Origin: an uncultured Myxococcales bacterium
Lineage (GTDB): Bacteria; Myxococcota_A; Bradymonadia; REDH01
Length of the DNA stretch: 64,000 nucleotides
Reading direction: 5' to 3'
NCBI GenBank assembly: GCA_965367675.1
Contig: CBDUJZ010000009.1
Coordinates: 2,488 to 66,487 of the forward strand
Shown here: one piece after another, positions 1-64,000 of the stretch
Numbering within the stretch: position 1 is the stretch's first letter
Layout: each line of letters begins with the position of its first letter
Position numbers and translations under genes: made by a program
Notes under the pieces: generated by a model
Databases searched by the model: none
What the model was told of the DNA's origin: nothing
The model's input: only the letters and a program-made list of their open reading frames with translations

Positions 1-982
1 CCTTGGAGCGGTCGTCCCACAGGTTGAAGTCGACGCTCGCGAAGCCGGTGCTTGAGATGAGGCTGGTCACTTGGAACAGCCCGGTGCGGATGGACTCTTC
101 GGTCAGCGTGCCGGAGTAGGACACGGCGATGAGCAGCCCAGCGGCGAGAGAGAACAAGTAATAGAACTTGAACTCCATGTCTCGAAGTGGCGCTGAGGGT
201 TTGGATGTAAGTGACCGATAGAGAAGCGGAAAGCTTGTGCCGGAAATGAGCATGAACACGATCAGAACCCACTCCGCTGCGGGGTTCTCGAAGCCGGCCA
301 TAGACAGGCCATTGGTCGAGAAGCCACCGGCGGCGAGGGTCGCGAAGGCGTGGCAGACGGCGTCGTAGACGCTCATCCCGGAGAGCATGAGGCACAGCGT
401 GCAGAGCAGCGTAAGGCCCGAGTAGAGCACCCACAGACGGCCCGACGCCTTGCGCACTTGAGGCTTCGGGCCGTCGGATGAGGCGTCGGAGGCTTCGGCG
501 AAGAACAGCTGTCGACCGGCGATTCCGAGCCGGGGCAGCACGACGACGAAGAGGGCGATGATGCCCAATCCGCCGAACCACTGCGTCATGGCGCGCCACA
601 GGTAGAACGCGCGGTCGTACTCGCTGAAGTCGACGAGGATCGTCGCGCCGGTCGTGGTGAGGCCGGAGATGGTCTCAAACAGGGCGTCGACGAACGAGAG
701 TCCGGCGAAGCAATACGGGATGGCGCCGATGAGCCCGAGCGTGGCCCAGGTGAGGGCGACGATAGACAGGGCCTCGATGCGGTACAGGCGCAGGTTGCGC
801 CAGCGCTGGAACGACTTGTGGGCGGCGGTGCCCAGCGTGAGGCTGAGCGCGGTGGTGACGGCGAAGCCGCCGGCCGTGTGGTAGTCGCCGTCGATGAGCG
901 CGAGCACCATGGGCGGGCAAAACGCGACCGAGAAGTACAGCAGCAGCTCGCCGATGATGGCGGCGATGACTGGAATTCTCAC
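1..982 (-). CDS. trkH: Trk-system K+ uptake membrane protein TrkH (partial, 3' end beyond window)
   Basis: Minus-strand translation gives ...VIAAIIGELLLYFSVAFCPPMVLALIDGDY...ISGLTTTGATIL...WFGGLGIIALFVVVLPRLG...AAGGFSTNGLSMAGF..., typical TrkH/KtrB repeats with the GGF and TTTG motifs. The GTG start overlaps the trkA stop (GTGA). Confidence 0.85.
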   Translation of the reverse strand, partial: MRIPVIAAIIGELLLYFSVAFCPPMVLALIDGDYHTAGGFAVTTALSLTLGTAAHKSFQRWRNLRLYRIEALSIVALTWATLGLIGAIPYCFAGLSFVDALFETISGLTTTGATILVDFSEYDRAFYLWRAMTQWFGGLGIIALFVVVLPRLGIAGRQLFFAEASDASSDGPKPQVRKASGRLWVLYSGLTLLCTLCLMLSGMSVYDAVCHAFATLAAGGFSTNGLSMAGFENPAAEWVLIVFMLISGTSFPLLYRSLTSKPSAPLRDMEFKFYYLFSLAAGLLIAVSYSGTLTEESIRTGLFQVTSLISSTGFASVDFNLWDDRSK

Positions 983-2340
983 AACACCGCGGGGGCTTCG
1001 GCGGTCGCGAGGCCGAAGGTGGCGCGCACCTCTTGCTCCTGGTCACGACTGCAGATGACGAGCAGTCGGTCGCCGCCTTGGATGGTGTCTCGACCGGTCG
1101 GAACCCGCACCCCACGCTCGCGGAGGATGGCGCCGATGATGGCAAATCCGGGGAGCGTAAGGTTCATGATTGCGGTGCTTTGGAACGTTTTGTCTAGAGC
1201 AACTTCTAGGACGGAGAAGTCGCCGTGCTCCAGGTCTGCGAGGTGCACGTTGTCCGACTCGACGAACTCGTTCACGACGCGTCGAATGGCTGCGCCCTTG
1301 GCCGACAAGACCACGTCGACGCCGACCTTTTCGAAGATGCGTTCGTTGATCAGTCGGTTGGCCCGCGTGATGACGCGCGGGACGCCGAGGTGCTGCGCGA
1401 GCAGCGAGATGAGGAGGTTCTTTTCGTCGTTGCTGGTGACGGCGACGAGCGCTTGCGGCTCATCGACCAGCTCTTGCTCGAGCAGGTCGAGGTCGGAGCC
1501 GTCGCCGTGGAGCACGAGGCAGTCGAGTTGGGTGGCGATCTCGGTGCATCGGCCGCGGTCGGACTCGATGACTTTGACGTACCAACCGGCGTCGCTCAGG
1601 CCCTCGGCGACGGCGCCGCCGACGAGGCCACCACCGACGATGATCGCGCGGTTGCGCTGCTTGCGGTGGCTCGCGTCCGAGAGGAACCGGTGGAGTCGCC
1701 GGATGCCTTTAGGGGTGCCGATGACGGTCATTCGGTCGCCGGCTTGGAACTGTGTGGAGCCGCGCGGGATAAAGAACTCGTCGCCGCGCTGGCCCATGGC
1801 CGCGAGCACGCCGGTGGGCATTTTCAGGCGGGAGAGCGGCTCGGAGGTGAGCGTCGTGTCGCCTTCGACCTCGAACTTCTCCAAGATGATCTTTCCGCCC
1901 ACGAAAGAGCGCACGTCGAGCGCGCCGGGGACGGTGACGATGCGCACGATTTCTTCGGCGAGCTGCGAGCTTGGGCGCACGATGGCGTCGATCCCGAGCG
2001 ACTCCGCCAGCGCATCCTCGTCGGAGTCGACCTCGAAGAAGCCGCGCCGGTTGAGGAAGCAGATGACCTGCGCTGCGCCCATGCGGCGGGCGGCAACACA
2101 CGAGACGATGTTCTTCTCGTCGTCTTCGGAGACGGCGATGAACACACTGGCCTCGGCGGCGCCGGCGGCGTGGAGTACCGTCGGCGACGTGATGGAGCCG
2201 TCGAAAATCTCGATCTCAAGGCGCTCTAGCCGGGCGTAGTGCCGGTTGTGCGGCCCGATGAAGGCCACATGGTGCGACGCCATAAGACGCTCAGCGATAC
2301 GGAGGCCGACTTCACTGCCGCCTGCGACCACGATGTTCAT
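979..2340 (-). CDS. trkA: Trk-system K+ uptake NAD-binding protein TrkA (two RCK_N/RCK_C repeats)
   Basis: ORF 979..2844 trimmed to internal ATG (MNIVVAGGSEVGLRIAERL...). Two Rossmann GxGxxG motifs (VVAGGSEVG, IIVGGGLVGGAVAEGL) plus TrkA_C domains. Sits immediately upstream of trkH. Confidence 0.9.
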   Translation of the reverse strand: MNIVVAGGSEVGLRIAERLMASHHVAFIGPHNRHYARLERLEIEIFDGSITSPTVLHAAGAAEASVFIAVSEDDEKNIVSCVAARRMGAAQVICFLNRRGFFEVDSDEDALAESLGIDAIVRPSSQLAEEIVRIVTVPGALDVRSFVGGKIILEKFEVEGDTTLTSEPLSRLKMPTGVLAAMGQRGDEFFIPRGSTQFQAGDRMTVIGTPKGIRRLHRFLSDASHRKQRNRAIIVGGGLVGGAVAEGLSDAGWYVKVIESDRGRCTEIATQLDCLVLHGDGSDLDLLEQELVDEPQALVAVTSNDEKNLLISLLAQHLGVPRVITRANRLINERIFEKVGVDVVLSAKGAAIRRVVNEFVESDNVHLADLEHGDFSVLEVALDKTFQSTAIMNLTLPGFAIIGAILRERGVRVPTGRDTIQGGDRLLVICSRDQEQEVRATFGLATAEAPAVL

Positions 2341-2450
2341 AGTTGTCTTCCTGAGACAGGTTGCCGGAGCGCTTAGCACACGCGCGCGCCTCTGCAACAT
2401 GTTCAATTCCGGCGGTCGCCAGGTGGGCGCATTCCCTGTACCCTCGCGGA

Positions 2451-5400
2451 ATGAAAGCCAGCGTTCGGAACCCCTTCGCGTCTGCGGCCCGTCTTGGGCG
2501 GCAGCTCTGTACCCCATTTGGCGCACGGTTCGGCCGGTCGTGTAAAGGCCGTCGCGGGGCCGTTCGCGGGTCCCTGGTCGCCGTCGGCGCCGCGTTTCTG
2601 CTAGCGAGCGCGGGGTGTGGCGATGACGCGGACGCCGAGGCGCTTGTGGTCGACTTTGACACGCTGCCGGCCGCCGCGCATGAGGCCCGCCCGTGGGTGC
2701 GTTGGTGGTGGCCAGGCGGCGCCGTGGACGACGCGCAGCTCGCGCAGGAGTTGGCCTGGATGGGCGAAGCGGGCTTCGGCGGGGTAGAGGTCCAGGCCTT
2801 CGACGCCGCGCTTGATCCCACAAACGGCCCCGAGTGGGACGCACGCCAGCGTGATGTGCGCTCGGCCGCGTTCATCGGCCACGTGCGCGCGGCCCTCGAC
2901 GCCGCGGCGCAACACGATATGCGCGTGGATCTCACCGTCGGCAGCGGCTGGCCCGTGGGCGGGGCGCACGTGCCGCATGAAGACGCACTCACCACGCTCA
3001 TGTGGTGGGAGTCGACTGTGCAGGGCCCCATCGAGTTGGACGTGGTGCCCGAGCCGAGCGCCAGCGTGTTCTTCGAGGTCGCGGAGCTGGCGGAGAGCGC
3101 GTTCGGGGAGCGCCTCGCGCGGTTCCTGCCGGAGCTCGCCCAGCCGGTCGCGGCGTACGCGGCGCGCGTCGAGTCAGGGTCACGATCCCGAAACTGGCTC
3201 GACCTGGACGACACCGTGGTCTTGAACCCGGCGTCGATCCGCGACCTGACCAGCAGTTGGGTGGACGGCCGGCTTCAGGCCTCGCTTCCAGCGGGGAAGT
3301 GGCACGTGGTCGCGGTGTTTTCAGGGCCCGACGGTGAGTACATCACGCTGACCTCCGAGCCTGGAAACCCGTACCCGGTGGACCACCTGAACGGCGACGC
3401 GGTCGCACGCTCTGTCACGGCACTCTTGGGGGACATCGGCGCGCATGCGGCCTGGTCGGGGCTGTTTGTGGATAGCTTAGAGTTTAAAGTTGACCGACTG
3501 TTTACCGGTGATTTCCTCGAACGGTTCGAGGAACTTCGGGGCTATGCCCTCGACCATCAGGTGTTGGCGGTTTTGGCGCAGAGCGCGGACAGTTTCTTGC
3601 TGGACGCCGGGCGGGTAGCGGTCGCCCCTGAGCTGCAGCTCGGCCCCGACGATGACCGCGTGCGCTGGGACTATCGGGAGACCGTGTCGGACCTGTTCGT
3701 CGAGCGCTTCGCTGGAACGCTCGCGTCGTGGAGCGCGGATCGGGGCATGACGCTTCGCGCGCAAAACTACGGCATCGACATCGACGTCATTCGCGCTGCC
3801 GGCGCTGCGCACATTCCGGAGACGGAGACGCTCTACGCTGGCGGAGCGAGCGTGTTCTACAAAGTCGCGGCGGCGGGAGCGCATTTGTACGGCCGGCAGC
3901 TCGTTGGGGCGGAGGCGTTTTCCTTCATCCAGCGCGACCACATGACCACGCCGCAGAAGGTGCGCGCGGCGGCGGATAAGCTGTTCGCGGCGGGCGTCAA
4001 TCACCTGGTGCTACACGGCGTTCCGTACCCGGCAGAGGGGGCGTACGGGGTGACCGGTTGGACACCGTTCTCCAGCCCGTTCGGCGGGGCGTCGACGTTT
4101 GGCTCTACGTTCGGCGAGCGTTGGGAGTTCTTCGACAGCCTGCCTGCCCTGACGGGGTACATGGCGCGGTCCCAGGCCTTGCTGCGTATGGGGACCCCGC
4201 GCGCCGACGTGCTGATCTACTACCCGTTCCATGGCTTCCCGACGTCGCTCGCGCTGGCCGAGTCGTTCCGGGAACCGCTGCTGGGCGGGCACATGGAGGG
4301 CGTGGAGGTGGAGAGCCGAGAAGTGCCGTTCGCGTCGATCGCGTCGTTGCTCGGGCCCCCGGTGGAGGACCCGCGGGTGACGTGGCTCGTGGCGCTTCAG
4401 GCGGAGATCAGCGGGCTAGAGGACGCTGGGCTCACGTGGGATTGGATCAACGCCGAGCGTTTGGCTGTCGCCACGGTGGCGGACGGGGAGATTCGAGTCG
4501 CTGACGCGGCTTATGACGCGTTGCTGCTGTTCGACGTCGCCGAGATGCCTGCGCGCGCGGCCGAGGCCGTTGCGGGCCTCTCAGAGGCGGGTGCGCGGGT
4601 CGTACTGCGGGAGGTTGACGTGCAGCAGAGCCCGTCGTTCGCCGAGCTCGGGCGCGCCGGGGAGATTCAGGCGTGGATGGCGCGTGCGCGCGCCGCGGGA
4701 GCGCAGGACGTGACGACCGTGGCGGACGAGCACCTCCCTCGGCACGTGCGTCTGACCGGGAGCGCGGGGCGGGTGCTCACGCGTACGCTGCCCCACGGAA
4801 CGCTCCACTTTGTGCACAACCCCTCGGCGACCTCCGCGACGGTGGTGGTGCAAGCGCAGCGGTGTGAGGAAGCGGTGCTGTATGACGCGTGGGCCGATGA
4901 GCGTTGGCAGCCGATCGCGGCCGAAGGCGGCGGTTGGCAACTCTCACTCCCGGCTTGGAGCGCTCGATTTTTGATCTGCGGTCAGTCCGACTCGGACGTG
5001 CTCGCGGAGATTCAATCGAGCGAGACGGGGGGCGTGGAGGTGAGCGGGTGGACGCTCGAAGCGACGTCCGCGACGGGGCTGTTCGATGCGGTCTCTTTCG
5101 CTCCAGGGCACTTGATGGATTGGCGGGAAGTTCCTGAGTTGATGGGGCTTTCTGGTGTTGCTGTGTTCGCGGGGGCGTTCGCGTGGACCGGAGAGTCAGC
5201 GGCGGAGTTGGTGCTCGAAGACGTCTACGGAACGGTCGATGTGACGGTGAACGGCACGTATGTGGGCCGGCTCGACGTGGCCCCTTGGCGCATGCCGCTG
5301 CGCGCCCCTGATGGAGGTGAAGTGCTGCGCGCGGGCGAGAACACGGTGGTGCTTCGCCACGTGCCGCCGCTACGCAACGAGCTGGTCGCTGCGGCTGCAG

Positions 5401-5492
5401 CAGGCGCGGTGGAGTACGCGCAGTTCAACGGCAAGGAGGACTCGCTGGTGGCGAGCGGCGTGGTCGGGCCGGTTCGCGTGGTCGGGCGCTAG
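2451..5492 (+). CDS. Secreted lipoprotein glycoside hydrolase, GH106-like (putative alpha-L-rhamnosidase family); family assignment tentative
   Basis: 1043-aa ORF, start chosen at MKASVRN... (alternatives: ATG at 2361 or a downstream GTG). Lipobox LLASAGC. N-terminal PWVRWWWPGGAVDDAQLAQELAWMGEAGFGGVEV resembles the conserved FWFWN...GxGG start of GH106-type hydrolases. Confidence 0.7.
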   Translation: MKASVRNPFASAARLGRQLCTPFGARFGRSCKGRRGAVRGSLVAVGAAFLLASAGCGDDADAEALVVDFDTLPAAAHEARPWVRWWWPGGAVDDAQLAQELAWMGEAGFGGVEVQAFDAALDPTNGPEWDARQRDVRSAAFIGHVRAALDAAAQHDMRVDLTVGSGWPVGGAHVPHEDALTTLMWWESTVQGPIELDVVPEPSASVFFEVAELAESAFGERLARFLPELAQPVAAYAARVESGSRSRNWLDLDDTVVLNPASIRDLTSSWVDGRLQASLPAGKWHVVAVFSGPDGEYITLTSEPGNPYPVDHLNGDAVARSVTALLGDIGAHAAWSGLFVDSLEFKVDRLFTGDFLERFEELRGYALDHQVLAVLAQSADSFLLDAGRVAVAPELQLGPDDDRVRWDYRETVSDLFVERFAGTLASWSADRGMTLRAQNYGIDIDVIRAAGAAHIPETETLYAGGASVFYKVAAAGAHLYGRQLVGAEAFSFIQRDHMTTPQKVRAAADKLFAAGVNHLVLHGVPYPAEGAYGVTGWTPFSSPFGGASTFGSTFGERWEFFDSLPALTGYMARSQALLRMGTPRADVLIYYPFHGFPTSLALAESFREPLLGGHMEGVEVESREVPFASIASLLGPPVEDPRVTWLVALQAEISGLEDAGLTWDWINAERLAVATVADGEIRVADAAYDALLLFDVAEMPARAAEAVAGLSEAGARVVLREVDVQQSPSFAELGRAGEIQAWMARARAAGAQDVTTVADEHLPRHVRLTGSAGRVLTRTLPHGTLHFVHNPSATSATVVVQAQRCEEAVLYDAWADERWQPIAAEGGGWQLSLPAWSARFLICGQSDSDVLAEIQSSETGGVEVSGWTLEATSATGLFDAVSFAPGHLMDWREVPELMGLSGVAVFAGAFAWTGESAAELVLEDVYGTVDVTVNGTYVGRLDVAPWRMPLRAPDGGEVLRAGENTVVLRHVPPLRNELVAAAAAGAVEYAQFNGKEDSLVASGVVGPVRVVGR

Positions 5493-5576
5493 CCCCGAGC
5501 AATTGGACGCGTTTGACATGCGATCTACCGGTGGTTCCGTCCGGATCGCGTGGTTCACCTCAAATGGGTTAGCTCT

Positions 5577-6098
5577 CTAGAGCCCGCCGCCTGAACCGTC
5601 ACTTTCGCCCGAGCCGTCAGCGACATCGGTGTCGTCGTCGGCGTCGGCGTCCTCCGATGCGTCGGCGTCACCAGACCCGTCAGCGACATCGGTGTCACCG
5701 GAGCCATCTGCCACGTCGGCGTCACCTGACCCGTCGGCGGCGGCATCCTCGAGCGTGTCTTCCACCACGTCTTCGGCGGTGTCTTCGGGCGTGTCGCTGA
5801 GCGTGTCTTCGGGCGCGTCGACCGCGGCGTCAGCAACGGTGTCTTCCGGGGCGTCGGCGGGCGCGTCCGCTTCAGTGGTGTCGGTCTCGGCAGCGTCGTC
5901 CGGTGCGTCTGCGGCGGTGTCGACGGTCGCGTCGCCCTCGGCATCGAGCGGCGGGAACGCGCCGTCTTGGATCACGCAGATGTTGCCGGAGCCGGGCTCA
6001 GAACCGTCGGGGCAGTACTCCTGCGATTCGAACAGCGCGCAGCCGGAGGCGGCGAAAACGAAGAGCGTGGCGAACGCCATCTGCGAAAAGCGGGACAT
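5577..6098 (-). CDS. Acidic-repeat lipoprotein (D/E/T/A-rich; DVADGSGD x3)
   Basis: Signal peptide and lipobox (FAASGC), a short Cys-containing segment, then a low-complexity acidic tail with tandem DVADGSGD repeats. GC3-rich codon usage. Divergent from the cupredoxin lipoprotein. Confidence 0.6.
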   Translation of the reverse strand: MSRFSQMAFATLFVFAASGCALFESQEYCPDGSEPGSGNICVIQDGAFPPLDAEGDATVDTAADAPDDAAETDTTEADAPADAPEDTVADAAVDAPEDTLSDTPEDTAEDVVEDTLEDAAADGSGDADVADGSGDTDVADGSGDADASEDADADDDTDVADGSGESDGSGGGL

Positions 6099-6464
6099 GG
6101 GCTACTCGGTAGGAGGGACTCCGCGATCGTAGCAACACGTGGAATTCGTGTCACGCCCTAGGTCGCGCCGGGCACAATACGCCGACGTCAGCGCGGCTGG
6201 GACGGAGCGCGCATGGTACCGGCTCGGGGGAGGGGGCCCGGGCGGGCGACGGCCGAGGCACAAATCCCGTGTTGTATTTGAATCGCGGGTTACGCTAGAC
6301 GGCCTTCATTCCCCGAGTTCGACGGAGATTGTCGCTTCGTACGTGCGTGAGTTCGCTCGCGTCGTGCCCGCGTACCGTCAGACCTTTGTCGTTTGAACCG
6401 CACTTCGAGCGGTGTTTGTGGCCGATCTCGTCCGCATTCGCCACTCCTGTACCCAAGAGCCGCC

Positions 6465-7205
6465 ATGAAGACCCTCCCCCTGTTCCGCCACTCGCTTCTC
6501 ATCGCCTTGGCGAGCTCCAGCCTGACCCTCGCCGCCTGTGGTGACGACGAGTCCCCCACGCCGGACGCTGGAGAGACCGACACCAGCGCGGACACCAGCG
6601 AGGGCGACGCGGCGGAGACGGATACGGTCGAAGCGGACGTCGCTGATGATGCGACGGTGACCGACACGGTCGAGGCCGACGTCGCCGCGGACACCGTTGA
6701 AACCGATGTGGTCGAGGCTGACGTTGCCGCGGACACCACCGAGACCGACACCGTCGAGGGCGATGTGGCCGAGGACACGACGGAGACCGATACCGTCGAG
6801 GCCGACATCACGGAAGACACGGTCGAGGACACGGTCGAGGACACCACGGAAGACACCGTCGAGTCGCGTCTCGAGGTCAACGGCTGCACCTACGAGACCG
6901 CCAGCGACATGACCGGCCAATCCACGGTCGACATCTCCGGCATTCAGGCGTGGACGATTCCGCACCAGGTCTGCATCGTCGTATCGGCGGGCACCGAAGT
7001 TTCCTGGTCCGGTAGCTTTGGCGGTCACCCGCTGGTGGGTGGCGAGGTGTTCTCCGTCGACGACGCGAGCCCCATCACCATCGCCGCGAATGCCGCTGGC
7101 TCCGAGGCGGCCACCGTGTCCGTCATGCTCGCGAACGCCGGTGACTTTGCATACTTCTGCAACCGTCACTTCGAGGCCATGCAAGGCGTCATCTACGTCG
7201 ACTAG
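6465..7205 (+). CDS. Cupredoxin (type-1 blue copper, plastocyanin/pseudoazurin-like) lipoprotein with acidic TDTVEADVA repeat linker
   Basis: Start at MKTLPLFRHSLLIALASSSLTLAAC (lipobox). About 100 aa of roughly 11-aa acidic repeats, then a C-terminal domain with His (TIPHQVC) and the YFCNRHFEAMQG copper-site signature (Cys-x2-His-x3-Met). Confidence 0.8.
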   Translation: MKTLPLFRHSLLIALASSSLTLAACGDDESPTPDAGETDTSADTSEGDAAETDTVEADVADDATVTDTVEADVAADTVETDVVEADVAADTTETDTVEGDVAEDTTETDTVEADITEDTVEDTVEDTTEDTVESRLEVNGCTYETASDMTGQSTVDISGIQAWTIPHQVCIVVSAGTEVSWSGSFGGHPLVGGEVFSVDDASPITIAANAAGSEAATVSVMLANAGDFAYFCNRHFEAMQGVIYVD

Positions 7206-7243
7206 TCGGCGTCCGCCCCGTCGTTGTTGCGACGCTTGGTCCG

Positions 7244-7279
7244 CCGAACCCCCGCTACCTTGGCGTAACGGGGGCTCGG
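7244..7279. terminator. Intergenic hairpin between convergent genes (11-bp stem, 1 mismatch, 14-nt loop)
   Basis: CCGAACCCCCG...CGGGGGCTCGG inverted repeat in the 85-bp gap between the cupredoxin stop (7205) and the histidine kinase stop (7291). Confidence 0.4.
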
Positions 7280-7290
7280 CGGTGAATCGG

Positions 7291-8777
7291 CTACACGTCT
7301 GTGTCCGACGTGGGTTTCCGCTTGAGCCAGAGCCGGAAGCACGTGCCCGAGCGATCGGCGAGATTCACGTGCTCCAGCTCGCCGCCCATCGCTCGCGCGA
7401 CCTTTTTGGACACCGCGAGTCCCAAGCCGGTGCCCTTGATCTTGGTGGTGAAGAACGGCTCGAACATGCGCCTGCGGACGTCTTCCGGTAGGCCTGGGCC
7501 CGTATCGTAGACCTCGATGTACTCGGTGTTTGCGACGATCCGGAGCTCTCCCTCGCCCTGCATCGCTTGGCACGCGTTGATGGCGAGATTGACCAGCACT
7601 TGGCGCACCATCTCAGGATCGATGGCCATGTGCGGGTTTCCACGCACGCGCATGATCACGTTGGGGTAATCGATGCTCAGGCCGTCGAGGACTTCGCGGC
7701 ACAGCTCGGCGACGTCGATACCGCTCTCGCTGCGGAACTGGTTGGGGCGCGCGTACGCGAGCAGGTCGGTGACCAAGTTGTTGAGGCCGCGCACCTGCTT
7801 GAGCACGCGGTCGATGATGTTATGCAGCCGGTCTCCGCTGGTGAACTCGTTCTGGATGACCTGCAGCGCGCCGCTGATTCCAGCGAGCGGGTTGCGAAGC
7901 TCATGCGCCAGCGTGGCGGTCAGCGTGCCGATCTGCGCCAGGTGTTCGGCTTGCTGCGCGCGCCGTTCGGCTTCGACCGCTGCGGTGTGGTCTTGCACGT
8001 ACGCGATGAGGCCGGCCTCGGGCGCTTCGAGCGGTACCAGCGTGATCGAGACGTGCGCTGGCCGCCCGCCGATCGTGATGTCGACGCGCCGAATGCGCAG
8101 GCTCTCGCGGTCTTGAAGCGCCCGTTGGATGTGGTCCTCAAAGTCGGCGTCTTGGAACAGGCTCGGCGGGAGCACGTCCCGGTAGTGTGCCCCCACGGAG
8201 GAGCGGTGCCCAAACAGCCAGGCGGCCGCCGACGTGGACGAGATCACGTTGCCGTGTTCGTCGAGCAAGATGGCGGCGGCGGGCAGGTGGGCGATGAGCA
8301 GCATACGCGCATCACGGACCCGCTTTTGCGCCTCCACCGAGTGGTACGTGCTCGTCATGAGCCCGAGGTCGAGCATGGTGACCTTGCGGATCGCGTTCAC
8401 GGTGCTCGTCGGGTCCTCCGTCGCCGCGATCGCGATCTGAATCAGATCCTCCTGCATTGCCGACATCGCGAAGAACATGGCCGCGTGCGACACGCCGACG
8501 CGCACGTGGACATGGCCGATCCGCTGCCGTGCGTGGGTGTAGTCATCGTCCCACGGGCCGTTGAGCATGCTCTGGATCCAGCGCTTGAGCGTCTGCTTGA
8601 GTCGCTCCACCTGGACCGGGTCAGAGATGATCTCGCGGGTCGTCGGGTGCGCGAGCACCTTCTCGTAGAAGTGCTCGACCACCGGACCGAGTTCTGGCTC
8701 CACAAACGGCCACAGGCGCTGCAGCAGCGCTTTGTCTTCGGAGCTGAAATCTCCGTAGGAGCAGAACTCGTCGATGT

Positions 8778-8781
<4 letters not shown>
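7291..8781 (-). CDS. Globin-coupled sensor histidine kinase (sensor globin + PAS + HisKA + HATPase_c)
   Basis: N-terminal protoglobin/sensor-globin fold (LWPFVEPELGPVVEHFYEKVLAHPTTREII...ARQRIGHVHVRVGV), a PAS-like middle segment, an H-box (LAHELRNPLAGI) and N/G boxes (DTGPGLPED...GTGLGLAV). ATGA overlap with the upstream response regulator. Confidence 0.9.
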
Positions 8782-10139
<1,358 letters not shown>

Positions 10140-10284
10140 ATTGGGGGGTGTGCCGTACTAAACAGCGGGTGTGTGATTTCGCACGTGTCGGGGCCAAAGG
10201 CCAGACGGTGTGCGGGGGATGCCGCCCGGATGGGCGTTCTCACACGCTTAAAGAGCAAAGTGCGTGCCAGCCTTGGGGTAGGCG

Positions 10285-10422
10285 TCAGTTGTCATCGAGC
10301 GCCCGATAAGCGGCGTCCTCGATATCGTCGAATTGGCCGCCGCGGACGGCGCGAATGAACATGACGACGAAGAGCCCAGCCAAGCTCACCGAGAGTGGGA
10401 GCAGGATTATGAGGATGTCCAT
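10285..10422 (-). CDS. ccoS: cbb3 oxidase maturation protein CcoS/FixS
   Basis: 45 aa, MDILIILLPLSVSLAGLFVVMFIRAVRGGQFDDIEDAAYRALDDN, the classic CcoS motif. Start overlaps the ccoI stop. Only the 3' 138 nt of track ORF 10285..10872 are used. Confidence 0.8.
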   Translation of the reverse strand: MDILIILLPLSVSLAGLFVVMFIRAVRGGQFDDIEDAAYRALDDN

Positions 10423-12836
10423 AGCGGGCTTCCGTGTGTGGAGGGGCCCCGCGTGTTTGCGGGGGCCGGTGCGGTCCCAAGGGCTGGGGCGCGGGAAGAG
10501 GTCGAGCGGACACGGCGCGGGATGCTGAGCGCGTTCCCGATCACCACCAGGCTCGATAAGGGCATGAGCACCGCGGCGGCCAAGGGGGTGATCATGCCGG
10601 CGCAGGCGAGGCACACCGCGCCCACGTTGTAGGCCAACGCGAAGCGTGCGTTTTGGCGCAACACCCGTGTGACTTCGCCCCCGACGGCCCGCGCGTGCGC
10701 GACTGGGGCCAAGCCGGGGGCCACCACGACCACGTCTGCGGCTTGCAGCGCGGCCTCGGCGCCTTCGCCCATCGCGACGCCTACGTGGGCGTTTGCCAGC
10801 GCGGGTGCGTCGTTGATGCCGTCGCCCACAAACAGGACCTTCGCGCCGGTCGCGGTGGTGTCGAGCACCCACGCCGCCTTGTCTTCGGGGCGCAGCCCGC
10901 CGTGCGCGTGCACGGTCACGTTGGTGTAGCCCAATGCAGCAGCTTCGGCCGTAACCTCGGACAGCACCTGGGCGACCACGTCGGGGTGATCGCCGCTGAG
11001 CACGGTCGCGGGGACGCCGATGCGGGAGAGGGCGGTCACGGCGTCATCGCGGAGCGTATCGCGGACGGTGATGGTGCCGAGCGAGACGCCGTCGCAGGTC
11101 ACGTCGAGCACGTTGGGCGCGATGGGCGCGACGCGGATCTCGTGGCCTTCGACCGTGCCGCAGACGCCGCCGCCCTCGAGCTCCGTGACGTGGCTTGCGC
11201 GCCGCGCAGGTGTGTCACGGCGCTGCAGTTCGTGCGTGATGGCCCGCGCGATGGGGTGCACGCTGCCCAGCTCGACCGCTGCGGCCCAGGTGAGCGCCTC
11301 GTCGTTGGCGTCCACCACGCGCGGGCGGCCCTCCGTCAGCGTGCCGGTCTTGTCGAACGCTGCGTCCGTGACCTCGGCGAGCGCGATGAGGGCTTCGCCG
11401 GAGCGAACGAACGCGCCTCCGCGGGCGGCTGCGCCGATGCCGACCGCGAACGTCGTGGGGGCTGCCAGCGCGAGCGCGCAGGGACATGCGACGACCAGCA
11501 CCGCGACCACGATTCGCACGGCTGCGTCCGGTCCGGCGGTGACTCCCCACGCGATGCCCGCGACGATCGCGGTCGCCAGCACTGCGGCGGTAAAGTACGG
11601 CGCGATGCGATCGACGTGGTCTGCGCGCGGGACACGGCTCTCAAGGGCGTCGCGCACCATCGTCTCGATGCGTGCGACCGTGGATTGCGCCGCTGCGCGG
11701 ACGACTTCGGCGCGTAGTTGGCCGGACACGATGCTCGCACCCGCGGGGAGGGCTTCGTCCGGGCCGATCGTGATGGGCCGCGCTTCGCCGGTGACGTGCG
11801 ATACGTCGGCGTAGCCGGTTCCGCTTCGCACGATGGCGTCGGCGCCGAGCCGTTGTCCGGTGCCGACGACCAGCATGTCGCCGGGTTGCAGCGTGTCGAC
11901 GGCGACCTCAAACACGCGGCCGTCGCGCTCGACCATCGCCATCGTCGGGGCGGCGGCGAGCACAGCTTCTGCGGCCGCAGCGGCCCGGTTCCGTCCTTGG
12001 CTGACCAGTACGCGACCGCCGAGCAGGAACGTGATGAGCATGACCAGAGAGTCGAGGTAGGCGGGCGCGCCGGAGCGCGTCGCGAGCGCGCCGTGCACGT
12101 ACATGACGGCGATGGCGAACGCGATCGGGACGTCCATGGACACGATGCCGCGTCGCAGGGATTGAATCGAGCCGGTGAAGAAGGTGGTGGCCGAGTACAA
12201 CACCGCCGGAGTGGCGAGCAGCAGGGCGCCCCAGGCGAACAGCACGCCGTAGCGTTGTTCCATGCCCTGCGCGTCGCCGAAATAGATCGCCACGTGCATG
12301 AACATGACGTTCATGGCGCAGAACGCGGCGACGCCGAGCCGCGTGAGCTCGTCGGCCGAGGTGGTTGCAGCTGCGGACGGCTCTTGAGGCGTGTATCCGA
12401 GCGACGCGACCACGTTGGCGATGCCCTGCGCGGATTGTTGTGTGGCGTCGAATTTTACGGTCGCGACGCCGGTGCCGTAGGACACGTGGGCGTCCGAGAT
12501 CCCAGGTGTGCTGGCGAGCACACGCTCGTTGAGCCAAACGCACGCGGCGCACCGCACGCCGCCGACGCGGAGGCGCATCTCTTGGGTGCCGTCGCCGAGG
12601 TCGCGGATAAATCGAGCGGCGTAGGCCTCGCTGTCGAACGCCCGGTTGTCGTGGGACATGGGGCGGGGCGAGTAGCCCTCGCGGCGCTCGTAGAACGCAT
12701 CCCACCCTCCCTCGTGCAACAGGCCGGCGACGGTTTCGCAGCCAGCGCAACAGTAGACGGGAGCGGTCTCATCTTCCGTCGCTCGAACCGGGAGGCCACA
12801 GTGCGCACACGCGCGGTTGGGGCTCCGCGGTTCCAC
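10407..12836 (-). CDS. ccoI: Copper-translocating P1B-type ATPase CcoI/FixI
   Basis: N-terminal CxxC...CxxC metal-binding region, CPC transmembrane motif, DKTGTLT phosphorylation site and GDGINDAPAL hinge. Located in the ccoGIS context. GTG start. Confidence 0.9.
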   Translation of the reverse strand: MEPRSPNRACAHCGLPVRATEDETAPVYCCAGCETVAGLLHEGGWDAFYERREGYSPRPMSHDNRAFDSEAYAARFIRDLGDGTQEMRLRVGGVRCAACVWLNERVLASTPGISDAHVSYGTGVATVKFDATQQSAQGIANVVASLGYTPQEPSAAATTSADELTRLGVAAFCAMNVMFMHVAIYFGDAQGMEQRYGVLFAWGALLLATPAVLYSATTFFTGSIQSLRRGIVSMDVPIAFAIAVMYVHGALATRSGAPAYLDSLVMLITFLLGGRVLVSQGRNRAAAAAEAVLAAAPTMAMVERDGRVFEVAVDTLQPGDMLVVGTGQRLGADAIVRSGTGYADVSHVTGEARPITIGPDEALPAGASIVSGQLRAEVVRAAAQSTVARIETMVRDALESRVPRADHVDRIAPYFTAAVLATAIVAGIAWGVTAGPDAAVRIVVAVLVVACPCALALAAPTTFAVGIGAAARGGAFVRSGEALIALAEVTDAAFDKTGTLTEGRPRVVDANDEALTWAAAVELGSVHPIARAITHELQRRDTPARRASHVTELEGGGVCGTVEGHEIRVAPIAPNVLDVTCDGVSLGTITVRDTLRDDAVTALSRIGVPATVLSGDHPDVVAQVLSEVTAEAAALGYTNVTVHAHGGLRPEDKAAWVLDTTATGAKVLFVGDGINDAPALANAHVGVAMGEGAEAALQAADVVVVAPGLAPVAHARAVGGEVTRVLRQNARFALAYNVGAVCLACAGMITPLAAAVLMPLSSLVVIGNALSIPRRVRSTSSRAPALGTAPAPANTRGPSTHGSPLWTSS

Positions 12837-12967
12837 TAACGGTCGGCCGTTTGATAGCTCTCGACGACCTGGTCCTTATGGGTGAGGGCGACCGCGATGA
12901 AGCAGGCGTCCACCACGATGACCAGCGTGAGCAGGCCGATGACGAGGTGCAAAGGATGGATGCGCAT
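12836..12967 (-). CDS. Small 43-aa single-TM protein between ccoG and ccoI (unannotated by the ORF track)
   Basis: ATG..TAG ORF MRIHPLHLVIGLLTLVIVVDACFIAVALTHKDQVVESYQTADR with GC3-rich codons. 14 nt after the ccoG stop. Its TAG shares 1 nt with the ccoI GTG start. Confidence 0.45.
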   Translation of the reverse strand: MRIHPLHLVIGLLTLVIVVDACFIAVALTHKDQVVESYQTADR

Positions 12968-12987
12968 TCGGCTTCCTTGGGTGTCGC

Positions 12988-14331
12988 TCATTGAAGGCGA
13001 TTTCGGAACGTCACAGCGTGCTCGTACGACTTACCGTCCGTGCTCACAATGAAGTGGAATGGCGTAATCGGCTGCTCGGGACGATTGTCCGCGTCGAACT
13101 CGACGAACGCGGGGACGACCCGGCGAGACGCGGCCTCGACGAGGATTGCGCCACCGGGGACGATGATCCGCGCGCCCGGGAGATCGGTAGCCACCTCGAA
13201 GGTGCGATCGGACGAGGCGTTGTTGTGGATGGTGATCTGGTACAAGTTTCGCGCGCCTCCGTTGGGCATCGCGGACTCGGCTGAGCCGGGGTCCTGTGCG
13301 ACGGTGACGTCGAAGTTCACCCGGCCGATGAGCGTGGTCGCCAGGACGCCGGCGCACGCGAGCATGCCGACCAAGTAGATGATGGAGCGCATGCGCGACT
13401 GGGAGCCCGGGCGGCCCTCCAGCTCCGCTTGGCTGGCGTACACGACCAGCGATTCTCGGCCGATTTTACCGAGCACGTCGGTGCAGGCGTCCACGCAGCG
13501 GGCGCAGGCGATGCACTCGAGCTGGAAGCCGTCGCGGATGTCGATACCGCTAGGGCACACGGTCACGCAGCGGCGGCAGTCGATGCAGTCGCCGACATCC
13601 GGTGCCACGTCTTCGAGGCGAAGTCCGCGCGGTTTGCGCTTCTCACCGCGCCGGAAGTCGTACCCGATCTGCACCGTGTTCTCGTCGGTCATCACGCCTT
13701 GCAGGCGCGCGTACGGACAGACGTAGTGGCAGAATTGCTCTCGGAACCATGCGAAGTCGAGGAACAGGATGAACGCGAGGCTCAGCGTGAGGCCGTATGT
13801 GAACGTGTCGGCCTGGAGCGTCCACAGGTCGTAGACGTCGGCGAAGAACCCCATGAAGCTCATGGAGATGCCGAACGAGACGAGCGCGAACAGCGTCCAC
13901 TTGAGCGCCCGCTTGCGAATCTTCTCGGGCCCCCACGGCGCCTTCTGAAGCCGGCTTCGCGCGCCGCGCTCTCCGTCGGTCCACTTCTCAATTTTGCGAA
14001 TCACGCCTTCGAGCAGCACCGTCTGCGGACAGGCGTAGCCGCACCACAGACGGCCCCACAGGGACGTGACGAAGAACAGTAAGAATCCGGCACCCAGGAT
14101 GACCGGGAGCAGGACGGTGGAGTCGCGCGGCGAGAAGACCTGCCCGAAGATGAAGAACTGTCGAGTCGACAGCTCGTTCAGGAAGATCGGCGCCCCTTGG
14201 ATGCGGATCCAGGGGAGGATGAGAAGGACTGCGATAAGCAGCCGCCCCAGCAGCTGGCTGCGGCGCGTGAACTTGCCGTCTACCGATGCCGGGTGAATCT
14301 CGTGCCGCGCTGCTCCAAAAGACGACAGCAT
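12988..14331 (-). CDS. ccoG: cbb3 oxidase accessory 4Fe-4S ferredoxin-type membrane protein CcoG/FixG
   Basis: Transmembrane N-terminus, two Cys clusters (CGYACPQT; CIDCRRCVTVCP...CIACARCVDAC) and a C-terminal Ig-like FixG_C region. Start at an internal ATG that overlaps the ccoP stop (TAATG). Confidence 0.88.
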   Translation of the reverse strand: MLSSFGAARHEIHPASVDGKFTRRSQLLGRLLIAVLLILPWIRIQGAPIFLNELSTRQFFIFGQVFSPRDSTVLLPVILGAGFLLFFVTSLWGRLWCGYACPQTVLLEGVIRKIEKWTDGERGARSRLQKAPWGPEKIRKRALKWTLFALVSFGISMSFMGFFADVYDLWTLQADTFTYGLTLSLAFILFLDFAWFREQFCHYVCPYARLQGVMTDENTVQIGYDFRRGEKRKPRGLRLEDVAPDVGDCIDCRRCVTVCPSGIDIRDGFQLECIACARCVDACTDVLGKIGRESLVVYASQAELEGRPGSQSRMRSIIYLVGMLACAGVLATTLIGRVNFDVTVAQDPGSAESAMPNGGARNLYQITIHNNASSDRTFEVATDLPGARIIVPGGAILVEAASRRVVPAFVEFDADNRPEQPITPFHFIVSTDGKSYEHAVTFRNRLQ

Positions 14332-14831
14332 TAGTTTGGCGCGGTCAGCGACAAGACATACGCGGTCACATGAGCGAGGCCTTCGGGGCCGATGACGGGG
14401 AGCCACGGCGGCATGCCCTTGTCGAGCACGCCGAGGGCGATCGTCTCACGCACTTCGGGAATACCGGAGCCGTGAATCCACTCATCGTCCACCAAGCTGG
14501 GGCCGATGCCGCCGGTCGCGTCTGCCATGTGGCAGGCGACACAGCGGGTGGCGAAGATCTCGGCGCCGCTGGCGATCGCCGCGTCGCTCATCACGATCTC
14601 GATGGAGTTCAGGTCAATGGGCTGCGGCGCCGCGGCCATCTCAGCCTCGTACGAGTCGCTCAGGTTATGCGGGGTGATGATGTGCCAATCGACGATGACG
14701 CCGATGCCCCAGATGACGGTGAGGACGAACAGTCCAACCCACCACGTGGGCAACTTGTTGTCGTATTCTTCGATGCCATCGCTGTCTTCGGCGTGGCCGC
14801 GAAGTTGGTCCGGAATATACGGCTCACCCAC
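14331..14831 (-). CDS. ccoP: cbb3 oxidase subunit III CcoP (monohaem c-type cytochrome, short form)
   Basis: EEYDNKLPTWW N-terminal CcoP motif, a transmembrane helix and one CVACH haem-binding site. Confidence 0.85.
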   Translation of the reverse strand: MGEPYIPDQLRGHAEDSDGIEEYDNKLPTWWVGLFVLTVIWGIGVIVDWHIITPHNLSDSYEAEMAAAPQPIDLNSIEIVMSDAAIASGAEIFATRCVACHMADATGGIGPSLVDDEWIHGSGIPEVRETIALGVLDKGMPPWLPVIGPEGLAHVTAYVLSLTAPN

Positions 14832-15027
14832 GGGCGTCCTCGGCAGGTGCGGGGACGATCGCGTCGTCCAGTGGAAGGAGTGCGGCCTCTCGGTAGATGG
14901 CCGCGGCGCCCGGGCGGAACATCCGCAGGAACACGAGCGCGAAGAAGCAGAAGAACCCGACGGTGACGGCGCCCATCAGCAAACCGCCGGACGCCATATC
15001 ACCGGCCTGTCGAAAGATAGGATTCAT
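14824..15027 (-). CDS. ccoQ: cbb3 oxidase subunit IV CcoQ-like small membrane protein
   Basis: 67 aa with a single transmembrane helix, sitting between ccoO and ccoP and overlapping both; position and size are typical of ccoQ. Confidence 0.6.
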   Translation of the reverse strand: MNPIFRQAGDMASGGLLMGAVTVGFFCFFALVFLRMFRPGAAAIYREAALLPLDDAIVPAPAEDARG

Positions 15028-15811
15028 GGCTGGACTCCTTCGGGGTTGGCGGCGCCCTCGGGGGCACCGGAGCCTTCAACGTCCGCTGCGGCGTCAGCCT
15101 CGGCGGAGCCTTCAGCGTTGTCCTCAATGCCGAGCAGGGCGTTGATATCGGTGCCCAGTCGCTGCAGGTAAGCGATGAGCGCGATGGCCTCGAGGTTGGG
15201 GTCGGCCTCAATGTTGGCCGCGGCCAAGCTCTCGACGATGACCTGCGCTTCGGCGCTCAACGTGGCGCCCGCGTTGGCGATATCTTCTTCGGTGTAGGGC
15301 TCACCCACGCGGCTGAGGGCGCGGATGGTGCTCTGCACGTCTTCGACGTCCCAGGTGTCTTCGTACAGCCAGCTGTAGGCGGGCATGATGGACCCGGGCG
15401 AGGTCGTGCGCGGGTTGCGCATGTGCTCCCAGTGCCATGCGTCGGGGTACTTGCCGCCCACGCGCGCCAGGTCGGGACCGATGCGACGGCTGCCGAGCTG
15501 GAACGGGCGGTCGTGCACCACCTCGGCCGCTCGGGACCACTCGCCGTAGCGCATGGTCTCGGCGCGCATGGGGCGAATCATCTGCGAGTGGCAGTTGTAG
15601 CACCCTTCGCGGACGTAGATGTCACGTCCGGCGAGCTCCAGCGGGGTGTAGGGGGCCACGAGGTGGGCATCCTCCGCTTGGTTCGCGTCGACGGTGTACA
15701 TCGGGATGATTTCGACCAAGCCACCGATGAGGATCGCGACGACGGCGAGGAAGGTGAAGGGCGCCGCTTGGGTCTCGAGGACTCTAGAGTGCCAGCTGTC
15801 TTGGTTGCTGC

Positions 15812-15815
<4 letters not shown>
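15024..15815 (-). CDS. ccoO: cbb3 oxidase subunit II CcoO (monohaem cytochrome c)
   Basis: N-terminal transmembrane helix, CYNCHSQMIRP haem site and the conserved FixO region. Acidic C-terminal extension. Confidence 0.9.
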
Positions 15816-17284
<1,469 letters not shown>

Positions 17285-17445
17285 GGGTCGTGTGTGCGGG
17301 GGCGGGGGAGCGCCGCGGAGGGCAAGAAGTGCCCAAGAGTCTGCAACGCTCATGCCAGCCAGGATCCGAGCGAGCGCGGTCAAACACCGACACACCGTGA
17401 ACGCGCGCCGCTCGTGGGAGTGCGCGAGCCTCGATGCCCCCCACG

Positions 17446-17459
17446 TTGACGTTCATCAA
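17446..17459. promoter_or_regulatory. FNR/FixK-type anaerobox TTGAC-GTTC-ATCAA
   Basis: Near-consensus TTGAT-N4-ATCAA dyad in the divergent intergenic region between ccoN (minus) and the HCxxMCGP membrane protein / HiPIP operon (plus). Confidence 0.55.
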
Positions 17460-17470
17460 ACCGTGACGAC

Positions 17471-18301
17471 GTGGCAATTCGCCCAGCCATGTGTGTGATC
17501 CTGCACACTTGCTTCGCCCTCTGCGTCGGGAAACGCCCGAGTTCGCTGGGTGTGAGATTTGGCACAACGCCTGCATTAAGTCGCCGCGTGACCACTTCAG
17601 CACTCATCGCGCTCCTATTCGCTTCCCTGGCCGTCGGCTTCGTCGGTAGCCTGCATTGCGTTGGCATGTGCGGCCCGTTTGCGGCCTTGGCAGGCACGCG
17701 CGGCTGGAAGGGCGTGATCACATATTCTTCTGGACGGCTGCTGACTTACGGGCTGCTCGGTGCATTTGCCGGACTGTTCGGCGCAGCGCTCGCGGCGCTC
17801 CGTGAGGTCGGACTCGTGGTCGCTGTGGTCATCTTGCTCACCGTATCTCTACAGCTCGCAGGTGTGTTGCCTGAGCCGCGCATCGGCGCTCGTTGGTCTG
17901 CACCCCTCGTTCGCTGGGTGCAACGCGCCCGGGCGGGCCGTTTCGCACTAGGCGTCACCACCGCGCTCCTGCCGTGCGGTCTCGTATACGCCGGCCTCGG
18001 TGTGGCCATCGGCGCTGGCTCCCCGCTGTGGGGCGCGCTCGCGATGGTCACGTTCGGTCTGGGCACTTGGCCCGCGTCCCTGCTCGTCGGCGTTGGCGCC
18101 GGTCGCTTGATGCGGGTGCGTAAACCGGTCCAGCGAGTCGCCGCCGCCATCGTGTGTGTCGCCGGACTGTGGACGCTCAGCCACCGCGCGCCGTCCCATC
18201 TCGTCGAGCCGCCCTCGGAGCCTGGAGCGTCCGAGGCAGCACCGCTTGACCAGGCCCCCATTCCTTCCTGCTGCGCCGGCAACGTCTCAGCCCCGCAGTG
18301 A
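17471..18301 (+). CDS. DsbD_2 / TauE-SafE-like polytopic membrane protein with HCxxMCGP motif (start uncertain; GTG near 17590 possible)
   Basis: Six or more transmembrane helices. LHCVGMCGPF motif in TM1 and a second conserved Cys (LLPCGLVY). Confidence 0.7.
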   Translation: MAIRPAMCVILHTCFALCVGKRPSSLGVRFGTTPALSRRVTTSALIALLFASLAVGFVGSLHCVGMCGPFAALAGTRGWKGVITYSSGRLLTYGLLGAFAGLFGAALAALREVGLVVAVVILLTVSLQLAGVLPEPRIGARWSAPLVRWVQRARAGRFALGVTTALLPCGLVYAGLGVAIGAGSPLWGALAMVTFGLGTWPASLLVGVGAGRLMRVRKPVQRVAAAIVCVAGLWTLSHRAPSHLVEPPSEPGASEAAPLDQAPIPSCCAGNVSAPQ

Positions 18302-18338
18302 ATCCGCGGCTCTGCCGCACAACCCCGCAAGAGGCACC

Positions 18339-18656
18339 ATGACCGAAATCAACCGTCGACAATTTCTTGAGCGCGCTGCAATCCTCGGCGCGAGCCTCAG
18401 CGCTGGCGCGCTCCTGATCGGCTGCAACAGTGGCGGCGGAGCGTTGTCCTGCACGGACACGGCCGGCCTCGACGCCGCCCAGGTCTCCCTGCGCACCAAC
18501 AACGGCTACGTAGAGCGCAGCACGGTCGCGTCCAAGAACTGCGCCAACTGCTCGCTCTTCACCGCCGGCGGCGAAGGCTCCTGCGGCAGTTGTTCCGTCG
18601 TGCCCGGCCCGATCAACCCGGCCGGCTACTGCAACATCTGGGTCGCCGCAGCCTAG
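18339..18656 (+). CDS. High-potential iron-sulfur protein (HiPIP), Tat-exported lipoprotein
   Basis: Start at MTEINRRQFLERAAILGASLSAGALLIGC (twin-arginine motif plus lipobox). Four Cys in the HiPIP arrangement (CANCSLF...CGSCSVV...GYCNIW). Confidence 0.85.
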   Translation: MTEINRRQFLERAAILGASLSAGALLIGCNSGGGALSCTDTAGLDAAQVSLRTNNGYVERSTVASKNCANCSLFTAGGEGSCGSCSVVPGPINPAGYCNIWVAAA

Positions 18657-18710
18657 CGCTCGCGCTGTTTCCCTAGGGACTCACCGGTCGTCGCGTACGG
18701 CCGGTGGGTG

Positions 18711-19640
18711 CTACTCGGCTGCATCCGGCTCGCTCGGCTCTGCGGCCGTATCTGCATGAGCCTCCGGTTTCGGAATCCGTCCGAAGCCCGAGAGCTCCTG
18801 TTTCACCCACCCGTCAGGGTAGTCGTGTAGGCCTTCGAACCCGAGGGCGATGTCACGACCGTCGGACGGCCACCAGGCGGTCTTGAACAGCCAGTCCCAC
18901 AGGCTCAGGCTGATGCCGAAGTTGCATCCGTAGCGGCCGGGCTGCGTGTACGCGTGGTGCCAGATGTGCATCTGTGGCGTGTTGAAGATGTAGCGCAGGG
19001 GCCCGACCGGCAGCCGAACGTTGCTGTGGTTCAGGTGGCCGATGGTCAGCGCGATCGCGTGCACGATGAAGAAGTCGGTGAGGCCGAAGCCGAGCATCGC
19101 CAGGGGGATATACTCGAGCGTCCGGTACACGATCGTCTCCATCCAGTGGTAGCGAAGGTGTGCGGCGAACCCCATCTGCGTCACGCTGTGGTGCACCTTG
19201 TGGAACTGCCACAACCGGTCACTGCGATGGAGCAGCCGGTGCACGTTCCAGTGGATGAAATCGCGCACCACAAACATGACCGCGAGCTTGGCCAAGAGCG
19301 GCCAGCTGCTGATCTCGATGGCGACTAGGTTCTCCCAGCCGAACACGGAGCGTAGCGCGTCGTTGAACGCGACGGAGACGACGCGGGAGAGGGCGGCGTA
19401 GCCGAGCGCGGAGAAGATGAAAAAGTTGAACACCATGTACCAGGCGTCCAACCAGAAGTCCTTCCGCTGCCATGGCTGCTGCTTGCGCCACGGCGCCACT
19501 TGCTCGGCCACGAAACAGGCAACGGACACTGCGAATAGCAGCGTCACGTAGTTGCCCCACCCCGGGTTCAAGAGCTCGTGCTTCAGGTACGCGCCGTACC
19601 CGTAGAAAGCGTCCCGAAAGATGGCGGCGTAGTCGCTCAT
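18711..19640 (-). CDS. Fatty-acid hydroxylase / sterol desaturase family membrane di-iron enzyme
   Basis: Histidine boxes HWNVHRLLH, HKVHH and HIWHH within a polytopic membrane protein. Confidence 0.85.
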   Translation of the reverse strand: MSDYAAIFRDAFYGYGAYLKHELLNPGWGNYVTLLFAVSVACFVAEQVAPWRKQQPWQRKDFWLDAWYMVFNFFIFSALGYAALSRVVSVAFNDALRSVFGWENLVAIEISSWPLLAKLAVMFVVRDFIHWNVHRLLHRSDRLWQFHKVHHSVTQMGFAAHLRYHWMETIVYRTLEYIPLAMLGFGLTDFFIVHAIALTIGHLNHSNVRLPVGPLRYIFNTPQMHIWHHAYTQPGRYGCNFGISLSLWDWLFKTAWWPSDGRDIALGFEGLHDYPDGWVKQELSGFGRIPKPEAHADTAAEPSEPDAAE

Positions 19641-19661
19641 GACGCTACGCCGCCGGTCTCG

Positions 19662-21467
19662 CTACTCGCCTTCGGCGCAAACGGTGTCTTGCTCAACAAT
19701 GTGGAACTCCACGCGGCGGTTCTGGGCTCGGCCGCTTCGGCTGTCGTTGTCGGCGATCGGGCGTGTCTCGCCAAATCCTACCGCGTCGACGGATGTACGC
19801 ACGCCCTGGTTCTCCAGGTAGGTGCGGACCGACTCGGCGCGTTCTTGCGACAGCGTCAGGTTGCTGTCGTCGGAGCCGCGGTCATCGGTATGTCCTTCGA
19901 CGCGCACGCGACGAATTTGATTCGCCGAGCGCAGAACTGTCGCCACTTGGTTGAGGAGCTCGAACGAGCGGGCCTCGATTTCAGCGGAGCTGGTCTCGAA
20001 GTACACGTTCTCGGCGATCTCGATGCGGTCGCACTGCAAGGACACGAGTCCCTCGCCTTCTTCGGGGCATCCATCGTCGTCTTCGAAGCCGTCGTAGTCT
20101 TCGGGCAGCTCGGGGCAGGCGTCGTCGGCGTCGAGCATTCCGTCACGGTCGTTGTCCGACTCGGGGCATCCGTCGGCATCTTCGAATCCGTCGAAGTCTT
20201 CGGGGCTGTCCGGGCAGTCGTCGTCAATGTCCAAGACGCCGTCGCCGTCGTTGTCGAGGTCCGGGCATCCGTCCATGTCCTCGAATCCGTCGATGTCCTC
20301 GGCGATGTCGGGGCAGTCGTCGTCCTCGTCGTCGATGCGGTCGCCATCGTTGTCGATGTCGGGGCATCCGTCGGCGTCTTCGAAGCCGTCGTTGTCCTCG
20401 GCCTGCAGCGGGCACGTGTCGTTGAAGTCGAGGATTCCGTCGCCGTCGTTGTCCGGGTCGGGACAGCCGTCGGTGTCTTCGAAGTCGTCGTGGTCCTCGG
20501 CGTCGGCCGGGCACAGGTCGTTGGCGTTGAGCACGCCGTCTTCGTCGCAGTCGTCACATCCGACCGACGAGACGCCGATCTCCAGCATGAAGCGCCAGTC
20601 GGGCGCGCCGAAGCCGCGGAGCAGGCCCATGCCGAAGCCGCCACCCACGTGGACACGGTCGGCGATGTAGCGGCCGCCGATGCGGGCTTCGATGGGGAGC
20701 TCTTCGCGGTCGATGGAGTCCGCAAGCGCAGAGACCGCGCCTTCGAACTCGAGGAGCAGGTGACCGGCCTTCTCCGCGCCCAGCGCGATGTCGATACCGG
20801 CGCCGTACGTGATGACGTCGTCGACCTGCAGGTTCGCGATCTCGCCGCTGCCCGTGCGCACCATGTAGCCCGCGTTGAACATCAGGCGGAACTGCTCCGC
20901 GAACGCCACGTCGAACAGCAGGCGAGGGTGCACGCGGAGGTCTTCGCCCTGCAGCGTGTCCACGTTGCCCAACGGCAGGAACACGCCGACCTCGAGGGCC
21001 AACGAGACGCCGCCGGGGGACTCGCTCGTGTCGCCGTTGAACAACTGCAGCTTGGGGATGATGCGCGGGTCCGCGATGCCGACGCCGGCGTCGTGTCCGT
21101 TGAAGTCCAAGTTGGGTACGTTGTCGCCGGTCTGGCGCAGGATCATCGGGACGTCGAAGCCGATCTCAAGACGGTCCGCGATACCCACCGAGAATAGTAC
21201 GTTGGTGACGAGCTGGTCGTGCACGAGCGCGTTCTTCTGCTCGTCGCCGTCGTAGATGCCGAGCAGGTCGTCCGCGTAGTGGAGCATGAGACCGAGTTCC
21301 CACTGACGGGCGGCTTGGATCTGCGCGGAGCCAACACCGAAACCGTTGAGCCGCTGGCTCGCGTTCGGGTGCAGGTTCTGGACGTCGAAGCCGTCGTACG
21401 CGGCGGCCGGCGAGGCAGAAAGGAGCAGCGCGGCGATGCTGCCGAGGCCAAGTGCGCGAAGTTTCAT
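19662..21467 (-). CDS. OmpA-family outer-membrane protein with thrombospondin type-3 (DxDxDGxxDxxD) calcium-binding repeats
   Basis: Signal peptide (MKLRALGLGSIAALLLSASPAAA), beta-barrel-like N-terminal region, about 10 TSP3 Asp-rich repeats and a C-terminal OmpA_C domain (VEGHTDDRGSDDSNLTLSQERAESV...NRRVEF). Confidence 0.85.
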   Translation of the reverse strand: MKLRALGLGSIAALLLSASPAAAYDGFDVQNLHPNASQRLNGFGVGSAQIQAARQWELGLMLHYADDLLGIYDGDEQKNALVHDQLVTNVLFSVGIADRLEIGFDVPMILRQTGDNVPNLDFNGHDAGVGIADPRIIPKLQLFNGDTSESPGGVSLALEVGVFLPLGNVDTLQGEDLRVHPRLLFDVAFAEQFRLMFNAGYMVRTGSGEIANLQVDDVITYGAGIDIALGAEKAGHLLLEFEGAVSALADSIDREELPIEARIGGRYIADRVHVGGGFGMGLLRGFGAPDWRFMLEIGVSSVGCDDCDEDGVLNANDLCPADAEDHDDFEDTDGCPDPDNDGDGILDFNDTCPLQAEDNDGFEDADGCPDIDNDGDRIDDEDDDCPDIAEDIDGFEDMDGCPDLDNDGDGVLDIDDDCPDSPEDFDGFEDADGCPESDNDRDGMLDADDACPELPEDYDGFEDDDGCPEEGEGLVSLQCDRIEIAENVYFETSSAEIEARSFELLNQVATVLRSANQIRRVRVEGHTDDRGSDDSNLTLSQERAESVRTYLENQGVRTSVDAVGFGETRPIADNDSRSGRAQNRRVEFHIVEQDTVCAEGE

Positions 21468-21732
21468 CGGTAACCCTCTCAAAGACAAATGTGAGATCGT
21501 GTTCGGGACGATTCGCACGCCATGGATAAAAACGCAAAGCATCGCCGTACGCCAAGGGCCTCGGGATACGCGGTGAGGGCGGCGTCTTTAGCCGGAACCC
21601 AATGAACACGCGGCAGTGCTCGAATCAGATTCGGAAATGAAATCGGTCAAGGTTGTTGAATAGAACGTGTTTCAGTACGTATATTCTGTTGCGCAATTGC
21701 ATTACGTAACTGCCTCCGCGTCCACTCAAGTC

Positions 21733-22353
21733 ATGACTGCTATGCTCCTCAGACTGTTATCCCTGACCATTTTGCTCGTCTCCGTGAGCGCGAGCGCTCA
21801 GGAGCGCCCCGCTAGCCGCTCGCTCACGCAAGCGCAGCTGGACTCTCTCGCAGGTGGTGACGTCATCGCGGAAGTGGAGCGGGATGGTAACAACAACCGC
21901 GCCGAGCTGGTCTGCGCGATCGACGGCGACCCGGAGGTCGTGTTCGACGTGATCGTCGACTACGGCGCGTATGAGACATGGTTCCCCGATCAGGTCGAAG
22001 CGGAGGTCCGTGAGGACTTCGGTGACTCGGCGCGTCTGTACGGCGAGACCCGCGTGCCGGTGCTACGCAACCGTCGCTACGAGTTCGTGGACAGCCGTGA
22101 CGTGCGCGTGGTGGACGGCGAGACGCACTACATCGATACCTGGGAGTACGTCGAAGACTCCGGCAACCTGAACAGCACCACCGGGTTTTGGTACGTGCAG
22201 CCGATGCCCGGTCACCCCGACAAGACGCTCGTGCGCATGGTCGTTCACGCCGACATCGGTATGTGGCTGCCGCAGGCCATCATCAACTGGGGCACCCGAC
22301 GCATGATGCCCGGCATCGCAGAAGGGCTTCAGGAGCAGTGCGACGACCGCTGA
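21733..22353 (+). CDS. Secreted SRPBCC (START / polyketide-cyclase-like) domain protein
   Basis: Start at MTAMLLRLLSLTILLVSVSASAQE (signal peptide). Track start 21667 rejected because its first 22 codons are AT3-rich. Bet v1-like fold inferred from length and pattern. Confidence 0.7.
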   Translation: MTAMLLRLLSLTILLVSVSASAQERPASRSLTQAQLDSLAGGDVIAEVERDGNNNRAELVCAIDGDPEVVFDVIVDYGAYETWFPDQVEAEVREDFGDSARLYGETRVPVLRNRRYEFVDSRDVRVVDGETHYIDTWEYVEDSGNLNSTTGFWYVQPMPGHPDKTLVRMVVHADIGMWLPQAIINWGTRRMMPGIAEGLQEQCDDR

Positions 22354-22366
22354 GACAGGGCGGGTT

Positions 22367-22417
22367 CACGAAACGAAGAAGGCCCCGGCGATTTGCCGGG
22401 GCCTTCTTCGTTTCGTG
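22367..22417. terminator. Perfect 23-bp-stem hairpin (5-nt loop) between convergent genes
   Basis: CACGAAACGAAGAAGGCCCCGGC-gattt-GCCGGGGCCTTCTTCGTTTCGTG, lying between the SRPBCC gene stop (22353) and the fadB stop (22437). Confidence 0.5.
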
Positions 22418-22436
22418 GGCAGCAGCGCCGCGGTCG

Positions 22437-24575
22437 CTAGTAGAACGACTTGCCGGAGGCGGCCATGTCGCGAAGCAGCTGGGGTGCCTCGAAGCGGTCG
22501 CCGTGCACCTCGCGCAGCGCGTCGCACTTCTCGACGAACGCAGCGGCACCGACCGTGTCGATGAGCGCGAGCGGGCCGCCGGTGTAGGGCGCGAAGCCCC
22601 AACCCATGACCGCGCCTACGTCGGCGTCCTCGGGAGCGAGCAGCACACCTTGCTCCATGCATCGCGCCGCCTCGAGCGCTTGCACGTACAAGAACCGCTG
22701 GATGATCTCCTCGGCCGACGGCTGCGTCGCCTTGGTGGGGTACTTTTCACGCAGGCCCGGCCAGAGCGACTTGGAGCCGTCCTCAGCGTAGTCGTAGAAG
22801 CCCTTGCCGTTGGACCGACCGAAGCGCTGGTTTTCCTCGACGAGGAACGACAGCACCGGCGTGGACGGGTTCGACTTGTACGCGTCGCCGAGGTCCTTCT
22901 TGGTCTGCACACCGACGTCGTGCATCAGCTTGACGCCGACCTCGTCTGCCAGGCCGAGGGGCGGCATGGGCATTCCGGACAGCTTGCCAGCGTTCTCCAC
23001 GAGCGCGGGGGCCACGCCTTCGGTGAGCATGGCCACGCCTTCGGTCACGTAGGTGCCGAACACGCGCGAGGTGTAGAAGCCGCGGGCGTCGTTGACGACG
23101 ATGGGCGTCTTTCGAATCTGCTGCACGTAGTCGAGCGTCTTGGCGAGTGTCTCGTCGCTGGTCTTCTCGCCACGAATGACCTCGACGAGCGCCATCTTCT
23201 CTACGGGGGAGAAGAAGTGCACGCCGATGAAGTTCTCCGGTCGGCCAGACGCCTCGGCGAGCCCGGTGATGGGCAGCGTTGACGTGTTGGAGCCGAACAC
23301 GGCGTCGGCCGAGATGACCGCCTCGGCCGCCTTGGTGACGGTCGCTTTGACCTTCCGGTTTTCGAAGACGGCCTCGATGACGAGGTCGCATCCGTCCAGG
23401 TCCGCGTAGTCGGCGGTGGGGTGGATCTTGGCGAGCAGCTGCTCCTTGTCAGTGTCGGTGGCGCGCTTGCGAGCGATGCGCTTGTCCATGCGCTTGGCGC
23501 TGTACGCCTTACCTTTCTCCGCCCTCGCGAGGTCACGATCGAGCAGCACGACATTCATACCGGCCTTGGCGGAGACGAACGCCACGCCGGCGCCCATGAG
23601 GCCCGCGCCGATCACACCGAGCTTGGTGACCTTGGATTTGGGGACGCCTTCGGGCCGTCGCGCGAGCTTGTTGGCGTCCTGCAGGCTGAGGAACAACGTG
23701 CGGACCATGTTGCCGCTGACCGGGTCGAGAATCAGCGACACAAAGTAGCGGTTCTCGATGATGAGGCCGGTGTCGAAGTTGGTGAGCAGGCCCTCGTAGA
23801 CGCAGGACATGATCGCCAGTCCCGCCGGGTAGTTCCCGTGGGTCTTCTCGTTGTACATGGCGGTGCCGGCCATGAACGTCTGCAGGACCTTCTTGGCCTT
23901 GGAGTCGCCGCCGGGCACCTTGAAGCCCTTCTTGTCCCAGGGCTGGACCGGGTCGCCGTTCTCAAGGATCCACTTCTTGGCGGTCGCGACGGTGTCGGCG
24001 GCAGGGACGACGGCGTCGATGAAGCCGGCCGCCAGTGCTTTCTGCGGGCTGAAGTTCTTGCCCTCGAGCATGACCGGCAGCGAAGCTTGCACACCGATCA
24101 TACGCGGCAAGCGCTGGGTGCCGCCGGCGCCGGGCAGCAGTCCGAGGTTGGACTCCGGCAGCGCCAGTTGAATGCGCGGCGAGTCGGCGACCACGCGGTA
24201 GTGACAGGCGAGCGCGAGCTCGAGGCCACCGCCCATCGCGGCGCCGTTGATGGCGCACGTGAACGGCTTTCCGCAGGTCTCCATGCGCCGAAGCACGCGG
24301 CCGAGCGTTCCGGTAGACTTGGCCAGATCGGCCGCCACCTTGGGCCCGAACGCGAGGCGCCGCACGGAGTTCAGGTCGGCGCCGGCCACGAAGGTGGACT
24401 TGCCGGACGTGATGACCGCGCCCTTGACCGCGTCGTCCGCGGCGACCTTCTCGATGGCCGCCGTGAGGGCGTCCAGCGTGGCTTCGTTGAACACGTTGGC
24501 ACCTTCGCCGGGCGTGTCCCAGGTGAGGGTGGCGATGCCGTCGCTATCGACTTCGAATTTGATGATGTCGCTCAT
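22437..24575 (-). CDS. fadB: Fatty-acid oxidation complex alpha subunit (enoyl-CoA hydratase / 3-hydroxyacyl-CoA dehydrogenase), FadB/FadJ-like
   Basis: Start at the internal ATG (MSDIIKFEVD...) preceded by GAGGAGG. Crotonase fold at the N-terminus and a 3HCDH Rossmann domain (GVIGAGLMGAG) at the C-terminus. Confidence 0.9.
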   Translation of the reverse strand: MSDIIKFEVDSDGIATLTWDTPGEGANVFNEATLDALTAAIEKVAADDAVKGAVITSGKSTFVAGADLNSVRRLAFGPKVAADLAKSTGTLGRVLRRMETCGKPFTCAINGAAMGGGLELALACHYRVVADSPRIQLALPESNLGLLPGAGGTQRLPRMIGVQASLPVMLEGKNFSPQKALAAGFIDAVVPAADTVATAKKWILENGDPVQPWDKKGFKVPGGDSKAKKVLQTFMAGTAMYNEKTHGNYPAGLAIMSCVYEGLLTNFDTGLIIENRYFVSLILDPVSGNMVRTLFLSLQDANKLARRPEGVPKSKVTKLGVIGAGLMGAGVAFVSAKAGMNVVLLDRDLARAEKGKAYSAKRMDKRIARKRATDTDKEQLLAKIHPTADYADLDGCDLVIEAVFENRKVKATVTKAAEAVISADAVFGSNTSTLPITGLAEASGRPENFIGVHFFSPVEKMALVEVIRGEKTSDETLAKTLDYVQQIRKTPIVVNDARGFYTSRVFGTYVTEGVAMLTEGVAPALVENAGKLSGMPMPPLGLADEVGVKLMHDVGVQTKKDLGDAYKSNPSTPVLSFLVEENQRFGRSNGKGFYDYAEDGSKSLWPGLREKYPTKATQPSAEEIIQRFLYVQALEAARCMEQGVLLAPEDADVGAVMGWGFAPYTGGPLALIDTVGAAAFVEKCDALREVHGDRFEAPQLLRDMAASGKSFY

Positions 24576-24585
24576 TCCGTCCTCC

Positions 24586-25794
24586 TCAGACCCGTTCGAT
24601 GATGGTGGCAGTGCCCATTCCGGCACCGACGCAGAGGGCGGCGAGCCCGTACTTGAGATCTCGGCGCTCCATCTCATCGAGGAGCGTGCCGAGGATCATG
24701 GCGCCGGTGGCACCGAGCGGGTGGCCCAATGCGATGGCGCCGCCGTTCACGTTCACGGTGTTCATGTCGATCTCGAGCACTTCGGCGAAGCGCAGGACGA
24801 CGGCGGCGAACGCCTCGTTGATCTCCCACAGGTCGATGTCCGACACGCTGAGTCCGGCCTTATCGAGCGCCATCACGGCGGCATCGGCGGGGCCGGTGAG
24901 CATGATGGTCGGCTCGGAGCCGATCGAGGCGAACGATTTGATGCGGGCGCGCGGCTTGAGGCCGTTGCCGTTGCCGAACGCCTCGTTACCGACGAGGACC
25001 ACCGACGCGCCGTCCACGATGCCCGACGAGTTGCCGGCGTGGTGCACGTGGTTGATGGTCTCCATGTCGGGGTAGCGCTGCTTCGCCACGGCGTTGAAGC
25101 CGTAACTCTCGCCCATCGTCTTGAACGCGGGCTTGAGCTTGGCGAGCGTCTGCACGGTCGTCTGCGGGCGCATGTACTGGTCGCGCGCGAGCACGGTCAG
25201 GCCATTGGCGTCGAGCACGGGCACGACCGACTTGTCGAACAAGCCTTGGTCCCACGCGGCGGCGGCGCGGCGCTGGCTCTCGGCGGCGAGCGTGTCGCAC
25301 ATCTCGCGGGTGTATCCCCAGCGCGTCGCGATCATGTCGGCGCTGATGCCCTGCGGCACGAACTTGAGCTTGGTCGATACCTGCGGGTTCGTGGCCCACG
25401 GGCCGCTCGCCGAGCCCATCGGGACGCGGCTCATGCACTCCACGCCGCCGCCGACAACGGCCTCGGACATGCCGGACATGACCTTCGCCGCCGCGATGTT
25501 TACCGACTCAAGACCCGACGAGCAGAAACGGTTGAGCTGAAAGCCGGGCACGTTCTGCGGCCAATCGGCGTACAGCGCGGCCACGCGAGCGATGTTGCCG
25601 CCTTGCTCGCCGACGGGCTCCACGCAGCCGAGGATGACGTCCTCCACTTGGGAAGCGTCAAAGTCGTTGCGGTCACGGAGCGCGCGCAGCGGGGCAGCCG
25701 CGACGTCGATCGGCGCGAGGCTGTTCAGGCCACCGCCGGGCTTACCATTGCCGCGCGGGGTGCGGACGGCGTCATAGATAAAACAATCGGTCAC
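24586..25794 (-). CDS. fadA: Acetyl-CoA C-acyltransferase (3-ketoacyl-CoA thiolase), FadA-like
   Basis: Thiolase motifs (VRTPRG, NRFCSSGL active-site Cys, NVNGGAIALGHPLGATG, AALCVGAGMG). GTG start (VTDCFIYDAV...) preceded by GAGGAGAG. Lies 10 nt upstream of fadB. Confidence 0.9.
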   Translation of the reverse strand: MTDCFIYDAVRTPRGNGKPGGGLNSLAPIDVAAAPLRALRDRNDFDASQVEDVILGCVEPVGEQGGNIARVAALYADWPQNVPGFQLNRFCSSGLESVNIAAAKVMSGMSEAVVGGGVECMSRVPMGSASGPWATNPQVSTKLKFVPQGISADMIATRWGYTREMCDTLAAESQRRAAAAWDQGLFDKSVVPVLDANGLTVLARDQYMRPQTTVQTLAKLKPAFKTMGESYGFNAVAKQRYPDMETINHVHHAGNSSGIVDGASVVLVGNEAFGNGNGLKPRARIKSFASIGSEPTIMLTGPADAAVMALDKAGLSVSDIDLWEINEAFAAVVLRFAEVLEIDMNTVNVNGGAIALGHPLGATGAMILGTLLDEMERRDLKYGLAALCVGAGMGTATIIERV

Positions 25795-25820
25795 GGCTCT
25801 CTCCTCGGGTAGAAAAAGGG

Positions 25821-25838
25821 ACTGAAACACGTTTCAGT
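25821..25838. promoter_or_regulatory. Perfect 18-bp palindrome ACTGAAAC-AC-GTTTCAGT upstream of fadA (candidate operator)
   Basis: Eight-bp arms with a 2-bp spacer, about 27 bp upstream of the fadA GTG. Positioned where a promoter or operator is expected. Confidence 0.4.
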
Positions 25839-26021
25839 TGGCGGACCCTAGCCGCCGAACTACAGTGTGTGAAGTGCTTTGCGCCGTACGCTGCGCAGTG
25901 CCGTTCGCGCGCTCGGCGGAGAGCCGCCGGCCACGATTCGGACCGCCCGATTGTGTGTACGGTTCGCGCCATTGTGCAAGGTCGACCGTCGTCGACCGAC
26001 TCCCCACGCAACGAGACCGCT

Positions 26022-26477
26022 GTGCCTACGATTCGCGTCCATTCCACCTTCGCCTGCACCCCCGAACGCGCCTTCGAGGCGCTCACCGACCATGCCGGCT
26101 TTGATCGCATGCACGGGCTCGACGTCAAAATCATCGAGCGCGGGCCCGGGCATCCTAACGGCGTGGGGACCGTCCGCAGCATGGGAGGCGGCGGGGTGCA
26201 CTTTGAGGAGGAGATTACGGTCTTCGAGCCGCCGCGCGCCTACGAGTATCGCATCCGGAAGGGCACCATCCCCGTGACGCACAACGGCGGCCGGGTGGAG
26301 GTCGTCCAGGACGGAGCGGTTTGCAACGTTTCTTGGACCACCGACATCACACTGCCGATTCCGGTCATTGGAAACGTGCTGGCGTACGTGCTCCTGCCGG
26401 GCATCAAGATTTCGCTCAAACAGCTCCTCGCGTTCTCAAAAACGCAGGCCGAGTTGCCCACCGCTGAGAACCTATGA
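26022..26477 (+). CDS. SRPBCC (polyketide cyclase/dehydrase-like) family protein
   Basis: GTG start at VPTIRVHSTFACTPERAFEALTDH..., a typical Polyketide_cyc2 N-terminus. About 151 aa. The upstream part of the track ORF is R-rich and not used. Confidence 0.7.
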   Translation: MPTIRVHSTFACTPERAFEALTDHAGFDRMHGLDVKIIERGPGHPNGVGTVRSMGGGGVHFEEEITVFEPPRAYEYRIRKGTIPVTHNGGRVEVVQDGAVCNVSWTTDITLPIPVIGNVLAYVLLPGIKISLKQLLAFSKTQAELPTAENL

Positions 26478-27355
26478 AGCCGAAGACGAAGAAGCTGCTG
26501 ATGCTCGGATTGCTCGCCACGTTGGTGGCCGCGACCGTGCCGGCCGCCGGACTTGTGTGGTGCGCGCTCGGGTTCCATTCGGTCACCTCGCACGCGGCGC
26601 CATTGCCTCTTACGGGCGGGTTCTACGACGCGTACGCGGGGGTGCTAGATGCCGTCTCGGGCGAGGGATTGGTGGACTACGGGGCGCTTGCTGCGGACCC
26701 CGAACCGCTCGCGCGGGTAGTGGCGACCCTGGGCATGGCCGGCCCGCAGGGGCGTCCGGACCAGTACCCGACCAGCGCCGACCAGTTGGCGTTCTACGTG
26801 AACGCTTACAACGCGCTCACGCTGTTCGGTGTCGTGGAGAACTGGCCGATCACGAGCGTGCACGACGTGCATGGACGTATCGACACGAACGGAGGCTTTG
26901 GGTTCTTTTTCACGCAGCGCTTCCTGCTCGATGGCCGTCGTACGAATCTGCACGACCTCGAAACGGACCTGATTCGCGGCGGGTTCGGCGACGCACGCAT
27001 TCACGCTGCCATCAACTGCGCTTCGGCGTCGTGTCCGCAGTTGGCCGGGGAGCCGTACTACCCGGCGACGATTCACACGCAGCTCGACGCGGCGGCGACG
27101 CGGTTCGCCAGCGCGCCGCACGGGGTGGTCGACAGCGACGCGCGCGAGATCCGACTCTCGTCGATCTACACGTGGTACGCGGGCGACTTTGAGCATGACG
27201 CCCAGCGGTTCGGCTGGGGTTCAGGCGTGCTCGATTGGATCGGGCACTTTGCGGATGAACCCACGCGCGCGGCCCTCGATGAAGGCCGCGCGGCGGGGTT
27301 CTCGGTCGTCTACGTCGACTACGACTGGTCGCTCAACGGGGTGTCGGGCGGCTAG
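26474..27355 (+). CDS. DUF547 domain protein (secreted)
   Basis: Signal peptide and the DUF547 hallmarks (FYVNAYNALTL...AINCASASCPQL). ATGA overlap with the preceding SRPBCC gene. Confidence 0.8.
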   Translation: MKPKTKKLLMLGLLATLVAATVPAAGLVWCALGFHSVTSHAAPLPLTGGFYDAYAGVLDAVSGEGLVDYGALAADPEPLARVVATLGMAGPQGRPDQYPTSADQLAFYVNAYNALTLFGVVENWPITSVHDVHGRIDTNGGFGFFFTQRFLLDGRRTNLHDLETDLIRGGFGDARIHAAINCASASCPQLAGEPYYPATIHTQLDAAATRFASAPHGVVDSDAREIRLSSIYTWYAGDFEHDAQRFGWGSGVLDWIGHFADEPTRAALDEGRAAGFSVVYVDYDWSLNGVSGG

Positions 27356-27368
27356 TTCGTCGGGTCGG

Positions 27369-29213
27369 CTAGTAGCTCTCGGGGGCGAAATCCATCTCGT
27401 CGCCGTCGGCTTCGTCGCTCCAGACGATCTCCTTCACGTCGACGTCGAACTCGCGTGAGCTGATCTTCTCAAGGAGCTCATCGCGGAGTTGCTCGAGCGT
27501 CATCTTGCCACGGTCGCCGTCGCGGTAGGTCCGCACGGAGAACACGCCTTCGTCGACTTCCTTTTGGCCCACGACGACCATGTACGGCGTCTTGGACAGC
27601 TCGGACTCGCGAATCTTGCGGCCGAGCTTCTCGGAGCGGTCGTCGAGCTCCACGCGGACGCCGGCGGCGCTGAGCACTGCGACGGCTTCTTTGCAGGCGT
27701 CGGCCAGCTCGTCGTTGATCGGGAGGAAGCGGACCTGCACCGGCGCGAGCCAGGTCGGGAACGCACCGGCCACGTGCTCGATGAGGATACCGATGAAGCG
27801 CTCCAGAGAGCCAAAGATGGCGCGGTGGACCACGATCGGGGTCTGCGGCGTGTTCTCAGCGTCGGTGTACGCGAGCTCGAAGCGGCGCGGGAGCTGGAAG
27901 TCCAACTGGATGGTCGGGCACTGCCAGCGGCGGCCGAGCGAGTCGACGACGTCGAAGTCGATCTTCGGGCCGTAGAACGCGCCGTCGCCCTCGTTGAGCG
28001 TGTACGGCAGGCCGTTCTCTTCGATGGCCGCGCGGAGCGACTCCTCGGCCTTGTCCCACAGCTCGGGCTCGCCCATGAAGTCGTCCGGACGGGTGGACAG
28101 CTTGACCTCGTACTTGAGGTCGAACAGCCCGTAGACGTACTCGATCATCTTGAGCACATCGCTGATCTCGGACTGGACCTGCTCCTCAGTGCAGAAGATG
28201 TGCGAGTCGTCCTGGGTGAACTGACGGACGCGGAAGCAACCGTTGAGCGTGCCGGACAGCTCGTTGCGGTGCAGCATCTGGAACTCAGCCACGCGGAGCG
28301 GGAGCTCGCGGTAGCTGTGCTTGCGCCGCTTGTAGAACATCATGGTGTCCGGGCAGTTCATGGGCTTCACGCAGAACGTGTCGCCCTCGGACTCCAGCTT
28401 GAACATGTGGTCGTGGTAGTGGTCCCAGTGCCCCGAAGTCTCGAACAAGCTCTTGTTGTACATGATCGGGTTGTGGATCTCGACGTACCCACGGTCGGCA
28501 TGCAGCTTCCGGCTCATCTCCTTGAGCGCGGAGTAGATCGCGTAGCCGTTGGGGTGCCAGAAGATGGCGCCGGGCGACTCCTTCTGGAACGAGAACAGGT
28601 CGAGTTCGCGGGCCAGCTTGCGGTGGTCGCGCTTCTTGGCCTCTTCGAGCACTTCGAGGTGCGCGGCCAGGTCGGTCTTGTTCTTCCAAGCCGTGCCGTA
28701 GATGCGCTGGAGCATCGGGCGGTCGGAGTCGCCGCGCCAGTACGCGCCGGCCACGTTGAGGAGCTTGAACGCCTTGCAGTTACCGGTGCGCGGCACGTGC
28801 GGGCCAGCGCAGAGGTCGGTGAACGGGCCATTCTTGAAGAAGCGGACCTCGGTCTCGCCTTTCTCCGCAAGGTCCCGAATCAGCTCGACTTTGTACGGCT
28901 GCTCCCGCTCTTCAAAGTAGGCGATCGCCTCTTCGATGGTGTGGGTCCAGGTCTCAAAGCGGTCGTTCGCCTTGATGTGCTTGGTCATCACCTTCTCGAT
29001 CATCTCCAGGTCGTCCGGAGTGAGCGTGCGGGGCAGCTCGAAGTCGTAGTAGAAGCCGTGCTCGATCGGCGGTCCGATCGCGAACTTCGCGTCCGGGAAC
29101 ACCTCTTGAACCGCCGTCGCCATCACGTGCGAGGCGGAGTGGCGGATGCGCCAGAGCTTCTCGGCATTCGAGAGCGGCTGGCGTGCGGGAGTGGCTTCTT
29201 GGGATTCGCTCAT
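27369..29213 (-). CDS. thrS: Threonine--tRNA ligase (ThrRS), lacking the N-terminal TGS domain, with an acidic C-terminal tail
   Basis: Editing-domain His motifs (HSASHVMA), class II synthetase motifs (FRVRQFTQDDSHIFC, RAIFGSLERF) and a C-terminal anticodon-binding domain. Confidence 0.92.
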   Translation of the reverse strand: MSESQEATPARQPLSNAEKLWRIRHSASHVMATAVQEVFPDAKFAIGPPIEHGFYYDFELPRTLTPDDLEMIEKVMTKHIKANDRFETWTHTIEEAIAYFEEREQPYKVELIRDLAEKGETEVRFFKNGPFTDLCAGPHVPRTGNCKAFKLLNVAGAYWRGDSDRPMLQRIYGTAWKNKTDLAAHLEVLEEAKKRDHRKLARELDLFSFQKESPGAIFWHPNGYAIYSALKEMSRKLHADRGYVEIHNPIMYNKSLFETSGHWDHYHDHMFKLESEGDTFCVKPMNCPDTMMFYKRRKHSYRELPLRVAEFQMLHRNELSGTLNGCFRVRQFTQDDSHIFCTEEQVQSEISDVLKMIEYVYGLFDLKYEVKLSTRPDDFMGEPELWDKAEESLRAAIEENGLPYTLNEGDGAFYGPKIDFDVVDSLGRRWQCPTIQLDFQLPRRFELAYTDAENTPQTPIVVHRAIFGSLERFIGILIEHVAGAFPTWLAPVQVRFLPINDELADACKEAVAVLSAAGVRVELDDRSEKLGRKIRESELSKTPYMVVVGQKEVDEGVFSVRTYRDGDRGKMTLEQLRDELLEKISSREFDVDVKEIVWSDEADGDEMDFAPESY

Positions 29214-29388
29214 CGGGGCTCCTATCGGTTGCCTCGGCCTTACGAATGGCCGAACCGGGGTAACGCTTCGGCCGTACGTTGGCCGAGCTTGTTAAGGCGC
29301 AGGACGCTAGTGAAGCGGGGAGGGCGACGCAACGACTATCGCGGCGACGGTCCAGGCGCGGGTCGTTGGACGCGCGCCGCCTTCGAAT

Positions 29389-30093
29389 TCAGCGTTTCGG
29401 GCCGCGCGGCGTGCCGTACAGTTTGGCGAGCGACGACGCTGGAACGCCGAGGCGGTAGAGCGTGGGGAAGACCGTCATGAGCAAGCCGTAGTAGAGTGGC
29501 CGTGCCTCGAATCGCCGGCCGGACACGTTCACGCAGGCGGCGACGGTTTGAATCCGCCCGAGCGCCCGCAGGCGTATGGCCAACTCCAGGTCCTCCATGA
29601 GCGGAATCTCGGGGAAGCCGCCGACCGCGCGGAAGGCGCTCGCGCGGACGAACACGGCCTGGTCGCCATACGGGAACCGTGAGTATCGCGAGCGGATGTC
29701 GGCGATGTGCAGCGCGGAGGCCATCCAGCGGCTTGGGCGCTCCGGCACCGTCCAGGTTCGAAACGCGCCGGCGACCAAGGAGGGGGCTGCGAGCGCGGTG
29801 CGAATCCAGCTGCAGGCGTCGGCCGGTAGGGTCACGTCGGCGTGCACGAACAGCAGCACGTCGCCGGTGGCGGCTTCGGCCCCACGGTTCATCTGCACGC
29901 CGCGACCGGCGGGGGAACTCAGCACGCGAACGCCGGCGTGGGCGTTGGCGATTGCGACGGTGTCATCCGAGCTCCCGCCGTCCACGACGATGATCTCGGA
30001 CAGCCCGGGCGCCGTGAGGAGCTGCCGCAGCGCATCGTCGATTCTTGCCGCTTCGTTGAGCGTTGGGACGATGGCGGAGACGGTGAAAGGCAT
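29389..30093 (-). CDS. Family 2 glycosyltransferase (Rv0696/TIGR04283-like)
   Basis: IVPTLNEA...IIVVDGGSSDDT...LFVHADVT, a GT-A fold with DxD-like motifs. Confidence 0.85.
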   Translation of the reverse strand: MPFTVSAIVPTLNEAARIDDALRQLLTAPGLSEIIVVDGGSSDDTVAIANAHAGVRVLSSPAGRGVQMNRGAEAATGDVLLFVHADVTLPADACSWIRTALAAPSLVAGAFRTWTVPERPSRWMASALHIADIRSRYSRFPYGDQAVFVRASAFRAVGGFPEIPLMEDLELAIRLRALGRIQTVAACVNVSGRRFEARPLYYGLLMTVFPTLYRLGVPASSLAKLYGTPRGPKR

Positions 30094-30097
30094 ACGT

Positions 30098-30952
30098 CTA
30101 CGGTCGGTCTAGCGGCGTCGTGTCCGTGGGCGCGGTATCCGCCGGAATGGTGTCCAGCGGCGGCGACTCAAGCAGCGCCGTGTCGAGCAGGGCGTCGGCC
30201 TCACGCGTCGACAAGTTGTCTCGCCCGTGCAGGTTCACCGGCGTTGCGCTCGCTCGGCGCACGCGCAGGTTGAGGCCCTCGACACAGAACGAGAACGCCA
30301 TCGCGAAGTACACGTAACCCTTGGGGATGTGCTGGTGCATCGCGTCCGCAATGAGCACCACGCCGATCAGCACCAAGAACGAGAGCGCGAGCATCTTGAT
30401 GGTCGGGTGGTTCTCCACAAAGTCGCCGATCGGTTTCGCCGCCACCAACATGACGCCCATCGCGATGACGATCGCGAGCACCATCACGGGCAGGTGGTCT
30501 GCGAGGCCGAGCGCGGTGATGACCGAGTCGAGCGAAAACACGATGTCGAGCAGGCCGATCTGAATGACCACGGACATCATGGTCGCGGAGCCGTCCACGT
30601 TGGCGGTGTGGTCTGCGCCTTCGAGGCTGTGATGTATCTCGGTGGTGCTCTTGCCGAGCAGGAACAGACCGCCGAACAGCAGGATGAGGTCACGCCCGGA
30701 GACGCCATGATCGCCGATCGAGAAGAGTGGGTCGGTGAGCCCCATGAGCATGCTCAGCGAGCCGAGCAGCAACAGGCGCGTGATGAGCGCAAGGCCGAGC
30801 CCGAGCGACCGACCTCGTGCGCGCTCCTCTTCGGGCAGGCGCCCCGTGAGGATGGAGATGAAGATGATGTTGTCGATCCCGAGGACGATCTCGAGAACGG
30901 TGAGGGTGGCTAGCGCGAGCCAAGCTTCGGGGCTGTAAATCCACTCAAGCAT
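30098..30952 (-). CDS. TerC-family integral membrane protein (YkoY/Alx-like)
   Basis: TerC signature (LEIVLGIDNIIFISIL...LSLDSVITALGL). Polytopic. Confidence 0.88.
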   Translation of the reverse strand: MLEWIYSPEAWLALATLTVLEIVLGIDNIIFISILTGRLPEEERARGRSLGLGLALITRLLLLGSLSMLMGLTDPLFSIGDHGVSGRDLILLFGGLFLLGKSTTEIHHSLEGADHTANVDGSATMMSVVIQIGLLDIVFSLDSVITALGLADHLPVMVLAIVIAMGVMLVAAKPIGDFVENHPTIKMLALSFLVLIGVVLIADAMHQHIPKGYVYFAMAFSFCVEGLNLRVRRASATPVNLHGRDNLSTREADALLDTALLESPPLDTIPADTAPTDTTPLDRP

Positions 30953-30958
30953 GAATGC

Positions 30959-33346
30959 CTATTCGGGCGCCTGGTCGGTCATGACGAACGTCAAGGTGCC
31001 GCCAGCTGTGATGTCGTTGTGTTCGATGAAGGGGGTCTCGAGCGGGACGCCGTTGAGCGACACCGATTCGACGTAGACCGCCTCTGGGCTGTTGTTGACG
31101 GCTTCGATGACGAACGTGCCGTCGGACTGGAACTCGGGGTTGAGCACCCACTCGACGCGGTCGAGCAGCGGGCTGCTGAGCGTGTAGCTCGTGCCGCCGG
31201 GCGCGACGGGATAGAAGCCGGCGGCGGCGAGGACGAACCAAGCGGAGGTGGAGCCAGCGTCGTCGTTCCCAGGCAGTCCGCGCCGTCCCAGGCCGTAGGC
31301 TTCGTCCATCACGCGGCGCGTGGTGGCCTGCGTCAGGTCCGGCCGACCGGCGTGTGCGTACAAGAACGGGATGTGGAAGCTCGGCTGGTTCGTCGGGTCG
31401 TACTGGCCGTTGGAGAAGAACGTGTCGAGCTGGGCGATGAACGCCTCCTCGCCTCCGTGAATGTCGATGAGCGCGGGCACGTCGTGGGGCACGAAGAACT
31501 TAAAGATCCAAGCCGAGGCCTCCACGAAGTCGTTGTCGTCGGAGGTGTCTGTGGGGTCGAAGGGCGTCATCCAGCTGCCGTCGCGCAGTCGGCCGCGCGG
31601 GAAGCCGGTCTCTGAGTCCCAGTTTGCCCGCCAGGACTCCGCGCGGGCCATGTAGGTGGCCGCCAGCTCGGTCTCGCCGAGCGTCTCGGCCATCTGCGCC
31701 AGCGCCCAGTCGGCGTACGCGACCTCCATCGTGATGGACGCGTTCTGCGTGGGGTCGCACTCGCGCGGCACGTAACCCAGGCTCATGTACTCCGGCGGAG
31801 TGCCGAGCCCGAAGTACCCGCACGCGCCGTTCGGCGACGAGTTGCTGTCCTCCTCGGAAGTGCGTCGAACGGCCGCGAGCGCGTCGTCCATGTCGAAGCC
31901 ATCGAAGCCCTTAACCACGGCGTCGGCCACGATCGCGACCTGCGGGTTTCCAGTCATAACGCGCGAATAGCCGCCGGCCGCCCAGGGGCACTTGGGCATC
32001 CACCCGCCGGTGCGGTACGCGTGCAGCATCGAGAACACGACGTCGTCGATGATCTCGGGCTCGGCGATGGTCCGGAACGGGTGGCTGGTGCGGTACGTGT
32101 CCCACAGGCACCAGTCATCCGTGTAGTAACGTCGGCCCTCGGGCAGCGGATACTCCGTGGCGACGCCGTCCCACGCGCTCACAAACATGCCGTCTTCGGA
32201 GTAGTCCGCGGGCTGAAACATGGTGTGGTACAGCGCGGTGTAGAAGCGCCGGAGGTCGTCCTCTTCACCCTCCGCTCGCACGCGGTTCAAGCGCGTATTC
32301 CAGGTGGACTCGGCCTCGGCGCGGGCGTCGTCAAAGTCTACCGGCTGCGCGTCGCGGTGCGCGGCGGCGTTGTCGGTGTCGCGCAAGCTCAGGCCCACGC
32401 GAACGGTGAGTACGTCCACGTCGTCGCCAAACTGCATGCCCGCGTGCACGCGCGCGCCGCTGAACGGCATCGCTTCGGGTTCTCGGCTTCCCTGCCACGC
32501 GCCCGTACCGGTGGGCGCGACGCTCGTCGACATTGCCCAATAGACGGTGAGCTCGCCGGTCCCGGGCTGTCCGGCCAACGTGCCGATGAGCGGGTGGACT
32601 TGGTAGTAGCCGAGGCCGCGCCAGTCGGTGTCGGACACCTCGGTGACTTCGCCGCGCAGGGCCGTGCCGCGGCTCTCTTCGAGGTTCAACTCGAGCGCGC
32701 GTGGGGCGTCGCCCTCAAACGTGTAGCGGTGGACGGCACCCCAACGGCTGGCGGTGACCTCGACGCGCGTCTCGTCCGCGGTGATGGCGTAGTAGCCCGG
32801 CGCGGCCTCCTCAGTGGAGCGGTCGAGCGCCGCCGGCGGCTGCGCGGAGATCTCGTCGAGTGCCACGCGGACGGGGCGGACCAGAACATGACCGTAGCCG
32901 TTCCGCAGGCCGCCGGCGCCCTCAAGGTGCATGTGCGCGATGCCAAAGAACTCATCGTCGTCGTGGTGGTACGCGTCGATGTCGCCGGTGCCGCTGTTGG
33001 TGACGGGGCTTGCCCGCACCACGCCGTGGGGGACCAAGGCGCCGGGGATCACATGGCCGAGCCCTTCGGTGCCCACGAACGGGTCCACGTACTGCGTGAG
33101 CGCCATTTCGGGCGGCGGCTCCCACGTCGACACGTCGTCCGTGTCCGGCATCGCGTCGGCGTCCACTGCCGCCGTGTCACCCGCTGCGGTGTCACTCGCC
33201 ACGTCAGCCGTGACGTCGGCGGTCGGCGTGTCCGCGGCATCGCGCGCGTCCGTCTCCGCCTCTGCGCCGTCGCATCCACTGGCGGCGCCGAGAGCGGCGG
33301 TGAGGAGGGCGAATCGAAGAACAGCGCGAGGAGCGGAGGCGGTCAT
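30959..33346 (-). CDS. GH92-family alpha-mannosidase-like lipoprotein
   Basis: 795 aa with a lipobox (LGAASGC) and an acidic linker. Size and conserved blocks (GGWMPKCPWAAGGYSRVMTGNPQVAIVADAVVKG...GNDDAGSTSAWFVL) match the GH92 alpha-1,2-mannosidase family. Confidence 0.8.
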   Translation of the reverse strand: MTASAPRAVLRFALLTAALGAASGCDGAEAETDARDAADTPTADVTADVASDTAAGDTAAVDADAMPDTDDVSTWEPPPEMALTQYVDPFVGTEGLGHVIPGALVPHGVVRASPVTNSGTGDIDAYHHDDDEFFGIAHMHLEGAGGLRNGYGHVLVRPVRVALDEISAQPPAALDRSTEEAAPGYYAITADETRVEVTASRWGAVHRYTFEGDAPRALELNLEESRGTALRGEVTEVSDTDWRGLGYYQVHPLIGTLAGQPGTGELTVYWAMSTSVAPTGTGAWQGSREPEAMPFSGARVHAGMQFGDDVDVLTVRVGLSLRDTDNAAAHRDAQPVDFDDARAEAESTWNTRLNRVRAEGEEDDLRRFYTALYHTMFQPADYSEDGMFVSAWDGVATEYPLPEGRRYYTDDWCLWDTYRTSHPFRTIAEPEIIDDVVFSMLHAYRTGGWMPKCPWAAGGYSRVMTGNPQVAIVADAVVKGFDGFDMDDALAAVRRTSEEDSNSSPNGACGYFGLGTPPEYMSLGYVPRECDPTQNASITMEVAYADWALAQMAETLGETELAATYMARAESWRANWDSETGFPRGRLRDGSWMTPFDPTDTSDDNDFVEASAWIFKFFVPHDVPALIDIHGGEEAFIAQLDTFFSNGQYDPTNQPSFHIPFLYAHAGRPDLTQATTRRVMDEAYGLGRRGLPGNDDAGSTSAWFVLAAAGFYPVAPGGTSYTLSSPLLDRVEWVLNPEFQSDGTFVIEAVNNSPEAVYVESVSLNGVPLETPFIEHNDITAGGTLTFVMTDQAPE

Positions 33347-34470
33347 GGCGTAGGCGTTGGGCGGGTGAGTAAGGGGCGGACGGCGTCAGCGATCGCGTCG
33401 CCGATGATGCGATGTCCAAGCGGGTTCGGGTGCGCCAGATCATGCTTCTGTTCCGGCTTCTGAATCTCGATGGCTTCCATGCCGGCGAAGGCGTCCGCGA
33501 CCCGAATGGCGGGCAATCCAGCGGCCTGCGCGGTGTTCACAACCTGGTCGTAAATCGCCGTGCAGTGCGGGTGGTCGAATCTCTCCACGATGGGGAGGAC
33601 GGCGACCAACGTTTGGAATCCGTGGATCTGCTGCAGCAGCGCGAGGCGCTCGAACGAGTTCTGGACGATGATGCCGTAGGTGTACGTCTCAAAGAACGGC
33701 GCGAACGCGCTGCAGAAGCCCTCGCCGCGTGCGAGCGCGATGAGTGGAATGAAGCGGAACGCAAAGTGGCTGTTGCCGATGCGCCCGCGGCCGCCGTTCT
33801 GGAACGACGCGGCGGTGAGCATGAACGCGACCACCACCACGTCCGGTTCGTACGCGAGCCCGACCTGCTCCAAGAACCGCACCTGCTGCAGTGTGCTGAA
33901 GCCCTCGCAGGACACGTTCACGACTTCGACGCGCTTGCCGGGAACGGCGGTCTGTAGCTGTCGCTCCATCTGGCGGAAGAACCGCTCTTCGAAGGGGATG
34001 GCGTTGTCGTTGGCGATGGAGCCCGTGAGCACGACCACGCGCAGGACGTCCGCCGGCTTGGGCATCTCTCGCTGCACGTCGAGCAGGCCGTCGGGCGTGA
34101 CGACCACGCCGTCGCTGTCGAAGCCTGGTGCGTAGTGGTAGCGCAGGATGGGGTCGTCGACCTGAACCACGCGGCTGCTGGTGTCCGAGAACACGCCGGA
34201 CCGGAGTTCGAGCAGCAGGACGGCGACCACAAACACCAGCGCGACGACACGCAGCACGGCTCTCAACCGCGCCCAGGGAAGGGGCATGGTGAGCGCGAAG
34301 GTGGCGATAAGGCCGATGCTCAGCCAGCGGAACGGGTCCGGCAGGAAGAACTCAGGGTCGGTGAACGCGCGGGCGATGATCTCGGTGGCGCCGAGGACGA
34401 TCAGCAGGGCGATGAACATGGGCGCGGAGAGCGTCCACGCTTTGCTGGGCGTCGAACGGTCGCTGGTCAT
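33343..34470 (-). CDS. Membrane-anchored SGNH/GDSL-family hydrolase
   Basis: Two or three N-terminal transmembrane helices, then an SGNH-like domain (VVVLTGSIANDN block; DLAHPNPLGHRIIGDAIA C-terminal block). ATGA overlap with GH92. Confidence 0.7.
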   Translation of the reverse strand: MTSDRSTPSKAWTLSAPMFIALLIVLGATEIIARAFTDPEFFLPDPFRWLSIGLIATFALTMPLPWARLRAVLRVVALVFVVAVLLLELRSGVFSDTSSRVVQVDDPILRYHYAPGFDSDGVVVTPDGLLDVQREMPKPADVLRVVVLTGSIANDNAIPFEERFFRQMERQLQTAVPGKRVEVVNVSCEGFSTLQQVRFLEQVGLAYEPDVVVVAFMLTAASFQNGGRGRIGNSHFAFRFIPLIALARGEGFCSAFAPFFETYTYGIIVQNSFERLALLQQIHGFQTLVAVLPIVERFDHPHCTAIYDQVVNTAQAAGLPAIRVADAFAGMEAIEIQKPEQKHDLAHPNPLGHRIIGDAIADAVRPLLTRPTPTP

Positions 34471-34519
34471 TGCTTCCCTTATAGGTCACTTCTGTTGGCG
34501 CCGCGTCGTCGCGGTCAGC

Positions 34520-34711
34520 CTAGAACAGCGAGTAGACGAAGGGTGCAAGTGGGGCAATCGTGTTGATGACCCAGAGCAGCGCTGCGAGCAGCAGGAGCAC
34601 GCCGAACACGGGGATGAGGACACCCAGCTTGTGATGCAGCAGGACCGAGAAGGTCCGCGTGATGGTGTGGTAGACGGTGCTGATGCCTGAGAATTTGGGG
34701 CGGCCGCTCAT
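34520..34711 (-). CDS. DUF5989-family small membrane protein (SxtK-like)
   Basis: 63 aa, MSGRPKFSGISTVYHTITRTFSVLLHHKLGVLIPVFGVLLLLAALLWVI... Its ATG overlaps the carbamoyltransferase stop (ATGA). Confidence 0.6.
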   Translation of the reverse strand: MSGRPKFSGISTVYHTITRTFSVLLHHKLGVLIPVFGVLLLLAALLWVINTIAPLAPFVYSLF

Positions 34712-36525
34712 TGTTTCCACACGATGGTATTGTTGAGCACGAGCGCGTCCATCGCGGTCCGGGCGTACATGGAGAGCGCCTCGACCGGGGTAGAGACGAT
34801 CGGGTATCCGCTCGGGTTGAACGATGTGTTGACGATAACCTCGAGGCCCGTGTGCTTGCCGACCGCTTCGATGAGCGCGTGGTAGCGGGGGTTGTCCGCG
34901 GGGAACACGACCTGGGGTCGGGTGGTGCCATCGTAGTGGATGGCAGCGCGGACCTTGTCGCGGACTTCGGGCTTCACCGGCACGGCGTACTGCATCCAAC
35001 GCTGGAAGCGCAGGTGGTCCGCAGGGACGTCGAGTGCGTTGTGCGCGTCTTTCTCGGTGATCGAGAAGGCGTAGGGTCGGAAGAGGGCGCGGTCCTTAAC
35101 GGCCTTGCTGAGCTTGTTGGCGAGCTCAAGGTCGTCGGGGCGAATGAGGATGGAGCGGTTGCCGAGCGCGCGCGGGCCGATCTCGGCGCGTCCTTGGTAC
35201 CAGCCGATGATTTGGCCAGCGGCGATGCGCTCGGCGACTTCGGCGACGAGCGCTTCGTCGGACTCGAACTTCTTATGCTCCCACTTGATCCCGGGACCTT
35301 GCTCGTGGCCTCGCTTGAGGTACTCGAGGCTGTGGTCGGGATCGATGAACGGGAGCATCTCGATGGTCTCGTCCTCGCTGAACTCGGCGCCCATGTACGC
35401 GGGGTAGCGCATGACTTCGGGCGCGCAGTCGCTGTGGGTGGCGGCGTACACGAGGGCGGTGCCCACGCTGGTGCCGCCGTCGCCGGGATCGGGCGGGATG
35501 TACATGTTCTTGTACAGGCCGGACGCCAGGATTTTGTAGTTCGCGACGCAGTTCAGGCTCACGCCGCCGGCGTAGCAGAGGTTCTCGGAGTCGACTTTGC
35601 TGCGCAGCTGCTCGGTGAGCTGAACGATGCGTTCTTCGAGGACCACCTGGATGCTGGCGGCGACGTCGGCGTAGCGCTGCGACTCGGCGTCGAAGGTCTG
35701 CTCGCCGTCGAACAGGGAGCTGTGCGGCAGCTTGGTGTTGATCTGTCGCGCGGGGCCGAACTCCTTGATGAACTTGTCGGAGACGGCGCCGCTGTAGAAC
35801 TTGGAGAAGTGGAAGTAGTCCTGGTCGACGGAGTACGTGCCGTCCTCGCCTTCTGCGATGATGGCGCGGACCTTGTCGGCGTAGATGGGCTTGCCGAAGC
35901 CGGCGAGCGCCATGGTGCTGGCCTCGCTGTCGTTGGGCGAGAAGCCGAGGTACGCGGTGAACGCGGAGTACACGAGTCCGAGCGAGTTCGGGAACGCGAT
36001 CTCGGACACGCGGCTGACCACGGGCTTGCCGTCGATCCACTCGCCTTTGTAGAGCGCCGAGCAGGCCCAGTCGCCCACGGCGTCGACGACGAGGATGCCG
36101 GCGTCGCTGTAGCCGGAGCCCATGAACGCTTGCACGCCGTGGCTAAAGTGGTGGCTCAGGTAGCTGATCTTCTTGGGGTCGACGTCGAGTCGCGCCGAGA
36201 TGGTGCCGATGGACCAGAGCTTCTTGCCGAGCCACGCCTTCATGGCGTTCACGAACTCTTTGCGAGAGCCGGGGAACGAGGCCAGGGCGGACGTGAGCAC
36301 GCGCGAGAACTTGGCGTGCGGGTCCTCGTGGAACACGATCTGGTCGATATCGGCCGCCGTGATGCCGGCCTGCGCGAGGCAGAACTCGACCGAGTACGCG
36401 GGGAAGTTCGCGTCGTGCTTTTGGCGCGTGAATCGCTCTTCTGCCGAGGCAGCCGCGACGCGTCCGTCGATGACCAAACACGCGGAGGCGTCGTGGTAGC
36501 CGTAGGAGAGACCGAGTACTTTCAT
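34708..36525 (-). CDS. NodU/CmcH-family carbamoyltransferase
   Basis: N-terminal MKVLGLSYGYHDASACLVIDGRVAAASAEERFTRQKHDANFP (YrdC/Kae1-like carbamoyltransferase fold) and a C-terminal domain. Its ATG overlaps the upstream ferritin-like gene stop (ATGA). Confidence 0.9.
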   Translation of the reverse strand: MKVLGLSYGYHDASACLVIDGRVAAASAEERFTRQKHDANFPAYSVEFCLAQAGITAADIDQIVFHEDPHAKFSRVLTSALASFPGSRKEFVNAMKAWLGKKLWSIGTISARLDVDPKKISYLSHHFSHGVQAFMGSGYSDAGILVVDAVGDWACSALYKGEWIDGKPVVSRVSEIAFPNSLGLVYSAFTAYLGFSPNDSEASTMALAGFGKPIYADKVRAIIAEGEDGTYSVDQDYFHFSKFYSGAVSDKFIKEFGPARQINTKLPHSSLFDGEQTFDAESQRYADVAASIQVVLEERIVQLTEQLRSKVDSENLCYAGGVSLNCVANYKILASGLYKNMYIPPDPGDGGTSVGTALVYAATHSDCAPEVMRYPAYMGAEFSEDETIEMLPFIDPDHSLEYLKRGHEQGPGIKWEHKKFESDEALVAEVAERIAAGQIIGWYQGRAEIGPRALGNRSILIRPDDLELANKLSKAVKDRALFRPYAFSITEKDAHNALDVPADHLRFQRWMQYAVPVKPEVRDKVRAAIHYDGTTRPQVVFPADNPRYHALIEAVGKHTGLEVIVNTSFNPSGYPIVSTPVEALSMYARTAMDALVLNNTIVWKQ

Positions 36526-37217
36526 GCGGCGAACTGCTTGACGCTGTTGTTGTCGTATTCGACGTATCGGGTTTCCATCCTGCGGCGCGCCGCCAGGAAG
36601 ACCCACGGGGCGAGCACGAAGTAGGCGACGCTGAGCAGCCCGGTCGCGACGGTGTCGACCACCCGCTTTCCGTTGCGCAACCACGCTTCCCAAGCGCGCA
36701 CGATGCGCACGCGGCGATACTCGGATTTCATTTCGTTGGGCTGTGCGCCCAAGTCACGAAGCAGGTGTTCCGTCGAGTCGACGTGGCCCTCTTCGTCTTC
36801 CACGATCTTGGCGAGCGAGCGCTGCAGCGGCTCGTCCCCCAACGAGCTGGCGATGTACGCGAAGCGCTCGGTGGCGTCTTCTTCGCCCACGTGAACGTAC
36901 GCCAGCGCCTTCCAGATCGGGACACCCGCCTTCGCCAAGTCCTCGCGCTCGTACGTCGCCGGCGGGAGCTTGTGGTCCGTGTACAGCTGATAGGTGTACG
37001 CGAACTCTTCGGCGTGCGACTCCTCTTCGAGGCTGTGTGTGAACAGCAGCGCTCGAATCTTCGGGTCGTCGATGCGCGCGATGCTGCGGTGGAGGTGCCA
37101 AACACCGTCCGCCTCAGTCGCCTGGAACCCACGAATCGCCGTCGCTTTCGCGCCCGGCAGCTTCCAGCCCAAACGGACCGCAAAGGTCACGCGAAGCTTC
37201 TCGATCAATCCAGGCAT
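36522..37217 (-). CDS. Ferritin-like di-iron carboxylate protein with a C-terminal transmembrane anchor
   Basis: Four-helix ExxH pattern (E...H, EEESHAEE, E, EDEEGHV) and a C-terminal hydrophobic helix (LLSVAYFVLAPWVFLAA). First gene of the coupled operon. Confidence 0.65.
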   Translation of the reverse strand: MPGLIEKLRVTFAVRLGWKLPGAKATAIRGFQATEADGVWHLHRSIARIDDPKIRALLFTHSLEEESHAEEFAYTYQLYTDHKLPPATYEREDLAKAGVPIWKALAYVHVGEEDATERFAYIASSLGDEPLQRSLAKIVEDEEGHVDSTEHLLRDLGAQPNEMKSEYRRVRIVRAWEAWLRNGKRVVDTVATGLLSVAYFVLAPWVFLAARRRMETRYVEYDNNSVKQFAA

Positions 37218-37248
37218 ATGCGTTGCAACTCGTTTGGTGGGGGGACCA

Positions 37249-37270
37249 GTACGGTACGCGAATACCGTAC
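37249..37270. promoter_or_regulatory. Inverted repeat GTACGGTA-N6-TACCGTAC, with ACACCGGTGT palindrome at about 37275-37284
   Basis: Sits 32 bp upstream of the ferritin-like gene start, in the divergent region shared with the CopZ-like gene. Confidence 0.3.
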
Positions 37271-37453
37271 AACGACACCGGTGTGTGTCAAGTGAGAGTG
37301 GTTTTCATTTGAGCCGATCACGCACGGAATTCGCGCGCTTCAGCGGGTGCGCACGTCGGGGTGGCCTTCCGTTGTCGACCGCGCGTACACACGACCCCTC
37401 CGCGCGACGTTTTGCCGCGCCCGCTTTACTCCGACGCTCACCCGGAACACCCC

Positions 37454-37666
37454 ATGACCTCACCGCTCTCGACCCACCGCTTGACCGTACGCGGCATGAC
37501 CTGCGGCCACTGCGAAGCCTCCGTCCGAACGGCGCTCGAACAGCTCCCTGACGCGTCAGACATCGTCGTCGATCGGCAGCAAGATACCGCGTCTGTCTCC
37601 ACCTCGGCCAGCCTGACCGATGCGGTCGCCGCGGTGAACGCGATCGGTTTCGAGGCCTCGGCCTAG
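37454..37666 (+). CDS. Heavy-metal-associated (HMA) domain protein, CopZ-like copper chaperone
   Basis: 70 aa carrying the GMTCGHC metal-binding motif. Confidence 0.8.
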   Translation: MTSPLSTHRLTVRGMTCGHCEASVRTALEQLPDASDIVVDRQQDTASVSTSASLTDAVAAVNAIGFEASA

Positions 37667-37673
37667 ATCGGCG

Positions 37674-38972
37674 CTAGAGCTTGGGGATGACCTTCGCGAT
37701 CGTTCGCGAGAGGTTGAGCCACCAGAGCGACTCGACGGCGATTAGGGGCTTGCCGTTGTTGAGCAGCGCGACGCTGATGTCACGCTCGGGATCGGCGTAG
37801 ATCAGGATGTTCGTGAACCCGATGTGGCCGAACGCGTCCGGGGTGTCGGGGCCGATGACCGAGCTGTGGTCGCTGCCGAGCATGAAGCCGAGGCCGTAGC
37901 GGAACGGGTACTGCAGGACGCCGTCGTACTCGTGGTAGTTCTGCTCAAGGCGCGCGCGCTTGACGCTGCGCTCGGAGAACACGCGCGTGCCGTTGTATTC
38001 GCCGCCGCGCAGCAGACACTCGAAGTATCGGCCGGCCTCTTCGGCGGTGCCGCAGATGTTGCCGGAGGGGACGACGGAGTGCAGGAACCGGGGGTCGTTC
38101 GCCAGGTTCACGATGGTCTGCATATCGCCGCCGAACGCTTTGCGGACGAGCCGAGACAGGGGGAACACGGCCGGGGGCCCGGTCCATACATCGCGGGCGA
38201 TTTCGCCGATGTCTTCGGGCGGGATGCCGTAGGCGAACGAGCGCATTCCGAGCGGCTGGCGGATGGTCTCGTTGTGGTACGTCTGAATGTCCTTGCCGGT
38301 CACGCGGCGGACGATTTCGCCGAGGATAAAGCCGCCCGTGATGGCGTGGTACGCCAGCTTGCGGCCGGGTACGGAGGCGGGCTCCGCGTTGTACAGATAG
38401 TTGAGCACCGCGGACGCGTCGCCGAGCGCGTCGAGGTCGAAATGCTCGGCGTCGATGAGCGGCAGGCCGGCCCGGTGGTTGAGCACGTGGCGGATGGTGA
38501 TCCGCTCTTTGCCGTTGGCGCCGAACTCGGGGATGTACTCACAGACCGCGTCGTCGATGTGCAGCTTTCCGCACTCGTCGAGGTGGTGGATGAGCATGGC
38601 GGTGACGGACTTGGACGCGGAGAACAGGTTGTAGACCGTGTCCGGCGTGGCGAGGCGGAGCTCGTCGTCGTCGATGCCGGCGGTCGTGTTTCCGCGCGCG
38701 TGGCCGATGGCGCGGTCGAGGACCTTGGCGCCGTTTCGCCGGATGCACAGGCTGACGGAGGGTTGCAGGCCGGTCTTGTAGTACCGAACCGCGGCGTCCC
38801 AGATGGCGTCGATCTGCGCCGTCTCAAGCCCGCCTGCTGAGGCCGGTGCCTCGTCTTCGGCGATGGTGGTGACGTCCTCTGCGGCGAAGACGCGGACACG
38901 ATTGGGGCGAGCGAGTGACGAGATTCGTTGGAACATGTTTCGCTGGCTATCGCAAACGCGAAGCGTCGTCAT
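37674..38972 (-). CDS. Beta-lactamase-family serine hydrolase (class C / esterase-like)
   Basis: SxxK active site (FSASKSV) and YxN-like downstream motifs. Start ATG overlaps the upstream gene stop (TGATG); an ATG 12 codons downstream is an alternative. Confidence 0.8.
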   Translation of the reverse strand: MTTLRVCDSQRNMFQRISSLARPNRVRVFAAEDVTTIAEDEAPASAGGLETAQIDAIWDAAVRYYKTGLQPSVSLCIRRNGAKVLDRAIGHARGNTTAGIDDDELRLATPDTVYNLFSASKSVTAMLIHHLDECGKLHIDDAVCEYIPEFGANGKERITIRHVLNHRAGLPLIDAEHFDLDALGDASAVLNYLYNAEPASVPGRKLAYHAITGGFILGEIVRRVTGKDIQTYHNETIRQPLGMRSFAYGIPPEDIGEIARDVWTGPPAVFPLSRLVRKAFGGDMQTIVNLANDPRFLHSVVPSGNICGTAEEAGRYFECLLRGGEYNGTRVFSERSVKRARLEQNYHEYDGVLQYPFRYGLGFMLGSDHSSVIGPDTPDAFGHIGFTNILIYADPERDISVALLNNGKPLIAVESLWWLNLSRTIAKVIPKL

Positions 38973-40156
38973 CAATTTAGCTCGTTCGAAGTGTGGGAAG
39001 CGGTACGGAGCGTGAGCGCGGTGACTTCGGTGGGGGCGCCGAGTCGCATTGGCGGGCCCCAGGTTGCGCTTCCGCAGCTGACGTAAATCCACGTGCGATC
39101 GCGGTGCTTCGCGAGGCCTTTGGAGTATGGGTTGAAGAAGCCGACGAGCCACGTCCACGGCACGAACTGGCCGCCGTGGGTGTGGCCGGAGAGTTGCAGG
39201 TCGGCGCCAGCGTCGGTGGCGGCGTCGATGAGCGCGGGCTGGTGGGCGAGCAGCAGCCGGAAGTCAGCGTCGGCGGTGTTGGCGAGCGCCGTGGCCGGGT
39301 CGGAGGCGTCGGCGGGTACGAACTGGCCGGCGCTGGTGTCCGAAATTCCGGCGACCACGAGCGTGGCGTCGCCCACCTGCACGCGGTCGTGCTCGTTGGA
39401 GAGCACGCGCAAGCCGAGGCGCTCAACCTCGCGCTCCCACGGCTTGGCGTTGGAGTAGTACTCGTGGTTTCCGGTCACAAAGAAGGCGCCGTCGCGGGCC
39501 TTGAGGCGGGCGATGGGGGCCACTTCGTCGCGCAGCGCGGCCACGCTGCCGTCGACCAAGTCACCGACGAACGCGAACATGTCGGCGTTCAGAGACAGCG
39601 CGATGTCGACGACCTGCTCAAACTCGCGGCGGCGCGTCGGAGCGCCGATGTGGACGTCCGAGAGCATGACGATCCGGTAGCCGTCGAGGTCGGGATGAAG
39701 GTCGGGGACCGGGATGTCGACTTCGATGATCTTCGCCTTGCGCAGGCCTCCGAGGAGGGCGGCTGCGGCGGTTCCGAGGCCGAGCGCGAAGCCGGCGAGC
39801 ACCACCCAGCGGGCATATTCGGGTGTGGAGACCCAGCCGACGATCGCGCTGATCGGGTGCGAGACGAGCACCGCCATGAACACCACGGACGCGCTGCCGG
39901 CGTAGGCAAGTACGGGCGTGCGAAGGCCGCGAACGAGCGGGTGGCCGGCCATGCGCGCGATGAGCACAAAGAGCAGCAAGACCGTTGAGACGAGCAGCGC
40001 GACGGGTACCACGGGGATGGCGAGGTCGGTCCGGTCGAGCGCCCACAGGGCCAGGCCGATCAAATAGAGGTGCGCCGCCGTCCACATCGTCATGATGCCG
40101 GCGATGAACTTGAGCATGCGGCGGATGGGCGGCGCTGCGGAATCGGATTCGGTCAT
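38972..40156 (-). CDS. Membrane-bound calcineurin-like metallophosphoesterase (YkuE-like)
   Basis: Four N-terminal transmembrane helices, then MLSDVHIG...FVGDLVD...TGNHEY...GHTHGGQ phosphoesterase motifs. Confidence 0.85.
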   Translation of the reverse strand: MTESDSAAPPIRRMLKFIAGIMTMWTAAHLYLIGLALWALDRTDLAIPVVPVALLVSTVLLLFVLIARMAGHPLVRGLRTPVLAYAGSASVVFMAVLVSHPISAIVGWVSTPEYARWVVLAGFALGLGTAAAALLGGLRKAKIIEVDIPVPDLHPDLDGYRIVMLSDVHIGAPTRRREFEQVVDIALSLNADMFAFVGDLVDGSVAALRDEVAPIARLKARDGAFFVTGNHEYYSNAKPWEREVERLGLRVLSNEHDRVQVGDATLVVAGISDTSAGQFVPADASDPATALANTADADFRLLLAHQPALIDAATDAGADLQLSGHTHGGQFVPWTWLVGFFNPYSKGLAKHRDRTWIYVSCGSATWGPPMRLGAPTEVTALTLRTASHTSNELN

Positions 40157-40244
40157 TGGCGCTCGGTGAGGGCGTGGCGGTCAGGCCTGCGTGGGAAACG
40201 TGTGGTAGCGGATTTGCGTCCGGCTGCGCGGCCGCGGGAGCGGG

Positions 40245-41108
40245 TCAGTCCGCGTCCAGGTGGCGGCGGACGGCGGCAATAAACGCGTCGGGGCATTCGC
40301 GGTGAATGAAGTGGCCGGCGGGCAGGGCGACGTGTGCGTCCGCGGGAAGGGTGCGCGCGGCGTGCGCCATCACCGATTGGCCCATGCAGCCGTCTTCGAG
40401 GCCCGAGATGAGCATCAGCGGGGCTTGGATTGGGCCGAGGGCCGCGCGCCGCGTGGCGTGGTCGCGGGCGATGGCGCGGGGCAGGGCGCGGTAGTATCCG
40501 AGGGCGGCGCGGAGTGACCCGGGGGCTCGGTACGCGCGCTTCACCGGCTCCAGGTCGTCGGCGGTGAACGACCAGCTGGGGGACCACCGGCGCCACAGCT
40601 GCTCGACGGGTTGAAAGTCGTTGCGGGCGAGCGCGGCCTCGGCGATCCGAGGGGCCTGAAACGCGGCCATGTAGGCGCTGCGCCAAAGCTGTTTGGGGTC
40701 TCGCGCGCCGAGCACACTCGCGGGCGGCGGGACGGCGGCGAGCACGACGCGTCGAATGCGGTCGGGGAACAGGGCTGCGGCGGTGTAGGCGGCTACGGCG
40801 CCCCAGTCGTGCCCGACGACGTCGACGGATTCAGCCTCGAGTTGGTCCGCGAACGCGACCACGTCTTCGGCGAGCGCGCGGACGTCGAAACGGCCGTTCG
40901 CGGGCACCGATGATGGGGCGATGCCGCGCATGAACGGCGCCGCCACGTAGCGTCCGTCGTTGGCGAGCGCCGCGCGCAGGTCGTCGAACGTGTGGGCCGT
41001 GTCCGGGAACCCGTGGAGCAGCAGCGTGGGCCGTCCGGTGGGCGGTCCGCTGACGCGCGCGGCGCAGCGCCAGTCGGGCAGTTCCCACGTGAGGGTGTCG
41101 TTGGGCAT
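40245..41108 (-). CDS. Alpha/beta-fold hydrolase
   Basis: HGFPD oxyanion region and the nucleophile elbow GHDWG. Start at an internal ATG (MPNDTLTWELP...). Confidence 0.8.
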   Translation of the reverse strand: MPNDTLTWELPDWRCAARVSGPPTGRPTLLLHGFPDTAHTFDDLRAALANDGRYVAAPFMRGIAPSSVPANGRFDVRALAEDVVAFADQLEAESVDVVGHDWGAVAAYTAAALFPDRIRRVVLAAVPPPASVLGARDPKQLWRSAYMAAFQAPRIAEAALARNDFQPVEQLWRRWSPSWSFTADDLEPVKRAYRAPGSLRAALGYYRALPRAIARDHATRRAALGPIQAPLMLISGLEDGCMGQSVMAHAARTLPADAHVALPAGHFIHRECPDAFIAAVRRHLDAD

Positions 41109-41251
41109 GGACGGTGGTGGCGCGTGGGCCGCGGAGGCGAAACGGCTCGGGCGGCATAGGTTAGACGCGTGGGGCCGCGGTGCACGCAAGTCGCGGAATC
41201 GGTGGACGAGCGGGCTTGCATCTTGGTCCATAACTTGGTCATTCTGCGGCC

Positions 41252-41890
41252 ATGAACGACGTGCAACAGGTGCTGTTTACCGGCTTCGAAACGTTCGCAG
41301 ACCATGCGTGGAACCCGTCGGGAGACGTGGCTGCTTCGGCGGCGGCGGCGTTCGGCGTTGGCGCAGAGTCGCGGGTGCTACCGGTCACCTTTGAGACTGC
41401 GCGTAAGTTTCCGTCTACGCTGAAGAATCAGCGCATGGTGGTGTGTGTGGGCCTGTCGCGCCGCAAGCGCGTGGAGGTCGAGTTGATGGCCAAAAACGTG
41501 GCCAACGATGTGCCCGACAACGCCGGTGTGGCTGGCCCGTTTACGCTCGAAGCGCAGGGCCCGGACGTGTGCGTTTCTCGGCTCGCTCCGGCGTTGGCGC
41601 GGCAGCTGAAACTGGAGGTCGGCGATGGCGTTGGGACGTCGGAGGACGCGGGCGGATACGTGTGCAACGCGCTTTACTACGCGTGTCTGCGGGCGGCCGA
41701 CGCCGGTGCGCCGCCAGCGGTCTTCGTGCACGTCCCGGCGTTCTCTACCGAGGCCGCAGCGTCGTTTGGCGAGCGACTGGGGAACGCGGTCCGAGCGCTG
41801 CTGGCCGATGCGAACGCGCCGGATTGCGTGGCCTCGGACCGGGTTGCGTCGCCGGCCGCGGGCAAGTCGGCCGCGGACACGCGAGCGTGA
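41252..41890 (+). CDS. pcp: Pyroglutamyl-peptidase I (peptidase C15)
   Basis: VLFTGFETF N-terminal motif, catalytic Cys region (GGYVCNALYY) and His (VFVHVP). Confidence 0.85.
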   Translation: MNDVQQVLFTGFETFADHAWNPSGDVAASAAAAFGVGAESRVLPVTFETARKFPSTLKNQRMVVCVGLSRRKRVEVELMAKNVANDVPDNAGVAGPFTLEAQGPDVCVSRLAPALARQLKLEVGDGVGTSEDAGGYVCNALYYACLRAADAGAPPAVFVHVPAFSTEAAASFGERLGNAVRALLADANAPDCVASDRVASPAAGKSAADTRA

Positions 41891-41891
41891 G

Positions 41892-42212
41892 CTACTCCTC
41901 GATCTTCTTCCAGCGGTCGGCGTCGCGTGAGGCCACCTTGGCGAGGTTCGCGGCGACCACGTCCTCCAGGTCGATGTCCATCGAGTTCGCCAGCGTGACG
42001 ACCGTGAACAAGATGTCGCCGAGCTCGGCTGCGATCGACCCCTCGGACTCGGAGGCTTTCTTGGTCTTCGGCCCGTGCTGGTGATTGATCTCGCGGGCCA
42101 ACTCGCCGACCTCTTCGGTCAAACGCGCGAGGTTCGCGAGCGGGGGCCAGTAGCCGGCCTCGAACTGGCTGATCCAGTCGTCGATGGCGGTCTGAAGCTC
42201 TCGGATGTGCAT
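41892..42212 (-). CDS. MazG-like nucleotide pyrophosphohydrolase (small, single-domain)
   Basis: EEVGELAREI...ELGDILFTVVTLAN MazG/NTP-PPase EExxE motifs. Start at an internal ATG. Confidence 0.7.
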   Translation of the reverse strand: MHIRELQTAIDDWISQFEAGYWPPLANLARLTEEVGELAREINHQHGPKTKKASESEGSIAAELGDILFTVVTLANSMDIDLEDVVAANLAKVASRDADRWKKIEE

Positions 42213-42275
42213 CGGTCTCGGGGGGCGGATCGGTTGGATGGCTCGGTGCATACCGCGCGGCCGCGTGGGCTCGCA

Positions 42276-45191
42276 ATGGAGTCACCGCGCCACAATCGAA
42301 CAGGCACAGGGAGCCGTGTGCGACGGGCTTCGGTCGCCGGCGCTGTGGCCCGGTGTACGCTGGTGATCGCGCTCCTATTGGCGTCCGCGACGGCGTCGGC
42401 CGAGGGCATCTACGCGCAGCGTTGGACGGACTGGGCGACGACGCATTTTCGGGTGCATGCGCACGCGTCTGTGGCGCCGCTGGGCGCAGACGTGCGCGAC
42501 ATGATGGAGCAGGCGTACACGGTGGTGACCGAGCGCTTTGGCTGGGCGCCGCGCGGGCGCGTGCACGTGGTGATCGAGGACCAAACCGACAGCGCGAACG
42601 GCGTCGCGAGCACCGCGCCGTGGAACGACATCCGGCTGTACGCGGTGCCGCCCACGCACGACAGCACGCTGGGCTACTACGACAACTGGATGTGGAACCT
42701 CGTGGTCCACGAGTACACGCACATTGTGCATCTGGACCGGGTGGAGGGCATCCCGAAGCTGGTGAACACGCTGCTCGAGGCCGAGCTGTCGCCGGGCCAT
42801 ACGATCCCGCGCTGGTTCATCGAGGGCCTCGCCACGTGGTTCGAGTCTGACGTGACCGGCACCGGGCGGTTGAACAGCGCATATATGGATGCGTACTGGC
42901 GCGCGGCGGCGCTCGACGGCACGTATCCGACCATGGGCGACCTGTCTGGCAGCAGCATCGACTGGCCGTTCGGCACGGGCTGGTACCTGTATGGCGGGCA
43001 CTTCATCGACACGCTGGTGGACCGCGTGGGCTTCGACGCGGTGGCGCGTTATCTGGATGTCTATAGCCGGCAGGTGATCCCGTATCGGGTGGATTCGCTG
43101 GCGAAGAAGGTCATGGGCGTGAGCCTGATCGCGCTGTGGCCGGAGATGCACGCCGAGCAGGCGGGGAGGGCGCACGCGGACGCGTTGGTGTCGCGGATTC
43201 TGGGCGGCGGTGCGTACGAGCGGGTCACGCGCGGCGGCAACCAATCGCGGTTTGTGACCGTGGACCCGGACGGCGCGTTGGCGTGGATTGAAGACGACGC
43301 GACCGAGTCGGCGGCGATCGTTACGTCGGCGTTCCGCGTGGACCTCGACGCCAGCGGCGAGTTCGACTTTTTGGCGCCTGATCGTGTGGTCATCGACCAG
43401 CCGCATCAGGTGTCGCGGTACTTCTCGTTTCGCGATCTGTACGAACTCGACCTGCGCACCGGGAGCTCGCGCGCGATCACTTGGGGGGCGCGGGCGAGGG
43501 AGCCGCGGGTGGGGCCTGACAACCGTCGCGTGGCGTTCTCTAGCGTGTCGGTCGGGCGCGCCAATATCGCCGTGCTCGACTTGGACACCGGCGAAGTGAC
43601 GCAGGTTTTTGAGGCGGAAGCGTGGGGGCAGGCGACGTCGCCGGATTGGGTGGACGCGGATCACATCGTGTTCTCGTACCTGCGTCCGGGACACGGCCGA
43701 GACTTGTACGTGCTCGACCTGCGCGAGGGCGCCGCGGTGCCCCTGCGGCAGCTCACCCACGATGGCGCTGTGGCGGTCGACCCGTTTGTGGTGGACGGCG
43801 CCGTGTTGTTCAGCTCGGACCGCGACGGCATTCACAACTTGTACGCCATTCCGATCGATGGCGGCGACACACGGCGGCTGACGCGGGTCGATACGGGCGC
43901 GTTTTCACCGGTGCTTGCGGGCGACACGCTGGCGTTCGGCGTGGTCGGAGGCGCGGGCTTTGATATCGGTCAGTTGCGCATGGCCTCGGCGCCGCTCGAC
44001 GCTCCACTGGCCGGCCCCGTGACGCACCCTATGCGCCCGGTTCCGCCGCCGGCCATCGACCTCGCGGCCGTGCGGGCAACGCCGGAGCGTCGCCGCGCTT
44101 CGATTCGCGCGATGCGGCGGCCGGACTGGACGCCGCAGCTCGGCTTGAGCGGGTTTTCGTCTGCGGTAGGCCTGCAACTGGCCAGCTCGGACGCTCCCGG
44201 GGTGAACGCTTTTGACGCGACGCTGCAGTGGTCGTTCGAGCACATGCAGCCGGTGGGATACGTGGGATTCACCACCCGCCGTCTGCCCATCCCGATTGGG
44301 CTCAGCGTGTCGCGCGGCTTGGTGGTGCGCGACCGCAGCCTGGTGCGGGCCAGCCGCTACGTCCCGTATCTGGAGCAGCGTATCGACGCGTCGATCGGCA
44401 CCACCATCATCTTCCCGCGCCTGGGTTCCACCCATGGCCTGTCGTTCTCGTACTCCGCCAATTGGCATGGGATCCTGGACGAGCCGGAGGTCGCGCCGTC
44501 GCCGGTGGACATCACGCCGCAGTCGCCGGAGTACCGCCGGTTCAACGCGCTGCGCACGAGCTGGGGCTGGTCGCGGGTTCGTCGGTACGGCCGCTCGTTC
44601 ACCCGCGAAGAGGGAACCTCTGTCGACGTCTCGTTTCTGCTGCGTTCGGCGCTGATCGGCGCCCAGGTAGAATCGGGTGAGCTGACCGCTGGCGTGGCGC
44701 ACTACGCGGAGCTGCCGTGGGGCCATGTGCTGGCGATGCGCGCATCCGGCGGCATCGCCGACGCCGCTACCATCGGGCCGCGGACCTTCACGCTCGGCGG
44801 GCTCGGCACCCACGATGTGTTTCTGGCGCTATACGAGTCTGCGCCGGAAGGGACGGCCCACATCCGCGGATATCGGCCCGGCATTCGGAGCGGAAATCGG
44901 TTCTATCGCGGGCAGCTGGAGTACCGCATGCCGGTGGCGAATCTGGGCGCTGGCTCGGGCACGCTGCCGGTGTATCTGGAGCGCCTGCACGCGGCGGTCT
45001 TCTTGGACACCGGCGACGCCACATCCGACCGCGTGCGCTTTCGCGAGGCGTTGGTCGGGATGGGCGCCGAGCTGCGGTTGTCGACGGTGATGGGCTACTC
45101 GCAGGCGGCTGATTTTCGGCTGGGCTTCGCGCGCGGCGTCGGCGCGGACGGCATCTGGGACGCGTATCTTTTGTACGGGTTCGAGTACTGA
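42276..45191 (+). CDS. Large secreted fusion protein: Peptidase_MA_2 (HExxH...E) domain + TolB-like beta-propeller + C-terminal outer-membrane beta-barrel (Omp85/surface-antigen-like)
   Basis: Signal peptide (LVIALLLASATASAEG). HEYTHIVH...PRWFIEGLATWFES zincin motif, repeated propeller blades (PDGALAWIED, GPDNRRVAFSSV, SPDWVDADHIVFSY, HDGAVAVDPFV, SDRDGIHNLYAI) and a C-terminal amphipathic beta-strand region ending ...LLYGFEY with an aromatic terminus. Confidence 0.8.
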   Translation: MESPRHNRTGTGSRVRRASVAGAVARCTLVIALLLASATASAEGIYAQRWTDWATTHFRVHAHASVAPLGADVRDMMEQAYTVVTERFGWAPRGRVHVVIEDQTDSANGVASTAPWNDIRLYAVPPTHDSTLGYYDNWMWNLVVHEYTHIVHLDRVEGIPKLVNTLLEAELSPGHTIPRWFIEGLATWFESDVTGTGRLNSAYMDAYWRAAALDGTYPTMGDLSGSSIDWPFGTGWYLYGGHFIDTLVDRVGFDAVARYLDVYSRQVIPYRVDSLAKKVMGVSLIALWPEMHAEQAGRAHADALVSRILGGGAYERVTRGGNQSRFVTVDPDGALAWIEDDATESAAIVTSAFRVDLDASGEFDFLAPDRVVIDQPHQVSRYFSFRDLYELDLRTGSSRAITWGARAREPRVGPDNRRVAFSSVSVGRANIAVLDLDTGEVTQVFEAEAWGQATSPDWVDADHIVFSYLRPGHGRDLYVLDLREGAAVPLRQLTHDGAVAVDPFVVDGAVLFSSDRDGIHNLYAIPIDGGDTRRLTRVDTGAFSPVLAGDTLAFGVVGGAGFDIGQLRMASAPLDAPLAGPVTHPMRPVPPPAIDLAAVRATPERRRASIRAMRRPDWTPQLGLSGFSSAVGLQLASSDAPGVNAFDATLQWSFEHMQPVGYVGFTTRRLPIPIGLSVSRGLVVRDRSLVRASRYVPYLEQRIDASIGTTIIFPRLGSTHGLSFSYSANWHGILDEPEVAPSPVDITPQSPEYRRFNALRTSWGWSRVRRYGRSFTREEGTSVDVSFLLRSALIGAQVESGELTAGVAHYAELPWGHVLAMRASGGIADAATIGPRTFTLGGLGTHDVFLALYESAPEGTAHIRGYRPGIRSGNRFYRGQLEYRMPVANLGAGSGTLPVYLERLHAAVFLDTGDATSDRVRFREALVGMGAELRLSTVMGYSQAADFRLGFARGVGADGIWDAYLLYGFEY

Positions 45192-45193
45192 CG

Positions 45194-45289
45194 CCGCCGC
45201 CTTTGCGTGCTTCCGCGGCGCCGCCTTTGCGTGCTTCCGCGGCGCCGCCCTTGCGTGCTTCCGCGTCGCCGCCCTTGCGTGCTTCCGCG
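45194..45289. repeat. Four tandem 24-bp direct repeats (CGCCGCCTTTGCGTGCTTCCGCGG x2, then CGCCGCCCTTGCGTGCTTCCGCGT x2)
   Basis: Read directly from the sequence. Starts 3 nt after the stop of the 42276..45191 gene, about 120 bp upstream of the DUF2330 gene. Confidence 0.85.
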
Positions 45290-45412
45290 TCGCCGAGCGC
45301 AACGGGCGCGTAGGTGCTTTCTCTGATCTTCGAGTCCGGCTAGCGTGCGTGTCTACGCAGAAACAGGTTACGTCGATTGGGTCACACGGGTGGGCCAAAC
45401 CAGGGGAGCTTC

Positions 45413-47017
45413 ATGGGTCTATCGATTGTCCGCTCGGCGCTTGCCGTTGGCGCCATTTTCGCCGTTAGCACGCTCGCGTCGCCTGCAGCGGAGGCCTGCG
45501 GTGGCCTGTTCTGCTCTATCCCGCCCACCGAGGTGCCCACGGCGCCGGAGCCGGTGGACCAGACGGCGGAGCGCATCATCTTTGAGGTCTTCGAGGACAC
45601 GGTCACGGCGCACGTACAGGTGTCGTACTTTGGTCCGGCGAGCGACTTCGCGTGGATCGTGCCGGTGCCCGAGGGGACCACAGTCGCGGAGTCGAGCGCG
45701 GGCTTGTTCGACACCGTCGCCGCGGGTAGCGCCATGAACGTGGTGCTGCCCGCGGCGGAGCAGTGCCCGGCGCCTGTCGGTTCGGGCGGTGGTCGCGGGC
45801 CGGCTTTCGGGTGCACCGCAGATGCCGCGTCGGCCACCGCAGAGGGCGGCGACGGGGTCCGGAGTCCAGACGGAATGTCACCGGTGACGGTCTACGCATC
45901 CGGCGCGACCGAGAATTACGAGTACAGCATCATCGGCGCGGCGCGGGCGAGCGACCTCGTCGACTGGCTGCGCGTGAATCGGTTCAATGTGTCGGACAAT
46001 ATGACGCCTGTGATGCAGCCTTATAGCGACGAAGGCATGCAGTACCTGGCGGTCAAGCTGCGCGAGGGCCGTGAGGCGACCAACATTGTACCGCTCGCGA
46101 TGACCTATCCTGGCGTGGAGCCCATGATTCCGATTCGGCTTACGGCGGTGGCCGCGCAGCCGCTGATGGGGATCCAAGTTTGGATCTTTGGTGACGCCCC
46201 GTATGTGCCGACCAACTATGCCATGACCGAGCCCGAAGACACGGAGATCGTGTCCGATGAGCTCGGCAACACGAGCTACTACGAGTGGGTCGCCCGTGAG
46301 GTGGCGGAGTCGGCGGGCCGCCTCTGGATCGCCGAGTACATGGGGGAGAATCAGACGGGGACGTTGCGCGGGCACGACGTGGTCTCACGTTATTATACGC
46401 GCATGAATCCGGGCAGCATGACGGTCGACCCGGTGTTCGCGGTGGCCAACAACGCGCCGCCTGTGAACAGCACCCTGGACCTGTCCTGGCAGCCCACCCC
46501 CTTTACGTGCGGCGGCGTCGACATGTCGCGCGTCCCGTCGGCGTGCGGCTTCAACTACTGCGGCCTGGGCGCGGTGTGCTCGGTCGACAACGGGCGCGTC
46601 GGGTGCCTGTGTCGCGAGGGCGAAGTGGCGCAGTCGATCACGGGGCCGGACGGCACGCGCAAGGTCACGTGCGGGCCGGCGGTAAACCCGTTCGGTGTGA
46701 CGGCCGAGGCGGGCGGCGTGGGCACCGAGTTTGACCCGTGCGCCGATGTGGTCTGCGGATTGGGCGAATGTGTCGTGCGCGGCGGCTTCCCGACGTGCGA
46801 TTGCAATACCGGCGCGATCGCCTGCTTGGAGCCCGGAGGGGTGGTGTGCGTCGCGGCGACGGCGGGCGCGGAGACGTTCGGGCCGGGCGCTGGTAACGAG
46901 GCGTCGCCGACGGTTGTGGCGAGCATCGAGCAGCCGGTCCGTACATGGTACGCGGCGCTGGTTGGCCCCATGCTGTTTGCTGGCATTCTGCTCGGGCTCC
47001 GACGCCGCGCCGTTTAA
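45413..47017 (+). CDS. DUF2330 family secreted protein with EGF-like Cys-rich C-terminal repeats and a C-terminal transmembrane anchor
   Basis: Signal peptide followed by the ACGGLFC motif typical of DUF2330. C-terminal CxxGxC repeats (CGLGAVCSVDNGRVGCLC, CGLGECVVRGGFPTCDC). Terminal hydrophobic helix plus RRRAV. Confidence 0.8.
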   Translation: MGLSIVRSALAVGAIFAVSTLASPAAEACGGLFCSIPPTEVPTAPEPVDQTAERIIFEVFEDTVTAHVQVSYFGPASDFAWIVPVPEGTTVAESSAGLFDTVAAGSAMNVVLPAAEQCPAPVGSGGGRGPAFGCTADAASATAEGGDGVRSPDGMSPVTVYASGATENYEYSIIGAARASDLVDWLRVNRFNVSDNMTPVMQPYSDEGMQYLAVKLREGREATNIVPLAMTYPGVEPMIPIRLTAVAAQPLMGIQVWIFGDAPYVPTNYAMTEPEDTEIVSDELGNTSYYEWVAREVAESAGRLWIAEYMGENQTGTLRGHDVVSRYYTRMNPGSMTVDPVFAVANNAPPVNSTLDLSWQPTPFTCGGVDMSRVPSACGFNYCGLGAVCSVDNGRVGCLCREGEVAQSITGPDGTRKVTCGPAVNPFGVTAEAGGVGTEFDPCADVVCGLGECVVRGGFPTCDCNTGAIACLEPGGVVCVAATAGAETFGPGAGNEASPTVVASIEQPVRTWYAALVGPMLFAGILLGLRRRAV

Positions 47018-47053
47018 CTGGTAGCGTTTGGCGCGCGACGCGTGATCTCGGCT

Positions 47054-47082
47054 TGACAGGCTGCGCGGGCTCCGCTTAGAAG
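47054..47082 (+). promoter_or_regulatory. Candidate sigma70-type promoter for rpsO (TTGACA-17-TTAGAA)
   Basis: -35 hexamer TTGACA, 17-bp spacer and a weak -10, about 70 bp upstream of the rpsO ATG. Confidence 0.25.
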
Positions 47083-47150
47083 CGCCGTCCCGTACGGGCG
47101 CTCACCATGGAAGGGCGCCGTACACCCCTCTTCACCTTTGCGAGACCCCC

Positions 47151-47432
47151 ATGGCACTCGATACCCAAGCAAAGGCTGAGCTCATCGCGCAAATGCAAAA
47201 GCGCTTTGGCCTGGCCGACAACGATACTGGCTCTTCCGAGGTTCAGATCGCGATTCTCACGAACCGCATCACGTACCTCACCGAGCACTTCCGTACCCAC
47301 AAGCACGACCACCACTCGCGCCGCGGCTTGCTTAAGCTCGTCGGTCAGCGTCGTCGTCTGCTCGACTACGTGAAGAAGAACGACTTGGCGCGCTACCGCG
47401 AGGTTCTCGCGGAGCTCGGACTGCGCAAGTAG
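47151..47432 (+). CDS. rpsO: 30S ribosomal protein S15
   Basis: [78 protein letters not shown], a highly conserved S15 sequence. Confidence 0.95.
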
Positions 47433-47480
47433 TCCCGCCTACGAACCGCTCGGTGTAACGCCGCGGTTTGTATCGGTTCA

Positions 47481-47527
47481 CCACAGCGGCGATAGGCTCC
47501 GGCCCATCGCCGCTGTGGCGTTTTTGG
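47481..47527 (+). terminator. Rho-independent terminator / processing hairpin in the rpsO-pnp intergenic region
   Basis: 13-bp stem CCACAGCGGCGAT...ATCGCCGCTGTGG followed by CGTTTTTGG. The rpsO terminator with readthrough into pnp is a classic arrangement. Confidence 0.6.
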
Positions 47528-47765
47528 CGAATGTGGTGTAGGGAAGCCGAACGTCGCACACGCGAACGCCTTTGATAGGCACGCAGCGGCGGATCAACAT
47601 AACCACTCAGCGAGCGCCGTTCTGATTGCGCAGCCTGTACTGGAGCCCACGACCGGAAGCCAACTCGGCGCGTCGCGGCCTGCACTACATGCTTCGAACG
47701 GGACGGTGATTCGCCAGATGCCGATGGTCGGCGCTGGCGTTTCGTTGAGACATCCCGAGGAGCAT

Positions 47766-49883
47766 ATGCTCAACGTACATCGTCTTACCGCGAAGGTCGG
47801 ACACCACGAAATTACGCTCGAAACCGGTCGCCTTGCCAAGCAAGCTGGCGGTTCGATTCTCATCTCCACCGGCGACTCGATGATGCTTGTGACGGCCTGC
47901 ACGGGCCCGCACAACCCGTCGGCACGCTTCTTCCCGATGGTCGTCGACTACGTCGAGAAGCAGTACGCGGCTGGCCGCATCCCCGGTGGTTTCCTCAAGC
48001 GTGAGGCCCGTCTTCGCGACCACGAGATCCTCGTGAGCCGCATGACGGACCGCCCGATTCGCCCGCTGTTCCCGGAAGGCTACAAGGGCGACACGCAGAT
48101 CACCGCGACCGTGCTCTCGCACGACGGCGGCGAGCAGGACACGGACGTGCTCTGCATCACCGCGGCTTCGGCGGCGCTCATGCTCAGCGACGCCCCGTTC
48201 GAGGGCCCGATCGCCGGCGTTCGCGTTGCTCGCTGCAACGGTGAGTTCATCGCGAACCCGTCCACGACGCAGCTCGAAGGCGCCGACCTCAACATCATGA
48301 TGGCCGCGTCCAAGGACGCGATCGTGATGGTCGAAGGTGAGGCCAAGGAAGTCGGCGAGGACGTGCTCATGGACGCGCTCGACTTCGGTCAGGACGCCGT
48401 TCAGGGCATCCTCGACCTGCAGATCAAGCTGCAAGAGCTTGCCGGTCGCCCGAAGCAGGTCTTCGAGCCCGCGACGCTCGACGCCAACGTCAAGAAGGCT
48501 GTCGCCAAGTTCGTCGGCAAGCGCATCGAAGAAGTGCTCAAGGTCAGCGAGAAGATCGCGCGCTACGCCGCGATCGACGCCCTCAAGGCTGAGGTCAAAG
48601 CGCACTTCGCCGAGACCGCGCCTGATCAGTTGGACGAGGCCAAGGCGGCCTTCGACGAGATCAAGAGCGAGACGATGCGCAACTGGGTCCTCAAGGACAG
48701 CCGCCGCATCGACGGCCGTGGCCTCAAGGACATCCGCAACATCTGGACCGAGGTCGGCTCGCTGCCCCGCGTCCACGGCTCCGCCATCTTCACCCGTGGC
48801 GAGACCCAAGCGCTCGTCACCACCACGCTCGGCACCGAGCGCGACGCGAAGATGGAAGACGGCCTGATGGGCAAGCGCGACGAGCGCGTCATGCTCCACT
48901 ACAACTTCCCGGCGTTCTCCGTCGGCGAGATCAAGATGCTCCGCGGCCCCGGCCGTCGTGAGGTCGGACACGGCTTCCTCGCCCGTCGCGGCATCGAAGC
49001 GGTCCTCCCGTCCTTCGAGGATTTCCCGTACGTCATCCGTCTCGTCTCCGAAGTGCTCGAGTCCAACGGCTCGTCGTCCATGGCGACGGCTTGCGGTAGC
49101 TCGCTCGCGCTCATGGACGCCGGTGTCCCGATCAAGGCGCCCGTCGCCGGTATCGCGATGGGCCTCATCGCCGAGGGCAAGAAGTTCCGAATCCTCTCCG
49201 ACATCCTCGGTGACGAGGACCACCTCGGCGACATGGACTTCAAGGTCTTGGGTACCGAGCGCGGCCTCACCGCCGTGCAGATGGACATCAAGGTCAAGGG
49301 CCTCCCGAAGAAGGTCATGGCCGACGCCCTCAACCAGGCGAAGGAAGGCCGTCTCCACATCTTGAACGAGATGTCGAAGACGATCGAGGAGCCCCGCGAC
49401 GACCTCTCCGAGTACGCGCCGCGAATCACCACCATCAAGATCAGCGTTGACCGCATCCGCGACGTCATCGGTTCCGGTGGTAAGACCATCCGCTCCATCC
49501 AGGAGCGCACGGGCTGCTCGATCAACGTCGAAGACGACGGCACGATCAAGGTCGCGTCCTCGGACAAGACCGCCGCGCTCGAAGCCATCGCGATCATCGA
49601 GTCGCTTACGGCCGAGCCCATCGTCGGCGAGATCTACCTCGGTCAGGTTGCCAAGATCACCGACTTCGGTGCCTTCGTCACCATCCTCCCGAACGTGGAC
49701 GGCCTGTGCCACATCTCCGAGCTCACCGAAGAGCGCGTGGATCGCGTCGAGGACATCTGTAAGGAAGGCGACGAGATCGTCGTCAAGTGCACCGGCGTCG
49801 AGCGTAACGGTAAGATTCGCCTGTCGCGTAAGGATGCGCTCGGCCAAGAGCCGACCATCCATGGCCTCAAGATCGAGTCCTAA
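47766..49883 (+). CDS. pnp: Polyribonucleotide nucleotidyltransferase (PNPase)
   Basis: Two RNase PH domains plus KH and S1 domains ([46 protein letters not shown]). Start at an internal ATG ([12 protein letters not shown]...). Confidence 0.95.
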
Positions 49884-49936
49884 GACTCTCGGCTAGGCCC
49901 GCGGTACACGCCGCGAGCCCCGCTACCGAATACGTT

Positions 49937-49967
49937 GAACGGGCGTCCGCATGTCGGGCGCCCGTTC
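49937..49967 (+). terminator. Hairpin GAACGGGCG...CGCCCGTTC downstream of pnp
   Basis: 9-bp perfect stem, about 55 nt after the pnp stop. Weak T-tract. Confidence 0.35.
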
Positions 49968-50095
49968 TGCGTTCGTGCTGCACAGCGCTGCACAGCGCCG
50001 GACAGCGCCGCCGAGTACCGCGGGCTGGCATCGGTCGAAGCGCTGCTCCGCGCGTCGGCCAAGTTGAGCTGGGCGTGGGGAAGGGGAGCTGGGGC

Positions 50096-50135
50096 AAAAC
50101 GTCGAACGGGCACCCGTGTGGATGCCCGTTCGACG
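50096..50135 (-). terminator. Rho-independent terminator of the surA-like gene (13-bp perfect stem + TTTT on the minus strand)
   Basis: CGTCGAACGGGCA-cccgtgtgga-TGCCCGTTCGACG, preceded on the plus strand by AAAA (TTTT on the minus strand). About 40 nt after the minus-strand gene stop at 50177. Confidence 0.55.
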
Positions 50136-50176
50136 TCGCGCCGGCGTCTCCCTAGACGCGCTCGCTATCTGGTTCG

Positions 50177-51319
50177 CTACTGCGGAGGCGCGGGAGCGTC
50201 GCCCGGCTCGGGCTCCAGATTCCAGGACTCCTCGTAGTACTCGATGTCGACGGCTTCGGTGATCTCGGTCTCAAGTTCACGGCTCAGGCGCTGTTGGTTC
50301 CGTCGTCGAAGAGGCTCGATGAGCGTCTCGCGGACCTCGTCAATCTCGCGAACGCCCTCCGGGCGGTGCGCCGACACGGAGTAGATTTGCCACCCGAGCG
50401 AGGTGCGGATGGGCTCGCTCACGGTGCCGGGCTCCATCTCGAAGATGACGTCCTCCACGGCGGGCTCGATGCCTCGGGCGGCGTTGCCACGCACGATCCA
50501 GCCACGGTCGCCGCCACGTGTGCGGTCGGTGCTTTCGGAGTCGGTCGATGCCACGGTCGCGAAGTCTTCGCCGCCGTCGGTGACGCGCGCGCGGAGGGCT
50601 TCGATGCGAACGCGCGCCTCTTCGACCTGCTCTTCGGTGGCGTCGGAGCGGAGGCGGATGGTGATCAGGCGTGCGTTCACACGCTCGCCTTCGCGCCAGC
50701 GGTCACGGTTGCTCTCGTAGAACTCGGCGATCTCTTCGGCCGTGGGCTCTAGCGCGCCGCGTTGACTCAGCACGTGGTCCAGCGCGAGCTCGCGTCGGAC
50801 TTCGGCGCGGTACTCGGCGCGGGTGACACCGCGGGAGTTCAGGTAGCGCTCAAAGAGCTGCGGGTTGGCGACCACGTGGCCGAGTTGATCGGACAGGTGT
50901 GCGTCCACCTCGGCGTCCGTGACAACGATTCCGGCTTCGTCCACGTGGCGTTGCAGGACGGCGGCTTGCACGGCGTTGCGCACGAATCGACGTCGGCGCT
51001 CGTTGCGCCACTCGGGGGTGGTAGGTTCGCGGCCGGGGAGCAGCTCGTAGCGTGCGACCATGTCGGCGAGCTGTCCGTCGAGGTCCTCGGTCGTCATGAC
51101 GGGCGTGCAGTCCACGGTGGCGACGACGTTGTCTGCGACGGTGGGGCAGGTGGCGTCGGTGGTCTCGCCGGACCCAGCTTCCACGGCGGGATCGGCGGCT
51201 TCAGCCGAGCCCTCGTTGGCCACAACCGGAAGCGTGGGGGCGTCCACGTCGCTGCCGCATCGACAACCGGCGAGAGATGCCGAGAAAGCGAGAAGTAGAA
51301 GAGGGTGGTTGCGGTTCAT
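50177..51319 (-). CDS. SurA/PrsA-like peptidyl-prolyl cis-trans isomerase lipoprotein (parvulin domain)
   Basis: Lipobox (LAGC), an N-terminal SurA-like chaperone region and a parvulin rotamase domain (GGDRGWIVRGN...GTVSEPIRTSLGWQIY). Confidence 0.8.
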   Translation of the reverse strand: MNRNHPLLLLAFSASLAGCRCGSDVDAPTLPVVANEGSAEAADPAVEAGSGETTDATCPTVADNVVATVDCTPVMTTEDLDGQLADMVARYELLPGREPTTPEWRNERRRRFVRNAVQAAVLQRHVDEAGIVVTDAEVDAHLSDQLGHVVANPQLFERYLNSRGVTRAEYRAEVRRELALDHVLSQRGALEPTAEEIAEFYESNRDRWREGERVNARLITIRLRSDATEEQVEEARVRIEALRARVTDGGEDFATVASTDSESTDRTRGGDRGWIVRGNAARGIEPAVEDVIFEMEPGTVSEPIRTSLGWQIYSVSAHRPEGVREIDEVRETLIEPLRRRNQQRLSRELETEITEAVDIEYYEESWNLEPEPGDAPAPPQ

Positions 51320-51551
51320 AGGCGACTGGGCTGCGAGGATGCGGCGCGCTGACAGCGGTCGCGCGCGGCGGGTGTGTTCCTACAACACGTCGGTGGGGTG
51401 TGCTACTCCAACCCGCGGCTCAGAAAGAGAATCGTCGGCGTTTTCTGCGCGTTGACCGCGGCACAAGTGGCTGTGGCATGTGCGGGTCGACGCCGTCGCC
51501 GCGAACGCGCGCGCGTGCTTTGCACCAGCGCCCACCCACAAAGGTCCGAAA

Positions 51552-51860
51552 ATGATGCAGAAATCTCCTAAGGAAGCCCGCGCAGCGGTCGACGCCGGCG
51601 CGCTCCTCCTGGACGTGCGTGAGCCCGGCGAGTGGGAGCTCGTTCACGTGGACGGGGCCGTGCTCATCCCGATGAACACGATCCCGCAGCGTATCGAAGA
51701 GCTCCCGACGGACCGTGAGATCTGCGTTTTATGCCACCACGGTGGTCGCAGCGCACAGGTCACGTCCTATCTGCGCGCTCACGGCCTCAACGCCGTGAAC
51801 GTGTCCACCGGTATTGAAGGCTGGGCGGTGACCGTCGACCCGTCGCTCACACGCTACTAG
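51552..51860 (+). CDS. Single-domain rhodanese-like sulfurtransferase
   Basis: LLDVREPGEWE...CHHGGRS active-site Cys loop. Confidence 0.85.
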   Translation: MMQKSPKEARAAVDAGALLLDVREPGEWELVHVDGAVLIPMNTIPQRIEELPTDREICVLCHHGGRSAQVTSYLRAHGLNAVNVSTGIEGWAVTVDPSLTRY

Positions 51861-51958
51861 TCGCCGCGTTTGGGGTTGGCGCTCGGCACCCGACGAGGCG
51901 CGGCCACGTTGACATCGCGGCGTGTGGCGGGATAGCTCCACGGTACGCAATTCCTTGT

Positions 51959-53695
51959 TTGAAGAGGCTCCCGATGAACCGCTTTCGTTTCGTTGCATGC
52001 TCCGTGCTCGCCATGTCCTTCGCGGTTGGAGGTTGTACTCCGACCGAAGACTGGGCCGACCCCGAGTACATCCAATACCGCATGGAGATGAGCGACCCGC
52101 GGGCGTTCAACGAGTTCTCGCACCTGACCGATGAGCAAAAGGCGACCCTGGTCCCCACGCTTGTCGAGGTGTTCAACAGCGGCCTGAACCAAGAAGAAGT
52201 GTTGCGCGCACTGGTGGCCTCGGCCGATCCGCGCGGCAAAGACGTCTTCCTCAGCGCGCTCAGCCGCAGCGACGACCGCCTGGCTGGTCTGGCGGCACGT
52301 GGGCTCGCGGCGATTCAAGACACCGGCTCGGCGACCGCCGTGGCTGAGCGTCTCGCCACCGTTACACAACACGACGCGTACGCGGCCTTCTTGGACGCGC
52401 TCAACGCCATCCCAACGCCCCAGGCGGCCGACGTGGTCGCGAACGTGATGATGCGCCCCGCCGAGCGCGTGGGCGGAATCAACACCATCCGCCGTGGCTG
52501 TGCCATGCTCGGCCAGGTTGAGTCGCCGTCCGAAGAGGTCATCGACGCGATGGTGTTCGGCACGGTCAACCTGATCCCGCAGCCGTTCGAGGACGCGCTC
52601 AACGAGTGTGAGCTCGCGCTGCTGGCGCACGGCGACGCGGTGGTCCCCAAGCTCGCGGCGTTGTTCCGCGGCGAGAACCAGACCGCCAACACGCGCCTCA
52701 CGTCGATGCAGTACCAGATGGTCGTCGGCAAGCTGCGCGCTGGCGCGGTGCTGGCCCACATCGGCTCGCCGCTCGCGGTCAACGTGTTGATCAGCTGGTT
52801 CAACACCCAGCAGGAGATCCCCGTCACCGAGTTGGAGCGCATGACGCCGGAGCAGGCGGCCGCGTGGTACGACTTCCACGGTCAGCTGTTCACGGCGGCC
52901 ACGCAGGGCCTCGCCTACGCGGGAACGGATGATGCCACGGCGACGTTGCGCGGCCTCGAGTCGACCGGCGAAGGTCAGCTGCTCGAGCACTTCCGCATTT
53001 GGTTCCAGCTGTCGGCTGGCGCCGAGTTCGGCCTCCGCACCGCAGTGCACGAGGGCATGATGAAGGCGGGCGTCGCCGAGGACCGCGAGCTGCTTTGGAC
53101 GCGCGCCGAGTCGGGCGCGTTGGCGACGGCGCGCACGGCGTACTTCACCAACGAGTTCCGCAAGAACGCGCTGCACTACGTGGGGCGCACGGCGCTGCCG
53201 ACCGAGTTGGAGCGCTACCAGGCCGCCGCGGCCGCGCAGACCAACCCGATCGAGTTCCTCATGCACATGAGCTACTTTGTTCTGGCGCAGACCTGCGGCG
53301 ACGACGTGGCGTGCTACGCCGCCAAGATCAACGACCCGGACTCCCTGCTCACCGAGCCCGCGCTCGTGGCCGCGCTCGAAGGCGTCGAAGACGAGCAAGC
53401 CCGCGGACAGATTCGCACTGGCATGTCGCAGAACGCGCGCACCGGCGCCGTCTGGCAGCTGGGCGTGCGTCTGGGTGACCAGCCGGCGGCAGCTGTTGCG
53501 CTGCTGGACGCGCTGTCGAGCCCGAGCATGCAGGTCCGGTTCGAGGCCGTTGAGGCGCTGCACTTTGTCGACGCGCTGCCGGCCGATGCCGCCACGCGCC
53601 TCGAGACGTTCCTTACCGAAGAGGCGGGCAGCACGGCCCAAGGCGCGCGCGAGCTGCGCCACGCCGTCCGCGTGCTCCGCGCGATGCGTCTGTGA
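51959..53695 (+). CDS. HEAT/PBS-lyase-repeat lipoprotein (hypothetical)
   Basis: Signal peptide and lipobox (SFAVGGC). Repeated alpha-helical HEAT-like segments; no catalytic motif. Confidence 0.65.
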   Translation: MKRLPMNRFRFVACSVLAMSFAVGGCTPTEDWADPEYIQYRMEMSDPRAFNEFSHLTDEQKATLVPTLVEVFNSGLNQEEVLRALVASADPRGKDVFLSALSRSDDRLAGLAARGLAAIQDTGSATAVAERLATVTQHDAYAAFLDALNAIPTPQAADVVANVMMRPAERVGGINTIRRGCAMLGQVESPSEEVIDAMVFGTVNLIPQPFEDALNECELALLAHGDAVVPKLAALFRGENQTANTRLTSMQYQMVVGKLRAGAVLAHIGSPLAVNVLISWFNTQQEIPVTELERMTPEQAAAWYDFHGQLFTAATQGLAYAGTDDATATLRGLESTGEGQLLEHFRIWFQLSAGAEFGLRTAVHEGMMKAGVAEDRELLWTRAESGALATARTAYFTNEFRKNALHYVGRTALPTELERYQAAAAAQTNPIEFLMHMSYFVLAQTCGDDVACYAAKINDPDSLLTEPALVAALEGVEDEQARGQIRTGMSQNARTGAVWQLGVRLGDQPAAAVALLDALSSPSMQVRFEAVEALHFVDALPADAATRLETFLTEEAGSTAQGARELRHAVRVLRAMRL

Positions 53696-54387
53696 GCGTA
53701 CGCAGCGTCGAAGTGCGTGAGCCGCTCCCGCGGCTCCAAGCGCGCGTCGAACAGATGGTGCTCGACGCTGGGTTCATCCCGTGCGCCGCAGACGCCGATA
53801 TCATCCTGCTGTGCGCCGACTCGCCCGTCGAAGGGTGGGACGCCACCGGCGGCATCGGTACTTCGGTGGTCGTAGCCTCGGCTATTCGGCCGACCGCGCT
53901 GTCGCAGATCGACGCGGTGACCACCTTGGCGCGTCCGTTCGACCAAGCGTCGTTGCAGCGGGCGCTCCAGCTCGCCGCGGAGACCCTCGCCGTCGAGAAG
54001 CCGGCCGTGGTGGACGACCTCGAGGTCGAGGCCGACCTGGATGCAGACATCGAGGCCGACCTGGATGCAGACATCGAGGCCGACCTGGATGCTGACGTCG
54101 AGGTGGATGACATCCTCGACGACCTCGACGCCGCCGAACTGGGGGCCGAGTTGCCCGCGCCAGCGGAGCTAACGCCTGCGGACATCCGCGTGGCGCACGA
54201 CTCCCGTCCGGTGTCCAAAGCGACCGTGCGCGTGCCGCCCTCCGCCGAGACCGCGCTGCGGTTGGAGTGCTTGGTCGCGGCGGCCACCGAGATCGCCGAG
54301 TCCGTCGACGTGCTCGCCGCATTGAGCGACGAGGACGCGCGGATCGAAGCCGTGCTCACCATGCTGCGCAGCCACCTGGGCGAGTAG
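53692..54387 (+). CDS. Hypothetical acidic protein with three EADLDADI repeats
   Basis: ATGA overlap with the upstream gene. GC3-rich codon usage. Contains tandem 24-bp coding repeats. Confidence 0.55.
   Translation: MSVRSVEVREPLPRLQARVEQMVLDAGFIPCAADADIILLCADSPVEGWDATGGIGTSVVVASAIRPTALSQIDAVTTLARPFDQASLQRALQLAAETLAVEKPAVVDDLEVEADLDADIEADLDADIEADLDADVEVDDILDDLDAAELGAELPAPAELTPADIRVAHDSRPVSKATVRVPPSAETALRLECLVAAATEIAESVDVLAALSDEDARIEAVLTMLRSHLGE
54028..54099 (+). repeat. Three in-frame tandem 24-bp repeats (GAGGCCGACCTGGATGCAGACATC) encoding EADLDADI
   Basis: Read directly from the sequence, inside CDS 53692..54387. Confidence 0.75.
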
Positions 54388-54442
54388 CGGTCGGACGAGC
54401 CCGGCGTAGGCCGCTTGAGCGGTGACTACGCCGCCGTCGGGC

Positions 54443-55108
54443 TCAGTCTTGCTCCGCCCACAGCGACTCGCGGAACTCGGCAATCTCGTCGAGGACCTCG
54501 TCGTCGTTCTCCAACTCCGCGACCTCTTGGGCCGTGTCGAGCAGCTCCATTCCAGCCTCTTCGCGGCCGACCGCGAGCAGGTCATGGGCGAGCAAGAAGA
54601 GCACGTCCGGGTGTCGGGTGTGCGCCTCCGAGAGCTCTTGGAACACCGTCATGCCTTCCTCAATACGCCCGCGTCCGATGCTCACCATCGCGCCGAGTCG
54701 CGCGCGCAGCGTCTCGTCGTCCGGCACGAGTCGCTCCACGTCGGGGAGCAGGAACACCACATCGTCCCAGGCGCCCTCGACCATGTAGTCGTTGACCAAC
54801 TCCATGCAGATCTCGATCGCGTCGATCGCCGGATGCGGCTTCTTGGTGCGGACAATACGAAGCGCCAAGTCGTGGAAGCGGTCCTCGTCGCCGAAGTCCC
54901 AGAACGCCTGCGCGGCGGCCCAGAGGGACAAGTCGTCGAGGCTGCCCAAATCGAGCGCCTCAAGCGCCTCGAACTCCATCCCGAGGATGCGATCGTGGCT
55001 CTCTACCGATTCCGCGGGTAGCGTGGACCAATCACATTCGGCATAGCCAAGTTCGGCGTCCATCTCGTCGTCATCGACCTCTACCGCTTCTGTGCTCTCG
55101 TCTTTCAT
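54443..55108 (-). CDS. Hypothetical acidic alpha-helical protein
   Basis: Start at an internal ATG (MKDESTEAVEV...) preceded by GGAGAG. No recognisable catalytic motif. Confidence 0.6.
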   Translation of the reverse strand: MKDESTEAVEVDDDEMDAELGYAECDWSTLPAESVESHDRILGMEFEALEALDLGSLDDLSLWAAAQAFWDFGDEDRFHDLALRIVRTKKPHPAIDAIEICMELVNDYMVEGAWDDVVFLLPDVERLVPDDETLRARLGAMVSIGRGRIEEGMTVFQELSEAHTRHPDVLFLLAHDLLAVGREEAGMELLDTAQEVAELENDDEVLDEIAEFRESLWAEQD

Positions 55109-55275
55109 CGCGCTCTCCAGAGTTGGCTTCACGCCAGGGAGTTGGCGTAATAGAGAAGTCACCTACCCATTCGCAATCCCCTTCCGTCTTGCGCTTCAAG
55201 ATCTCTGACGATGTTCCCCTCCGGCCTTTCGCGATCACCGGTCCGGCTGGGCTAGGGCTGTTCCGCGAGGAGGGC

Positions 55276-56031
55276 ATGCGCGCGGTCGACGTGACGGCGC
55301 CGGAGAACGCGGATTTTGCGCTCGCCATGAACCGCGGGAACTGTCTGGCGTACGATGGCACGGTCGAGCGCGGGCCGCAGTCCGGCGCGCTCGGCATGCC
55401 GCGGTGGGTGATGCTGGATTGCTGCGCTTTGCCCAGCGCCGTGTTCGGCCTGGAGGTCCCGCGCGACGCTGTGCCCAAGGACCTCGCGGATGCGATGGAC
55501 CCGACGGGGCGGCTGGAGTGGATCGGCGTCACCGAGTATATCGCGCTGCCCTCCGTCGCGCCGGGCGAGGTGGTTGGCGTGTCGCTGTTCTCGCTCGTCG
55601 CGGGTCGTCGGCTGGGCTCGCGGACCAAGGCGATGACGCTGCGGCTCATGGGCGCGGCGACGCAGACGGGCGTGACGCAGTGGACGGGCGCGGGCATCAA
55701 ATTGCACCTGCAGTTCGGGCCGCTGCGCGTGGTCTCGTCGCGCGTGGCCGTGCACGATCGCCCGTCGGAGACGTTTGTGTATCAGCTGCCGGTTCCGCCG
55801 CAGGATTGCTTGGCGCGAATCGAGCGGGGGGAGGCCTGGGACGCCCCCATGCCGTCGGGGGAACGCCTGTCGCTCGACCCCCGGTCTGCCGACGTCGCCG
55901 GCGCGATCGCGGAGCACGCGCGCGGCCGGGAAACTTGGCTGTGCGGGGCCGGCGCGGTCACCGACACCGGGCTCGACCGCCTCGACTTCGTGTTTGTGGC
56001 GTCGCCGGACGCGCCGAGCACCGCGGAGTGA
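55276..56031 (+). CDS. Hypothetical protein (start uncertain)
   Basis: Long ORF with normal composition. Competing minus-strand ORFs are R-rich. Its stop overlaps the downstream epimerase GTG (GTGA). Confidence 0.45.
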   Translation: MRAVDVTAPENADFALAMNRGNCLAYDGTVERGPQSGALGMPRWVMLDCCALPSAVFGLEVPRDAVPKDLADAMDPTGRLEWIGVTEYIALPSVAPGEVVGVSLFSLVAGRRLGSRTKAMTLRLMGAATQTGVTQWTGAGIKLHLQFGPLRVVSSRVAVHDRPSETFVYQLPVPPQDCLARIERGEAWDAPMPSGERLSLDPRSADVAGAIAEHARGRETWLCGAGAVTDTGLDRLDFVFVASPDAPSTAE

Positions 56032-56957
56032 GCGTCCGAGTGAGCAGCGCGAGCGAATCGGGCACCGGTGGCGCGGGTAGCGGGCTGCTGATCGCCGGGT
56101 TGGGCTACTGCGGCCGTGTGCTGGCGATGGCCGCCCCGCACGCGACGGTCTGGGGCACGGTTCGCTCTGCAGAGTCGGCCACCGCACTTGAGGCCGAGGG
56201 GCTGAACGTCGCGTGCGCCGAGTTCCCAGACGCAGTGGATACGGTCCGCATTTCGGGCGTGCGCTTCGGTCACGGCGTGATCACGCTGGGCACCACCGAT
56301 CCGCCGGAGCCCGCGGTCGCGGGGGCGGTGCGCTGGCTCGTCTCCCACGGGGTTGAGCGCGTCGTGTACCTATCGTCGACCAGCGTTTACGGCGATCACG
56401 ACGGGGGTTGGGTCGACGCGGACACGCCGCCGGCGCCGGACACCGCGATGGGCCGTCGGCGTGTTCTCGCGGAGGCCGCGTTCGAGCGAGCGTGCCAGGC
56501 GCAGGGCGTGGAGGGGATGGTCCTTCGCCTGCCGGGAATCTACGGCCCGGGCCGAACGCTGCGCGGGCGGTTGCTTTCGGGCGCCTACGCGTACCCGCGG
56601 GACAGCGAGCGGTGGTCGAACCGTATCCACGTGGACGACGTGTCGACCGCTGTGCTCACGCTGTTAGAGCGCGGTGTTCCGGGGCGCTACATGGCGGCGG
56701 ATGGGGTGCCGTTTCGCGCGCTTGATCTCGTCTCGTGGGCCTGCGAGCACCTGGGCATACCGATGCCGGAAGGCGTGGCGTTCGACGACCTTTCGCCGCG
56801 CGCAAAGCCGTTCTGGTTGGGCAGCCGACGATGCGACTGCGCCAAGCTCCGCGCGCTGGGCTGGGAGCCGACGTACGCCGACTACCGCGACGGATTTGCC
56901 GCCGCGTGGCGCGCCGAAGACGGCTCCGTGGGGAGCGGCGAGGGCGGCGAAAGCTGA
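56028..56957 (+). CDS. NAD-dependent epimerase/dehydratase family (atypical SDR) protein
   Basis: GTG start (VSSASESG...). LIAGLGYCG Rossmann-like motif, Y...K pattern (VYLSSTSVYG) and PGRYMAADG. Confidence 0.75.
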   Translation: MSVRVSSASESGTGGAGSGLLIAGLGYCGRVLAMAAPHATVWGTVRSAESATALEAEGLNVACAEFPDAVDTVRISGVRFGHGVITLGTTDPPEPAVAGAVRWLVSHGVERVVYLSSTSVYGDHDGGWVDADTPPAPDTAMGRRRVLAEAAFERACQAQGVEGMVLRLPGIYGPGRTLRGRLLSGAYAYPRDSERWSNRIHVDDVSTAVLTLLERGVPGRYMAADGVPFRALDLVSWACEHLGIPMPEGVAFDDLSPRAKPFWLGSRRCDCAKLRALGWEPTYADYRDGFAAAWRAEDGSVGSGEGGES

Positions 56958-56975
56958 AGCTCGGGCAGGGCGCGA

Positions 56976-57269
56976 TTACAGCGTGCCGTCGCTCACTTTG
57001 ATGCCGACTTTTCCGCCCGAGACGACGCATTGGCAGGCCAAGCGGAGGCCGGCCTCAAGCTCGTCGGGCATGAGCGTCATCTCTTCGTTGTCCGTCACGG
57101 GGTTGAGCGCCTCGGCGCCTTCCGTGATCTCGATCATGCAGGTCGCGCAGGCGCCTTCGCGGCAGCCGAACGGGATATCGACTCGATTCTTGTCGATCGC
57201 GTCTTGCAGCCGGGTGCCATCGGCGACCTCGACAGTGAGTCCTGATTCAGCGAACAAAATGGTTGCCAT
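56976..57269 (-). CDS. 2Fe-2S ferredoxin
   Basis: Cys ligands CREGACATC...C in the plant/vertebrate-type spacing. 97 aa. Confidence 0.85.
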   Translation of the reverse strand: MATILFAESGLTVEVADGTRLQDAIDKNRVDIPFGCREGACATCMIEITEGAEALNPVTDNEEMTLMPDELEAGLRLACQCVVSGGKVGIKVSDGTL

Positions 57270-57340
57270 GAGCGTTGGCCGGTGGTGCGTTGTTTTGAGT
57301 GCCTACGCATAGTAGGCGACCTCGCTCCCGTGCAAGTTCC

Positions 57341-58057
57341 ATGGCTGTAGAAGAGTTTGACGTACGCTTGATCGGCACCGCCGATTTGACCCCGACCGTG
57401 CGTCGTTTCGACTTTGAGCGTACCGATGGGACGCCGCTGACGTTCGTCCCCGGGCAGTTCATTATGCTGCACTTTCAGGTGGGCGACGAAGAGGTGAAGC
57501 GCTCGTATTCGCTGTGCCATATTCCTGGGCGGGACGAGGCTGCGGGCATCGCGGTCGCGCCGGTCGAGGGTGGCATGGCGACGGGCTTCTTGTGGGGCCT
57601 GCAGATCGGCGCGGTGTGCCGCGTGAGTGGGCCGTACGGCCGCTTCATCTTGCGCCCCAACGAGCAGCCCAAGCGGCTGATCCTGGTCGCCACGGGCACC
57701 GGCGTGTCGCCGTACCGCACCATGCTCCCGCTTTACCCGCCGCTGGTCGCCGAGGGCACCGAGGTGCACGTGTTGCTGGGCGTGCGCATGCGCGATGAGC
57801 TGCTGTTTGGCGATGACTTCGCCGCCGCCGCCTCCGAAGGGCAGATTGTGTTCCATCCGTGCTTCAGCCGCGCGGATGCCCTTGAGAGTTGGGAGCGGCG
57901 CGGTTACGTGCACGACGCGCTGCAGGAGTTGGACGTCAACCCTGAGGGCGACATTGTCTATCTGTGCGGCAACCCGAACATGGTCGACCAGGCCATGGAC
58001 TATCTGAAAGAGCGCGGCTTCAGCCCGCGCCAGATTCGCCGCGAAAAGTACATCTGA
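57341..58057 (+). CDS. Ferredoxin-NADP+ reductase-type oxidoreductase (FAD-binding RxYS + NAD(P)-binding domain)
   Basis: RSYS FAD motif, GTGVSP NAD(P)-binding motif and a C-terminal CGNPNM region. Divergent from the ferredoxin gene. Confidence 0.85.
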   Translation: MAVEEFDVRLIGTADLTPTVRRFDFERTDGTPLTFVPGQFIMLHFQVGDEEVKRSYSLCHIPGRDEAAGIAVAPVEGGMATGFLWGLQIGAVCRVSGPYGRFILRPNEQPKRLILVATGTGVSPYRTMLPLYPPLVAEGTEVHVLLGVRMRDELLFGDDFAAAASEGQIVFHPCFSRADALESWERRGYVHDALQELDVNPEGDIVYLCGNPNMVDQAMDYLKERGFSPRQIRREKYI

Positions 58058-58062
58058 GGCCC

Positions 58063-59961
58063 ATGCCGGTACCCTCGTTCAGAGAACGTCTCGCCGCTCG
58101 TCCGCTCGTCTTCGATGGCGGAACGGGCACTGAGCTCTACATCCGAGGACACTTCATCAACAAACCGTTCGAGGGAGCAAACCTCTCCGATCCGGCGCTT
58201 GTTGAGAAGATCCACGCTGAGTACGTCGCCGCGGGCTCCCACGCGATCGAGACGAACACGTTCGCCGCGAATCGCGTCAAGCTGCGGAAGGTCGGTCTTG
58301 AAGACCGGCACGACGAGATCAACCGCGCGGGCGTTGAGATCGCGCGCCGCGCCGCCGGTGATAAGGTGTACGTCGTTGGCGCTATGGGCCCCACGGGGAC
58401 CAAGTGGCCGACGCTCACCAAGGACCTGCAGGCCGAGTACTTGGACGTCTTCCGCGATCAGGCGCAGGTGCTGCTCGACGCGGGCGTCGATGGGCTCATC
58501 TTGGAGACCTTCGGGTACCTGCAGGAGCTCGAAGCCGCGCTCGGTGCGGTGCGCGCGCTCACCGACTTGCCGGTCATCGCGCTGGCCGCGTTCACCGGCA
58601 GCGAGTCGACCGGCGACGGTGCGAACGTGGATATGGTCGCGCGTCACCTCAAGCGCAGCGGCGCCGACGTGATCGGTGCGAACTGCGCCGAAGGCCCCAT
58701 GGAGCTGTACAGCCTAGCCGAGCGCATGGTGAAGCACGGCGTACCCGTCGCGATTCTGCCCAACGCTGGCTATCCGAAGCCGGTGGACGGGCGCATGCTG
58801 TACATGGCCACGCCGGAGTACTTCGGCGTGTTCGCGCGCCGTTTCCTCAAGCTCGGCGTCTCGGTCGTGGGCGGTTGCTGTGGCACCTCGCCGGAGCACG
58901 TACGGAGCATGGTCGGCGCATACCGCATGATGGCCGGCGGCGCCGTTCAGCTCCCGCCGATGGTCGCGCAGGTAAAATCGAACGCGAACACGCAGGACCT
59001 CAATCCGCTCGTCGAAGAGGTGCCGTTCGCGCAGCGCAGTCGCTTGGCCGAGAAGATCGCGTCGAACGACGGCTTCGTGGTCTCCGTCGAGGTGAACCCG
59101 CCGGCCGGCTTGGACCCCACCAAGGCCAACGAAGGTGCGCGCATGTTGGCCGCCGCGGGCGTCGACGTGGTCAACATCGCGGACGGCCCGCGCGCCACCG
59201 TGCGCATGTCCAACTGGAGCCTCGCGCTCAAGGTGCGTGAGCACACCGGTATGGACTCGATCGTGCACCTCTGCATGCGCGACCGCAACCTGCTCGGGCT
59301 GCAGTCCGACGTCCTCGCGTACGCCGCGCAGGGCCTGAACAACGTGGTCATCATCACCGGTGACCCGCCAAAGATGGGCGACTACCCGGACGCGACCGCC
59401 GTGTTCGACCTCGACAGCATCGGCGCAATCCGCATGGTCTCGGGCTTCAACAAGGGCCTCAACCTGTCGAACCGCTCGCTCGGCGGTCAGACGAAATTCG
59501 CCATCGCGTGTGGCGCCGAGCCGGCCGCGCTGGACTACGACCGCGAGATCCGACGCTTGGAGCAGAAGATCTCGAACGGCGCTGAGTTCATCATGACGCA
59601 GCCGGTGTATGATCCCGCGGTGCTGGACCGGTTCCTGAACGATATCAGCGACTTCCACGTGCCTGTGCTGGTAGGCCTCATGCCGCTGGGCAGTCACCGA
59701 AACGCCGAGTTCCTGCACAACGAAGTGCCAGGAATGCAGATCCCGGAGAACATCCGCAAGCGCATGGAGAAGGTCGACCGGGGCCCCGAAGCACGCGCGG
59801 AGGGTGTCGCGATCGCTCAAGAGATGCTCTCGGCCGTGCGTGACCGCGTTCGCGGCGCGTACATCATGCCGCCGTTCGGACGGTACGAGCTCGCCGTCGA
59901 GGTGCTCAAGGTGGTCGGCTACGAAGTACCCGAGGCGTACCGCGAGAACTGGCGGGTCTAG
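58063..59961 (+). CDS. Bifunctional homocysteine S-methyltransferase / 5,10-methylenetetrahydrofolate reductase (YitJ-type fusion)
   Basis: N-terminal Hcy-binding S-methyltransferase domain (zinc Cys ligands ...NCAEGP..., ...GGCCGTSP...) fused to a C-terminal MTHFR domain. Starts 5 nt after the reductase gene stop. Confidence 0.85.
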   Translation: MPVPSFRERLAARPLVFDGGTGTELYIRGHFINKPFEGANLSDPALVEKIHAEYVAAGSHAIETNTFAANRVKLRKVGLEDRHDEINRAGVEIARRAAGDKVYVVGAMGPTGTKWPTLTKDLQAEYLDVFRDQAQVLLDAGVDGLILETFGYLQELEAALGAVRALTDLPVIALAAFTGSESTGDGANVDMVARHLKRSGADVIGANCAEGPMELYSLAERMVKHGVPVAILPNAGYPKPVDGRMLYMATPEYFGVFARRFLKLGVSVVGGCCGTSPEHVRSMVGAYRMMAGGAVQLPPMVAQVKSNANTQDLNPLVEEVPFAQRSRLAEKIASNDGFVVSVEVNPPAGLDPTKANEGARMLAAAGVDVVNIADGPRATVRMSNWSLALKVREHTGMDSIVHLCMRDRNLLGLQSDVLAYAAQGLNNVVIITGDPPKMGDYPDATAVFDLDSIGAIRMVSGFNKGLNLSNRSLGGQTKFAIACGAEPAALDYDREIRRLEQKISNGAEFIMTQPVYDPAVLDRFLNDISDFHVPVLVGLMPLGSHRNAEFLHNEVPGMQIPENIRKRMEKVDRGPEARAEGVAIAQEMLSAVRDRVRGAYIMPPFGRYELAVEVLKVVGYEVPEAYRENWRV

Positions 59962-59994
59962 CCTCGCCGGCGGCTCATCGACCGGCGGCGTGGG

Positions 59995-61674
59995 CTAGTC
60001 AACCAGCGGTGTGGAGCGCGCGATGATCGCGTCGAAATCCACGTCCGGAGGGAGCGTGCCCAGCGCGTCGCCATGCTCCAGCCCATTTGGGCCGCCGAGC
60101 CGTGAGCGCACGTAGGCGTCTCCGACAGCGTGGGGCGCGTGTCGTAGTAGCAGTCCGGCCTGGAGCACTTTGGCCATGTCCTCGACGACCCTCCGAGCGC
60201 GGATTTCTAGGGTGCTGCGGTCCGCGAAGCCGTCCTTGATCTTGAGCAGCGCGGCGTCGTATCGGGCGTCTGCGCCGACCGCGAGCTGGGCCTCGGCGAA
60301 ATAGGCTTCCAGCGTGTCGGGCTCCCGTCCGATCGCCCGCAGTAGGTCGAGCGATTGTACGTTGCCGGCGCCTTCCCAGATGGAGTTGAGCGGCGACTCA
60401 CGGAACAGCCGCGGCATGCCCGACTCCTCGACAAAGCCGTTGCCGCCAAGGCACTCCAGCGCCTCGCGGGCGACGGTCGTCTCGCGCTTCGTAATCCAGT
60501 ACTTGGCCACCGGCGTGGCCACGCGGGCGAACGCCGTCGCGTCGGGGTTCGCGGTGGCGTCGTCGAACGCGCGGGCGAGGCGGAAGGCGAGGGCGGTGGC
60601 GGCTTCGGACTCCAAGGCGAGGTCCGCGATCACGTTCTTCATGAGCGGCTGCTCAGACAGGCGGCGTCCGAATGCCCACCGGTGCCGGACGTGGTGCGCG
60701 GCCTCGGCGACACAGCGGCGGATGAGTGAAGCTCCGCCGAGGGCGCAGTCGAGGCGCGTGTGGCGAACCATCTCGAGGATGGTGGCGACGCCGCGTCCAG
60801 GCGTGCCGATGAGCTGACCGAAGCAGTCCTCGAAGAACACCTCGCTCGACGCGTTGGACCGGTTTCCGAGCTTCGATTTGAGGCGCATGAACCGCATGGT
60901 GTTCTGCGTTCCGTCGGGGCGGAATCGCGGCACCAGGAAGCACGACAGTCCCTCTTCGGTTTGCGCGAGCACCAGGAACGCGTCGCACATGGGCGCCGAG
61001 CAGAACCACTTGTGGCCATTCAGGCGGTAGGCTTGTCCACCGCCGGGGCTGCCGAGGGGCGTGGCGCGGGTGGTGTTGGCGCGAACGTCGGAGCCGCCTT
61101 GGCGCTCGGTCATGGCCATGCCGAACAGCGCCCCGCGCTTGTCTGCGATAGGCGCGAACCGCTCGTCGTAGCTTCGCGAGAGCACCTTCGGCAGCCACTC
61201 GGCGGCGACGTCGGGCTGCAGCCGCAGAGACGGAACCACGGCGAAGGTCATGGTGAGCGGGCAGCTGTGTCCCTGCTCCACCTGGTGTCGCACGTGGCCT
61301 AGGCCGGCGCGCGCCACGTGGGCGCCGGGTTTGGGGTCGCTCCATACGGAGGCGTGCGCGCCGCGCGCGATGGCGGAGCGCATGAGCTCGTGCCAGGCGG
61401 GGTGAAACTCCACGACGTCGATGCGATGGCCGAAGCGGTCGAACAGCTTCAGTTCGGGTGGATAGTCGTTGGCGAGCTCGCCGAGCTTGAGGAACTCCGC
61501 GCGTCCGAGCTCTTGGGCGTACGTGCGCACATCGGACTCGGCCCAGGCGGCGCCTTCACGGGTGAGCGCGTCTCGGAGGGGCATGTCCCACTCGAACATG
61601 TCGTAGTCTTCGAGCGCCACCGCTTGGTTGAGGACGGCGTCGGACGGCTGCTGCGCGAGCTCTTGCGTATGCAT
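59995..61674 (-). CDS. AidB-like acyl-CoA dehydrogenase family protein
   Basis: ACAD N-terminal, middle and C-terminal domains. The long N-terminal extension and C-terminal tail are characteristic of the AidB subfamily. Confidence 0.85.
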   Translation of the reverse strand: MHTQELAQQPSDAVLNQAVALEDYDMFEWDMPLRDALTREGAAWAESDVRTYAQELGRAEFLKLGELANDYPPELKLFDRFGHRIDVVEFHPAWHELMRSAIARGAHASVWSDPKPGAHVARAGLGHVRHQVEQGHSCPLTMTFAVVPSLRLQPDVAAEWLPKVLSRSYDERFAPIADKRGALFGMAMTERQGGSDVRANTTRATPLGSPGGGQAYRLNGHKWFCSAPMCDAFLVLAQTEEGLSCFLVPRFRPDGTQNTMRFMRLKSKLGNRSNASSEVFFEDCFGQLIGTPGRGVATILEMVRHTRLDCALGGASLIRRCVAEAAHHVRHRWAFGRRLSEQPLMKNVIADLALESEAATALAFRLARAFDDATANPDATAFARVATPVAKYWITKRETTVAREALECLGGNGFVEESGMPRLFRESPLNSIWEGAGNVQSLDLLRAIGREPDTLEAYFAEAQLAVGADARYDAALLKIKDGFADRSTLEIRARRVVEDMAKVLQAGLLLRHAPHAVGDAYVRSRLGGPNGLEHGDALGTLPPDVDFDAIIARSTPLVD

Positions 61675-61769
61675 TGGCGGGTGGGTTGGGCGCGGCGCGC
61701 TGAGCGGGTTTATGGTTCGATCGGCAGCCGGGTACGCGCCAGGACCGGCCGTCTGAGCGTGCTGCGCGG

Positions 61770-62708
61770 CTAGGCGATGAACGGATGGACGCCCATCGTC
61801 GGGGTGACGGCTTCGCCGGTTCGGATGCCGTACGTGAGTTCGATCGCGGGACGCGCGTCCTCGATTCCGTAGCCTCCTCCGTTGAGGATGTCGTCGTACA
61901 CGCTGGTGTGTAGGTCACGGAATACGTTGGAGAATTCGAGGTCGATGCCGTCGATCGTGATGGAGCGGTACGCCCGCTGTCCCGCGGCCACAGCGGCCTC
62001 TGGGAGGTCGTCGCCATCGACCGACAGGAACCAGCGCACGCGTGCGTTGGCGAGTTCAAGCGCGCCGGACCCGCGCTGGCTGTCGAGCACGTGAACTTCG
62101 CTGGATTGCACGGGCCCGAACAGCCACATGAGCAGATCGAAGAAGTGCACGCCGATGTTGAGCACGATGCCGCCGGACTTCCCGAGGTCGCCTTTCCACG
62201 AGTAATGGTACCACTTTCCGCGCTTGGTCACGTAGGTCAGCACCACGTCGTGATGCTTGTCTGGCTCGGCTCTCAGGCGTTCGCGCAGCGCCACGAGGGC
62301 AGGGTGAACGCGGAGCTGAAGCACGGTGTAGACGCGCTTTTGGCACTCCTGCTCGATCTCGATGAGACCGTCCAAGCCCCAAGGGTTTGCGGCCAGCGGT
62401 TTCTCGCAGATCGCGTGGGCTTTGACGCGAAGGGCGAGGCGCACGTGGGCGTCGTGCAGGTAGTTGGGCGAGCAGACGGACACGTAGTCGACGCGACCGC
62501 CGCGATCGAGGCGTCGCTCCTTCTCCAGGTGGCGGTCGAAGCGCTCGATCTCGGTGAAGAACGAGCAGGCAGGAAAGTAGCTGTCGAGGATCCCCACCGA
62601 GTCGTGAGGGTCGATCGCGGCGACGAGCTGATTGCCGGTTGCTTGGATCGCCTCCAAGTGTCGAGGGGCGATATAGCCAGCGGCTCCGATCAGGGCGAAA
62701 TTGGCCAC
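61770..62708 (-). CDS. Gfo/Idh/MocA-family NAD(P)-dependent oxidoreductase (WbpB-like sugar dehydrogenase)
   Basis: GTG start (VANFALIGAAGYIAPRH...), a Rossmann N-terminus and the EKP active-site motif (AICEKPLAANP). Confidence 0.75.
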   Translation of the reverse strand: MANFALIGAAGYIAPRHLEAIQATGNQLVAAIDPHDSVGILDSYFPACSFFTEIERFDRHLEKERRLDRGGRVDYVSVCSPNYLHDAHVRLALRVKAHAICEKPLAANPWGLDGLIEIEQECQKRVYTVLQLRVHPALVALRERLRAEPDKHHDVVLTYVTKRGKWYHYSWKGDLGKSGGIVLNIGVHFFDLLMWLFGPVQSSEVHVLDSQRGSGALELANARVRWFLSVDGDDLPEAAVAAGQRAYRSITIDGIDLEFSNVFRDLHTSVYDDILNGGGYGIEDARPAIELTYGIRTGEAVTPTMGVHPFIA

Positions 62709-62993
62709 GGGAAACTCGGTGAAAGGCGAACGGATACTTTGACGTGGGACCCGGCGAGTGTACCGTGGGAGGACCCGAGATGGAACACGCGCGCTTCGGC
62801 TGAGCGTACCACATGTAGGGAAGTGCGAGTGCCGGTGCGACAAAGTCATGGGCTTTGTGAGACAACCATTTTGAGAGCGTGTGTCTAGGAACTGAGACAG
62901 TTGGACGCGACCTTTCCACATTCAAGCCAACGCCTTGCTCGGCCCCCTGGGGGCTCCCTCCGAGTTCAAGTCCGTAGCGATCTGGAGCGGATT

Positions 62994-64000
62994 TGAACGC
63001 CTGCGAGTATTGCGGAACACCTCGTGCCGTCGATGCGTTTCCCTGTCCGGGGTGTGCTGCGGAGCCGACGTCGGAGTGGCTGAGTGCGGCCGGAATCCCC
63101 GAGACCGTGTTCGGCGCGGCGTCCGCGATCGTGGGTGAAGATGGAATGGCGGCGTTGCAGGAAGCCGCGCGCGGTGTGCGCGAACGGGAGCGGGAAGCGC
63201 CGACGGTGTACGAGGCGAACCCGGCGTTTCCGCAGGGCGCTGTACCGCCGAGCACGGCGCCGAACGTTGCCGCGAACCACACGCTGTCCGATGGGCCGGC
63301 GCGTCAGGCTGCGTCGCCGTCTGAGAGCATCCCCGATATGGACGTGGATGGGCTCGTGGGACCGAACACGCTCATGAAGCGGCCCGGACCGCCAGCCTCC
63401 GACTCGTCGCGGCTCGCGTGGCCGGAGAGCCTGAGTGGTCCGTTCGAGGCCGGACGGCAGGTGGAGACCGCTCCACAAGCTGGCGCGTCGAATCAGCCCA
63501 CGCTGGACCCGGATGTGGAGCGTGAGTTGCGACCGGCGTCGGCGACGGACTCGGGCGGGACGTCTGGAGAACCGCAAGCGACGACGCAGATGCTCGACCA
63601 GCCCGATCGGCTCCCGCTCCGGCGTCCGCGTGCGACGGCTGGCAGCTCGGTAGGCGCGCGCATGCCGGCCCCCGTGCTCACCGGCGTGGGCTCGGTCACG
63701 CTGGACACGTCGGCCCGCGAGGTGGTGCGCTACGCCCGGACAATGGACCCTGACGACCCCGCTTCGGTGCTCAAGGTTCAGGCGCTGCTGGAGAGCCTGA
63801 TCACGCAGCAGGAGGCCGAGGCGGTTCCGGGCGCGGCGGCGCTCACGCTCTCGAAGATCGAAGAGGTGATCGCGAGCGAGCCCGAGGCGTCCGCTCCAAC
63901 CGGGCCGATCCCCGAGTCCATCCCCGACTTTGCGGCGCACCTCATGGATTGGGCCCGCGATGTGTCCGTGAGCGGCTCCCTGACGAGCGTGCTCAACGCG
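62994..64000 (+). CDS. Partial CDS (3' end beyond window): N-terminal zinc-ribbon (CEYC...CPGC) protein with A/P/E/S-rich low-complexity linker
   Basis: Continuous stop-free plus-strand frame running from a TTG near 62994 to the window end. It is absent from the ORF track only because no stop occurs inside the window. The competing minus-strand ORF 62966..63940 is Arg-rich and antisense-like. Confidence 0.45.

Follow-up and report, generated by a model that had tools for sequence, protein, structure and literature searches.

The window analysed here (64 kb of DNA from the MAG of an uncultured Myxococcales bacterium) contains a cbb3 oxidase operon with its assembly genes, at the 3' end of which sits a response regulator-kinase pair, and a divergent operon encoding a membrane protein and a HiPIP. 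The genes and candidate control sites are:

5577..6098, minus strand: acidic lipoprotein (signal peptide and lipobox read from the sequence)
6465..7205, plus strand: lipoprotein with an acidic repeat linker and a C-terminal cupredoxin-like domain (sub-threshold matches)
7291..8781, minus strand: sensor histidine kinase (Pfam Protoglobin, PAS, HisKA and HATPase_c)
8778..10139, minus strand (likely start ATG 10136): NtrC-type sigma-54 enhancer-binding response regulator (Pfam)
10171..10184: palindrome GTGTGATTTCGCAC, matching GTGYG-N4-CRCAC exactly, in the leader that separates the sigma-54 site from the start codon of the regulator gene
10254..10269, minus strand: predicted sigma-54 -24/-12 promoter of the regulator-kinase operon, TGGCACgcactTTGCT / TGGCACGCACTTTGCT, perfect consensus
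10285..10421, minus strand: ccoS (FixS; Pfam FixS E 5.2e-15; sequence read directly)
10407..12836, minus strand: ccoI, Cu-transporting P-type ATPase (Pfam ATPase-cat_bd, HMA, E1-E2_ATPase, Hydrolase)
12836..12967, minus strand: 43-aa single-transmembrane ORF in the ccoH position (miniH; weak FixH match)
12988..14406, minus strand: ccoG (FixG; Pfam Fer4_18, FixG_C)
14331..14831, minus strand: ccoP, mono-haem form, 166 aa (Pfam FixP_N and a single Cytochrome_CBB3 domain)
14824..15027, minus strand: ccoQ (Pfam FixQ E 7e-07)
15024..15815, minus strand: ccoO (Pfam FixO E 6e-85)
15812..17284, minus strand: ccoN (NCBIfam TIGR00780, 660 bits against a cutoff of 583)
17342..17357, minus strand: predicted sigma-54 -24/-12 promoter of the cco operon, TGGCATgagcgTTGCA / TGGCATGAGCGTTGCA (match to TGGCAY-N5-YTGCW)
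17446..17459: FNR-like palindrome TTGACGTTCATCAA, of doubtful role, one mismatch from TTGAT-N4-ATCAA
17491..17508: perfect palindrome GTGTG-N8-CACAC, containing GTGTGATCCTGCAC, between the two divergent sigma-54 promoters
17560..17575, plus strand: predicted sigma-54 -24/-12 promoter of the DsbD_2-HiPIP operon, TGGCACaacgcCTGCA / TGGCACAACGCCTGCA (match to TGGCAY-N5-YTGCW)
17588..18301, plus strand: DsbD_2-family membrane protein (Pfam DsbD_2 E 1.4e-33)
18339..18656, plus strand: Tat-lipoprotein HiPIP (Pfam HIPIP, 28.5 bits against a cutoff of 22)

Gene content of the island

The cco genes named in an earlier note on this DNA (ccoN, O, Q, P, G, the small ORF, ccoI and ccoS) were all found on the minus strand, with the start of ccoN corrected, on reading the sequence, from the ORF start at 17395 to the ATG at 17284. 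The short ccoP product reaches 82 bits with the NCBIfam ccoP model, whose cutoff is 180. The reading frame of the 43-aa ORF runs to 12991 (51 aa) and matches the N-terminal part of Pfam FixH weakly (E 0.11, profile positions 9-42 of 150); ORFs of 41-54 aa with visibly similar sequences lie between ccoG and ccoI in three related loci (L085, L087 and L089), and a fourth (L092), compared in position and length only, has a 43-aa ORF there.

Both members of the proposed divergent operon were confirmed by Pfam and by their motifs: SLHCVGMCGP (with HCVGMCGP, the HCxxMCGP form already reported), LLPCGLVY and a C-terminal PSCC in the DsbD_2 protein, whose start (likely GTG) was set by alignment with six homologues; and the RRQFL Tat motif, an LIGC lipobox and four Cys in the HiPIP, which begins 37 nt downstream. 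The two lipoproteins at the other end of the island are likewise present. For the plus-strand one, the cupredoxin identity depends on sub-threshold matches (Pfam Copper-bind E 0.019, below cutoff; plastocyanin 1PLC E 0.12), with the His/Cys/His copper ligands aligned to those of 1PLC, and no sigma-54 site was found upstream of its gene. The acidic lipoprotein matches no family in Pfam or NCBIfam, and a sigma-70-like site (6154..6126) lies by its gene.

No homologue of the HiPIP, the cupredoxin-like protein or the acidic lipoprotein was found in the related loci described below; all three are outside the conserved module, and the latter two are peripheral. Even so, the predicted co-transcription of the HiPIP with DsbD_2 behind a sigma-54 site fits the role of electron donor to cbb3 suggested earlier.

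The globin-coupled kinase and its regulator

The domain calls of the earlier note for the kinase and regulator were borne out by the Pfam searches. In the kinase, an N-terminal sensor globin (residues 3-149; Protoglobin E 1.9e-36) is followed by PAS (162-267), HisKA (with H293) and HATPase_c domains. The globin aligns with that of AfGcHK (5OHE; E 1e-19, 35% identity over 141 residues), as well as with GsGCS (2W31, the closest structural match) and HemAT, and these alignments place Tyr39 at the distal Tyr position and His92 at that of the proximal His, both invariant among 34 homologues. Profile and PDB comparisons identify the transmitter as AtoS/ZraS/NtrB-like: the best NCBIfam matches of the PAS-HisKA-CA part are AtoS (223 bits) and ZraS (136 bits), far under the equivalog cutoffs, and ZraS is the best PDB match of the kinase.

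The regulator consists of REC (with D53), Sigma54_activat (E 7.6e-64), AAA_lid and HTH_8 domains, and its best NCBIfam matches are AtoC (432 bits), NtrC (424 bits) and ZraR, all under equivalog cutoffs, so that transmitter and regulator both fall in the AtoS/AtoC-NtrB/NtrC-ZraS/ZraR class. Apart from a small correction of the start to ATG 10136, the gene is as earlier described, and, judging from the ATGA stop-start overlap read at 8778..8781, it is translationally coupled to the kinase gene. Its AAA+ loop reads GAFTDA where GAFTGA is usual, and the orthologues next to kinase homologues all have GAFTDA or GSFTDA. The GAFTDA variant is present in a Desulfovibrio vulgaris (D. vulgaris) sigma-54 activator with an assigned regulon (PMC4641369). 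For VfmH, another GAFTDA protein, one paper could not detect sigma-54 interaction (PMC10714721), which counts against a sigma-54 role of the present regulator. No rpoN gene was seen within the 64-kb window.

Promoters, palindromes and their conservation

The pattern TGGCAY-N5-YTGCW has exactly three matches in the 64 kb (0.17 expected; three or more in 0 of 100 shuffles), and all of them lie inside the island, each upstream of and co-oriented with an island gene. The cco promoter ends 58 nt upstream of the ccoN start codon. Between the end of the DsbD_2 promoter and the probable GTG start there are only 12 nt, which we count as a point against the proposal developed here. The statement in the earlier note that there is no convincing -24/-12 promoter nearby was therefore wrong.

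The comparison set comprised 11 independent loci with kinase homologues (37-52% identity), in which gene order and orientation vary. An orthologous NtrC-type regulator (54-70% identity) adjoins the kinase homologue in nine of them, and the cco cluster and the DsbD_2 gene each do so in seven; two kinase homologues have no adjacent regulator and four have no cco genes within 10 kb, exceptions that weigh against the proposal. Sigma-54 sites recur before ccoN in four relatives (L081, L085, L087, L089), before DsbD_2 or a preceding small ORF in six (L081, L084, L085, L087, L089, L092) and before the regulator gene in four or five (L081, L082/83, L085, L089). Across 248 kb of related loci, TGGCAC-N5-TTGCT is matched at 10 or more of 11 positions 17 times, and the intergenic DNA beside these genes, 3.8 kb in all, contains 15 of these matches (binomial p about 1e-25, for control regions that were delimited by the analyst after the first promoters had been seen). 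The sites before ccoN, DsbD_2-HiPIP and the regulator, found again in distant relatives together with the gene linkage, therefore contradict the reservation of the earlier note about whether the pair acts on the oxidase genes beside it.

When palindromes were enumerated without bias in the 18 control regions, delimited as just described, the sigma-54 core GCA-N7-TGC turned up in 16 and a TGTG/CACA family was the most enriched motif. Its 14-bp form GTGYG-N4-CRCAC (up to one mismatch) has 22 of its 86 matches in control regions, where 1.3 are expected (about 17-fold enrichment, p about 7e-21), and occurs at least once in 14 of the 18. The NmpR site of Myxococcus xanthus, GCGCA-N5-TGCGC, is absent from these regions. 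The copy in the regulator leader is a candidate activator-binding site; it lies downstream of the promoter, as does its counterpart in L081 (at 8528), and this placement counts against the proposal. The longer palindrome GTGTG-N8-CACAC, with only two exact copies in the 64 kb (0.03 expected), is a candidate upstream activating sequence shared by both divergent promoters. It is the single palindrome of the cco/DsbD_2 region; characterised enhancers usually have at least two sites, and this counts against the proposal.

The palindrome is similar to CRP-type sites (TGTGA-N6-TCACA) and might be bound by another protein; the adjacent regulator would then serve the sigma-54 promoters through some other enhancer, and GTGYG-N4-CRCAC would belong to a CRP-family factor or a repressor. 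The overlap with the CRP core TGTG-N8-CACA, the position downstream of the promoter in two loci, the four control regions without a copy and the CRP-family genes near two related loci would all suit this reading. It is nevertheless unlikely, for the motif accompanies the regulator gene also in loci with no cco genes nearby (L094, L084) and occurs in the regulator-proximal regions of most loci, the HTH segments of the regulators are nearly identical from locus to locus (the DNA-binding helices being almost invariant), and dyads of the TGT-N10-ACA kind are typical of enhancer-binding proteins (NifA-type sites). A further possibility is that a CRP/FNR-family regulator at TTGACGTTCATCAA drives ccoN, and perhaps DsbD_2, from sigma-70 promoters, with the kinase-regulator pair controlling only itself or distant genes. 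FNR/FixK control is typical of cbb3 operons (PMC11841059), and the near-consensus box of the earlier note does exist inside the ccoN/DsbD_2 intergenic region. In L094, a FixK/Fnr-like gene lies beside the regulator behind a sigma-54-like site, and a FixLJ-FixK-like cascade is for this reason conceivable. However, chance alone would give 0.30 boxes of this quality per window, and 28 of 100 shuffles have at least one, so that the box is not statistically significant; nor was a counterpart seen in the intergenic regions of L081, L085 and L087. Neither a sigma-70-like promoter near the box nor a Crp/Fnr gene among the window ORFs tested was found, the centre of the box, some 95-108 bp away from either sigma-54 site, is not at -41.5 of any recognisable promoter, and it is the sigma-54 site before ccoN that is kept in four relatives. 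We regard this kind of control as quite improbable.

A proposed circuit and its known relatives

Based on these observations, we propose that the haem-globin/PAS kinase, through the sigma-54 activator, probably controls directly the cbb3 oxidase, the DsbD_2 protein (together with the HiPIP in this organism) and its own synthesis, which would make the locus a self-contained two-component switch for a high-affinity terminal oxidase. The three promoters and the conserved linkage support such a relay beyond what the earlier note had expected. In the proposed sequence of events, the cytoplasmic kinase would bind haem in its globin, with His92 and Tyr39 as predicted proximal and distal ligands; O2 occupancy would be passed via the PAS domain to the AtoS/NtrB-type transmitter, leading to autophosphorylation on His293 and transfer of the phosphoryl group to Asp53 of the regulator. 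The phosphorylated regulator would then oligomerise on the GTGYG-N4-CRCAC sites and drive, with ATP, the opening of sigma-54 RNA polymerase complexes at three promoters, all conserved in relatives: those of the ccoNOQP-ccoG-miniH-ccoI-ccoS operon, of the divergent DsbD_2-HiPIP operon (with one palindrome in common) and of the regulator-kinase operon itself. The outcome would be an autoregulated circuit, which read-through from ccoS may also feed, because no terminator-like site was found between ccoS and the pair. With O2/haem present, AfGcHK and NmpU are active as kinases. For the present system we slightly favour an O2-bound, kinase-ON switch that would induce the oxidase and its assembly factors as O2 reaches an organism of low-oxygen habitats; a FixL-like, deoxy-ON switch has a little less than an even chance.

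The circuit could be real and still answer to NO, CO or redox state instead of O2. Haem globin sensors can bind several diatomic gases, their ligand selectivity is beyond assignment from sequence alone, and GsGCS comes from an anaerobe and has, to our knowledge, no established O2-sensing role. Against this, the distal Tyr, which takes the alignment position of the residue that stabilises O2 in AfGcHK and HemAT, is invariant, and what is conserved beside the pair is an O2 reductase with its assembly genes, joined in relatives by hemN (adjoining the regulator) and a Usp gene (downstream of a sigma-54 site), the same themes as in the O2-linked NmpR regulon. We consider a different ligand improbable. 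That the pair merely happens to neighbour unrelated oxidase genes, as the four loci lacking nearby cco genes might suggest, is very hard to reconcile with a linkage that survives several gene orders and with promoters and a palindrome common to the loci, and we give it very little credence.

The concept of a globin kinase acting through sigma-54 on cbb3 is not new. The view that characterised globin kinases signal to receiver-only regulators is out of date, since in M. xanthus NmpU, an AfGcHK homologue, feeds via the hybrid kinase NmpS (with NmpT as phospho-sink) into the NtrC-like NmpR, the second kinase acting as an inverter (Bretl 2018, PMC6211767; McAllister 2025, PMC11841059). NmpR acts as activator at sigma-54 promoters, and its targets include an operon with P-type ATPase and cbb3 genes, hemN, a Usp gene and its own operons (PMC11841059). 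Both systems, from the same phylum (Myxococcota), thus have a protoglobin-domain histidine kinase as input, an NtrC-type activator as output, and targets that include the system's own genes as well as a cbb3 oxidase and the accompanying P-type ATPase, with the Usp and hemN themes appearing in relatives of the present locus. They differ in that two proteins here replace four, and the window contains neither a REC-kinase inverter nor a REC-REC sink; lacking the inverter, the present system may also differ in the sign of its response. Additionally, a PAS domain and an AtoS/ZraS-like transmitter distinguish the present kinase, GTGYG-N4-CRCAC is enriched in place of the NmpR site, the two genes are embedded in the cco operon at its 3' end, and the predicted regulon includes the DsbD_2 protein.

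AfGcHK (Anaeromyxobacter sp. Fw109-5; PDB 5OHE/5OHF) is also a cytoplasmic histidine kinase with the same proximal His and distal Tyr, whereas the present kinase contains an extra PAS domain and is paired with a sigma-54 activator; the phosphate recipient of AfGcHK is a receiver-only protein, an NmpT homologue (PMC6211767). The rhizobial FixLJ-FixK system (fixNOQP/fixGHIS) likewise places a haem-based O2-sensing kinase and a response regulator over a cbb3 oxidase and its assembly genes, and the FixK-like gene of L094 recalls it. FixL, however, senses through a haem-PAS domain and not a globin, and FixJ is a LuxR/FixJ-type sigma-70 activator acting through FixK, whereas the activator here is a sigma-54 AAA+ protein, apparently direct on ccoN. 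Finally, AtoS/AtoC, ZraS/ZraR and NtrB/NtrC, the best profile matches of transmitter and regulator, have membrane/periplasmic or PII-controlled inputs instead of a cytoplasmic globin, and the predicted targets here are respiratory genes. The locus would therefore be a two-protein version of an oxygen-sensing relay for which the only description so far is the four-protein system of Myxococcus xanthus.

The signalling pair and the genes around it

The minus strand of the window carries a tight string of genes (ccoN-ccoO-ccoQ-ccoP-ccoG-small ORF-ccoI-ccoS), followed by an NtrC-type sigma-54 activator (the regulator) and by a globin-containing sensor histidine kinase (the kinase), with a divergent operon upstream of ccoN and two lipoprotein genes at the other end.

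Principal genes (window coordinates, strand, product)
5577..6098, minus: acidic lipoprotein, next to the cupredoxin-like gene
6465..7205, plus: lipoprotein with a cupredoxin-like C-terminal domain, convergent with the kinase gene
7291..8781, minus: sensor histidine kinase, 496 aa (Pfam Protoglobin, PAS, HisKA, HATPase_c)
8778..10136, minus: NtrC-type response regulator (Pfam REC, Sigma54_activat, AAA_lid, HTH_8)
10285..10421, minus: ccoS (Pfam FixS)
12836..12967/12991, minus: reduced CcoH/FixH ORF, 43/51 aa, single transmembrane segment, weak Pfam FixH match
14331..14831, minus: ccoP, 166 aa, mono-haem (NCBIfam ccoP, 82 bits against a cutoff of 180)
15812..17284, minus: ccoN (NCBIfam ccoN, 660 bits against a cutoff of 583)
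17588..18301, plus: DsbD_2-family membrane protein with HCVGMCGP, divergent from ccoN
18339..18656, plus: Tat-lipoprotein HiPIP, 37 nt after DsbD_2

The Protoglobin domain of the kinase is matched in Pfam with E 1.9e-36 (125.9 bits against a cutoff of 25), PAS_4/PAS covers residues 162-267, and the transmitter matches HisKA (E 8e-15) and HATPase_c (E 7e-21). Among PDB structures, the first 150 residues match GsGCS of G. sulfurreducens (2W31; E 2.6e-20, 30% identity), the Anaeromyxobacter globin-coupled kinase AfGcHK (5OHE; E 1.1e-19, 35% identity) and HemAT (E 1e-14). In the alignment with AfGcHK, FY39 pairs with the distal Tyr motif FYDRI, and RIGHVH92VRVG with RIGRVHVRIG, the segment holding the proximal His; Y39, H92 and the phospho-acceptor H293 (in AHELRNPL) are invariant in an alignment of 34 homologues. 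The globin-coupled kinase proposed in the earlier note therefore passes the HMM check with its proximal His in place, and the N-terminus can be taken, from its sequence, as a bona fide sensor globin. This kinase has many homologues: the best 120 clusters share one architecture, none exceeding 59% identity to the window kinase, a PAS domain is recorded for most of these 120, and the named members among them are Myxococcota/"Deltaproteobacteria"-type MAGs.

The regulator gene lies 148 bp from ccoS, and its stop codon shares an ATGA with the kinase start, so that the two genes are translationally coupled. Both this overlap and the sigma-54 enhancer-binding type, already read from the sequence in the earlier note, are confirmed, Sigma54_activat being matched over profile positions 1-167 of 168 (E 7.6e-64). 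The receiver (Response_reg, E 1e-27) shows D9/D10, D53 and K103 in translation, the Walker motifs GESGTGKD and FLDELGEM are present, and the C-terminus matches HTH_8 (E 7.6e-14). In NCBIfam, the closest profiles are AtoS (223 bits) and ZraS for the PAS-HisKA-CA part of the kinase, and AtoC/NtrC/ZraR for the regulator, all far below their equivalog cutoffs, and the top PDB match of the kinase core is ZraS; both proteins therefore belong to a group whose usual partner is sigma-54. The regulator loop that contacts sigma-54 reads GAFTDA instead of GAFTGA, as it does in six of the seven orthologues read, the seventh (from the related locus L087) having GSFTDA. This variant is listed among those compatible with activation in D. 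vulgaris (PMC4641369), and its effect has been called unknown for VfmH (PMC10714721).

In the oxidase cluster, ccoO is matched by FixO (Pfam, E 6e-85), and the assembly genes ccoG (FixG_C/Fer4_18), ccoI (E1-E2 ATPase and ATPase-cat_bd) and ccoS (FixS) are all present, so that the previously given inventory of ccoNOQP plus ccoG-small ORF-ccoI-ccoS was right, start codons aside. The divergent operon likewise stands as first described, with its HCVGMCGP motif and a HiPIP that scores 28.5 bits against a Pfam cutoff of 22 and carries the four cluster cysteines (CxxC...C...C) in NCANC, SCSVVPG and GYCNIW. The DsbD_2 homologues found with this type of kinase share HCxGMCGP near the N-terminus, LLPCGL in mid-protein and a C-terminal P-x-C-C/H, and they matched no curated NCBIfam family; the motifs suggest a thiol- or metal-handling membrane protein linked to cbb3. 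HiPIP shares the DsbD_2 promoter in the window only, and this placement would agree with its carrying electrons in the periplasm; one paper names HiPIP as an acceptor of alternative complex III (PMC5928083).

The acidic lipoprotein gene was correctly recognized, whereas for the cupredoxin lipoprotein the strand has to be corrected and the call weakened: the lipoprotein is present, on the plus strand, and its GHP and FCNRH line up with the Cu ligands of plastocyanin (E 0.12), but Copper-bind (Pfam) is matched below its cutoff (E 0.019, 15.8 bits against 21.2). A single-sequence AlphaFold (AF2) model of this domain (pLDDT 51) returned only generic beta-sandwiches in Foldseek, and the gene gives no sign of co-regulation. 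Both lipoproteins have long D/T/E/A-rich linkers built from imperfect tandem repeats (5642..5819 and 6606..6844, with a period of 42 nt at 6606..6821), and these repeats produce high-GC3 shadow ORFs on the opposite strand, for instance 5629..6132 (plus).

Conservation of the module in related loci

The window has about 66% G+C, and the nearest named relatives of its ThrRS are from MAGs labelled Myxococcales (76%), Bradymonadia (72%) and Deltaproteobacteria (69%). Synteny was assessed in 11 independent loci, each retrieved by the exact kinase-homologue protein.

Loci encoding homologues of the window kinase (kinase identity; gene arrangement; position of a small conserved protein, where found)
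L081: 51%; DsbD_2 divergent from ccoNOQP-G-I-S, then regulator and kinase, as in the window; small protein 8127..8393, minus
L082/83: 52%; ccoP...ccoS, then regulator and kinase; small protein (L082) 273..584, minus
L085/86 and L089: 39%; kinase divergent from ccoN, regulator convergent, then small ORF and DsbD_2; small protein (L089) 13082..13336
L087: 37%; kinase right behind ccoS, hemN before the regulator; small protein 2459..2710, minus
L092: 44%; ccoN divergent from DsbD_2-kinase, regulator convergent; small protein 13042..13296
Further locus: 40%; cco and DsbD_2, regulator absent within 10 kb
L084: 45%; DsbD_2-kinase and regulator, without cco; small protein 13073..13384
L088: 40%; regulator only; small protein 13141..13419
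L094: 40%; Usp-kinase, regulator and a FixK-like gene
L093: 42%; orphan kinase

The gene linkage that the earlier note had drawn from the window recurs: a regulator adjoins the kinase homologue in 9 of the 11 loci, and a cco cluster and a DsbD_2 gene in 7 of 11 each. Two short contigs (L009 and L090) also pair kinase with regulator, and one of them has DsbD_2. The regulator orthologues (54-70% identity) are better conserved than the kinases.

The oxidase genes share their peculiarities. A short mono-haem CcoP (161-176 aa, FixP_N plus one haem-c domain) is encoded in the window and in most relatives, the usual di-haem form (279 aa) being found, among all these loci, in L087 only, and this points to a cbb3 variant particular to the lineage, which electrons may enter by another route. 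The relatives' ccoP genes lie at 3079..3576 (L081), 7070..7600 (L085), 7077..7574 (L089) and 6032..6553 (L092). ORFs of 41-54 aa occupy the FixH position between ccoG and ccoI in L085 (5676..5801), L087 (7407..7571) and L089 (5574..5699), and the mini-CcoH of the window and of L087 match the FixH N-terminus weakly (Pfam, E about 0.1). The window cco cluster, without di-haem CcoP or full-length CcoH, is a variant of the locus that also occurs in relatives.

The small cytoplasmic protein of the relatives (about 84-103 aa), encoded divergently from the regulator or before DsbD_2, matched no Pfam or NCBIfam family; a sigma-54-like site precedes its gene in L087, L088, L089 and L092, and it may be an unrecognised component of the system. 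Other genes of the relatives' module echo the M. xanthus NmpR regulon and FixLJ-FixK: a hemN directly before the regulator in L087 (12878..14209, minus; TIGR00538, 379 bits), a Usp gene and a FixK/Fnr-like gene in L094 (9236 and 13140), and a Usp gene in L089 (15271 and 15384..15824). By tblastn, the relatives' small ORF, Usp, Crp/FixK-like, hemN-like and hemerythrin-radical-SAM genes had no match in the window. The reverse search with the cupredoxin-like protein, the acidic lipoprotein, HiPIP and a fatty-acid hydroxylase encoded next to them gave no match in the related loci, which places these four outside the conserved module.

Promoters, candidate enhancer and FNR box

Regulatory sites (window coordinates, strand, description)
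10171..10184: exact 14-mer palindrome in the regulator leader
10254..10269, minus: sigma-54 -24/-12 site TGGCACgcactTTGCT, between ccoS and the regulator gene
17342..17357, minus: sigma-54 site TGGCATgagcgTTGCA, one mismatch, ending 58 nt before the ccoN ATG
17446..17459: FNR-like box TTGACGTTCATCAA
17491..17508: exact 18-bp palindrome GTGTGTGATCCTGCACAC, between the two divergent sigma-54 promoters
17560..17575, plus: sigma-54 site TGGCACaacgcCTGCA, one mismatch, directly before DsbD_2

The earlier note had seen no convincing -24/-12 promoter nearby; this view has to be abandoned, since three sites were found. The one before the regulator is the sole perfect match to TGGCAC-N5-TTGCW in the window, and the three together are the sole matches to TGGCAY-N5-YTGCW in 64 kb (0.17 expected; none of 100 shuffles reached three), all of them intergenic and in the right orientation. 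Alignment with homologues places the DsbD_2 start at GTG 17588, 12 nt past the -12 element, so that the transcript would be near-leaderless with a GUG start; in the relatives, the same promoter lies 66-96 nt upstream of DsbD_2. An alternative in-frame GTG at 17552 would place the sigma-54 site within the DsbD_2 ORF (region 17552..17590).

Sites of this type precede ccoN in L081, L085, L087 and L089, DsbD_2 or its small-ORF partner in L081, L084, L085, L087, L089 and L092, the regulator in L081, L082/83, L085 and L089 (with a weak one in L092), and the small ORF in L088, while L094 has a perfect site before Usp and a sigma-54-like one before the FixK-like gene. Over the 248 kb of window and loci, TGGCAC-N5-TTGCT is matched at 10 or more of its 11 positions by 17 sites, of which 15 fall inside the 3.8 kb (1.5%) of intergenic DNA flanking module genes (binomial p about 1e-25), these regions, used also for the palindrome, being gene-to-gene intervals bounded after the first promoters had already been seen. 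In an enumeration of all palindromes, the sigma-54 core GCA-N7-TGC was the most widespread short one (16 of 18 control regions). A scan for sigma-70-like promoters and terminators near ccoN and between ccoS and the regulator gave nothing above shuffles, and the regulator-kinase pair may therefore have two sources of transcript, read-through and its own sigma-54 promoter. Rfam gave no match at gathering thresholds.

The same enumeration found TGTG/CACA dyads to be the most enriched short palindromes in control regions (35-57-fold). A first model, GTGTG-N8-CACAC with up to two mismatches, was discarded, there being no window-wide enrichment (25 against 37 expected); the informative forms are the exact one within the window and, across loci, a refined 14-bp consensus, GTGYG-N4-CRCAC with an A/T-rich centre. 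The exact form occurs twice in 64 kb (0.03 expected). One copy, GTGTGTGATCCTGCACAC, is separated from the -24 elements of DsbD_2 and ccoN by about 60 bp and about 145 bp, respectively. The other (GTGTGCTGGCGAGCACAC, 12506..12523) is inside ccoI, about 320 nt in, with no sigma-54 site near. With up to one mismatch, the refined consensus, which came from inspecting loci that the first model had missed, has 22 of its 86 matches in control regions (1.3 expected; p about 7e-21) and is present at least once in 14 of the 18; the L089 Usp gene has a further exact copy immediately in front of it. From these sequences we infer that this palindrome would be the binding site of the regulator, and the HTH segments, near-identical from locus to locus, fit a conserved site. 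In the regulator operon, it lies upstream of the sigma-54 site in L085 and L089, and downstream, in the leader, in the window and in its closest relative L081 (8528..8541), where it could serve negative autoregulation or activation from a downstream site.

The FNR box reported in the ccoN divergent promoter is indeed there, with one mismatch, as the only match to TTGAT-N4-ATCAA at this stringency in the window, but it is not significant (0.30 expected; at least one in 28 of 100 shuffles), and no counterpart was seen in the equivalent regions of L081, L085 and L087. No recognisable hexamers nearby would place it at -41.5 of a sigma-70 promoter, and the window ORFs tested included none of Crp/Fnr type. 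It may be a co-regulator site, since the L094 module includes a FixK-like gene; it is unnecessary to explain the locus. With up to two mismatches, the motif is commoner than in shuffles (16 against 6.0; none of 100 reached 16), several matches falling inside cco-cluster coding sequence. If the ATCAA half of the box (ATCAAaccgTGA) is read as an IHF-like site, it departs from WATCAA-N4-TTR at two positions.

Relation to the Nmp relay and the proposed pathway

In the M. xanthus Nmp relay, NmpU, a homologue of AfGcHK, phosphorylates the hybrid kinase NmpS and the sink NmpT, and when NmpU is off, NmpS phosphorylates the NtrC-like NmpR, which binds paired GCGCA-N5-TGCGC sites, 14-15 bp apart, upstream of sigma-54 promoters and activates the nmp operons themselves as well as a P-type ATPase-cbb3 operon, hemN-hemerythrin and a Usp gene (PMC6211767, PMC11841059). 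AfGcHK is active with O2 on its haem, and NmpU, whose autophosphorylation needs haem, is modelled as ON in high O2; NmpS inverts the signal, so that hypoxia activates NmpR (PMC6211767, PMC11841059).

The window locus resembles Nmp in concept and phylum, and in much of its regulon theme. It differs in having two signalling components instead of four (globin kinase, REC-REC sink NmpT, REC-kinase hybrid NmpS and NtrC-like regulator): no REC-only protein or REC-kinase hybrid was found among the annotated window ORFs, and most related loci likewise show the kinase-regulator pair only. The window kinase has a PAS domain and an AtoS-like transmitter, which sets it apart from AfGcHK/NmpU as these are described, a protoglobin sensor plus kinase (PMC6211767). 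Unlike in Nmp, the pair is built into the cco operon, and DsbD_2 is a conserved predicted target. No enhancer of the NmpR type was found at this locus: with zero or one mismatch, GCGCA-N5-TGCGC is absent from its control regions (10137..10284 and 17285..17587), where a different palindrome is found, and across the window it is no commoner than expected (128 against 146). Among the papers found by full-text search on globin-coupled sensors together with cbb3, sigma-54 or NtrC-like regulators, only those on Nmp were relevant; the locus is therefore classed as a variant on the Nmp concept, neither a member of Nmp nor categorically new. What the earlier note observed is largely right; the mechanism that it put forward is strengthened, and its novelty is weakened by the Nmp precedent.

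The domains, the haem-pocket residues, the translational coupling and the three sigma-54 promoter sequences are seen directly in the DNA, and these promoters are conserved together with the gene linkage. In the pathway that we consider probable, O2 occupancy of the globin haem would set kinase activity, the phosphate would pass to D53 of the regulator, and the regulator would assemble on GTGYG-N4-CRCAC and activate sigma-54 polymerase at the cco, DsbD_2-HiPIP and its own operons.

The sign of the response is finely balanced. We lean slightly towards the appearance of O2 inducing the oxidase, a logic that would suit a bacterium of low-O2 habitats whose sensor has high affinity; a PAS-containing kinase that is active in the deoxy form, as FixL is, has nearly the same probability. 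The window locus has no inverter kinase, and a more far-reaching reading, which we hold to be rather unlikely, builds on this lack of NmpS: O2 arrival would induce the oxidase, opposite to Nmp, through a widespread and undescribed two-component pathway of uncultured Myxococcota (haem-globin/PAS kinase and GAFTDA-type activator with its own GTGYG-N4-CRCAC enhancer) acting as the primary direct controller of cbb3 and also controlling DsbD_2, which would in that case be a newly recognised factor for cbb3 biogenesis or electron supply, and Nmp would be a later elaboration.

Control of cbb3 oxidases is, in textbooks, the work of FNR or of FixLJ-FixK, and a route from globin to sigma-54 was first demonstrated in 2025, as a four-protein relay of a single species. 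Judged from the window and the related loci, a simpler version with two proteins, physically wired into the oxidase operon, is apparently common among uncultured Myxococcota-like bacteria. This minimal system lends itself to the question of how a PAS/NtrB-type transmitter is driven by a sensor globin, the predicted enhancer and the three promoters are concrete material for in vitro work, and comparison with M. xanthus bears on why an inverter kinase was inserted there. The loci also nominate co-regulated partners of cbb3, namely the DsbD_2 proteins with HCxxMCGP/PCC motifs and the small conserved cytoplasmic protein of the relatives.

Follow-up and report, generated by a model that had tools for sequence, protein, structure and literature searches.

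A conserved 43-residue, single-helix gene in the fixH slot between ccoG and ccoI, probably a minimal remnant of CcoH

The 64-kb stretch of DNA analysed here (the window) carries a cco gene cluster for a cbb3 oxidase, in which a mini-CcoH open reading frame of 43 codons plus TAG (MRIHPLHLVIGLLTLVIVVDACFIAVALTHKDQVVESYQTADR) occupies 12836..12967 on the minus strand, between ccoG and ccoI. Judged by its sequence and translation, its composition, and its conservation, this ORF is a genuine, conserved protein-coding gene. We consider it a long-retained gene whose single helix probably descends from the N-terminal helix of CcoH/FixH, and whose product is likely a small subunit that stabilises the cbb3 oxidase or helps to assemble it. 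This reading draws on sequence comparison and on analogy with known systems, and we give it a probability of roughly 60%.

Results

The mini ORF starts with the ATG at 12967-12965 and ends with the TAG at 12838-12836. Its position and its exact 43-aa translation agree with a preliminary description of this DNA, as does the single base shared by its TAG and the GTG start of ccoI at 12836 (TAGTG). The distance between the ccoG stop and the ATG had been given as 14 nt; counted from the TGA at 12990-12988 it is 20 nt. A Shine-Dalgarno-like AAGGAAG was read from the sequence 4 nt 5' of the ATG (12972..12978, minus strand). A longer version of 51 aa would start at an ATG at 12991 and overlap the ccoG stop as ATGA, but it was rejected as the conserved form because the 8-residue extension is impossible in the homologues L032 and L002, which leaves 43-44 aa as the conserved length. 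ATGA or GTGA overlaps between the mini ORF start and the ccoG stop occur at loci L001, L033, and L037, and the junction with ccoI takes the form of a 20-nt overlap, of TAGTG, or of a 2-3-nt gap, depending on the locus. An in-frame stop precedes the GTG at 12836 with no other possible ccoI start between the two, which rules out an upstream extension of ccoI; such an extension had been named beforehand as grounds for abandoning the ORF, and the reading stands. Rfam returned no match in the whole window and an RNA element in the ccoG-ccoI gap was thus rejected; searches of the gap for promoter or terminator signals found none.

The neighbouring genes, all on the minus strand, form a cco cluster. 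Upstream of the mini ORF lie ccoN (15812..17284; 490 aa from the ATG at 17284; COX1 and TIGR00780, 660 bits), ccoO (15024..15815; FixO PF02433, E = 6e-85), a ccoQ-like gene (14824..15027; 67 aa; FixQ PF05545, 29.5 bits against a cutoff of 29), ccoP (14331..14831; 166 aa; FixP_N and Cytochrome_CBB3), and ccoG of the cupric reductase family (12988..14331 by gene-caller coordinates; 447 aa; TIGR02745, 386 bits; Fer4_18 and FixG_C). Downstream lie ccoI, encoding a CopA2-type P1B ATPase (10407..12836; 809 aa; Pfam ATPase-cat_bd, HMA, E1-E2_ATPase, and Hydrolase; TIGR01525), and ccoS (10285..10422; 45 aa; FixS PF03597, E = 5e-15; a called gene at locus L028). CcoP is monohaem, with a single CxxCH (CVACH). 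A tie between the mini ORF and monohaem CcoP was rejected, since monohaem CcoP also adjoins full-length FixH (L006-L013, L015, L018, and others).

The mini ORF homologues comprise eight distinct sequences of 43-44 aa. Seven were seen in DNA, every one of them between ccoG and ccoI, and where contigs were long enough the cluster order was ccoNOQP-ccoG-[mini]-ccoI-ccoS; the eighth, P0009, is known as a protein only, from a 548-nt contig. All carriers belong to one Myxococcota-like clade in which CcoG has diverged to ~55% identity, and the mini ORF group was recovered as a clade of the CcoG tree in 200/200 bootstraps. Genomes with the mini gene include the MAGs JACKDJ01 (Myxococcales HK-STAS-MYXO-4) and JBLHWZ01 (Bradymonadia), and none of the clade members encountered is a cultured strain. 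In a word-indexed protein search the single peptide matched only itself, and the alignment as query gave one new member. An exhaustive phmmer search of 1.84 billion representatives yielded only four real relatives; two further candidates were judged spurious, namely P0005, which is 1514 aa long and gave no aligned stretch, and P0008, a protein of 363 aa with a repetitive sequence. A metagenome scan with CcoG as query added one more member, L037. The gene had been described as unannotated. This holds in so far as public records give it no name and no Pfam match, but the exact 43-aa product has already been called in NCBI, ENA, and Logan assemblies, and homologues carry the label 'hypothetical protein' (e.g. 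MFT6399520.1).

A single transmembrane helix was predicted for the 43-aa product, in keeping with its first description as a transmembrane ORF. AlphaFold2 placed it at residues 5-29 (codons 12881..12955, minus strand; block pLDDT 83-96), and the Kyte-Doolittle 19-residue window peaked at 2.84 over residues 8-26. One basic residue precedes the predicted helix and two follow it (positive-inside rule). Conserved residues (H7, L12/L13, V16, D/N20, F23, and A27) make one stripe along the predicted helix, and the helical conservation moment was significant by permutation (p = 0.002). The remaining residues, 30-43, form a short polar tail (12836..12880 with the TAG, minus strand) of low pLDDT (55-57) with a short predicted helix at 37-41; it holds a Ser-Tyr pair and a C-terminal Arg that are invariant in alignment A1.

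The slot between ccoG and ccoI had been identified as the position of fixH/ccoH, and full-length fixH indeed fills it in at least 30 other loci (L006-L024 and L039-L051). Similarity of the mini protein to FixH was weak in each single test and consistent across tests, so that the sequence evidence is best called weak but convergent. Pfam FixH (PF05751) was the only Pfam match at E≤10, scoring 13.6 bits (E = 0.068) over profile positions 9-42 of 150, below the gathering cutoff of 23 bits; the 51-aa form, at 13 bits, also fell below that cutoff. Pfam gave no match at all for two other family members, a NCBIfam search of the mini ORF gave none, and a PDB profile search with A1 against chains of ≥20 residues (5djq included) returned nothing at E≤10. 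Comparison of the mini family with 13 full-length FixH proteins by hhalign gave a probability of 77%, columns 6-37 being matched to 18-49. A FixH HMM built from neighbours ranked the mini ORF first among the 1042 six-frame ORFs of the window, and in a FixH HMM search five of six mini ORFs fell just below the true FixH matches. Conversely, the mini-family HMM run against 7676 six-frame ORFs placed FixH at ranks 1-3 after self (p = 6e-8), and FixH made up 8 of its 20 top matches (p = 3e-15). In all these matches the helix was the part of FixH that aligned, and the N/D at its middle was paired. The alignment to the PDB chains 6xkw_h and 9g6b_C was gapless over the helix, and the Ser-Tyr of the tail aligned at or beside a conserved aromatic motif located after the helix of FixH. 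Spurious similarity arises easily between hydrophobic helices, and this was counted against FixH ancestry.

The ~100-residue C-terminal domain of FixH is absent from the mini ORF, from CcoG and CcoI, and from every six-frame ORF of the 64-kb window; around the relatives at most 11 kb was searched. A test had been proposed of whether the CcoG C-terminus already carries a FixH-like domain. It does not: all that was found there is the usual Ig-like FixG_C, a domain that CcoG proteins adjoining full-length FixH have as well. Compensation by CcoG for the missing domain was therefore rejected, the protein having a standard FixG_C, a normal length (447-453 aa), and no FixH match.

Failure of every FixH score to reach its curated threshold, together with the empty PDB search, is what would be expected if the gene encoded a small accessory protein of cbb3 that is peculiar to this lineage and has no relation to FixH, one that replaced fixH in the slot and came to resemble its helix by convergence. 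Precedents exist, as small single-helix cbb3 subunits arose repeatedly (CcoQ, CcoM, and CcoX; PMC4742706, PMC8267372). CcoM of Pseudomonas stutzeri, 36 aa long, is a helix that binds CcoN and lends the complex stability, and it sits in crystal-structure density earlier assigned to CcoH (PMC4742706); its likeness to the mini protein is one of concept, a short helix on CcoN with a part in stability rather than catalysis. CcoQ/FixQ (PF05545) and CcoS/FixS (PF03597) are likewise of similar size, single-helix, and encoded in the cco cluster, but they have their own genes in the same operon (ccoQ and ccoS, above), and neither the FixQ nor the FixS profile matched the mini ORF at E≤10. An unrelated origin is further opposed by the identity of the slot with that of fixH, by the gapless and consistent FixH-helix register, which extends to the N/D in mid-helix and to the motif after the helix, and by the reciprocal rank enrichment, obtained despite the many other helices searched. 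We regard it as unlikely. The preliminary description had offered both a novel micro-protein of cbb3 or copper maturation and a minimal remnant of CcoH; the in-register helix alignment and the fixH slot favour the remnant.

At 66% GC, an open frame of 43 codons should arise by chance in roughly one case out of three (our estimate from base composition), so the case for the mini ORF rests on conservation. On the opposite strand the gap is overlapped by two further ORFs, 47 and 56 aa long. The frame of the mini ORF was the sole one without stops in all six loci compared, and a lack of frame conservation among relatives, which had been put forward as one way to refute the gene, was not what we found: conservation is at the protein level across the eight sequences. 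Values of dN/dS were below 1 (0.17-0.80 in the 12 pairs with unsaturated dS, 0.8 being reached in one pair; dS was saturated in several others). Codon differences ranked by position as 3 > 1 > 2. GC3 was 0.86 against a GC2 of 0.30 in the mini ORF, bearing out the description of the ORF as GC3-rich, and 0.66-0.89 against 0.27-0.40 across homologues. Ten columns of the six-sequence alignment A1 were invariant (M1, H7, L8, L12, L13, V16, F23, S37, Y38, and R43), which still holds in seven distinct sequences with L037 and P0009 added; Ser-Tyr is retained regardless of whether the ccoI ATG overlaps those codons.

The same conservation bears on whether the peptide itself matters. The tight coupling signals conserved at both ends of the mini ORF, in a gap free of promoter and terminator signals, would suit a functionless fixH leftover, a spacer whose translation serves only to hand ribosomes on from ccoG to ccoI. 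Such a relay requires no particular sequence or length, however, and the mini ORF is fixed at 43-44 codons with ten invariant residues, shows helical periodicity of conservation and dN/dS below 1, and has persisted while CcoG diverged; we hold this explanation to be improbable. An untranslated chance frame in GC-rich intergenic DNA, although compatible with the base-composition estimate and with the opposite-strand ORFs, is scarcely credible and is effectively refuted by the conservation data, namely the single open frame in six of six loci, the conserved protein, the codon-like composition, the dN/dS below 1, and the Shine-Dalgarno motif before the ATG.

Discussion

CcoH/FixH is essential for formation of the cbb3 oxidase in model bacteria, where it is an assembly factor and behaves as a tightly bound subunit. 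The mini protein shares with this family (PF05751; R. capsulatus CcoH, 6xkw chain h; 9g6b chain C, 'FixH family protein') the ccoG-ccoI slot, a single N-terminal transmembrane helix, predicted in the mini protein and in register with that of FixH, the mid-helix Asn/Asp found in many FixH members, and a polar or aromatic segment just past the helix. It differs in length, 43 aa against ~145-180 aa, and lacks both the C-terminal domain (profile positions ~50-150) and most of the basic N-terminal extension. In R. capsulatus an active oxidase reportedly requires a hydrophobic stretch at the C-terminal end of CcoH (Pawlik et al. 2010), so a helix-only CcoH is not expected to suffice in that organism.

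Full-length CcoH is required for cbb3 assembly and is physically associated with CcoNOQP (PMC7876108, PMC8267372). Its helix contacts TMH9 of CcoN as well as CcoP (PMC7876108), and in PDB 9g6b a FixH-family chain accompanies a cbb3 CcoN. CcoH stays in the active cbb3 complex (PMC7876108; PMC8267372, citing Pawlik 2010). We propose that an ancestral FixH lost its ~100-residue C-terminal domain, leaving the helix and ~14 polar residues. By analogy with full-length CcoH, which its helix holds on the oxidase, the mini protein would most likely pack its conserved face, the stripe from H7 to A27, against CcoN and/or CcoP, and would serve there as a small subunit in the stability or assembly of the oxidase, with translational coupling keeping its synthesis in step with that of CcoG and CcoI.

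A comparable arrangement occurs in Verrucomicrobia, where 'hypothetical proteins' of 50-59 aa are encoded 3' of ccoG (e.g. WP_309024108.1 of the cultured Pelagicoccus sp. SDUM812002). These ORFs likewise encode one helix and fill the fixH slot, in the order ccoG-mini-DsbD_2-ccoI, and they give weak, sub-threshold FixH HMM matches in the same register. Their basic N-terminus is longer, however, and the SY...R tail is missing. A single origin shared with the mini ORF was rejected: a joint CcoG clade appeared in 2/200 bootstraps, and hhalign gave 8%. By these sequence comparisons the Verrucomicrobia hold an independent analogue.

We infer the descent of the mini protein from FixH, its binding to the oxidase, and its role in assembly. 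The finding is an incremental one, a modest variant of a known factor whose function in this form we infer. It has a practical side nonetheless. Because the 43-59-aa genes are labelled 'hypothetical protein' or are missed by family models, cco clusters in these lineages seem to lack ccoH, and naming these mini genes would be a gain for annotation. The mini gene also offers a minimal construct, ready for use in complementation, cross-linking, and cryo-EM.

A wider interpretation, which we advance tentatively and rate a little below even odds, is that the functional core of CcoH is its transmembrane helix by itself, and that cbb3 has long run on a helix-only CcoH in the Myxococcota-like clade and, independently, in some Verrucomicrobia. 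That a whole clade has kept no more of CcoH than this helix, with purifying selection and conservation along one face, suggests that the helix is the working part that has been conserved. If so, the mini gene would define a minimal small subunit of cbb3 oxidases that has no name as yet, and these lineages would represent a natural deletion experiment, in which the C-terminal FixH domain has proved dispensable or has been replaced by another partner.

A short ORF between ccoG and ccoI

Between ccoG (14331→12988, minus strand) and ccoI (12836→10407, minus strand) lies a 43-aa ORF (the mini ORF; 12967→12836, minus strand), and its translation in the window was identical to the peptide given in the preliminary description. 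As described there, its stop overlaps the ccoI start by one base, the G of TAG being also the first base of GTG (TAGTG); the distance from the ccoG TGA to the mini ATG was 20 nt rather than the 14 nt first reported. The motif AAGGAAG is found 4 nt ahead of this ATG. A ccoI start further upstream was excluded, since the GTG is the first possible start past an in-frame stop. The ORF had also been called unannotated. Assemblies in NCBI, ENA, and Logan, however, already include this exact peptide among their called gene products; what stands of the claim is that none of these carries a family name or Pfam hit. Homologues bear the label “hypothetical protein” (e.g. MFT6399520.1).

A CcoG scan across 185,579 species genomes yielded two close relatives, a Myxococcales MAG and a Bradymonadia MAG (55-56% CcoG identity), both carrying a 44-aa ORF at this position. 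Further members came from an exhaustive phmmer search (1.84 billion cluster representatives), a profile search (5.8-billion-cluster collection), and a metagenome scan, bringing the mini family to eight distinct sequences of 43-44 aa. Leaving out P0009, known as a protein on a 548-nt contig, all homologues with retrieved DNA context lie between ccoG and ccoI.

Coupling signals at the ends of the mini ORF are conserved, and their form varies among relatives. In three cco loci of other assemblies (L001, L033, and L037) the mini start overlaps the ccoG stop as ATGA or GTGA. In the window, an ATG further upstream, which overlaps the ccoG stop as ATGA, could give an alternative 51-aa form. The homologous loci L032 and L002 do not allow it; the conserved form is therefore 43-44 aa. 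At the 3' end the mini ORF overlaps ccoI by 20 nt in L001, L033, and L037, meets it as TAGTG in the window, and is separated from it by 2-3 nt in L032 and L002. Where the overlap is 20 nt, the ccoI ATG falls within the codons for the mini Ser-Tyr (AGC TAT Gnn; L001 6477-6496, L033 5116-5135, L037 938-957), so that the last 20 nt are dual-coding. The overlap is resolved in the window, L032, and L002, yet Ser-Tyr is kept there and is thus under selection at the protein level.

Relationship to FixH/CcoH

Over 30 further loci were recovered with CcoG in which the gene after ccoG encodes FixH (CcoH; PF05751) of 145-180 aa, and all those tested against PF05751 passed (13/13). A Pfam search with the mini ORF returned FixH as the sole match at E≤10, with 13.6 bits (E = 0.068, profile positions 9-42 of 150), below the PF05751 cutoff of 23 bits; two other family members gave no Pfam match. 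Alignment of the mini family to 13 full-length FixH proteins by hhalign gave 77% probability (columns 6-37 on 18-49). An HMM built from the FixH neighbours ranked the mini ORF first of 1042 six-frame window ORFs, at a weak E = 0.054, and found no full-length FixH among the six-frame ORFs of the 64 kb. The mini-family HMM was run against 7676 six-frame ORFs from all loci, including the helices of CcoN, CcoG, CcoI, and DsbD_2 proteins. FixH ORFs took ranks 1-3 after self (hypergeometric p = 6e-8) and 8 of the top 20 places (p = 3e-15); every match fell on the FixH helix and aligned the mid-helix Asn/Asp. In the reverse search with the FixH HMM, 5/6 mini ORFs came directly below 31 true FixH matches, and MAFFT placed the mini family gapless over the FixH helix of aligned N-termini, including PDB chains 6xkw_h and 9g6b_C.

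Synteny, register, and rank enrichment agree in pointing to FixH, and the mini protein is probably homologous to the FixH N-terminal helix (probability roughly 0.7-0.75). The estimate is not higher because no single score is strong and because hydrophobic helices readily give spurious matches. The low scores and the members without a Pfam match would also fit a lineage-specific small subunit, unrelated to FixH, whose gene took the place of fixH; given the enrichment and the shared register we consider such a replacement unlikely. Compared with PF05751, the mini ORF is without the C-terminal domain, two thirds of the family model. With this domain absent and the Pfam threshold missed, we describe the product as a CcoH derivative reduced to the helix rather than a FixH member in the database sense. 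The suggestion that CcoG might hold the missing FixH-like domain gained no support: CcoG is of normal length with FixG_C only, as it likewise is in organisms with full-length FixH.

In some gammaproteobacteria the gene after ccoG shows an extension, the opposite of truncation. It encodes a FixH-like protein of 266-272 aa (loci L019 6388-7206, L022 6414-7214, L024 6392-7207, and L048-L051), in which ~90-100 additional hydrophobic residues at the N-terminus, probably forming further membrane helices, precede the FixH-like helix and a C-terminal region (local FixH HMM match, L050).

Conservation and predicted structure

A 43-codon open frame at 66% GC is expected about 1 time in 3 (estimate from base composition), and the gap is also overlapped by two ORFs on the opposite strand (47 and 56 aa). 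With so high a chance expectation the mini ORF by itself is no more than chance, and the case rests on its relatives. Conservation of the reading frame, raised as a check in the preliminary description, was borne out by the homologues. Ten columns are invariant in the six-sequence alignment (M1, H7, L8, L12, L13, V16, F23, S37, Y38, and R43), and they held after two further sequences were added. Nei-Gojobori dN/dS was 0.17-0.80 in 12/15 mini pairs with unsaturated dS. Differences by codon position followed 3 > 1 > 2, GC3 was 0.66-0.89 vs. GC2 0.27-0.40, and out of six frames the mini frame alone was stop-free in all six compared loci. In an NJ tree the CcoG proteins of mini-bearing loci formed a clade in 200/200 bootstraps; the gene was therefore present at the clade base and kept while CcoG diverged to ~55% identity. 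Judged by these comparisons, the mini ORF is a real gene.

AlphaFold2 with the family alignment predicted one helix (residues 5-29, block pLDDT 83-96) and a polar, low-confidence C-terminal tail with a short helix at 37-41. Hydropathy peaked at 2.84 over residues 8-26 (Kyte-Doolittle 19-residue average), and basic residues are few on both sides of the helix, giving no basis for membrane orientation. Conservation along the helix is periodic (helical moment exceeded in 0.2% of permutations), with H7, L12/L13, V16, D/N20, F23, and A27 (window numbering) on one face, the pattern expected of a helix packing against a membrane partner. A functionless remnant, kept merely as a translational relay, is contradicted by the fixed length, the invariant residues, this helical pattern, and dN/dS below 1, and seems improbable. 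A chance ORF, despite the base-composition estimate, is hardly credible beside the conserved frame.

A parallel in Verrucomicrobia

Three Verrucomicrobial loci, from Pelagicoccus sp. SDUM812002 (WP_309024108.1) and two Puniceicoccaceae MAGs, carry a 50-59-aa single-helix “hypothetical protein” in the fixH slot, in the order ccoG-mini-DsbD_2-ccoI (L003 6343-6501; L004 about 4969-5139; L005 about 4338-4490). They match the FixH HMM below threshold in the same register (hhalign 22%). They have no detectable similarity to the window's mini family (hhalign 8%), and their CcoG forms a separate clade, joining the window's group in 2/200 bootstraps. CcoH thus seems to have been cut down to its helix at least twice, the Verrucomicrobial case coming mostly from synteny.

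The cco locus and its surroundings

The whole cco locus of the window is encoded on the minus strand. Upstream of ccoG it comprises, in order, ccoN (17284→15812), ccoO (15815→15024), a FixQ-like ccoQ (15027→14824), and ccoP (14831→14331); ccoI is followed by ccoS (10422→10285). CcoP (166 aa) has one CxxCH (CVACH) and is therefore monohaem, in contrast to the canonical dihaem subunit. Many non-proteobacterial loci, often ones with fused CcoNO, likewise combine a monohaem CcoP with an adjacent full-length FixH, so the trait does not depend on the mini-CcoH. Immediately 3' of ccoS lies a sigma-54-dependent response regulator (8778-10139, minus strand), then a protoglobin-PAS-HisKA sensor kinase (7291-8781, minus strand); L033 repeats the full ccoNOQP-ccoG-mini-ccoI-ccoS-regulator-kinase order (regulator and kinase at 8215-10135). 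O2-sensing control of the cbb3 operon by this pair is plausible. A perfect sigma-54 -24/-12 consensus (TGGCACGCACTTTGC; 10255-10269, minus strand) lies between the ccoS stop and the regulator start, and a copy with one mismatch (TGGCATGAGCGTTGC; 17343-17357, minus strand) ~59 nt upstream of the ccoN ATG at 17284. Consensus sites across the window were not above chance (3 observed vs. 4.6 expected), which limits their suggestive value to placement.

Divergent from ccoN is a gene for a DsbD_2-family membrane protein (17471-18301, plus strand), followed by one for a HiPIP-domain protein (18156-18656, plus strand), which could donate electrons to the oxidase. Elsewhere, in other phyla, DsbD_2 is encoded between fixH and ccoI. 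Ordinary-looking flanking genes encode a GH106 rhamnosidase-like protein (2361-5492, plus strand) and, on the minus strand, a fatty-acid hydroxylase family protein (18711-19640), an OmpA-domain protein (19662-21542), and a FadB-type enoyl-CoA hydratase/3-hydroxyacyl-CoA dehydrogenase (22437-24677). No Rfam family reached gathering score in the 64 kb.

Proposed role

In R. capsulatus, according to PMC8267372 (summarising Pawlik et al. [quoted passage not shown] Co-evolution and cross-linking were the grounds for assigning an additional helix beside CcoN TMH9, in the map of the bc1-cbb3 supercomplex, to the CcoH N-terminal helix (PMC7876108). PDB entry 9g6b (chains A and C), found with alignment A2 and the window CcoN, holds a cbb3 CcoN and a 166-aa “FixH family protein”; no accompanying paper was found in the literature searched. 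By analogy, the mini protein is most simply read as having retained the CcoH docking helix, and it may serve as a small stabilising or assembly subunit of the cbb3 oxidase, its synthesis presumably coupled to that of CcoG and CcoI. A C-terminal hydrophobic stretch of CcoH is reportedly needed for active enzyme in R. capsulatus, which counts against full functional equivalence. These genomes may also carry a second, full-length fixH at another locus.

Our literature search, incomplete in coverage, found no paper on truncated or helix-only CcoH/FixH. The helix-only CcoH would be a variant of a known factor, not a new type of system, with a function we infer. Recognising it would be a gain for annotation, and as a natural minimal CcoH the mini gene would be of use to specialists in cbb3 biogenesis.

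Follow-up and report, generated by a model that had tools for sequence, protein, structure and literature searches.

We present here an analysis of a gene cluster on the minus strand of a 64,000-nucleotide stretch of DNA, referred to below as the window, from an uncultured Myxococcales bacterium. The features concerned are listed below, with the genes lettered in the direction of transcription.

37454-37666, divergent to the operon: CopZ-like HMA gene
37249..37291, minus strand: putative promoter/operator of the operon, from sequence reading and an inverted repeat
36522..37217, minus strand: gene A, ferritin-like di-iron carboxylate protein, 231 aa
34708..36525, minus strand: gene B, NodU/CmcH/TobZ-type O-carbamoyltransferase, 605 aa, counted from an ATG at 36525
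34520..34711, minus strand: gene C, DUF5989 (SxtK-like) single-pass membrane protein, 63 aa (PF19451)
33343..34470, minus strand: gene D, SGNH hydrolase with N-terminal TM helices, 375 aa
30959..33346, minus strand: gene E, glycoside hydrolase of family GH92 whose N-terminus resembles that of a lipoprotein (Glyco_hydro_92, 5.5e-145; TIGR01180, 1.3e-137)
30098-30952, minus strand: gene F, TerC-family membrane protein (TerC, 7.6e-45)
29389-30093, minus strand: gene G, TIGR04283-type GT2 glycosyltransferase (TIGR04283, 3.7e-63, above cut-off)

The original prediction described A to D as four translationally coupled minus-strand genes, and open reading frames are found at exactly the coordinates it gave. 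All four have a GC3 of 0.84-0.90 against a GC2 of 0.39-0.43, which is the pattern expected for real genes since the genome has 66% GC; a long antisense ORF at 34711-36624 shows the pattern inverted and is regarded as an artefact. Read directly from the sequence, the A/B junction (gccgcATGAaag) and the B/C junction (aaacaATGAgcg) are both 4-nt ATGA overlaps, in accordance with the proposed coupling. The C-to-D spacing had also been counted among the ATGA or near-zero junctions; a gap of 49 nt is short, yet it does not qualify as near zero, and AAGGGAAG lies 5 nt upstream of the ATG of D. Absent from the earlier description are a further ATGA overlap between D and the GH92 gene (33343-33346) and, after GH92, the TerC gene (6-nt gap) followed by the GT2 gene (4-nt gap). 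The transcription unit probably continues through these three genes in the source genome. Around the operon lie thrS, rpsO, peptidases and similar genes, and no biosynthetic gene cluster surrounds it in the source genome.

Upstream of A, the putative promoter consists of TTGACA (37291-37286), a 16-nt spacer and TACGGT (37269-37264). The two palindromes noted before at 37249..37270 and 37275..37284 are both present. The former is a perfect inverted repeat, GTACGGTA-N6-TACCGTAC (37270-37249), which overlaps TACGGT and occurs nowhere else in the window (chance expectation 0.05), and the latter, ACACCGGTGT (37284-37275), is located inside the spacer. A consensus promoter scan gives no match at 37249..37291, so that the assignment is a reading by eye, and neither palindrome is conserved ahead of the A genes of other genomes. 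The CopZ-like gene is indeed divergent, and is not a conserved partner of A-B-C.

The four family assignments hold as predicted, with B and C over the profile thresholds while the matches of A and D are sub-threshold. B matches Carbam_trans_N (PF02543, 2.9e-64) and Carbam_trans_C (PF16861, 1.7e-55), retains both the Kae1-like and the YrdC-like domain, is free of TM segments and presumably cytoplasmic. Its solved relatives in phmmer are 7xb6 (5e-72), TobZ (5e-69), NovN (2e-68) and GdmN (3e-62), these solved-structure matches scoring no more than 207-247 bits across some 600 residues. TobZ can be aligned with B at the HD, HHxxH, VDxxG, GDxG, GPRALGxRS, RPxA, TxRPQ and NTSFN segments. TobZ, NovN, GdmN, CmcH and NodU have the same two-domain architecture and motif segments as B (phmmer 1e-60 to 1e-72), but they act as soluble enzymes in the tailoring of antibiotics or Nod factors and, unlike B, lack DUF5989, SxtJ or ferritin-like partners. 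C scores 30.1 bits against DUF5989 (cut-off 27). Its N-terminus is basic, it has a single TM helix, and it ends in the invariant motif APLAPFVYSLF-COOH.

D scores below threshold against Lipase_GDSL_2 (23.8 vs 32.9), and PF13472 is found in most of its homologues. Three predicted TM helices at the N-terminus are followed by the SGNH domain; judged from hydropathy and the positive-inside rule, the protein probably runs N-in, three helices, C-out, with the SGNH domain in the periplasm. The 24 sequences compared all share S151 of block I and D344 and H347 of block V, and the predicted structure (pLDDT 89.4) has the SGNH fold with the Ser-Asp-His triad intact. The closest structure to the model is CgnD of the carbamoylated peptide crocagin, with 12% identity and no match found at the sequence level.

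The only Pfam/NCBIfam signals of A are Rubrerythrin, Ferritin and encapsulin-ferritin, all sub-threshold. Pfam has no model for the family, which comprises 372 clusters (50% identity) in a set of 1.84 billion representatives, the clusters being almost all 200-250 aa long. The ExxH residues had been predicted to be conserved, and all six di-iron ligands (E35, E65xxH68, E112, E142xxH145) are invariant in 23 sequences of 49-77% identity. No significant sequence match is found to solved natural proteins. The longest structural alignments of the predicted structure (pLDDT 84.5), 157-172 residues, are with ADO, a MiaE-annotated entry, CADD and a PaaA-like protein, compared with 127-145 residues for ferritin, bacterioferritin and Dps, and the predicted fold resembles those of substrate-acting di-iron oxygenases. 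To the ferritin-like oxygenases (aldehyde-deformylating oxygenase, MiaE, COQ7, PaaA) the identity is 11-14%, and A differs from them in its C-terminal membrane helix and in its obligate linkage to a carbamoyltransferase. This hydrophobic helix (residues 186-208, followed by a conserved tail) is similar to SxtJ (hhalign E 1.2e-4; all controls at least 0.04), and in one homologue A is fused with a PEMT/ICMT-like lipid methyltransferase membrane domain. In addition, the database protein P0324 has A fused directly to B; the fusion is seen on one contig only and could result from an error at the stop codon, and if real it would conflict with a membrane-spanning helix in A.

To view the module beyond the window, we consider 25 related loci, each a GTDB species, from Myxococcota, Oligoflexia and Halobacteriovoraceae, that is, two or more phyla. 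A is followed by B in all 25, with junctions overlapping or abutting, and C follows B in 22 of the 23 whose contigs extend beyond B. The order A-B-C also appears in three far more distant A homologues, L035, L036 and L038, the first being a Sphingobium plasmid whose A is recognised by an hhalign probability of 98.7%. The linkage of A and B is far above chance, and the gene set is real and conserved. D, on the other hand, adjoins A-B-C in only 11 of the 25 loci, in three different arrangements, while SGNH proteins of other subfamilies do so in L028, L021 and L038. Co-conservation of four genes, as proposed originally, is therefore seen for A, B and C only: the conserved core has three genes rather than four, and D is a frequent accessory partner. 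In a neighbour-joining (NJ) tree the B proteins linked to A group in a clade of their own, with 44-78% identity to B of the window; relatives linked to SxtJ or PhyH have 37-39%, and the carbamoyltransferases of the SxtJ-type loci form a separate clade. The Sphingobium plasmid is an exception: its B, although linked to A, is distant (40%) and lies outside the A-linked clade.

The surroundings of the module vary, with housekeeping genes in the source genome and radical-SAM-rich clusters elsewhere, and contexts differing so widely suggest that the substrate may differ between lineages. Homologues of GH92 are absent from all 25 related loci, as are TerC and GT2, the linkage of the latter two being specific to the source lineage. 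JmjC/cupin_8 genes are present in eight A-type loci, and related carbamoyltransferases are adjoined by PhyH and Rieske oxygenases in L032 and by PhyH in Pantoea. No conserved reductase or ferredoxin partner of A is found in the neighbourhood of the loci.

The original prediction also drew a link to saxitoxin sxtI-J-K, and this is supported, a carbamoyltransferase and an SxtK-like membrane protein being present in both; it left out the strongest parallel, namely sxtL and the annotated SxtJ-type loci that include an SGNH gene. In the gene table of the sxt cluster, sxtI, sxtJ, sxtK and sxtL are consecutive (PMC2679770; PMC3037375), with sxtL, a GDSL lipase, adjoining sxtI-J-K (PMC2679770); where sxtI is truncated, sxtL is absent from the cluster, and SxtL is a proposed decarbamoylase (PMC2679770; PMC3037375). 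Both sxtI-J-K-L and the operon here thus place a NodU/CmcH-type carbamoyltransferase, a tiny membrane protein and a GDSL/SGNH hydrolase side by side, although D resembles SxtL at the superfamily level only. The operon differs in that SxtJ, which is detectable neither in the window nor in A-type loci, is replaced by A, encoded upstream of the carbamoyltransferase; the operon also lacks the saxitoxin core genes, and its host is of Myxococcota type, not cyanobacterial. From synteny with annotated SxtJ-DUF5989 pairs we infer that SxtK belongs to DUF5989. Such SxtJ-type loci include plasmid pMSC49c of Methylosinus sp. C49 (annotated SGNH-SxtJ-DUF5989-carbamoyltransferase), a further annotated locus (SxtJ-carbamoyltransferase-SGNH, by Pfam), Paludisphaera borealis PALBO1 and Sinorhizobium meliloti pSymB. 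Like the operon here they have a carbamoyltransferase and a DUF5989 protein ending in a common motif (APF[VI]Y[STA][LI]F, or APFxYxxF in short), and frequently they also encode an SGNH/GDSL protein comparable to D, some 370-425 aa long; unlike the operon, they contain SxtJ (PF19588) but lack a ferritin-like protein. For SxtJ/SxtK-type modules in general, a 2025 review (PMC12300590) records no known product.

The earlier proposal of a hydroxylation/carbamoylation pathway acting on a membrane-associated molecule is still the best reading; within it, both the role of A as a hydroxylase and the kind of substrate are inferred. We tentatively favour, with somewhat less than even confidence, a membrane-tethered module that hydroxylates and O-carbamoylates a hydrophobic or lipid-linked acceptor, together with a periplasmic esterase. 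Judging from its homologues, B would convert carbamoyl phosphate and ATP in the cytoplasm to carbamoyl-AMP and pass the carbamoyl group to an acceptor hydroxyl, a transfer chemistry that is established for TobZ, NovN and GdmN. C and the hydrophobic C-terminal segment of A may tether B to the inner membrane. The ligands, fold and gene context of A suggest that its di-iron domain would be an O2-dependent oxygenase acting on the same substrate, most likely adding the hydroxyl that B later carbamoylates; in crocagin biosynthesis, too, CgnC hydroxylates before CgnI carbamoylates (PMC10070186). D, where present, could edit the exported product from the periplasm by ester or carbamate hydrolysis, as in the proposal for SxtL. 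Counting against this module are the want of a conserved reductase or ferredoxin beside A, the loss of D from roughly half of the loci, the diversity of genomic contexts and, if it is real, the A-B fusion of P0324. For the acceptor we lean towards a membrane lipid, a polyprenyl-linked glycan or another hydrophobic metabolite over a soluble antibiotic, and GH92 and GT2 of the same transcription unit hint weakly at a mannose-containing glycoconjugate in the source genome. The O-acetylation systems (AT3-SGNH: OatA, OafA; MBOAT plus SGNH: PatA/PatB, AlgI/J/X) offer an analogy only, because the operon has no AT3 or MBOAT channel protein and its donor would be carbamoyl-AMP instead of acetyl-CoA.

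A rather unlikely alternative is carbamoylation of a cell-surface polysaccharide (exopolysaccharide, LPS or capsule), in which the substrate of B would be a repeat unit attached to undecaprenyl on the inner leaflet, with D serving as a periplasmic carbohydrate esterase; as sugars are already hydroxylated, A would not make the acceptor hydroxyl and would have another redox or regulatory role. NodU, NolO and TobZ all carbamoylate sugars, the SxtJ-type module of Paludisphaera is located within an exosortase, EpsI and tyrosine-kinase polysaccharide cluster beside a sugar O-acetyltransferase, and the operon in the window runs on into GH92, TerC and GT2. Yet these three genes accompany A-B-C in none of the other 25 loci, no Wzx, Wzy or initiating-transferase genes are near the operon, and no clear role is left for a di-iron protein that is strictly co-inherited.

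Tailoring of a peptide natural product, for example a ribosomal one, appears improbable. Here A would hydroxylate a residue, B would carbamoylate it, and D would be a CgnD-like peptidase or esterase for release or maturation, CgnD being the SGNH hydrolase of the crocagin pathway of Chondromyces crocatus, next to the hydroxylase CgnC and the carbamoyltransferase CgnI. Many related loci are indeed rich in radical SAM, SPASM, B12-radical-SAM, JmjC/cupin_8, HxsD and peptidase C39 genes. However, CgnC is a 2-oxoglutarate/Fe dioxygenase and A a di-iron protein; CgnD is soluble and intracellular and cleaves the leader peptide, whereas D, which shares so little sequence with it, is membrane-anchored and probably periplasmic. 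Crocagin needs a precursor peptide and the binding proteins CgnB/E, and the vicinity of the operon in the window contains neither a small ORF resembling a precursor nor a gene for a radical SAM or peptide-binding protein. The membrane segments in A, C and D fit a membrane substrate better, and DUF5989 with SxtJ partners also occurs in a polysaccharide cluster and in the non-peptide saxitoxin cluster.

Similarly doubtful is the reading that A is no oxygenase, but an SxtJ-like anchor with a ferritin/rubrerythrin-like domain that regulates or protects B through iron/oxygen sensing or peroxide detoxification. The ferritin-type profile signals, the SxtJ-like membrane segment and the missing reductase partner agree with it, as does the Kae1-like domain of B, which we take, from TobZ, to bind metal. 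Against it, the longest structural alignments of A are with enzymes acting on substrates, oxygenases not homologous to A stand at the corresponding position next to related carbamoyltransferases, and a single-copy, membrane-tethered protein matches ferritin cage assembly poorly. As for incidental adjacency of four unrelated genes in a compact genome, genes in bacterial genomes of high GC often overlap briefly and the operon overlaps the non-conserved GH92 gene too, but this idea, of negligible probability, is effectively refuted by gene order conserved across phyla and in three very distant A homologues, by D being kept through three rearrangements and by the clustering of A-linked B proteins.

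Since B-C-D corresponds to an already known, uncharacterised module, the new element is the replacement of SxtJ by A, and A-B-C(-D) represents a variant, not described before, of the widespread module that was first encountered in the saxitoxin cluster.

The four minus-strand open reading frames A to D lie exactly where the original prediction placed them, and three further genes follow them on the same strand:

36522-37217, minus strand: gene A, ferritin-like di-iron protein
34708-36525, minus strand: gene B, O-carbamoyltransferase
34520-34711, minus strand: gene C, DUF5989 (SxtK-like) micro-membrane protein
33343-34470, minus strand: gene D, SGNH hydrolase
30959-33346, minus strand: GH92 gene with a lipoprotein-like N-terminus, ATGA overlap with D
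30098-30952, minus strand: TerC-family gene, after a 6-nt gap
29389-30093, minus strand: TIGR04283-type GT2 glycosyltransferase gene, after a 4-nt gap

The codon-position GC of A to D (GC3 0.84-0.90, GC2 0.39-0.43) has the pattern of real genes, and a 637-aa antisense frame over gene B, with the opposite pattern, is an artefact. ATGA or near-zero junctions had been claimed for all four genes; the ATGA overlaps are present at A/B and B/C, while C and D are 49 nt apart, with AAGGGAAG read immediately 5' of the D start. The other ATGA overlap, shared by the D stop and the GH92 start, and the closely spaced TerC and GT2 genes had been overlooked. Since GH92, TerC and GT2 stand in line behind D, this genome has a co-directional array of seven genes, whose end is 175 nt from thrS. 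Such packing of GH92, TerC and GT2 behind the carbamoylation module is seen only in this genome and in near-identical contigs. Within 10 kb lie rpsO, DUF2330, a tricorn-like protein, MazG, peptidase C15, hydrolases, CopZ, GH92, TerC, GT2, thrS and DUF547. Just past the divergent CopZ gene, the minus strand carries an LpxG/YaeI-like metallophosphoesterase with N-terminal TM helices (37674-38972) and, overlapping it by one base, a LipE-like beta-lactamase-fold esterase (38972-40156). The two look like another translationally coupled pair, lipid- or envelope-related in character.

Upstream of A, a putative promoter was read by eye as TTGACA (37291-37286), a 16-nt spacer and TACGGT; consensus promoter scans detected no promoter, and terminator-like sites are not more frequent than in shuffled sequence. 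Both predicted palindromes are there, namely ACACCGGTGT inside the spacer and a perfect GTACGGTA-N6-TACCGTAC overlapping the putative -10 element, the latter occurring once in the window. We rejected them as a conserved operator, because no comparable inverted repeat lies upstream of A in other loci. Being without conservation in other genomes, the longer repeat is therefore probably an operator particular to this lineage, which the divergent CopZ gene may share. In an Rfam scan over 28000-41000 a single match appeared, to mir-138 and below threshold (E 0.17); it is taken as chance.

For the survey of other genomes, a 23-sequence alignment of A was scanned against one genome per GTDB species, which gave 25 loci, and the six-frame ORFs of these loci were searched with ten window proteins. 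The loci belong to Myxococcota (Polyangia, Byssovorax, Labilithrix and others), Oligoflexia and Halobacteriovoraceae. B is directly after A in all 25, and in 22 of 23 loci with a continuing contig, all but L021, C comes after B. D is adjacent in 11 of the 25, with three arrangements (D-A-B-C, A-B-C-D, and A-B-C with a convergent D), so that the predicted co-conservation of the four genes stands for A, B and C but only in part for D. Chance adjacency of the module genes is excluded; the A-B-C gene set is real and its conservation is strong. Three distant members of the A family (P0394 in L036, P0353 in L038, and a Sphingobium plasmid gene) are likewise followed by a carbamoyltransferase gene and a DUF5989 gene, with overlapping junctions. 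In a neighbour-joining tree of 35 carbamoyltransferases, drawn without bootstrap support, the A-linked proteins form one clade and the SxtJ- or PhyH-linked ones another, the Sphingobium protein having an ambiguous position. GH92, TerC, GT2, CopZ, the LipE-like esterase and the metallophosphoesterase recur in none of the 25 related loci and were rejected as conserved partners.

Some loci carry additional copies or relatives. A Byssovorax MAG (L023, JBDTXR010000054.1) has A-B-C twice in tandem (3440-7207 and 8575-12795), some 5.6 kb from each other; the B scores of the two copies are identical, and so are the C scores. A recent duplication or a repeat in the assembly would account for this, and the related L022 carries a single copy. 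At L028 a second, divergent carbamoyltransferase paralogue (7876-9876, minus strand; 35% identity to window B) stands back to back with A-B-C-SGNH. Near A-B-C in L017 (14651-16366) and L019 (13806-15500) are proteins of about 570 aa with TM segments and a C-terminal 'DMRHPSLIGH' resembling SGNH block V; they have no clear nucleophile Ser motif and are maybe degenerate SGNH relatives.

The most distinctive member of the set is A. Among 23 aligned homologues at 49-77% identity, E35, E65, H68, E112, E142 and H145 are invariant, that is, the full E/ExxH/E/ExxH set, and both ExxH pairs on which the prediction depended are thus conserved. A four-helix bundle with E, ExxH, E and ExxH ligands places A in the ferritin-like di-iron carboxylate superfamily. 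Its Pfam scores stay below the gathering cut-offs (Rubrerythrin, PF02915, 21.5 vs 22.8 bits; Ferritin, PF00210, 19.5 vs 24.5 bits), and a precomputed Pfam domain is present in 0 of 120 homologues among the matches listed; A is therefore treated as a separate family within the superfamily. Against solved structures, the A sequence gave only designed helical bundles and marginal bacterioferritin matches. A profile search of 1.84 billion cluster representatives returned 372 clusters, 233 of them with E <=1e-10, nearly all of 200-250 aa with a match spanning the C-terminal hydrophobic helix. A is rare, being present on 1 of 72,556 plasmids, vs B-like genes on 488; the Sphingobium plasmid gene is a distant member with 29% identity and an hhalign probability of 98.7%. 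On sequence grounds, A is a new family of predicted di-iron proteins with about 370 sequence clusters, with no Pfam model and with a fixed enzymatic partner.

Three database proteins matching the A profile deserve separate mention. P0396 (1142 aa) has 17 repeats of about 60 aa with 'RIILFTHCT' and reaches E 1e-25 via a short 'LFTHSLEEE' region; it is taken as a repeat-driven false positive. P0324 (847 aa, on one 4.9-kb contig of a JGI metagenome) has A and B in one frame, joined by the 12-residue linker RPKKGGGEKSWI, which resembles a translated ribosome-binding-site region. The fusion may be genuine, in which case it would conflict with a membrane-spanning helix in A, or it may reflect a stop codon lost by error. 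P0394 (8001-9305 of L036) is a fusion in which a PEMT/ICMT-like multi-pass membrane methyltransferase domain precedes an A homologue; next come a carbamoyltransferase, DUF5989 and an SGNH-like gene, in a cluster with MBOAT, radical SAM, SPASM, methyltransferase, GT28-like and YdjC genes.

Profile searches upheld the predicted families of B and C above the cut-offs, while A and D gave only sub-threshold matches. B belongs to the NodU/CmcH/TobZ family by its domains: it has Carbam_trans_N (Kae1-like; 218.1 bits vs 24, E 2.9e-64) and Carbam_trans_C (YrdC-like; 187.6 vs 27, E 1.7e-55), and matches the solved enzymes 7xb6, TobZ, NovN and GdmN at E 1e-60 to 1e-72. Its predicted metal-binding and nucleotide or carbamoyl-phosphate segments YHDAS, HHFSH, VDAVGD, PGDGGTS, GPRALGNRS, FRPYA, TTRPQ and NTSFN can be aligned with their TobZ counterparts; the residues in them taken to be ligands follow the TobZ paper. 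C scores 30.1 bits against DUF5989 (PF19451; gathering cut-off 27, E 5.1e-07), and its length of 63 aa (about 50-70 aa being expected), single TM helix, C-terminal APFxYxxF and ATGA overlap with the carbamoyltransferase fit that family; a homologue search with the DUF5989 alignment gave close relatives only and no wider view. For D, Lipase_GDSL_2 scores 23.8 vs a cut-off of 32.9, and most of 83 D homologues have a precomputed PF13472. D has the SGNH fold, and its block I S151 and block V D344 and H347 (Asp-x-x-His) are invariant in 24 sequences, block I being mostly (T/G)GS instead of GDS. With the SGNH partners of other loci, the D profile has weak block-level matches (hhalign E 0.005-0.57), so that orthology among carbamoyltransferase-associated SGNH proteins is not established.

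Ever since the saxitoxin cluster was described, carbamoyltransferases have been noted in company with SxtJ and SxtK/DUF5989; the gene table of that cluster has sxtI (carbamoyltransferase), sxtJ, sxtK and sxtL (GDSL lipase, proposed decarbamoylase) consecutive (PMC2679770). In the Lyngbya wollei cluster, sxtI is truncated and sxtL absent (PMC3037375), and a 2025 review assigns SxtJ and SxtK no defined role, only one 'in conjunction' with SxtI (PMC12300590). The predicted parallel with sxtI-J-K is borne out. The same set recurs on annotated plasmids and is widespread on those of Sinorhizobium, Methylosinus and planctomycetes. The annotated order is SGNH, SxtJ, DUF5989, carbamoyltransferase on a Methylosinus plasmid; SxtJ, carbamoyltransferase, SGNH on a Rhodobacteraceae plasmid; SxtJ-like, DUF5989, carbamoyltransferase on S. 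meliloti pSymB; and PhyH dioxygenase, carbamoyltransferase, SGNH in Pantoea. The DUF5989 C-terminus APF[VI]Y[STA][LI]F-COOH is common to SxtJ-type loci and to A-type loci (those with A). These widespread sets and the common C-terminus make B, C and D a version of a known, uncharacterised module, in which the GDSL/SGNH hydrolase beside the carbamoyltransferase is matched here by D, 49 nt past C, a likeness at the superfamily level.

SxtJ (PF19588) itself, sought with a four-sequence HMM, has no match in the window, nor do the 25 A-type loci give one, and the short C-D gap leaves no room for it. Homology of whole A to SxtJ was rejected (probability 0.2%). The tail of A (residues 172-205, from a 253-sequence profile), an amphipathic helix plus a hydrophobic helix, aligns with SxtJ positions 64-98 over 34 columns (hhalign E 1.2e-4, probability 54.6%), while all controls (reversed SxtJ, other TM alignments, 30 column shuffles) have E >=0.04. 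This is a lead, not proof, that A may keep an SxtJ-like docking segment, and the short membrane segment common to both is likely a docking element. At L032, a 393-aa protein without a family match lies upstream, where A would be expected; it is no homologue of A, and the locus is of SxtJ type; the 196-aa call after its carbamoyltransferase (9146-9736) matches DUF5989, the same ORF region matches the SxtJ HMM (E 5e-6), and the gene may be a DUF5989-SxtJ fusion. What is new is A; the locus is a sister version of the module with a membrane-anchored, predicted di-iron protein replacing SxtJ. A full-text literature search found no paper on DUF5989, nothing joining an O-carbamoyltransferase with a ferritin-like or diiron protein, and nothing relevant on the SxtJ family with exopolysaccharide.

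The topology was judged from hydropathy and charge distribution. D would start inside, cross the membrane by three TM helices and have its SGNH domain outside, with which its three conserved Cys are consistent; C would have a basic N-terminus inside and one TM helix, and A a single predicted hydrophobic helix at residues 186-208. B should be cytoplasmic, given that it lacks any TM segment and depends on ATP and carbamoyl phosphate, and the PEMT-A fusion argues for a cytoplasmic di-iron domain of A. As for substrate and activities, we infer the following. B would carbamoylate an acceptor hydroxyl via carbamoyl-AMP, tethered to the membrane by C and the A tail; the di-iron domain, as a putative oxygenase, would oxidise that acceptor too, a hydrophobic or lipid-linked molecule on which the hydroxyl would most likely arise in this step; and D, a predicted hydrolase, would edit the product outside the cytoplasm. 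A lipidic substrate is supported by the membrane segments of A, C and D, by the PEMT/ICMT fusion, and by genes lying nearby in other genomes, among them MBOAT, a GT28-like transferase, LPG_synthase_TM, PMT_2 and a polyprenyl synthase-radical SAM fusion.

The oxygenase role is suggested indirectly by unrelated oxygenases adjoining related carbamoyltransferases, namely PhyH, and JmjC/cupin_8 in 8 A-type loci; a main rival here is a non-catalytic iron- or oxygen-sensing role for A. Likewise, the crocagin pathway has the oxygenase CgnC beside a carbamoyltransferase (PMC10070186). Tailoring of a peptide natural product is another main rival, and the predicted absence of a recognisable BGC holds, no PKS, NRPS, peptide precursor/maturase or terpene synthase gene being found among the neighbours within 10 kb. 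Polysaccharide carbamoylation is the third; in Paludisphaera, a carbamoyltransferase, SxtJ, DUF5989 and a sugar O-acetyltransferase stand within an exosortase polysaccharide cluster. A bolder form of the lipid reading, which we regard as rather improbable, would make A, B, C and D one trans-membrane machine for a novel carbamoylated envelope lipid or lipid-linked molecule of Myxococcota and Bdellovibrionota. The di-iron domain would hydroxylate a membrane-embedded substrate, B would carbamoylate the new hydroxyl at the cytoplasmic face, and the conserved tails that A (VEYDNNxLK) and C (APFVYSLF) would have in the periplasm would link this step with the SGNH domain there; taken furthest, the carbamoyl would be relayed across the membrane to the SGNH Ser and onto an extracytoplasmic acceptor, as acetyl is in OatA and PatA/PatB. 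Either form, if true, would give the SxtJ/SxtK protein class its first function.

A adds a second predicted chemistry, oxygen activation, to the module, and therefore a testable order, hydroxylate and then carbamoylate; for genetics, Sphingobium sp. TomTYG65 offers a cultured, plasmid-borne A-type example, at 153611-157303 of plasmid pTomTYG65a. Should the product prove to be an envelope lipid or glycoconjugate, predatory and social bacteria would have a new surface modification; failing that, A remains a well-supported new protein family whose functional partner is firm.
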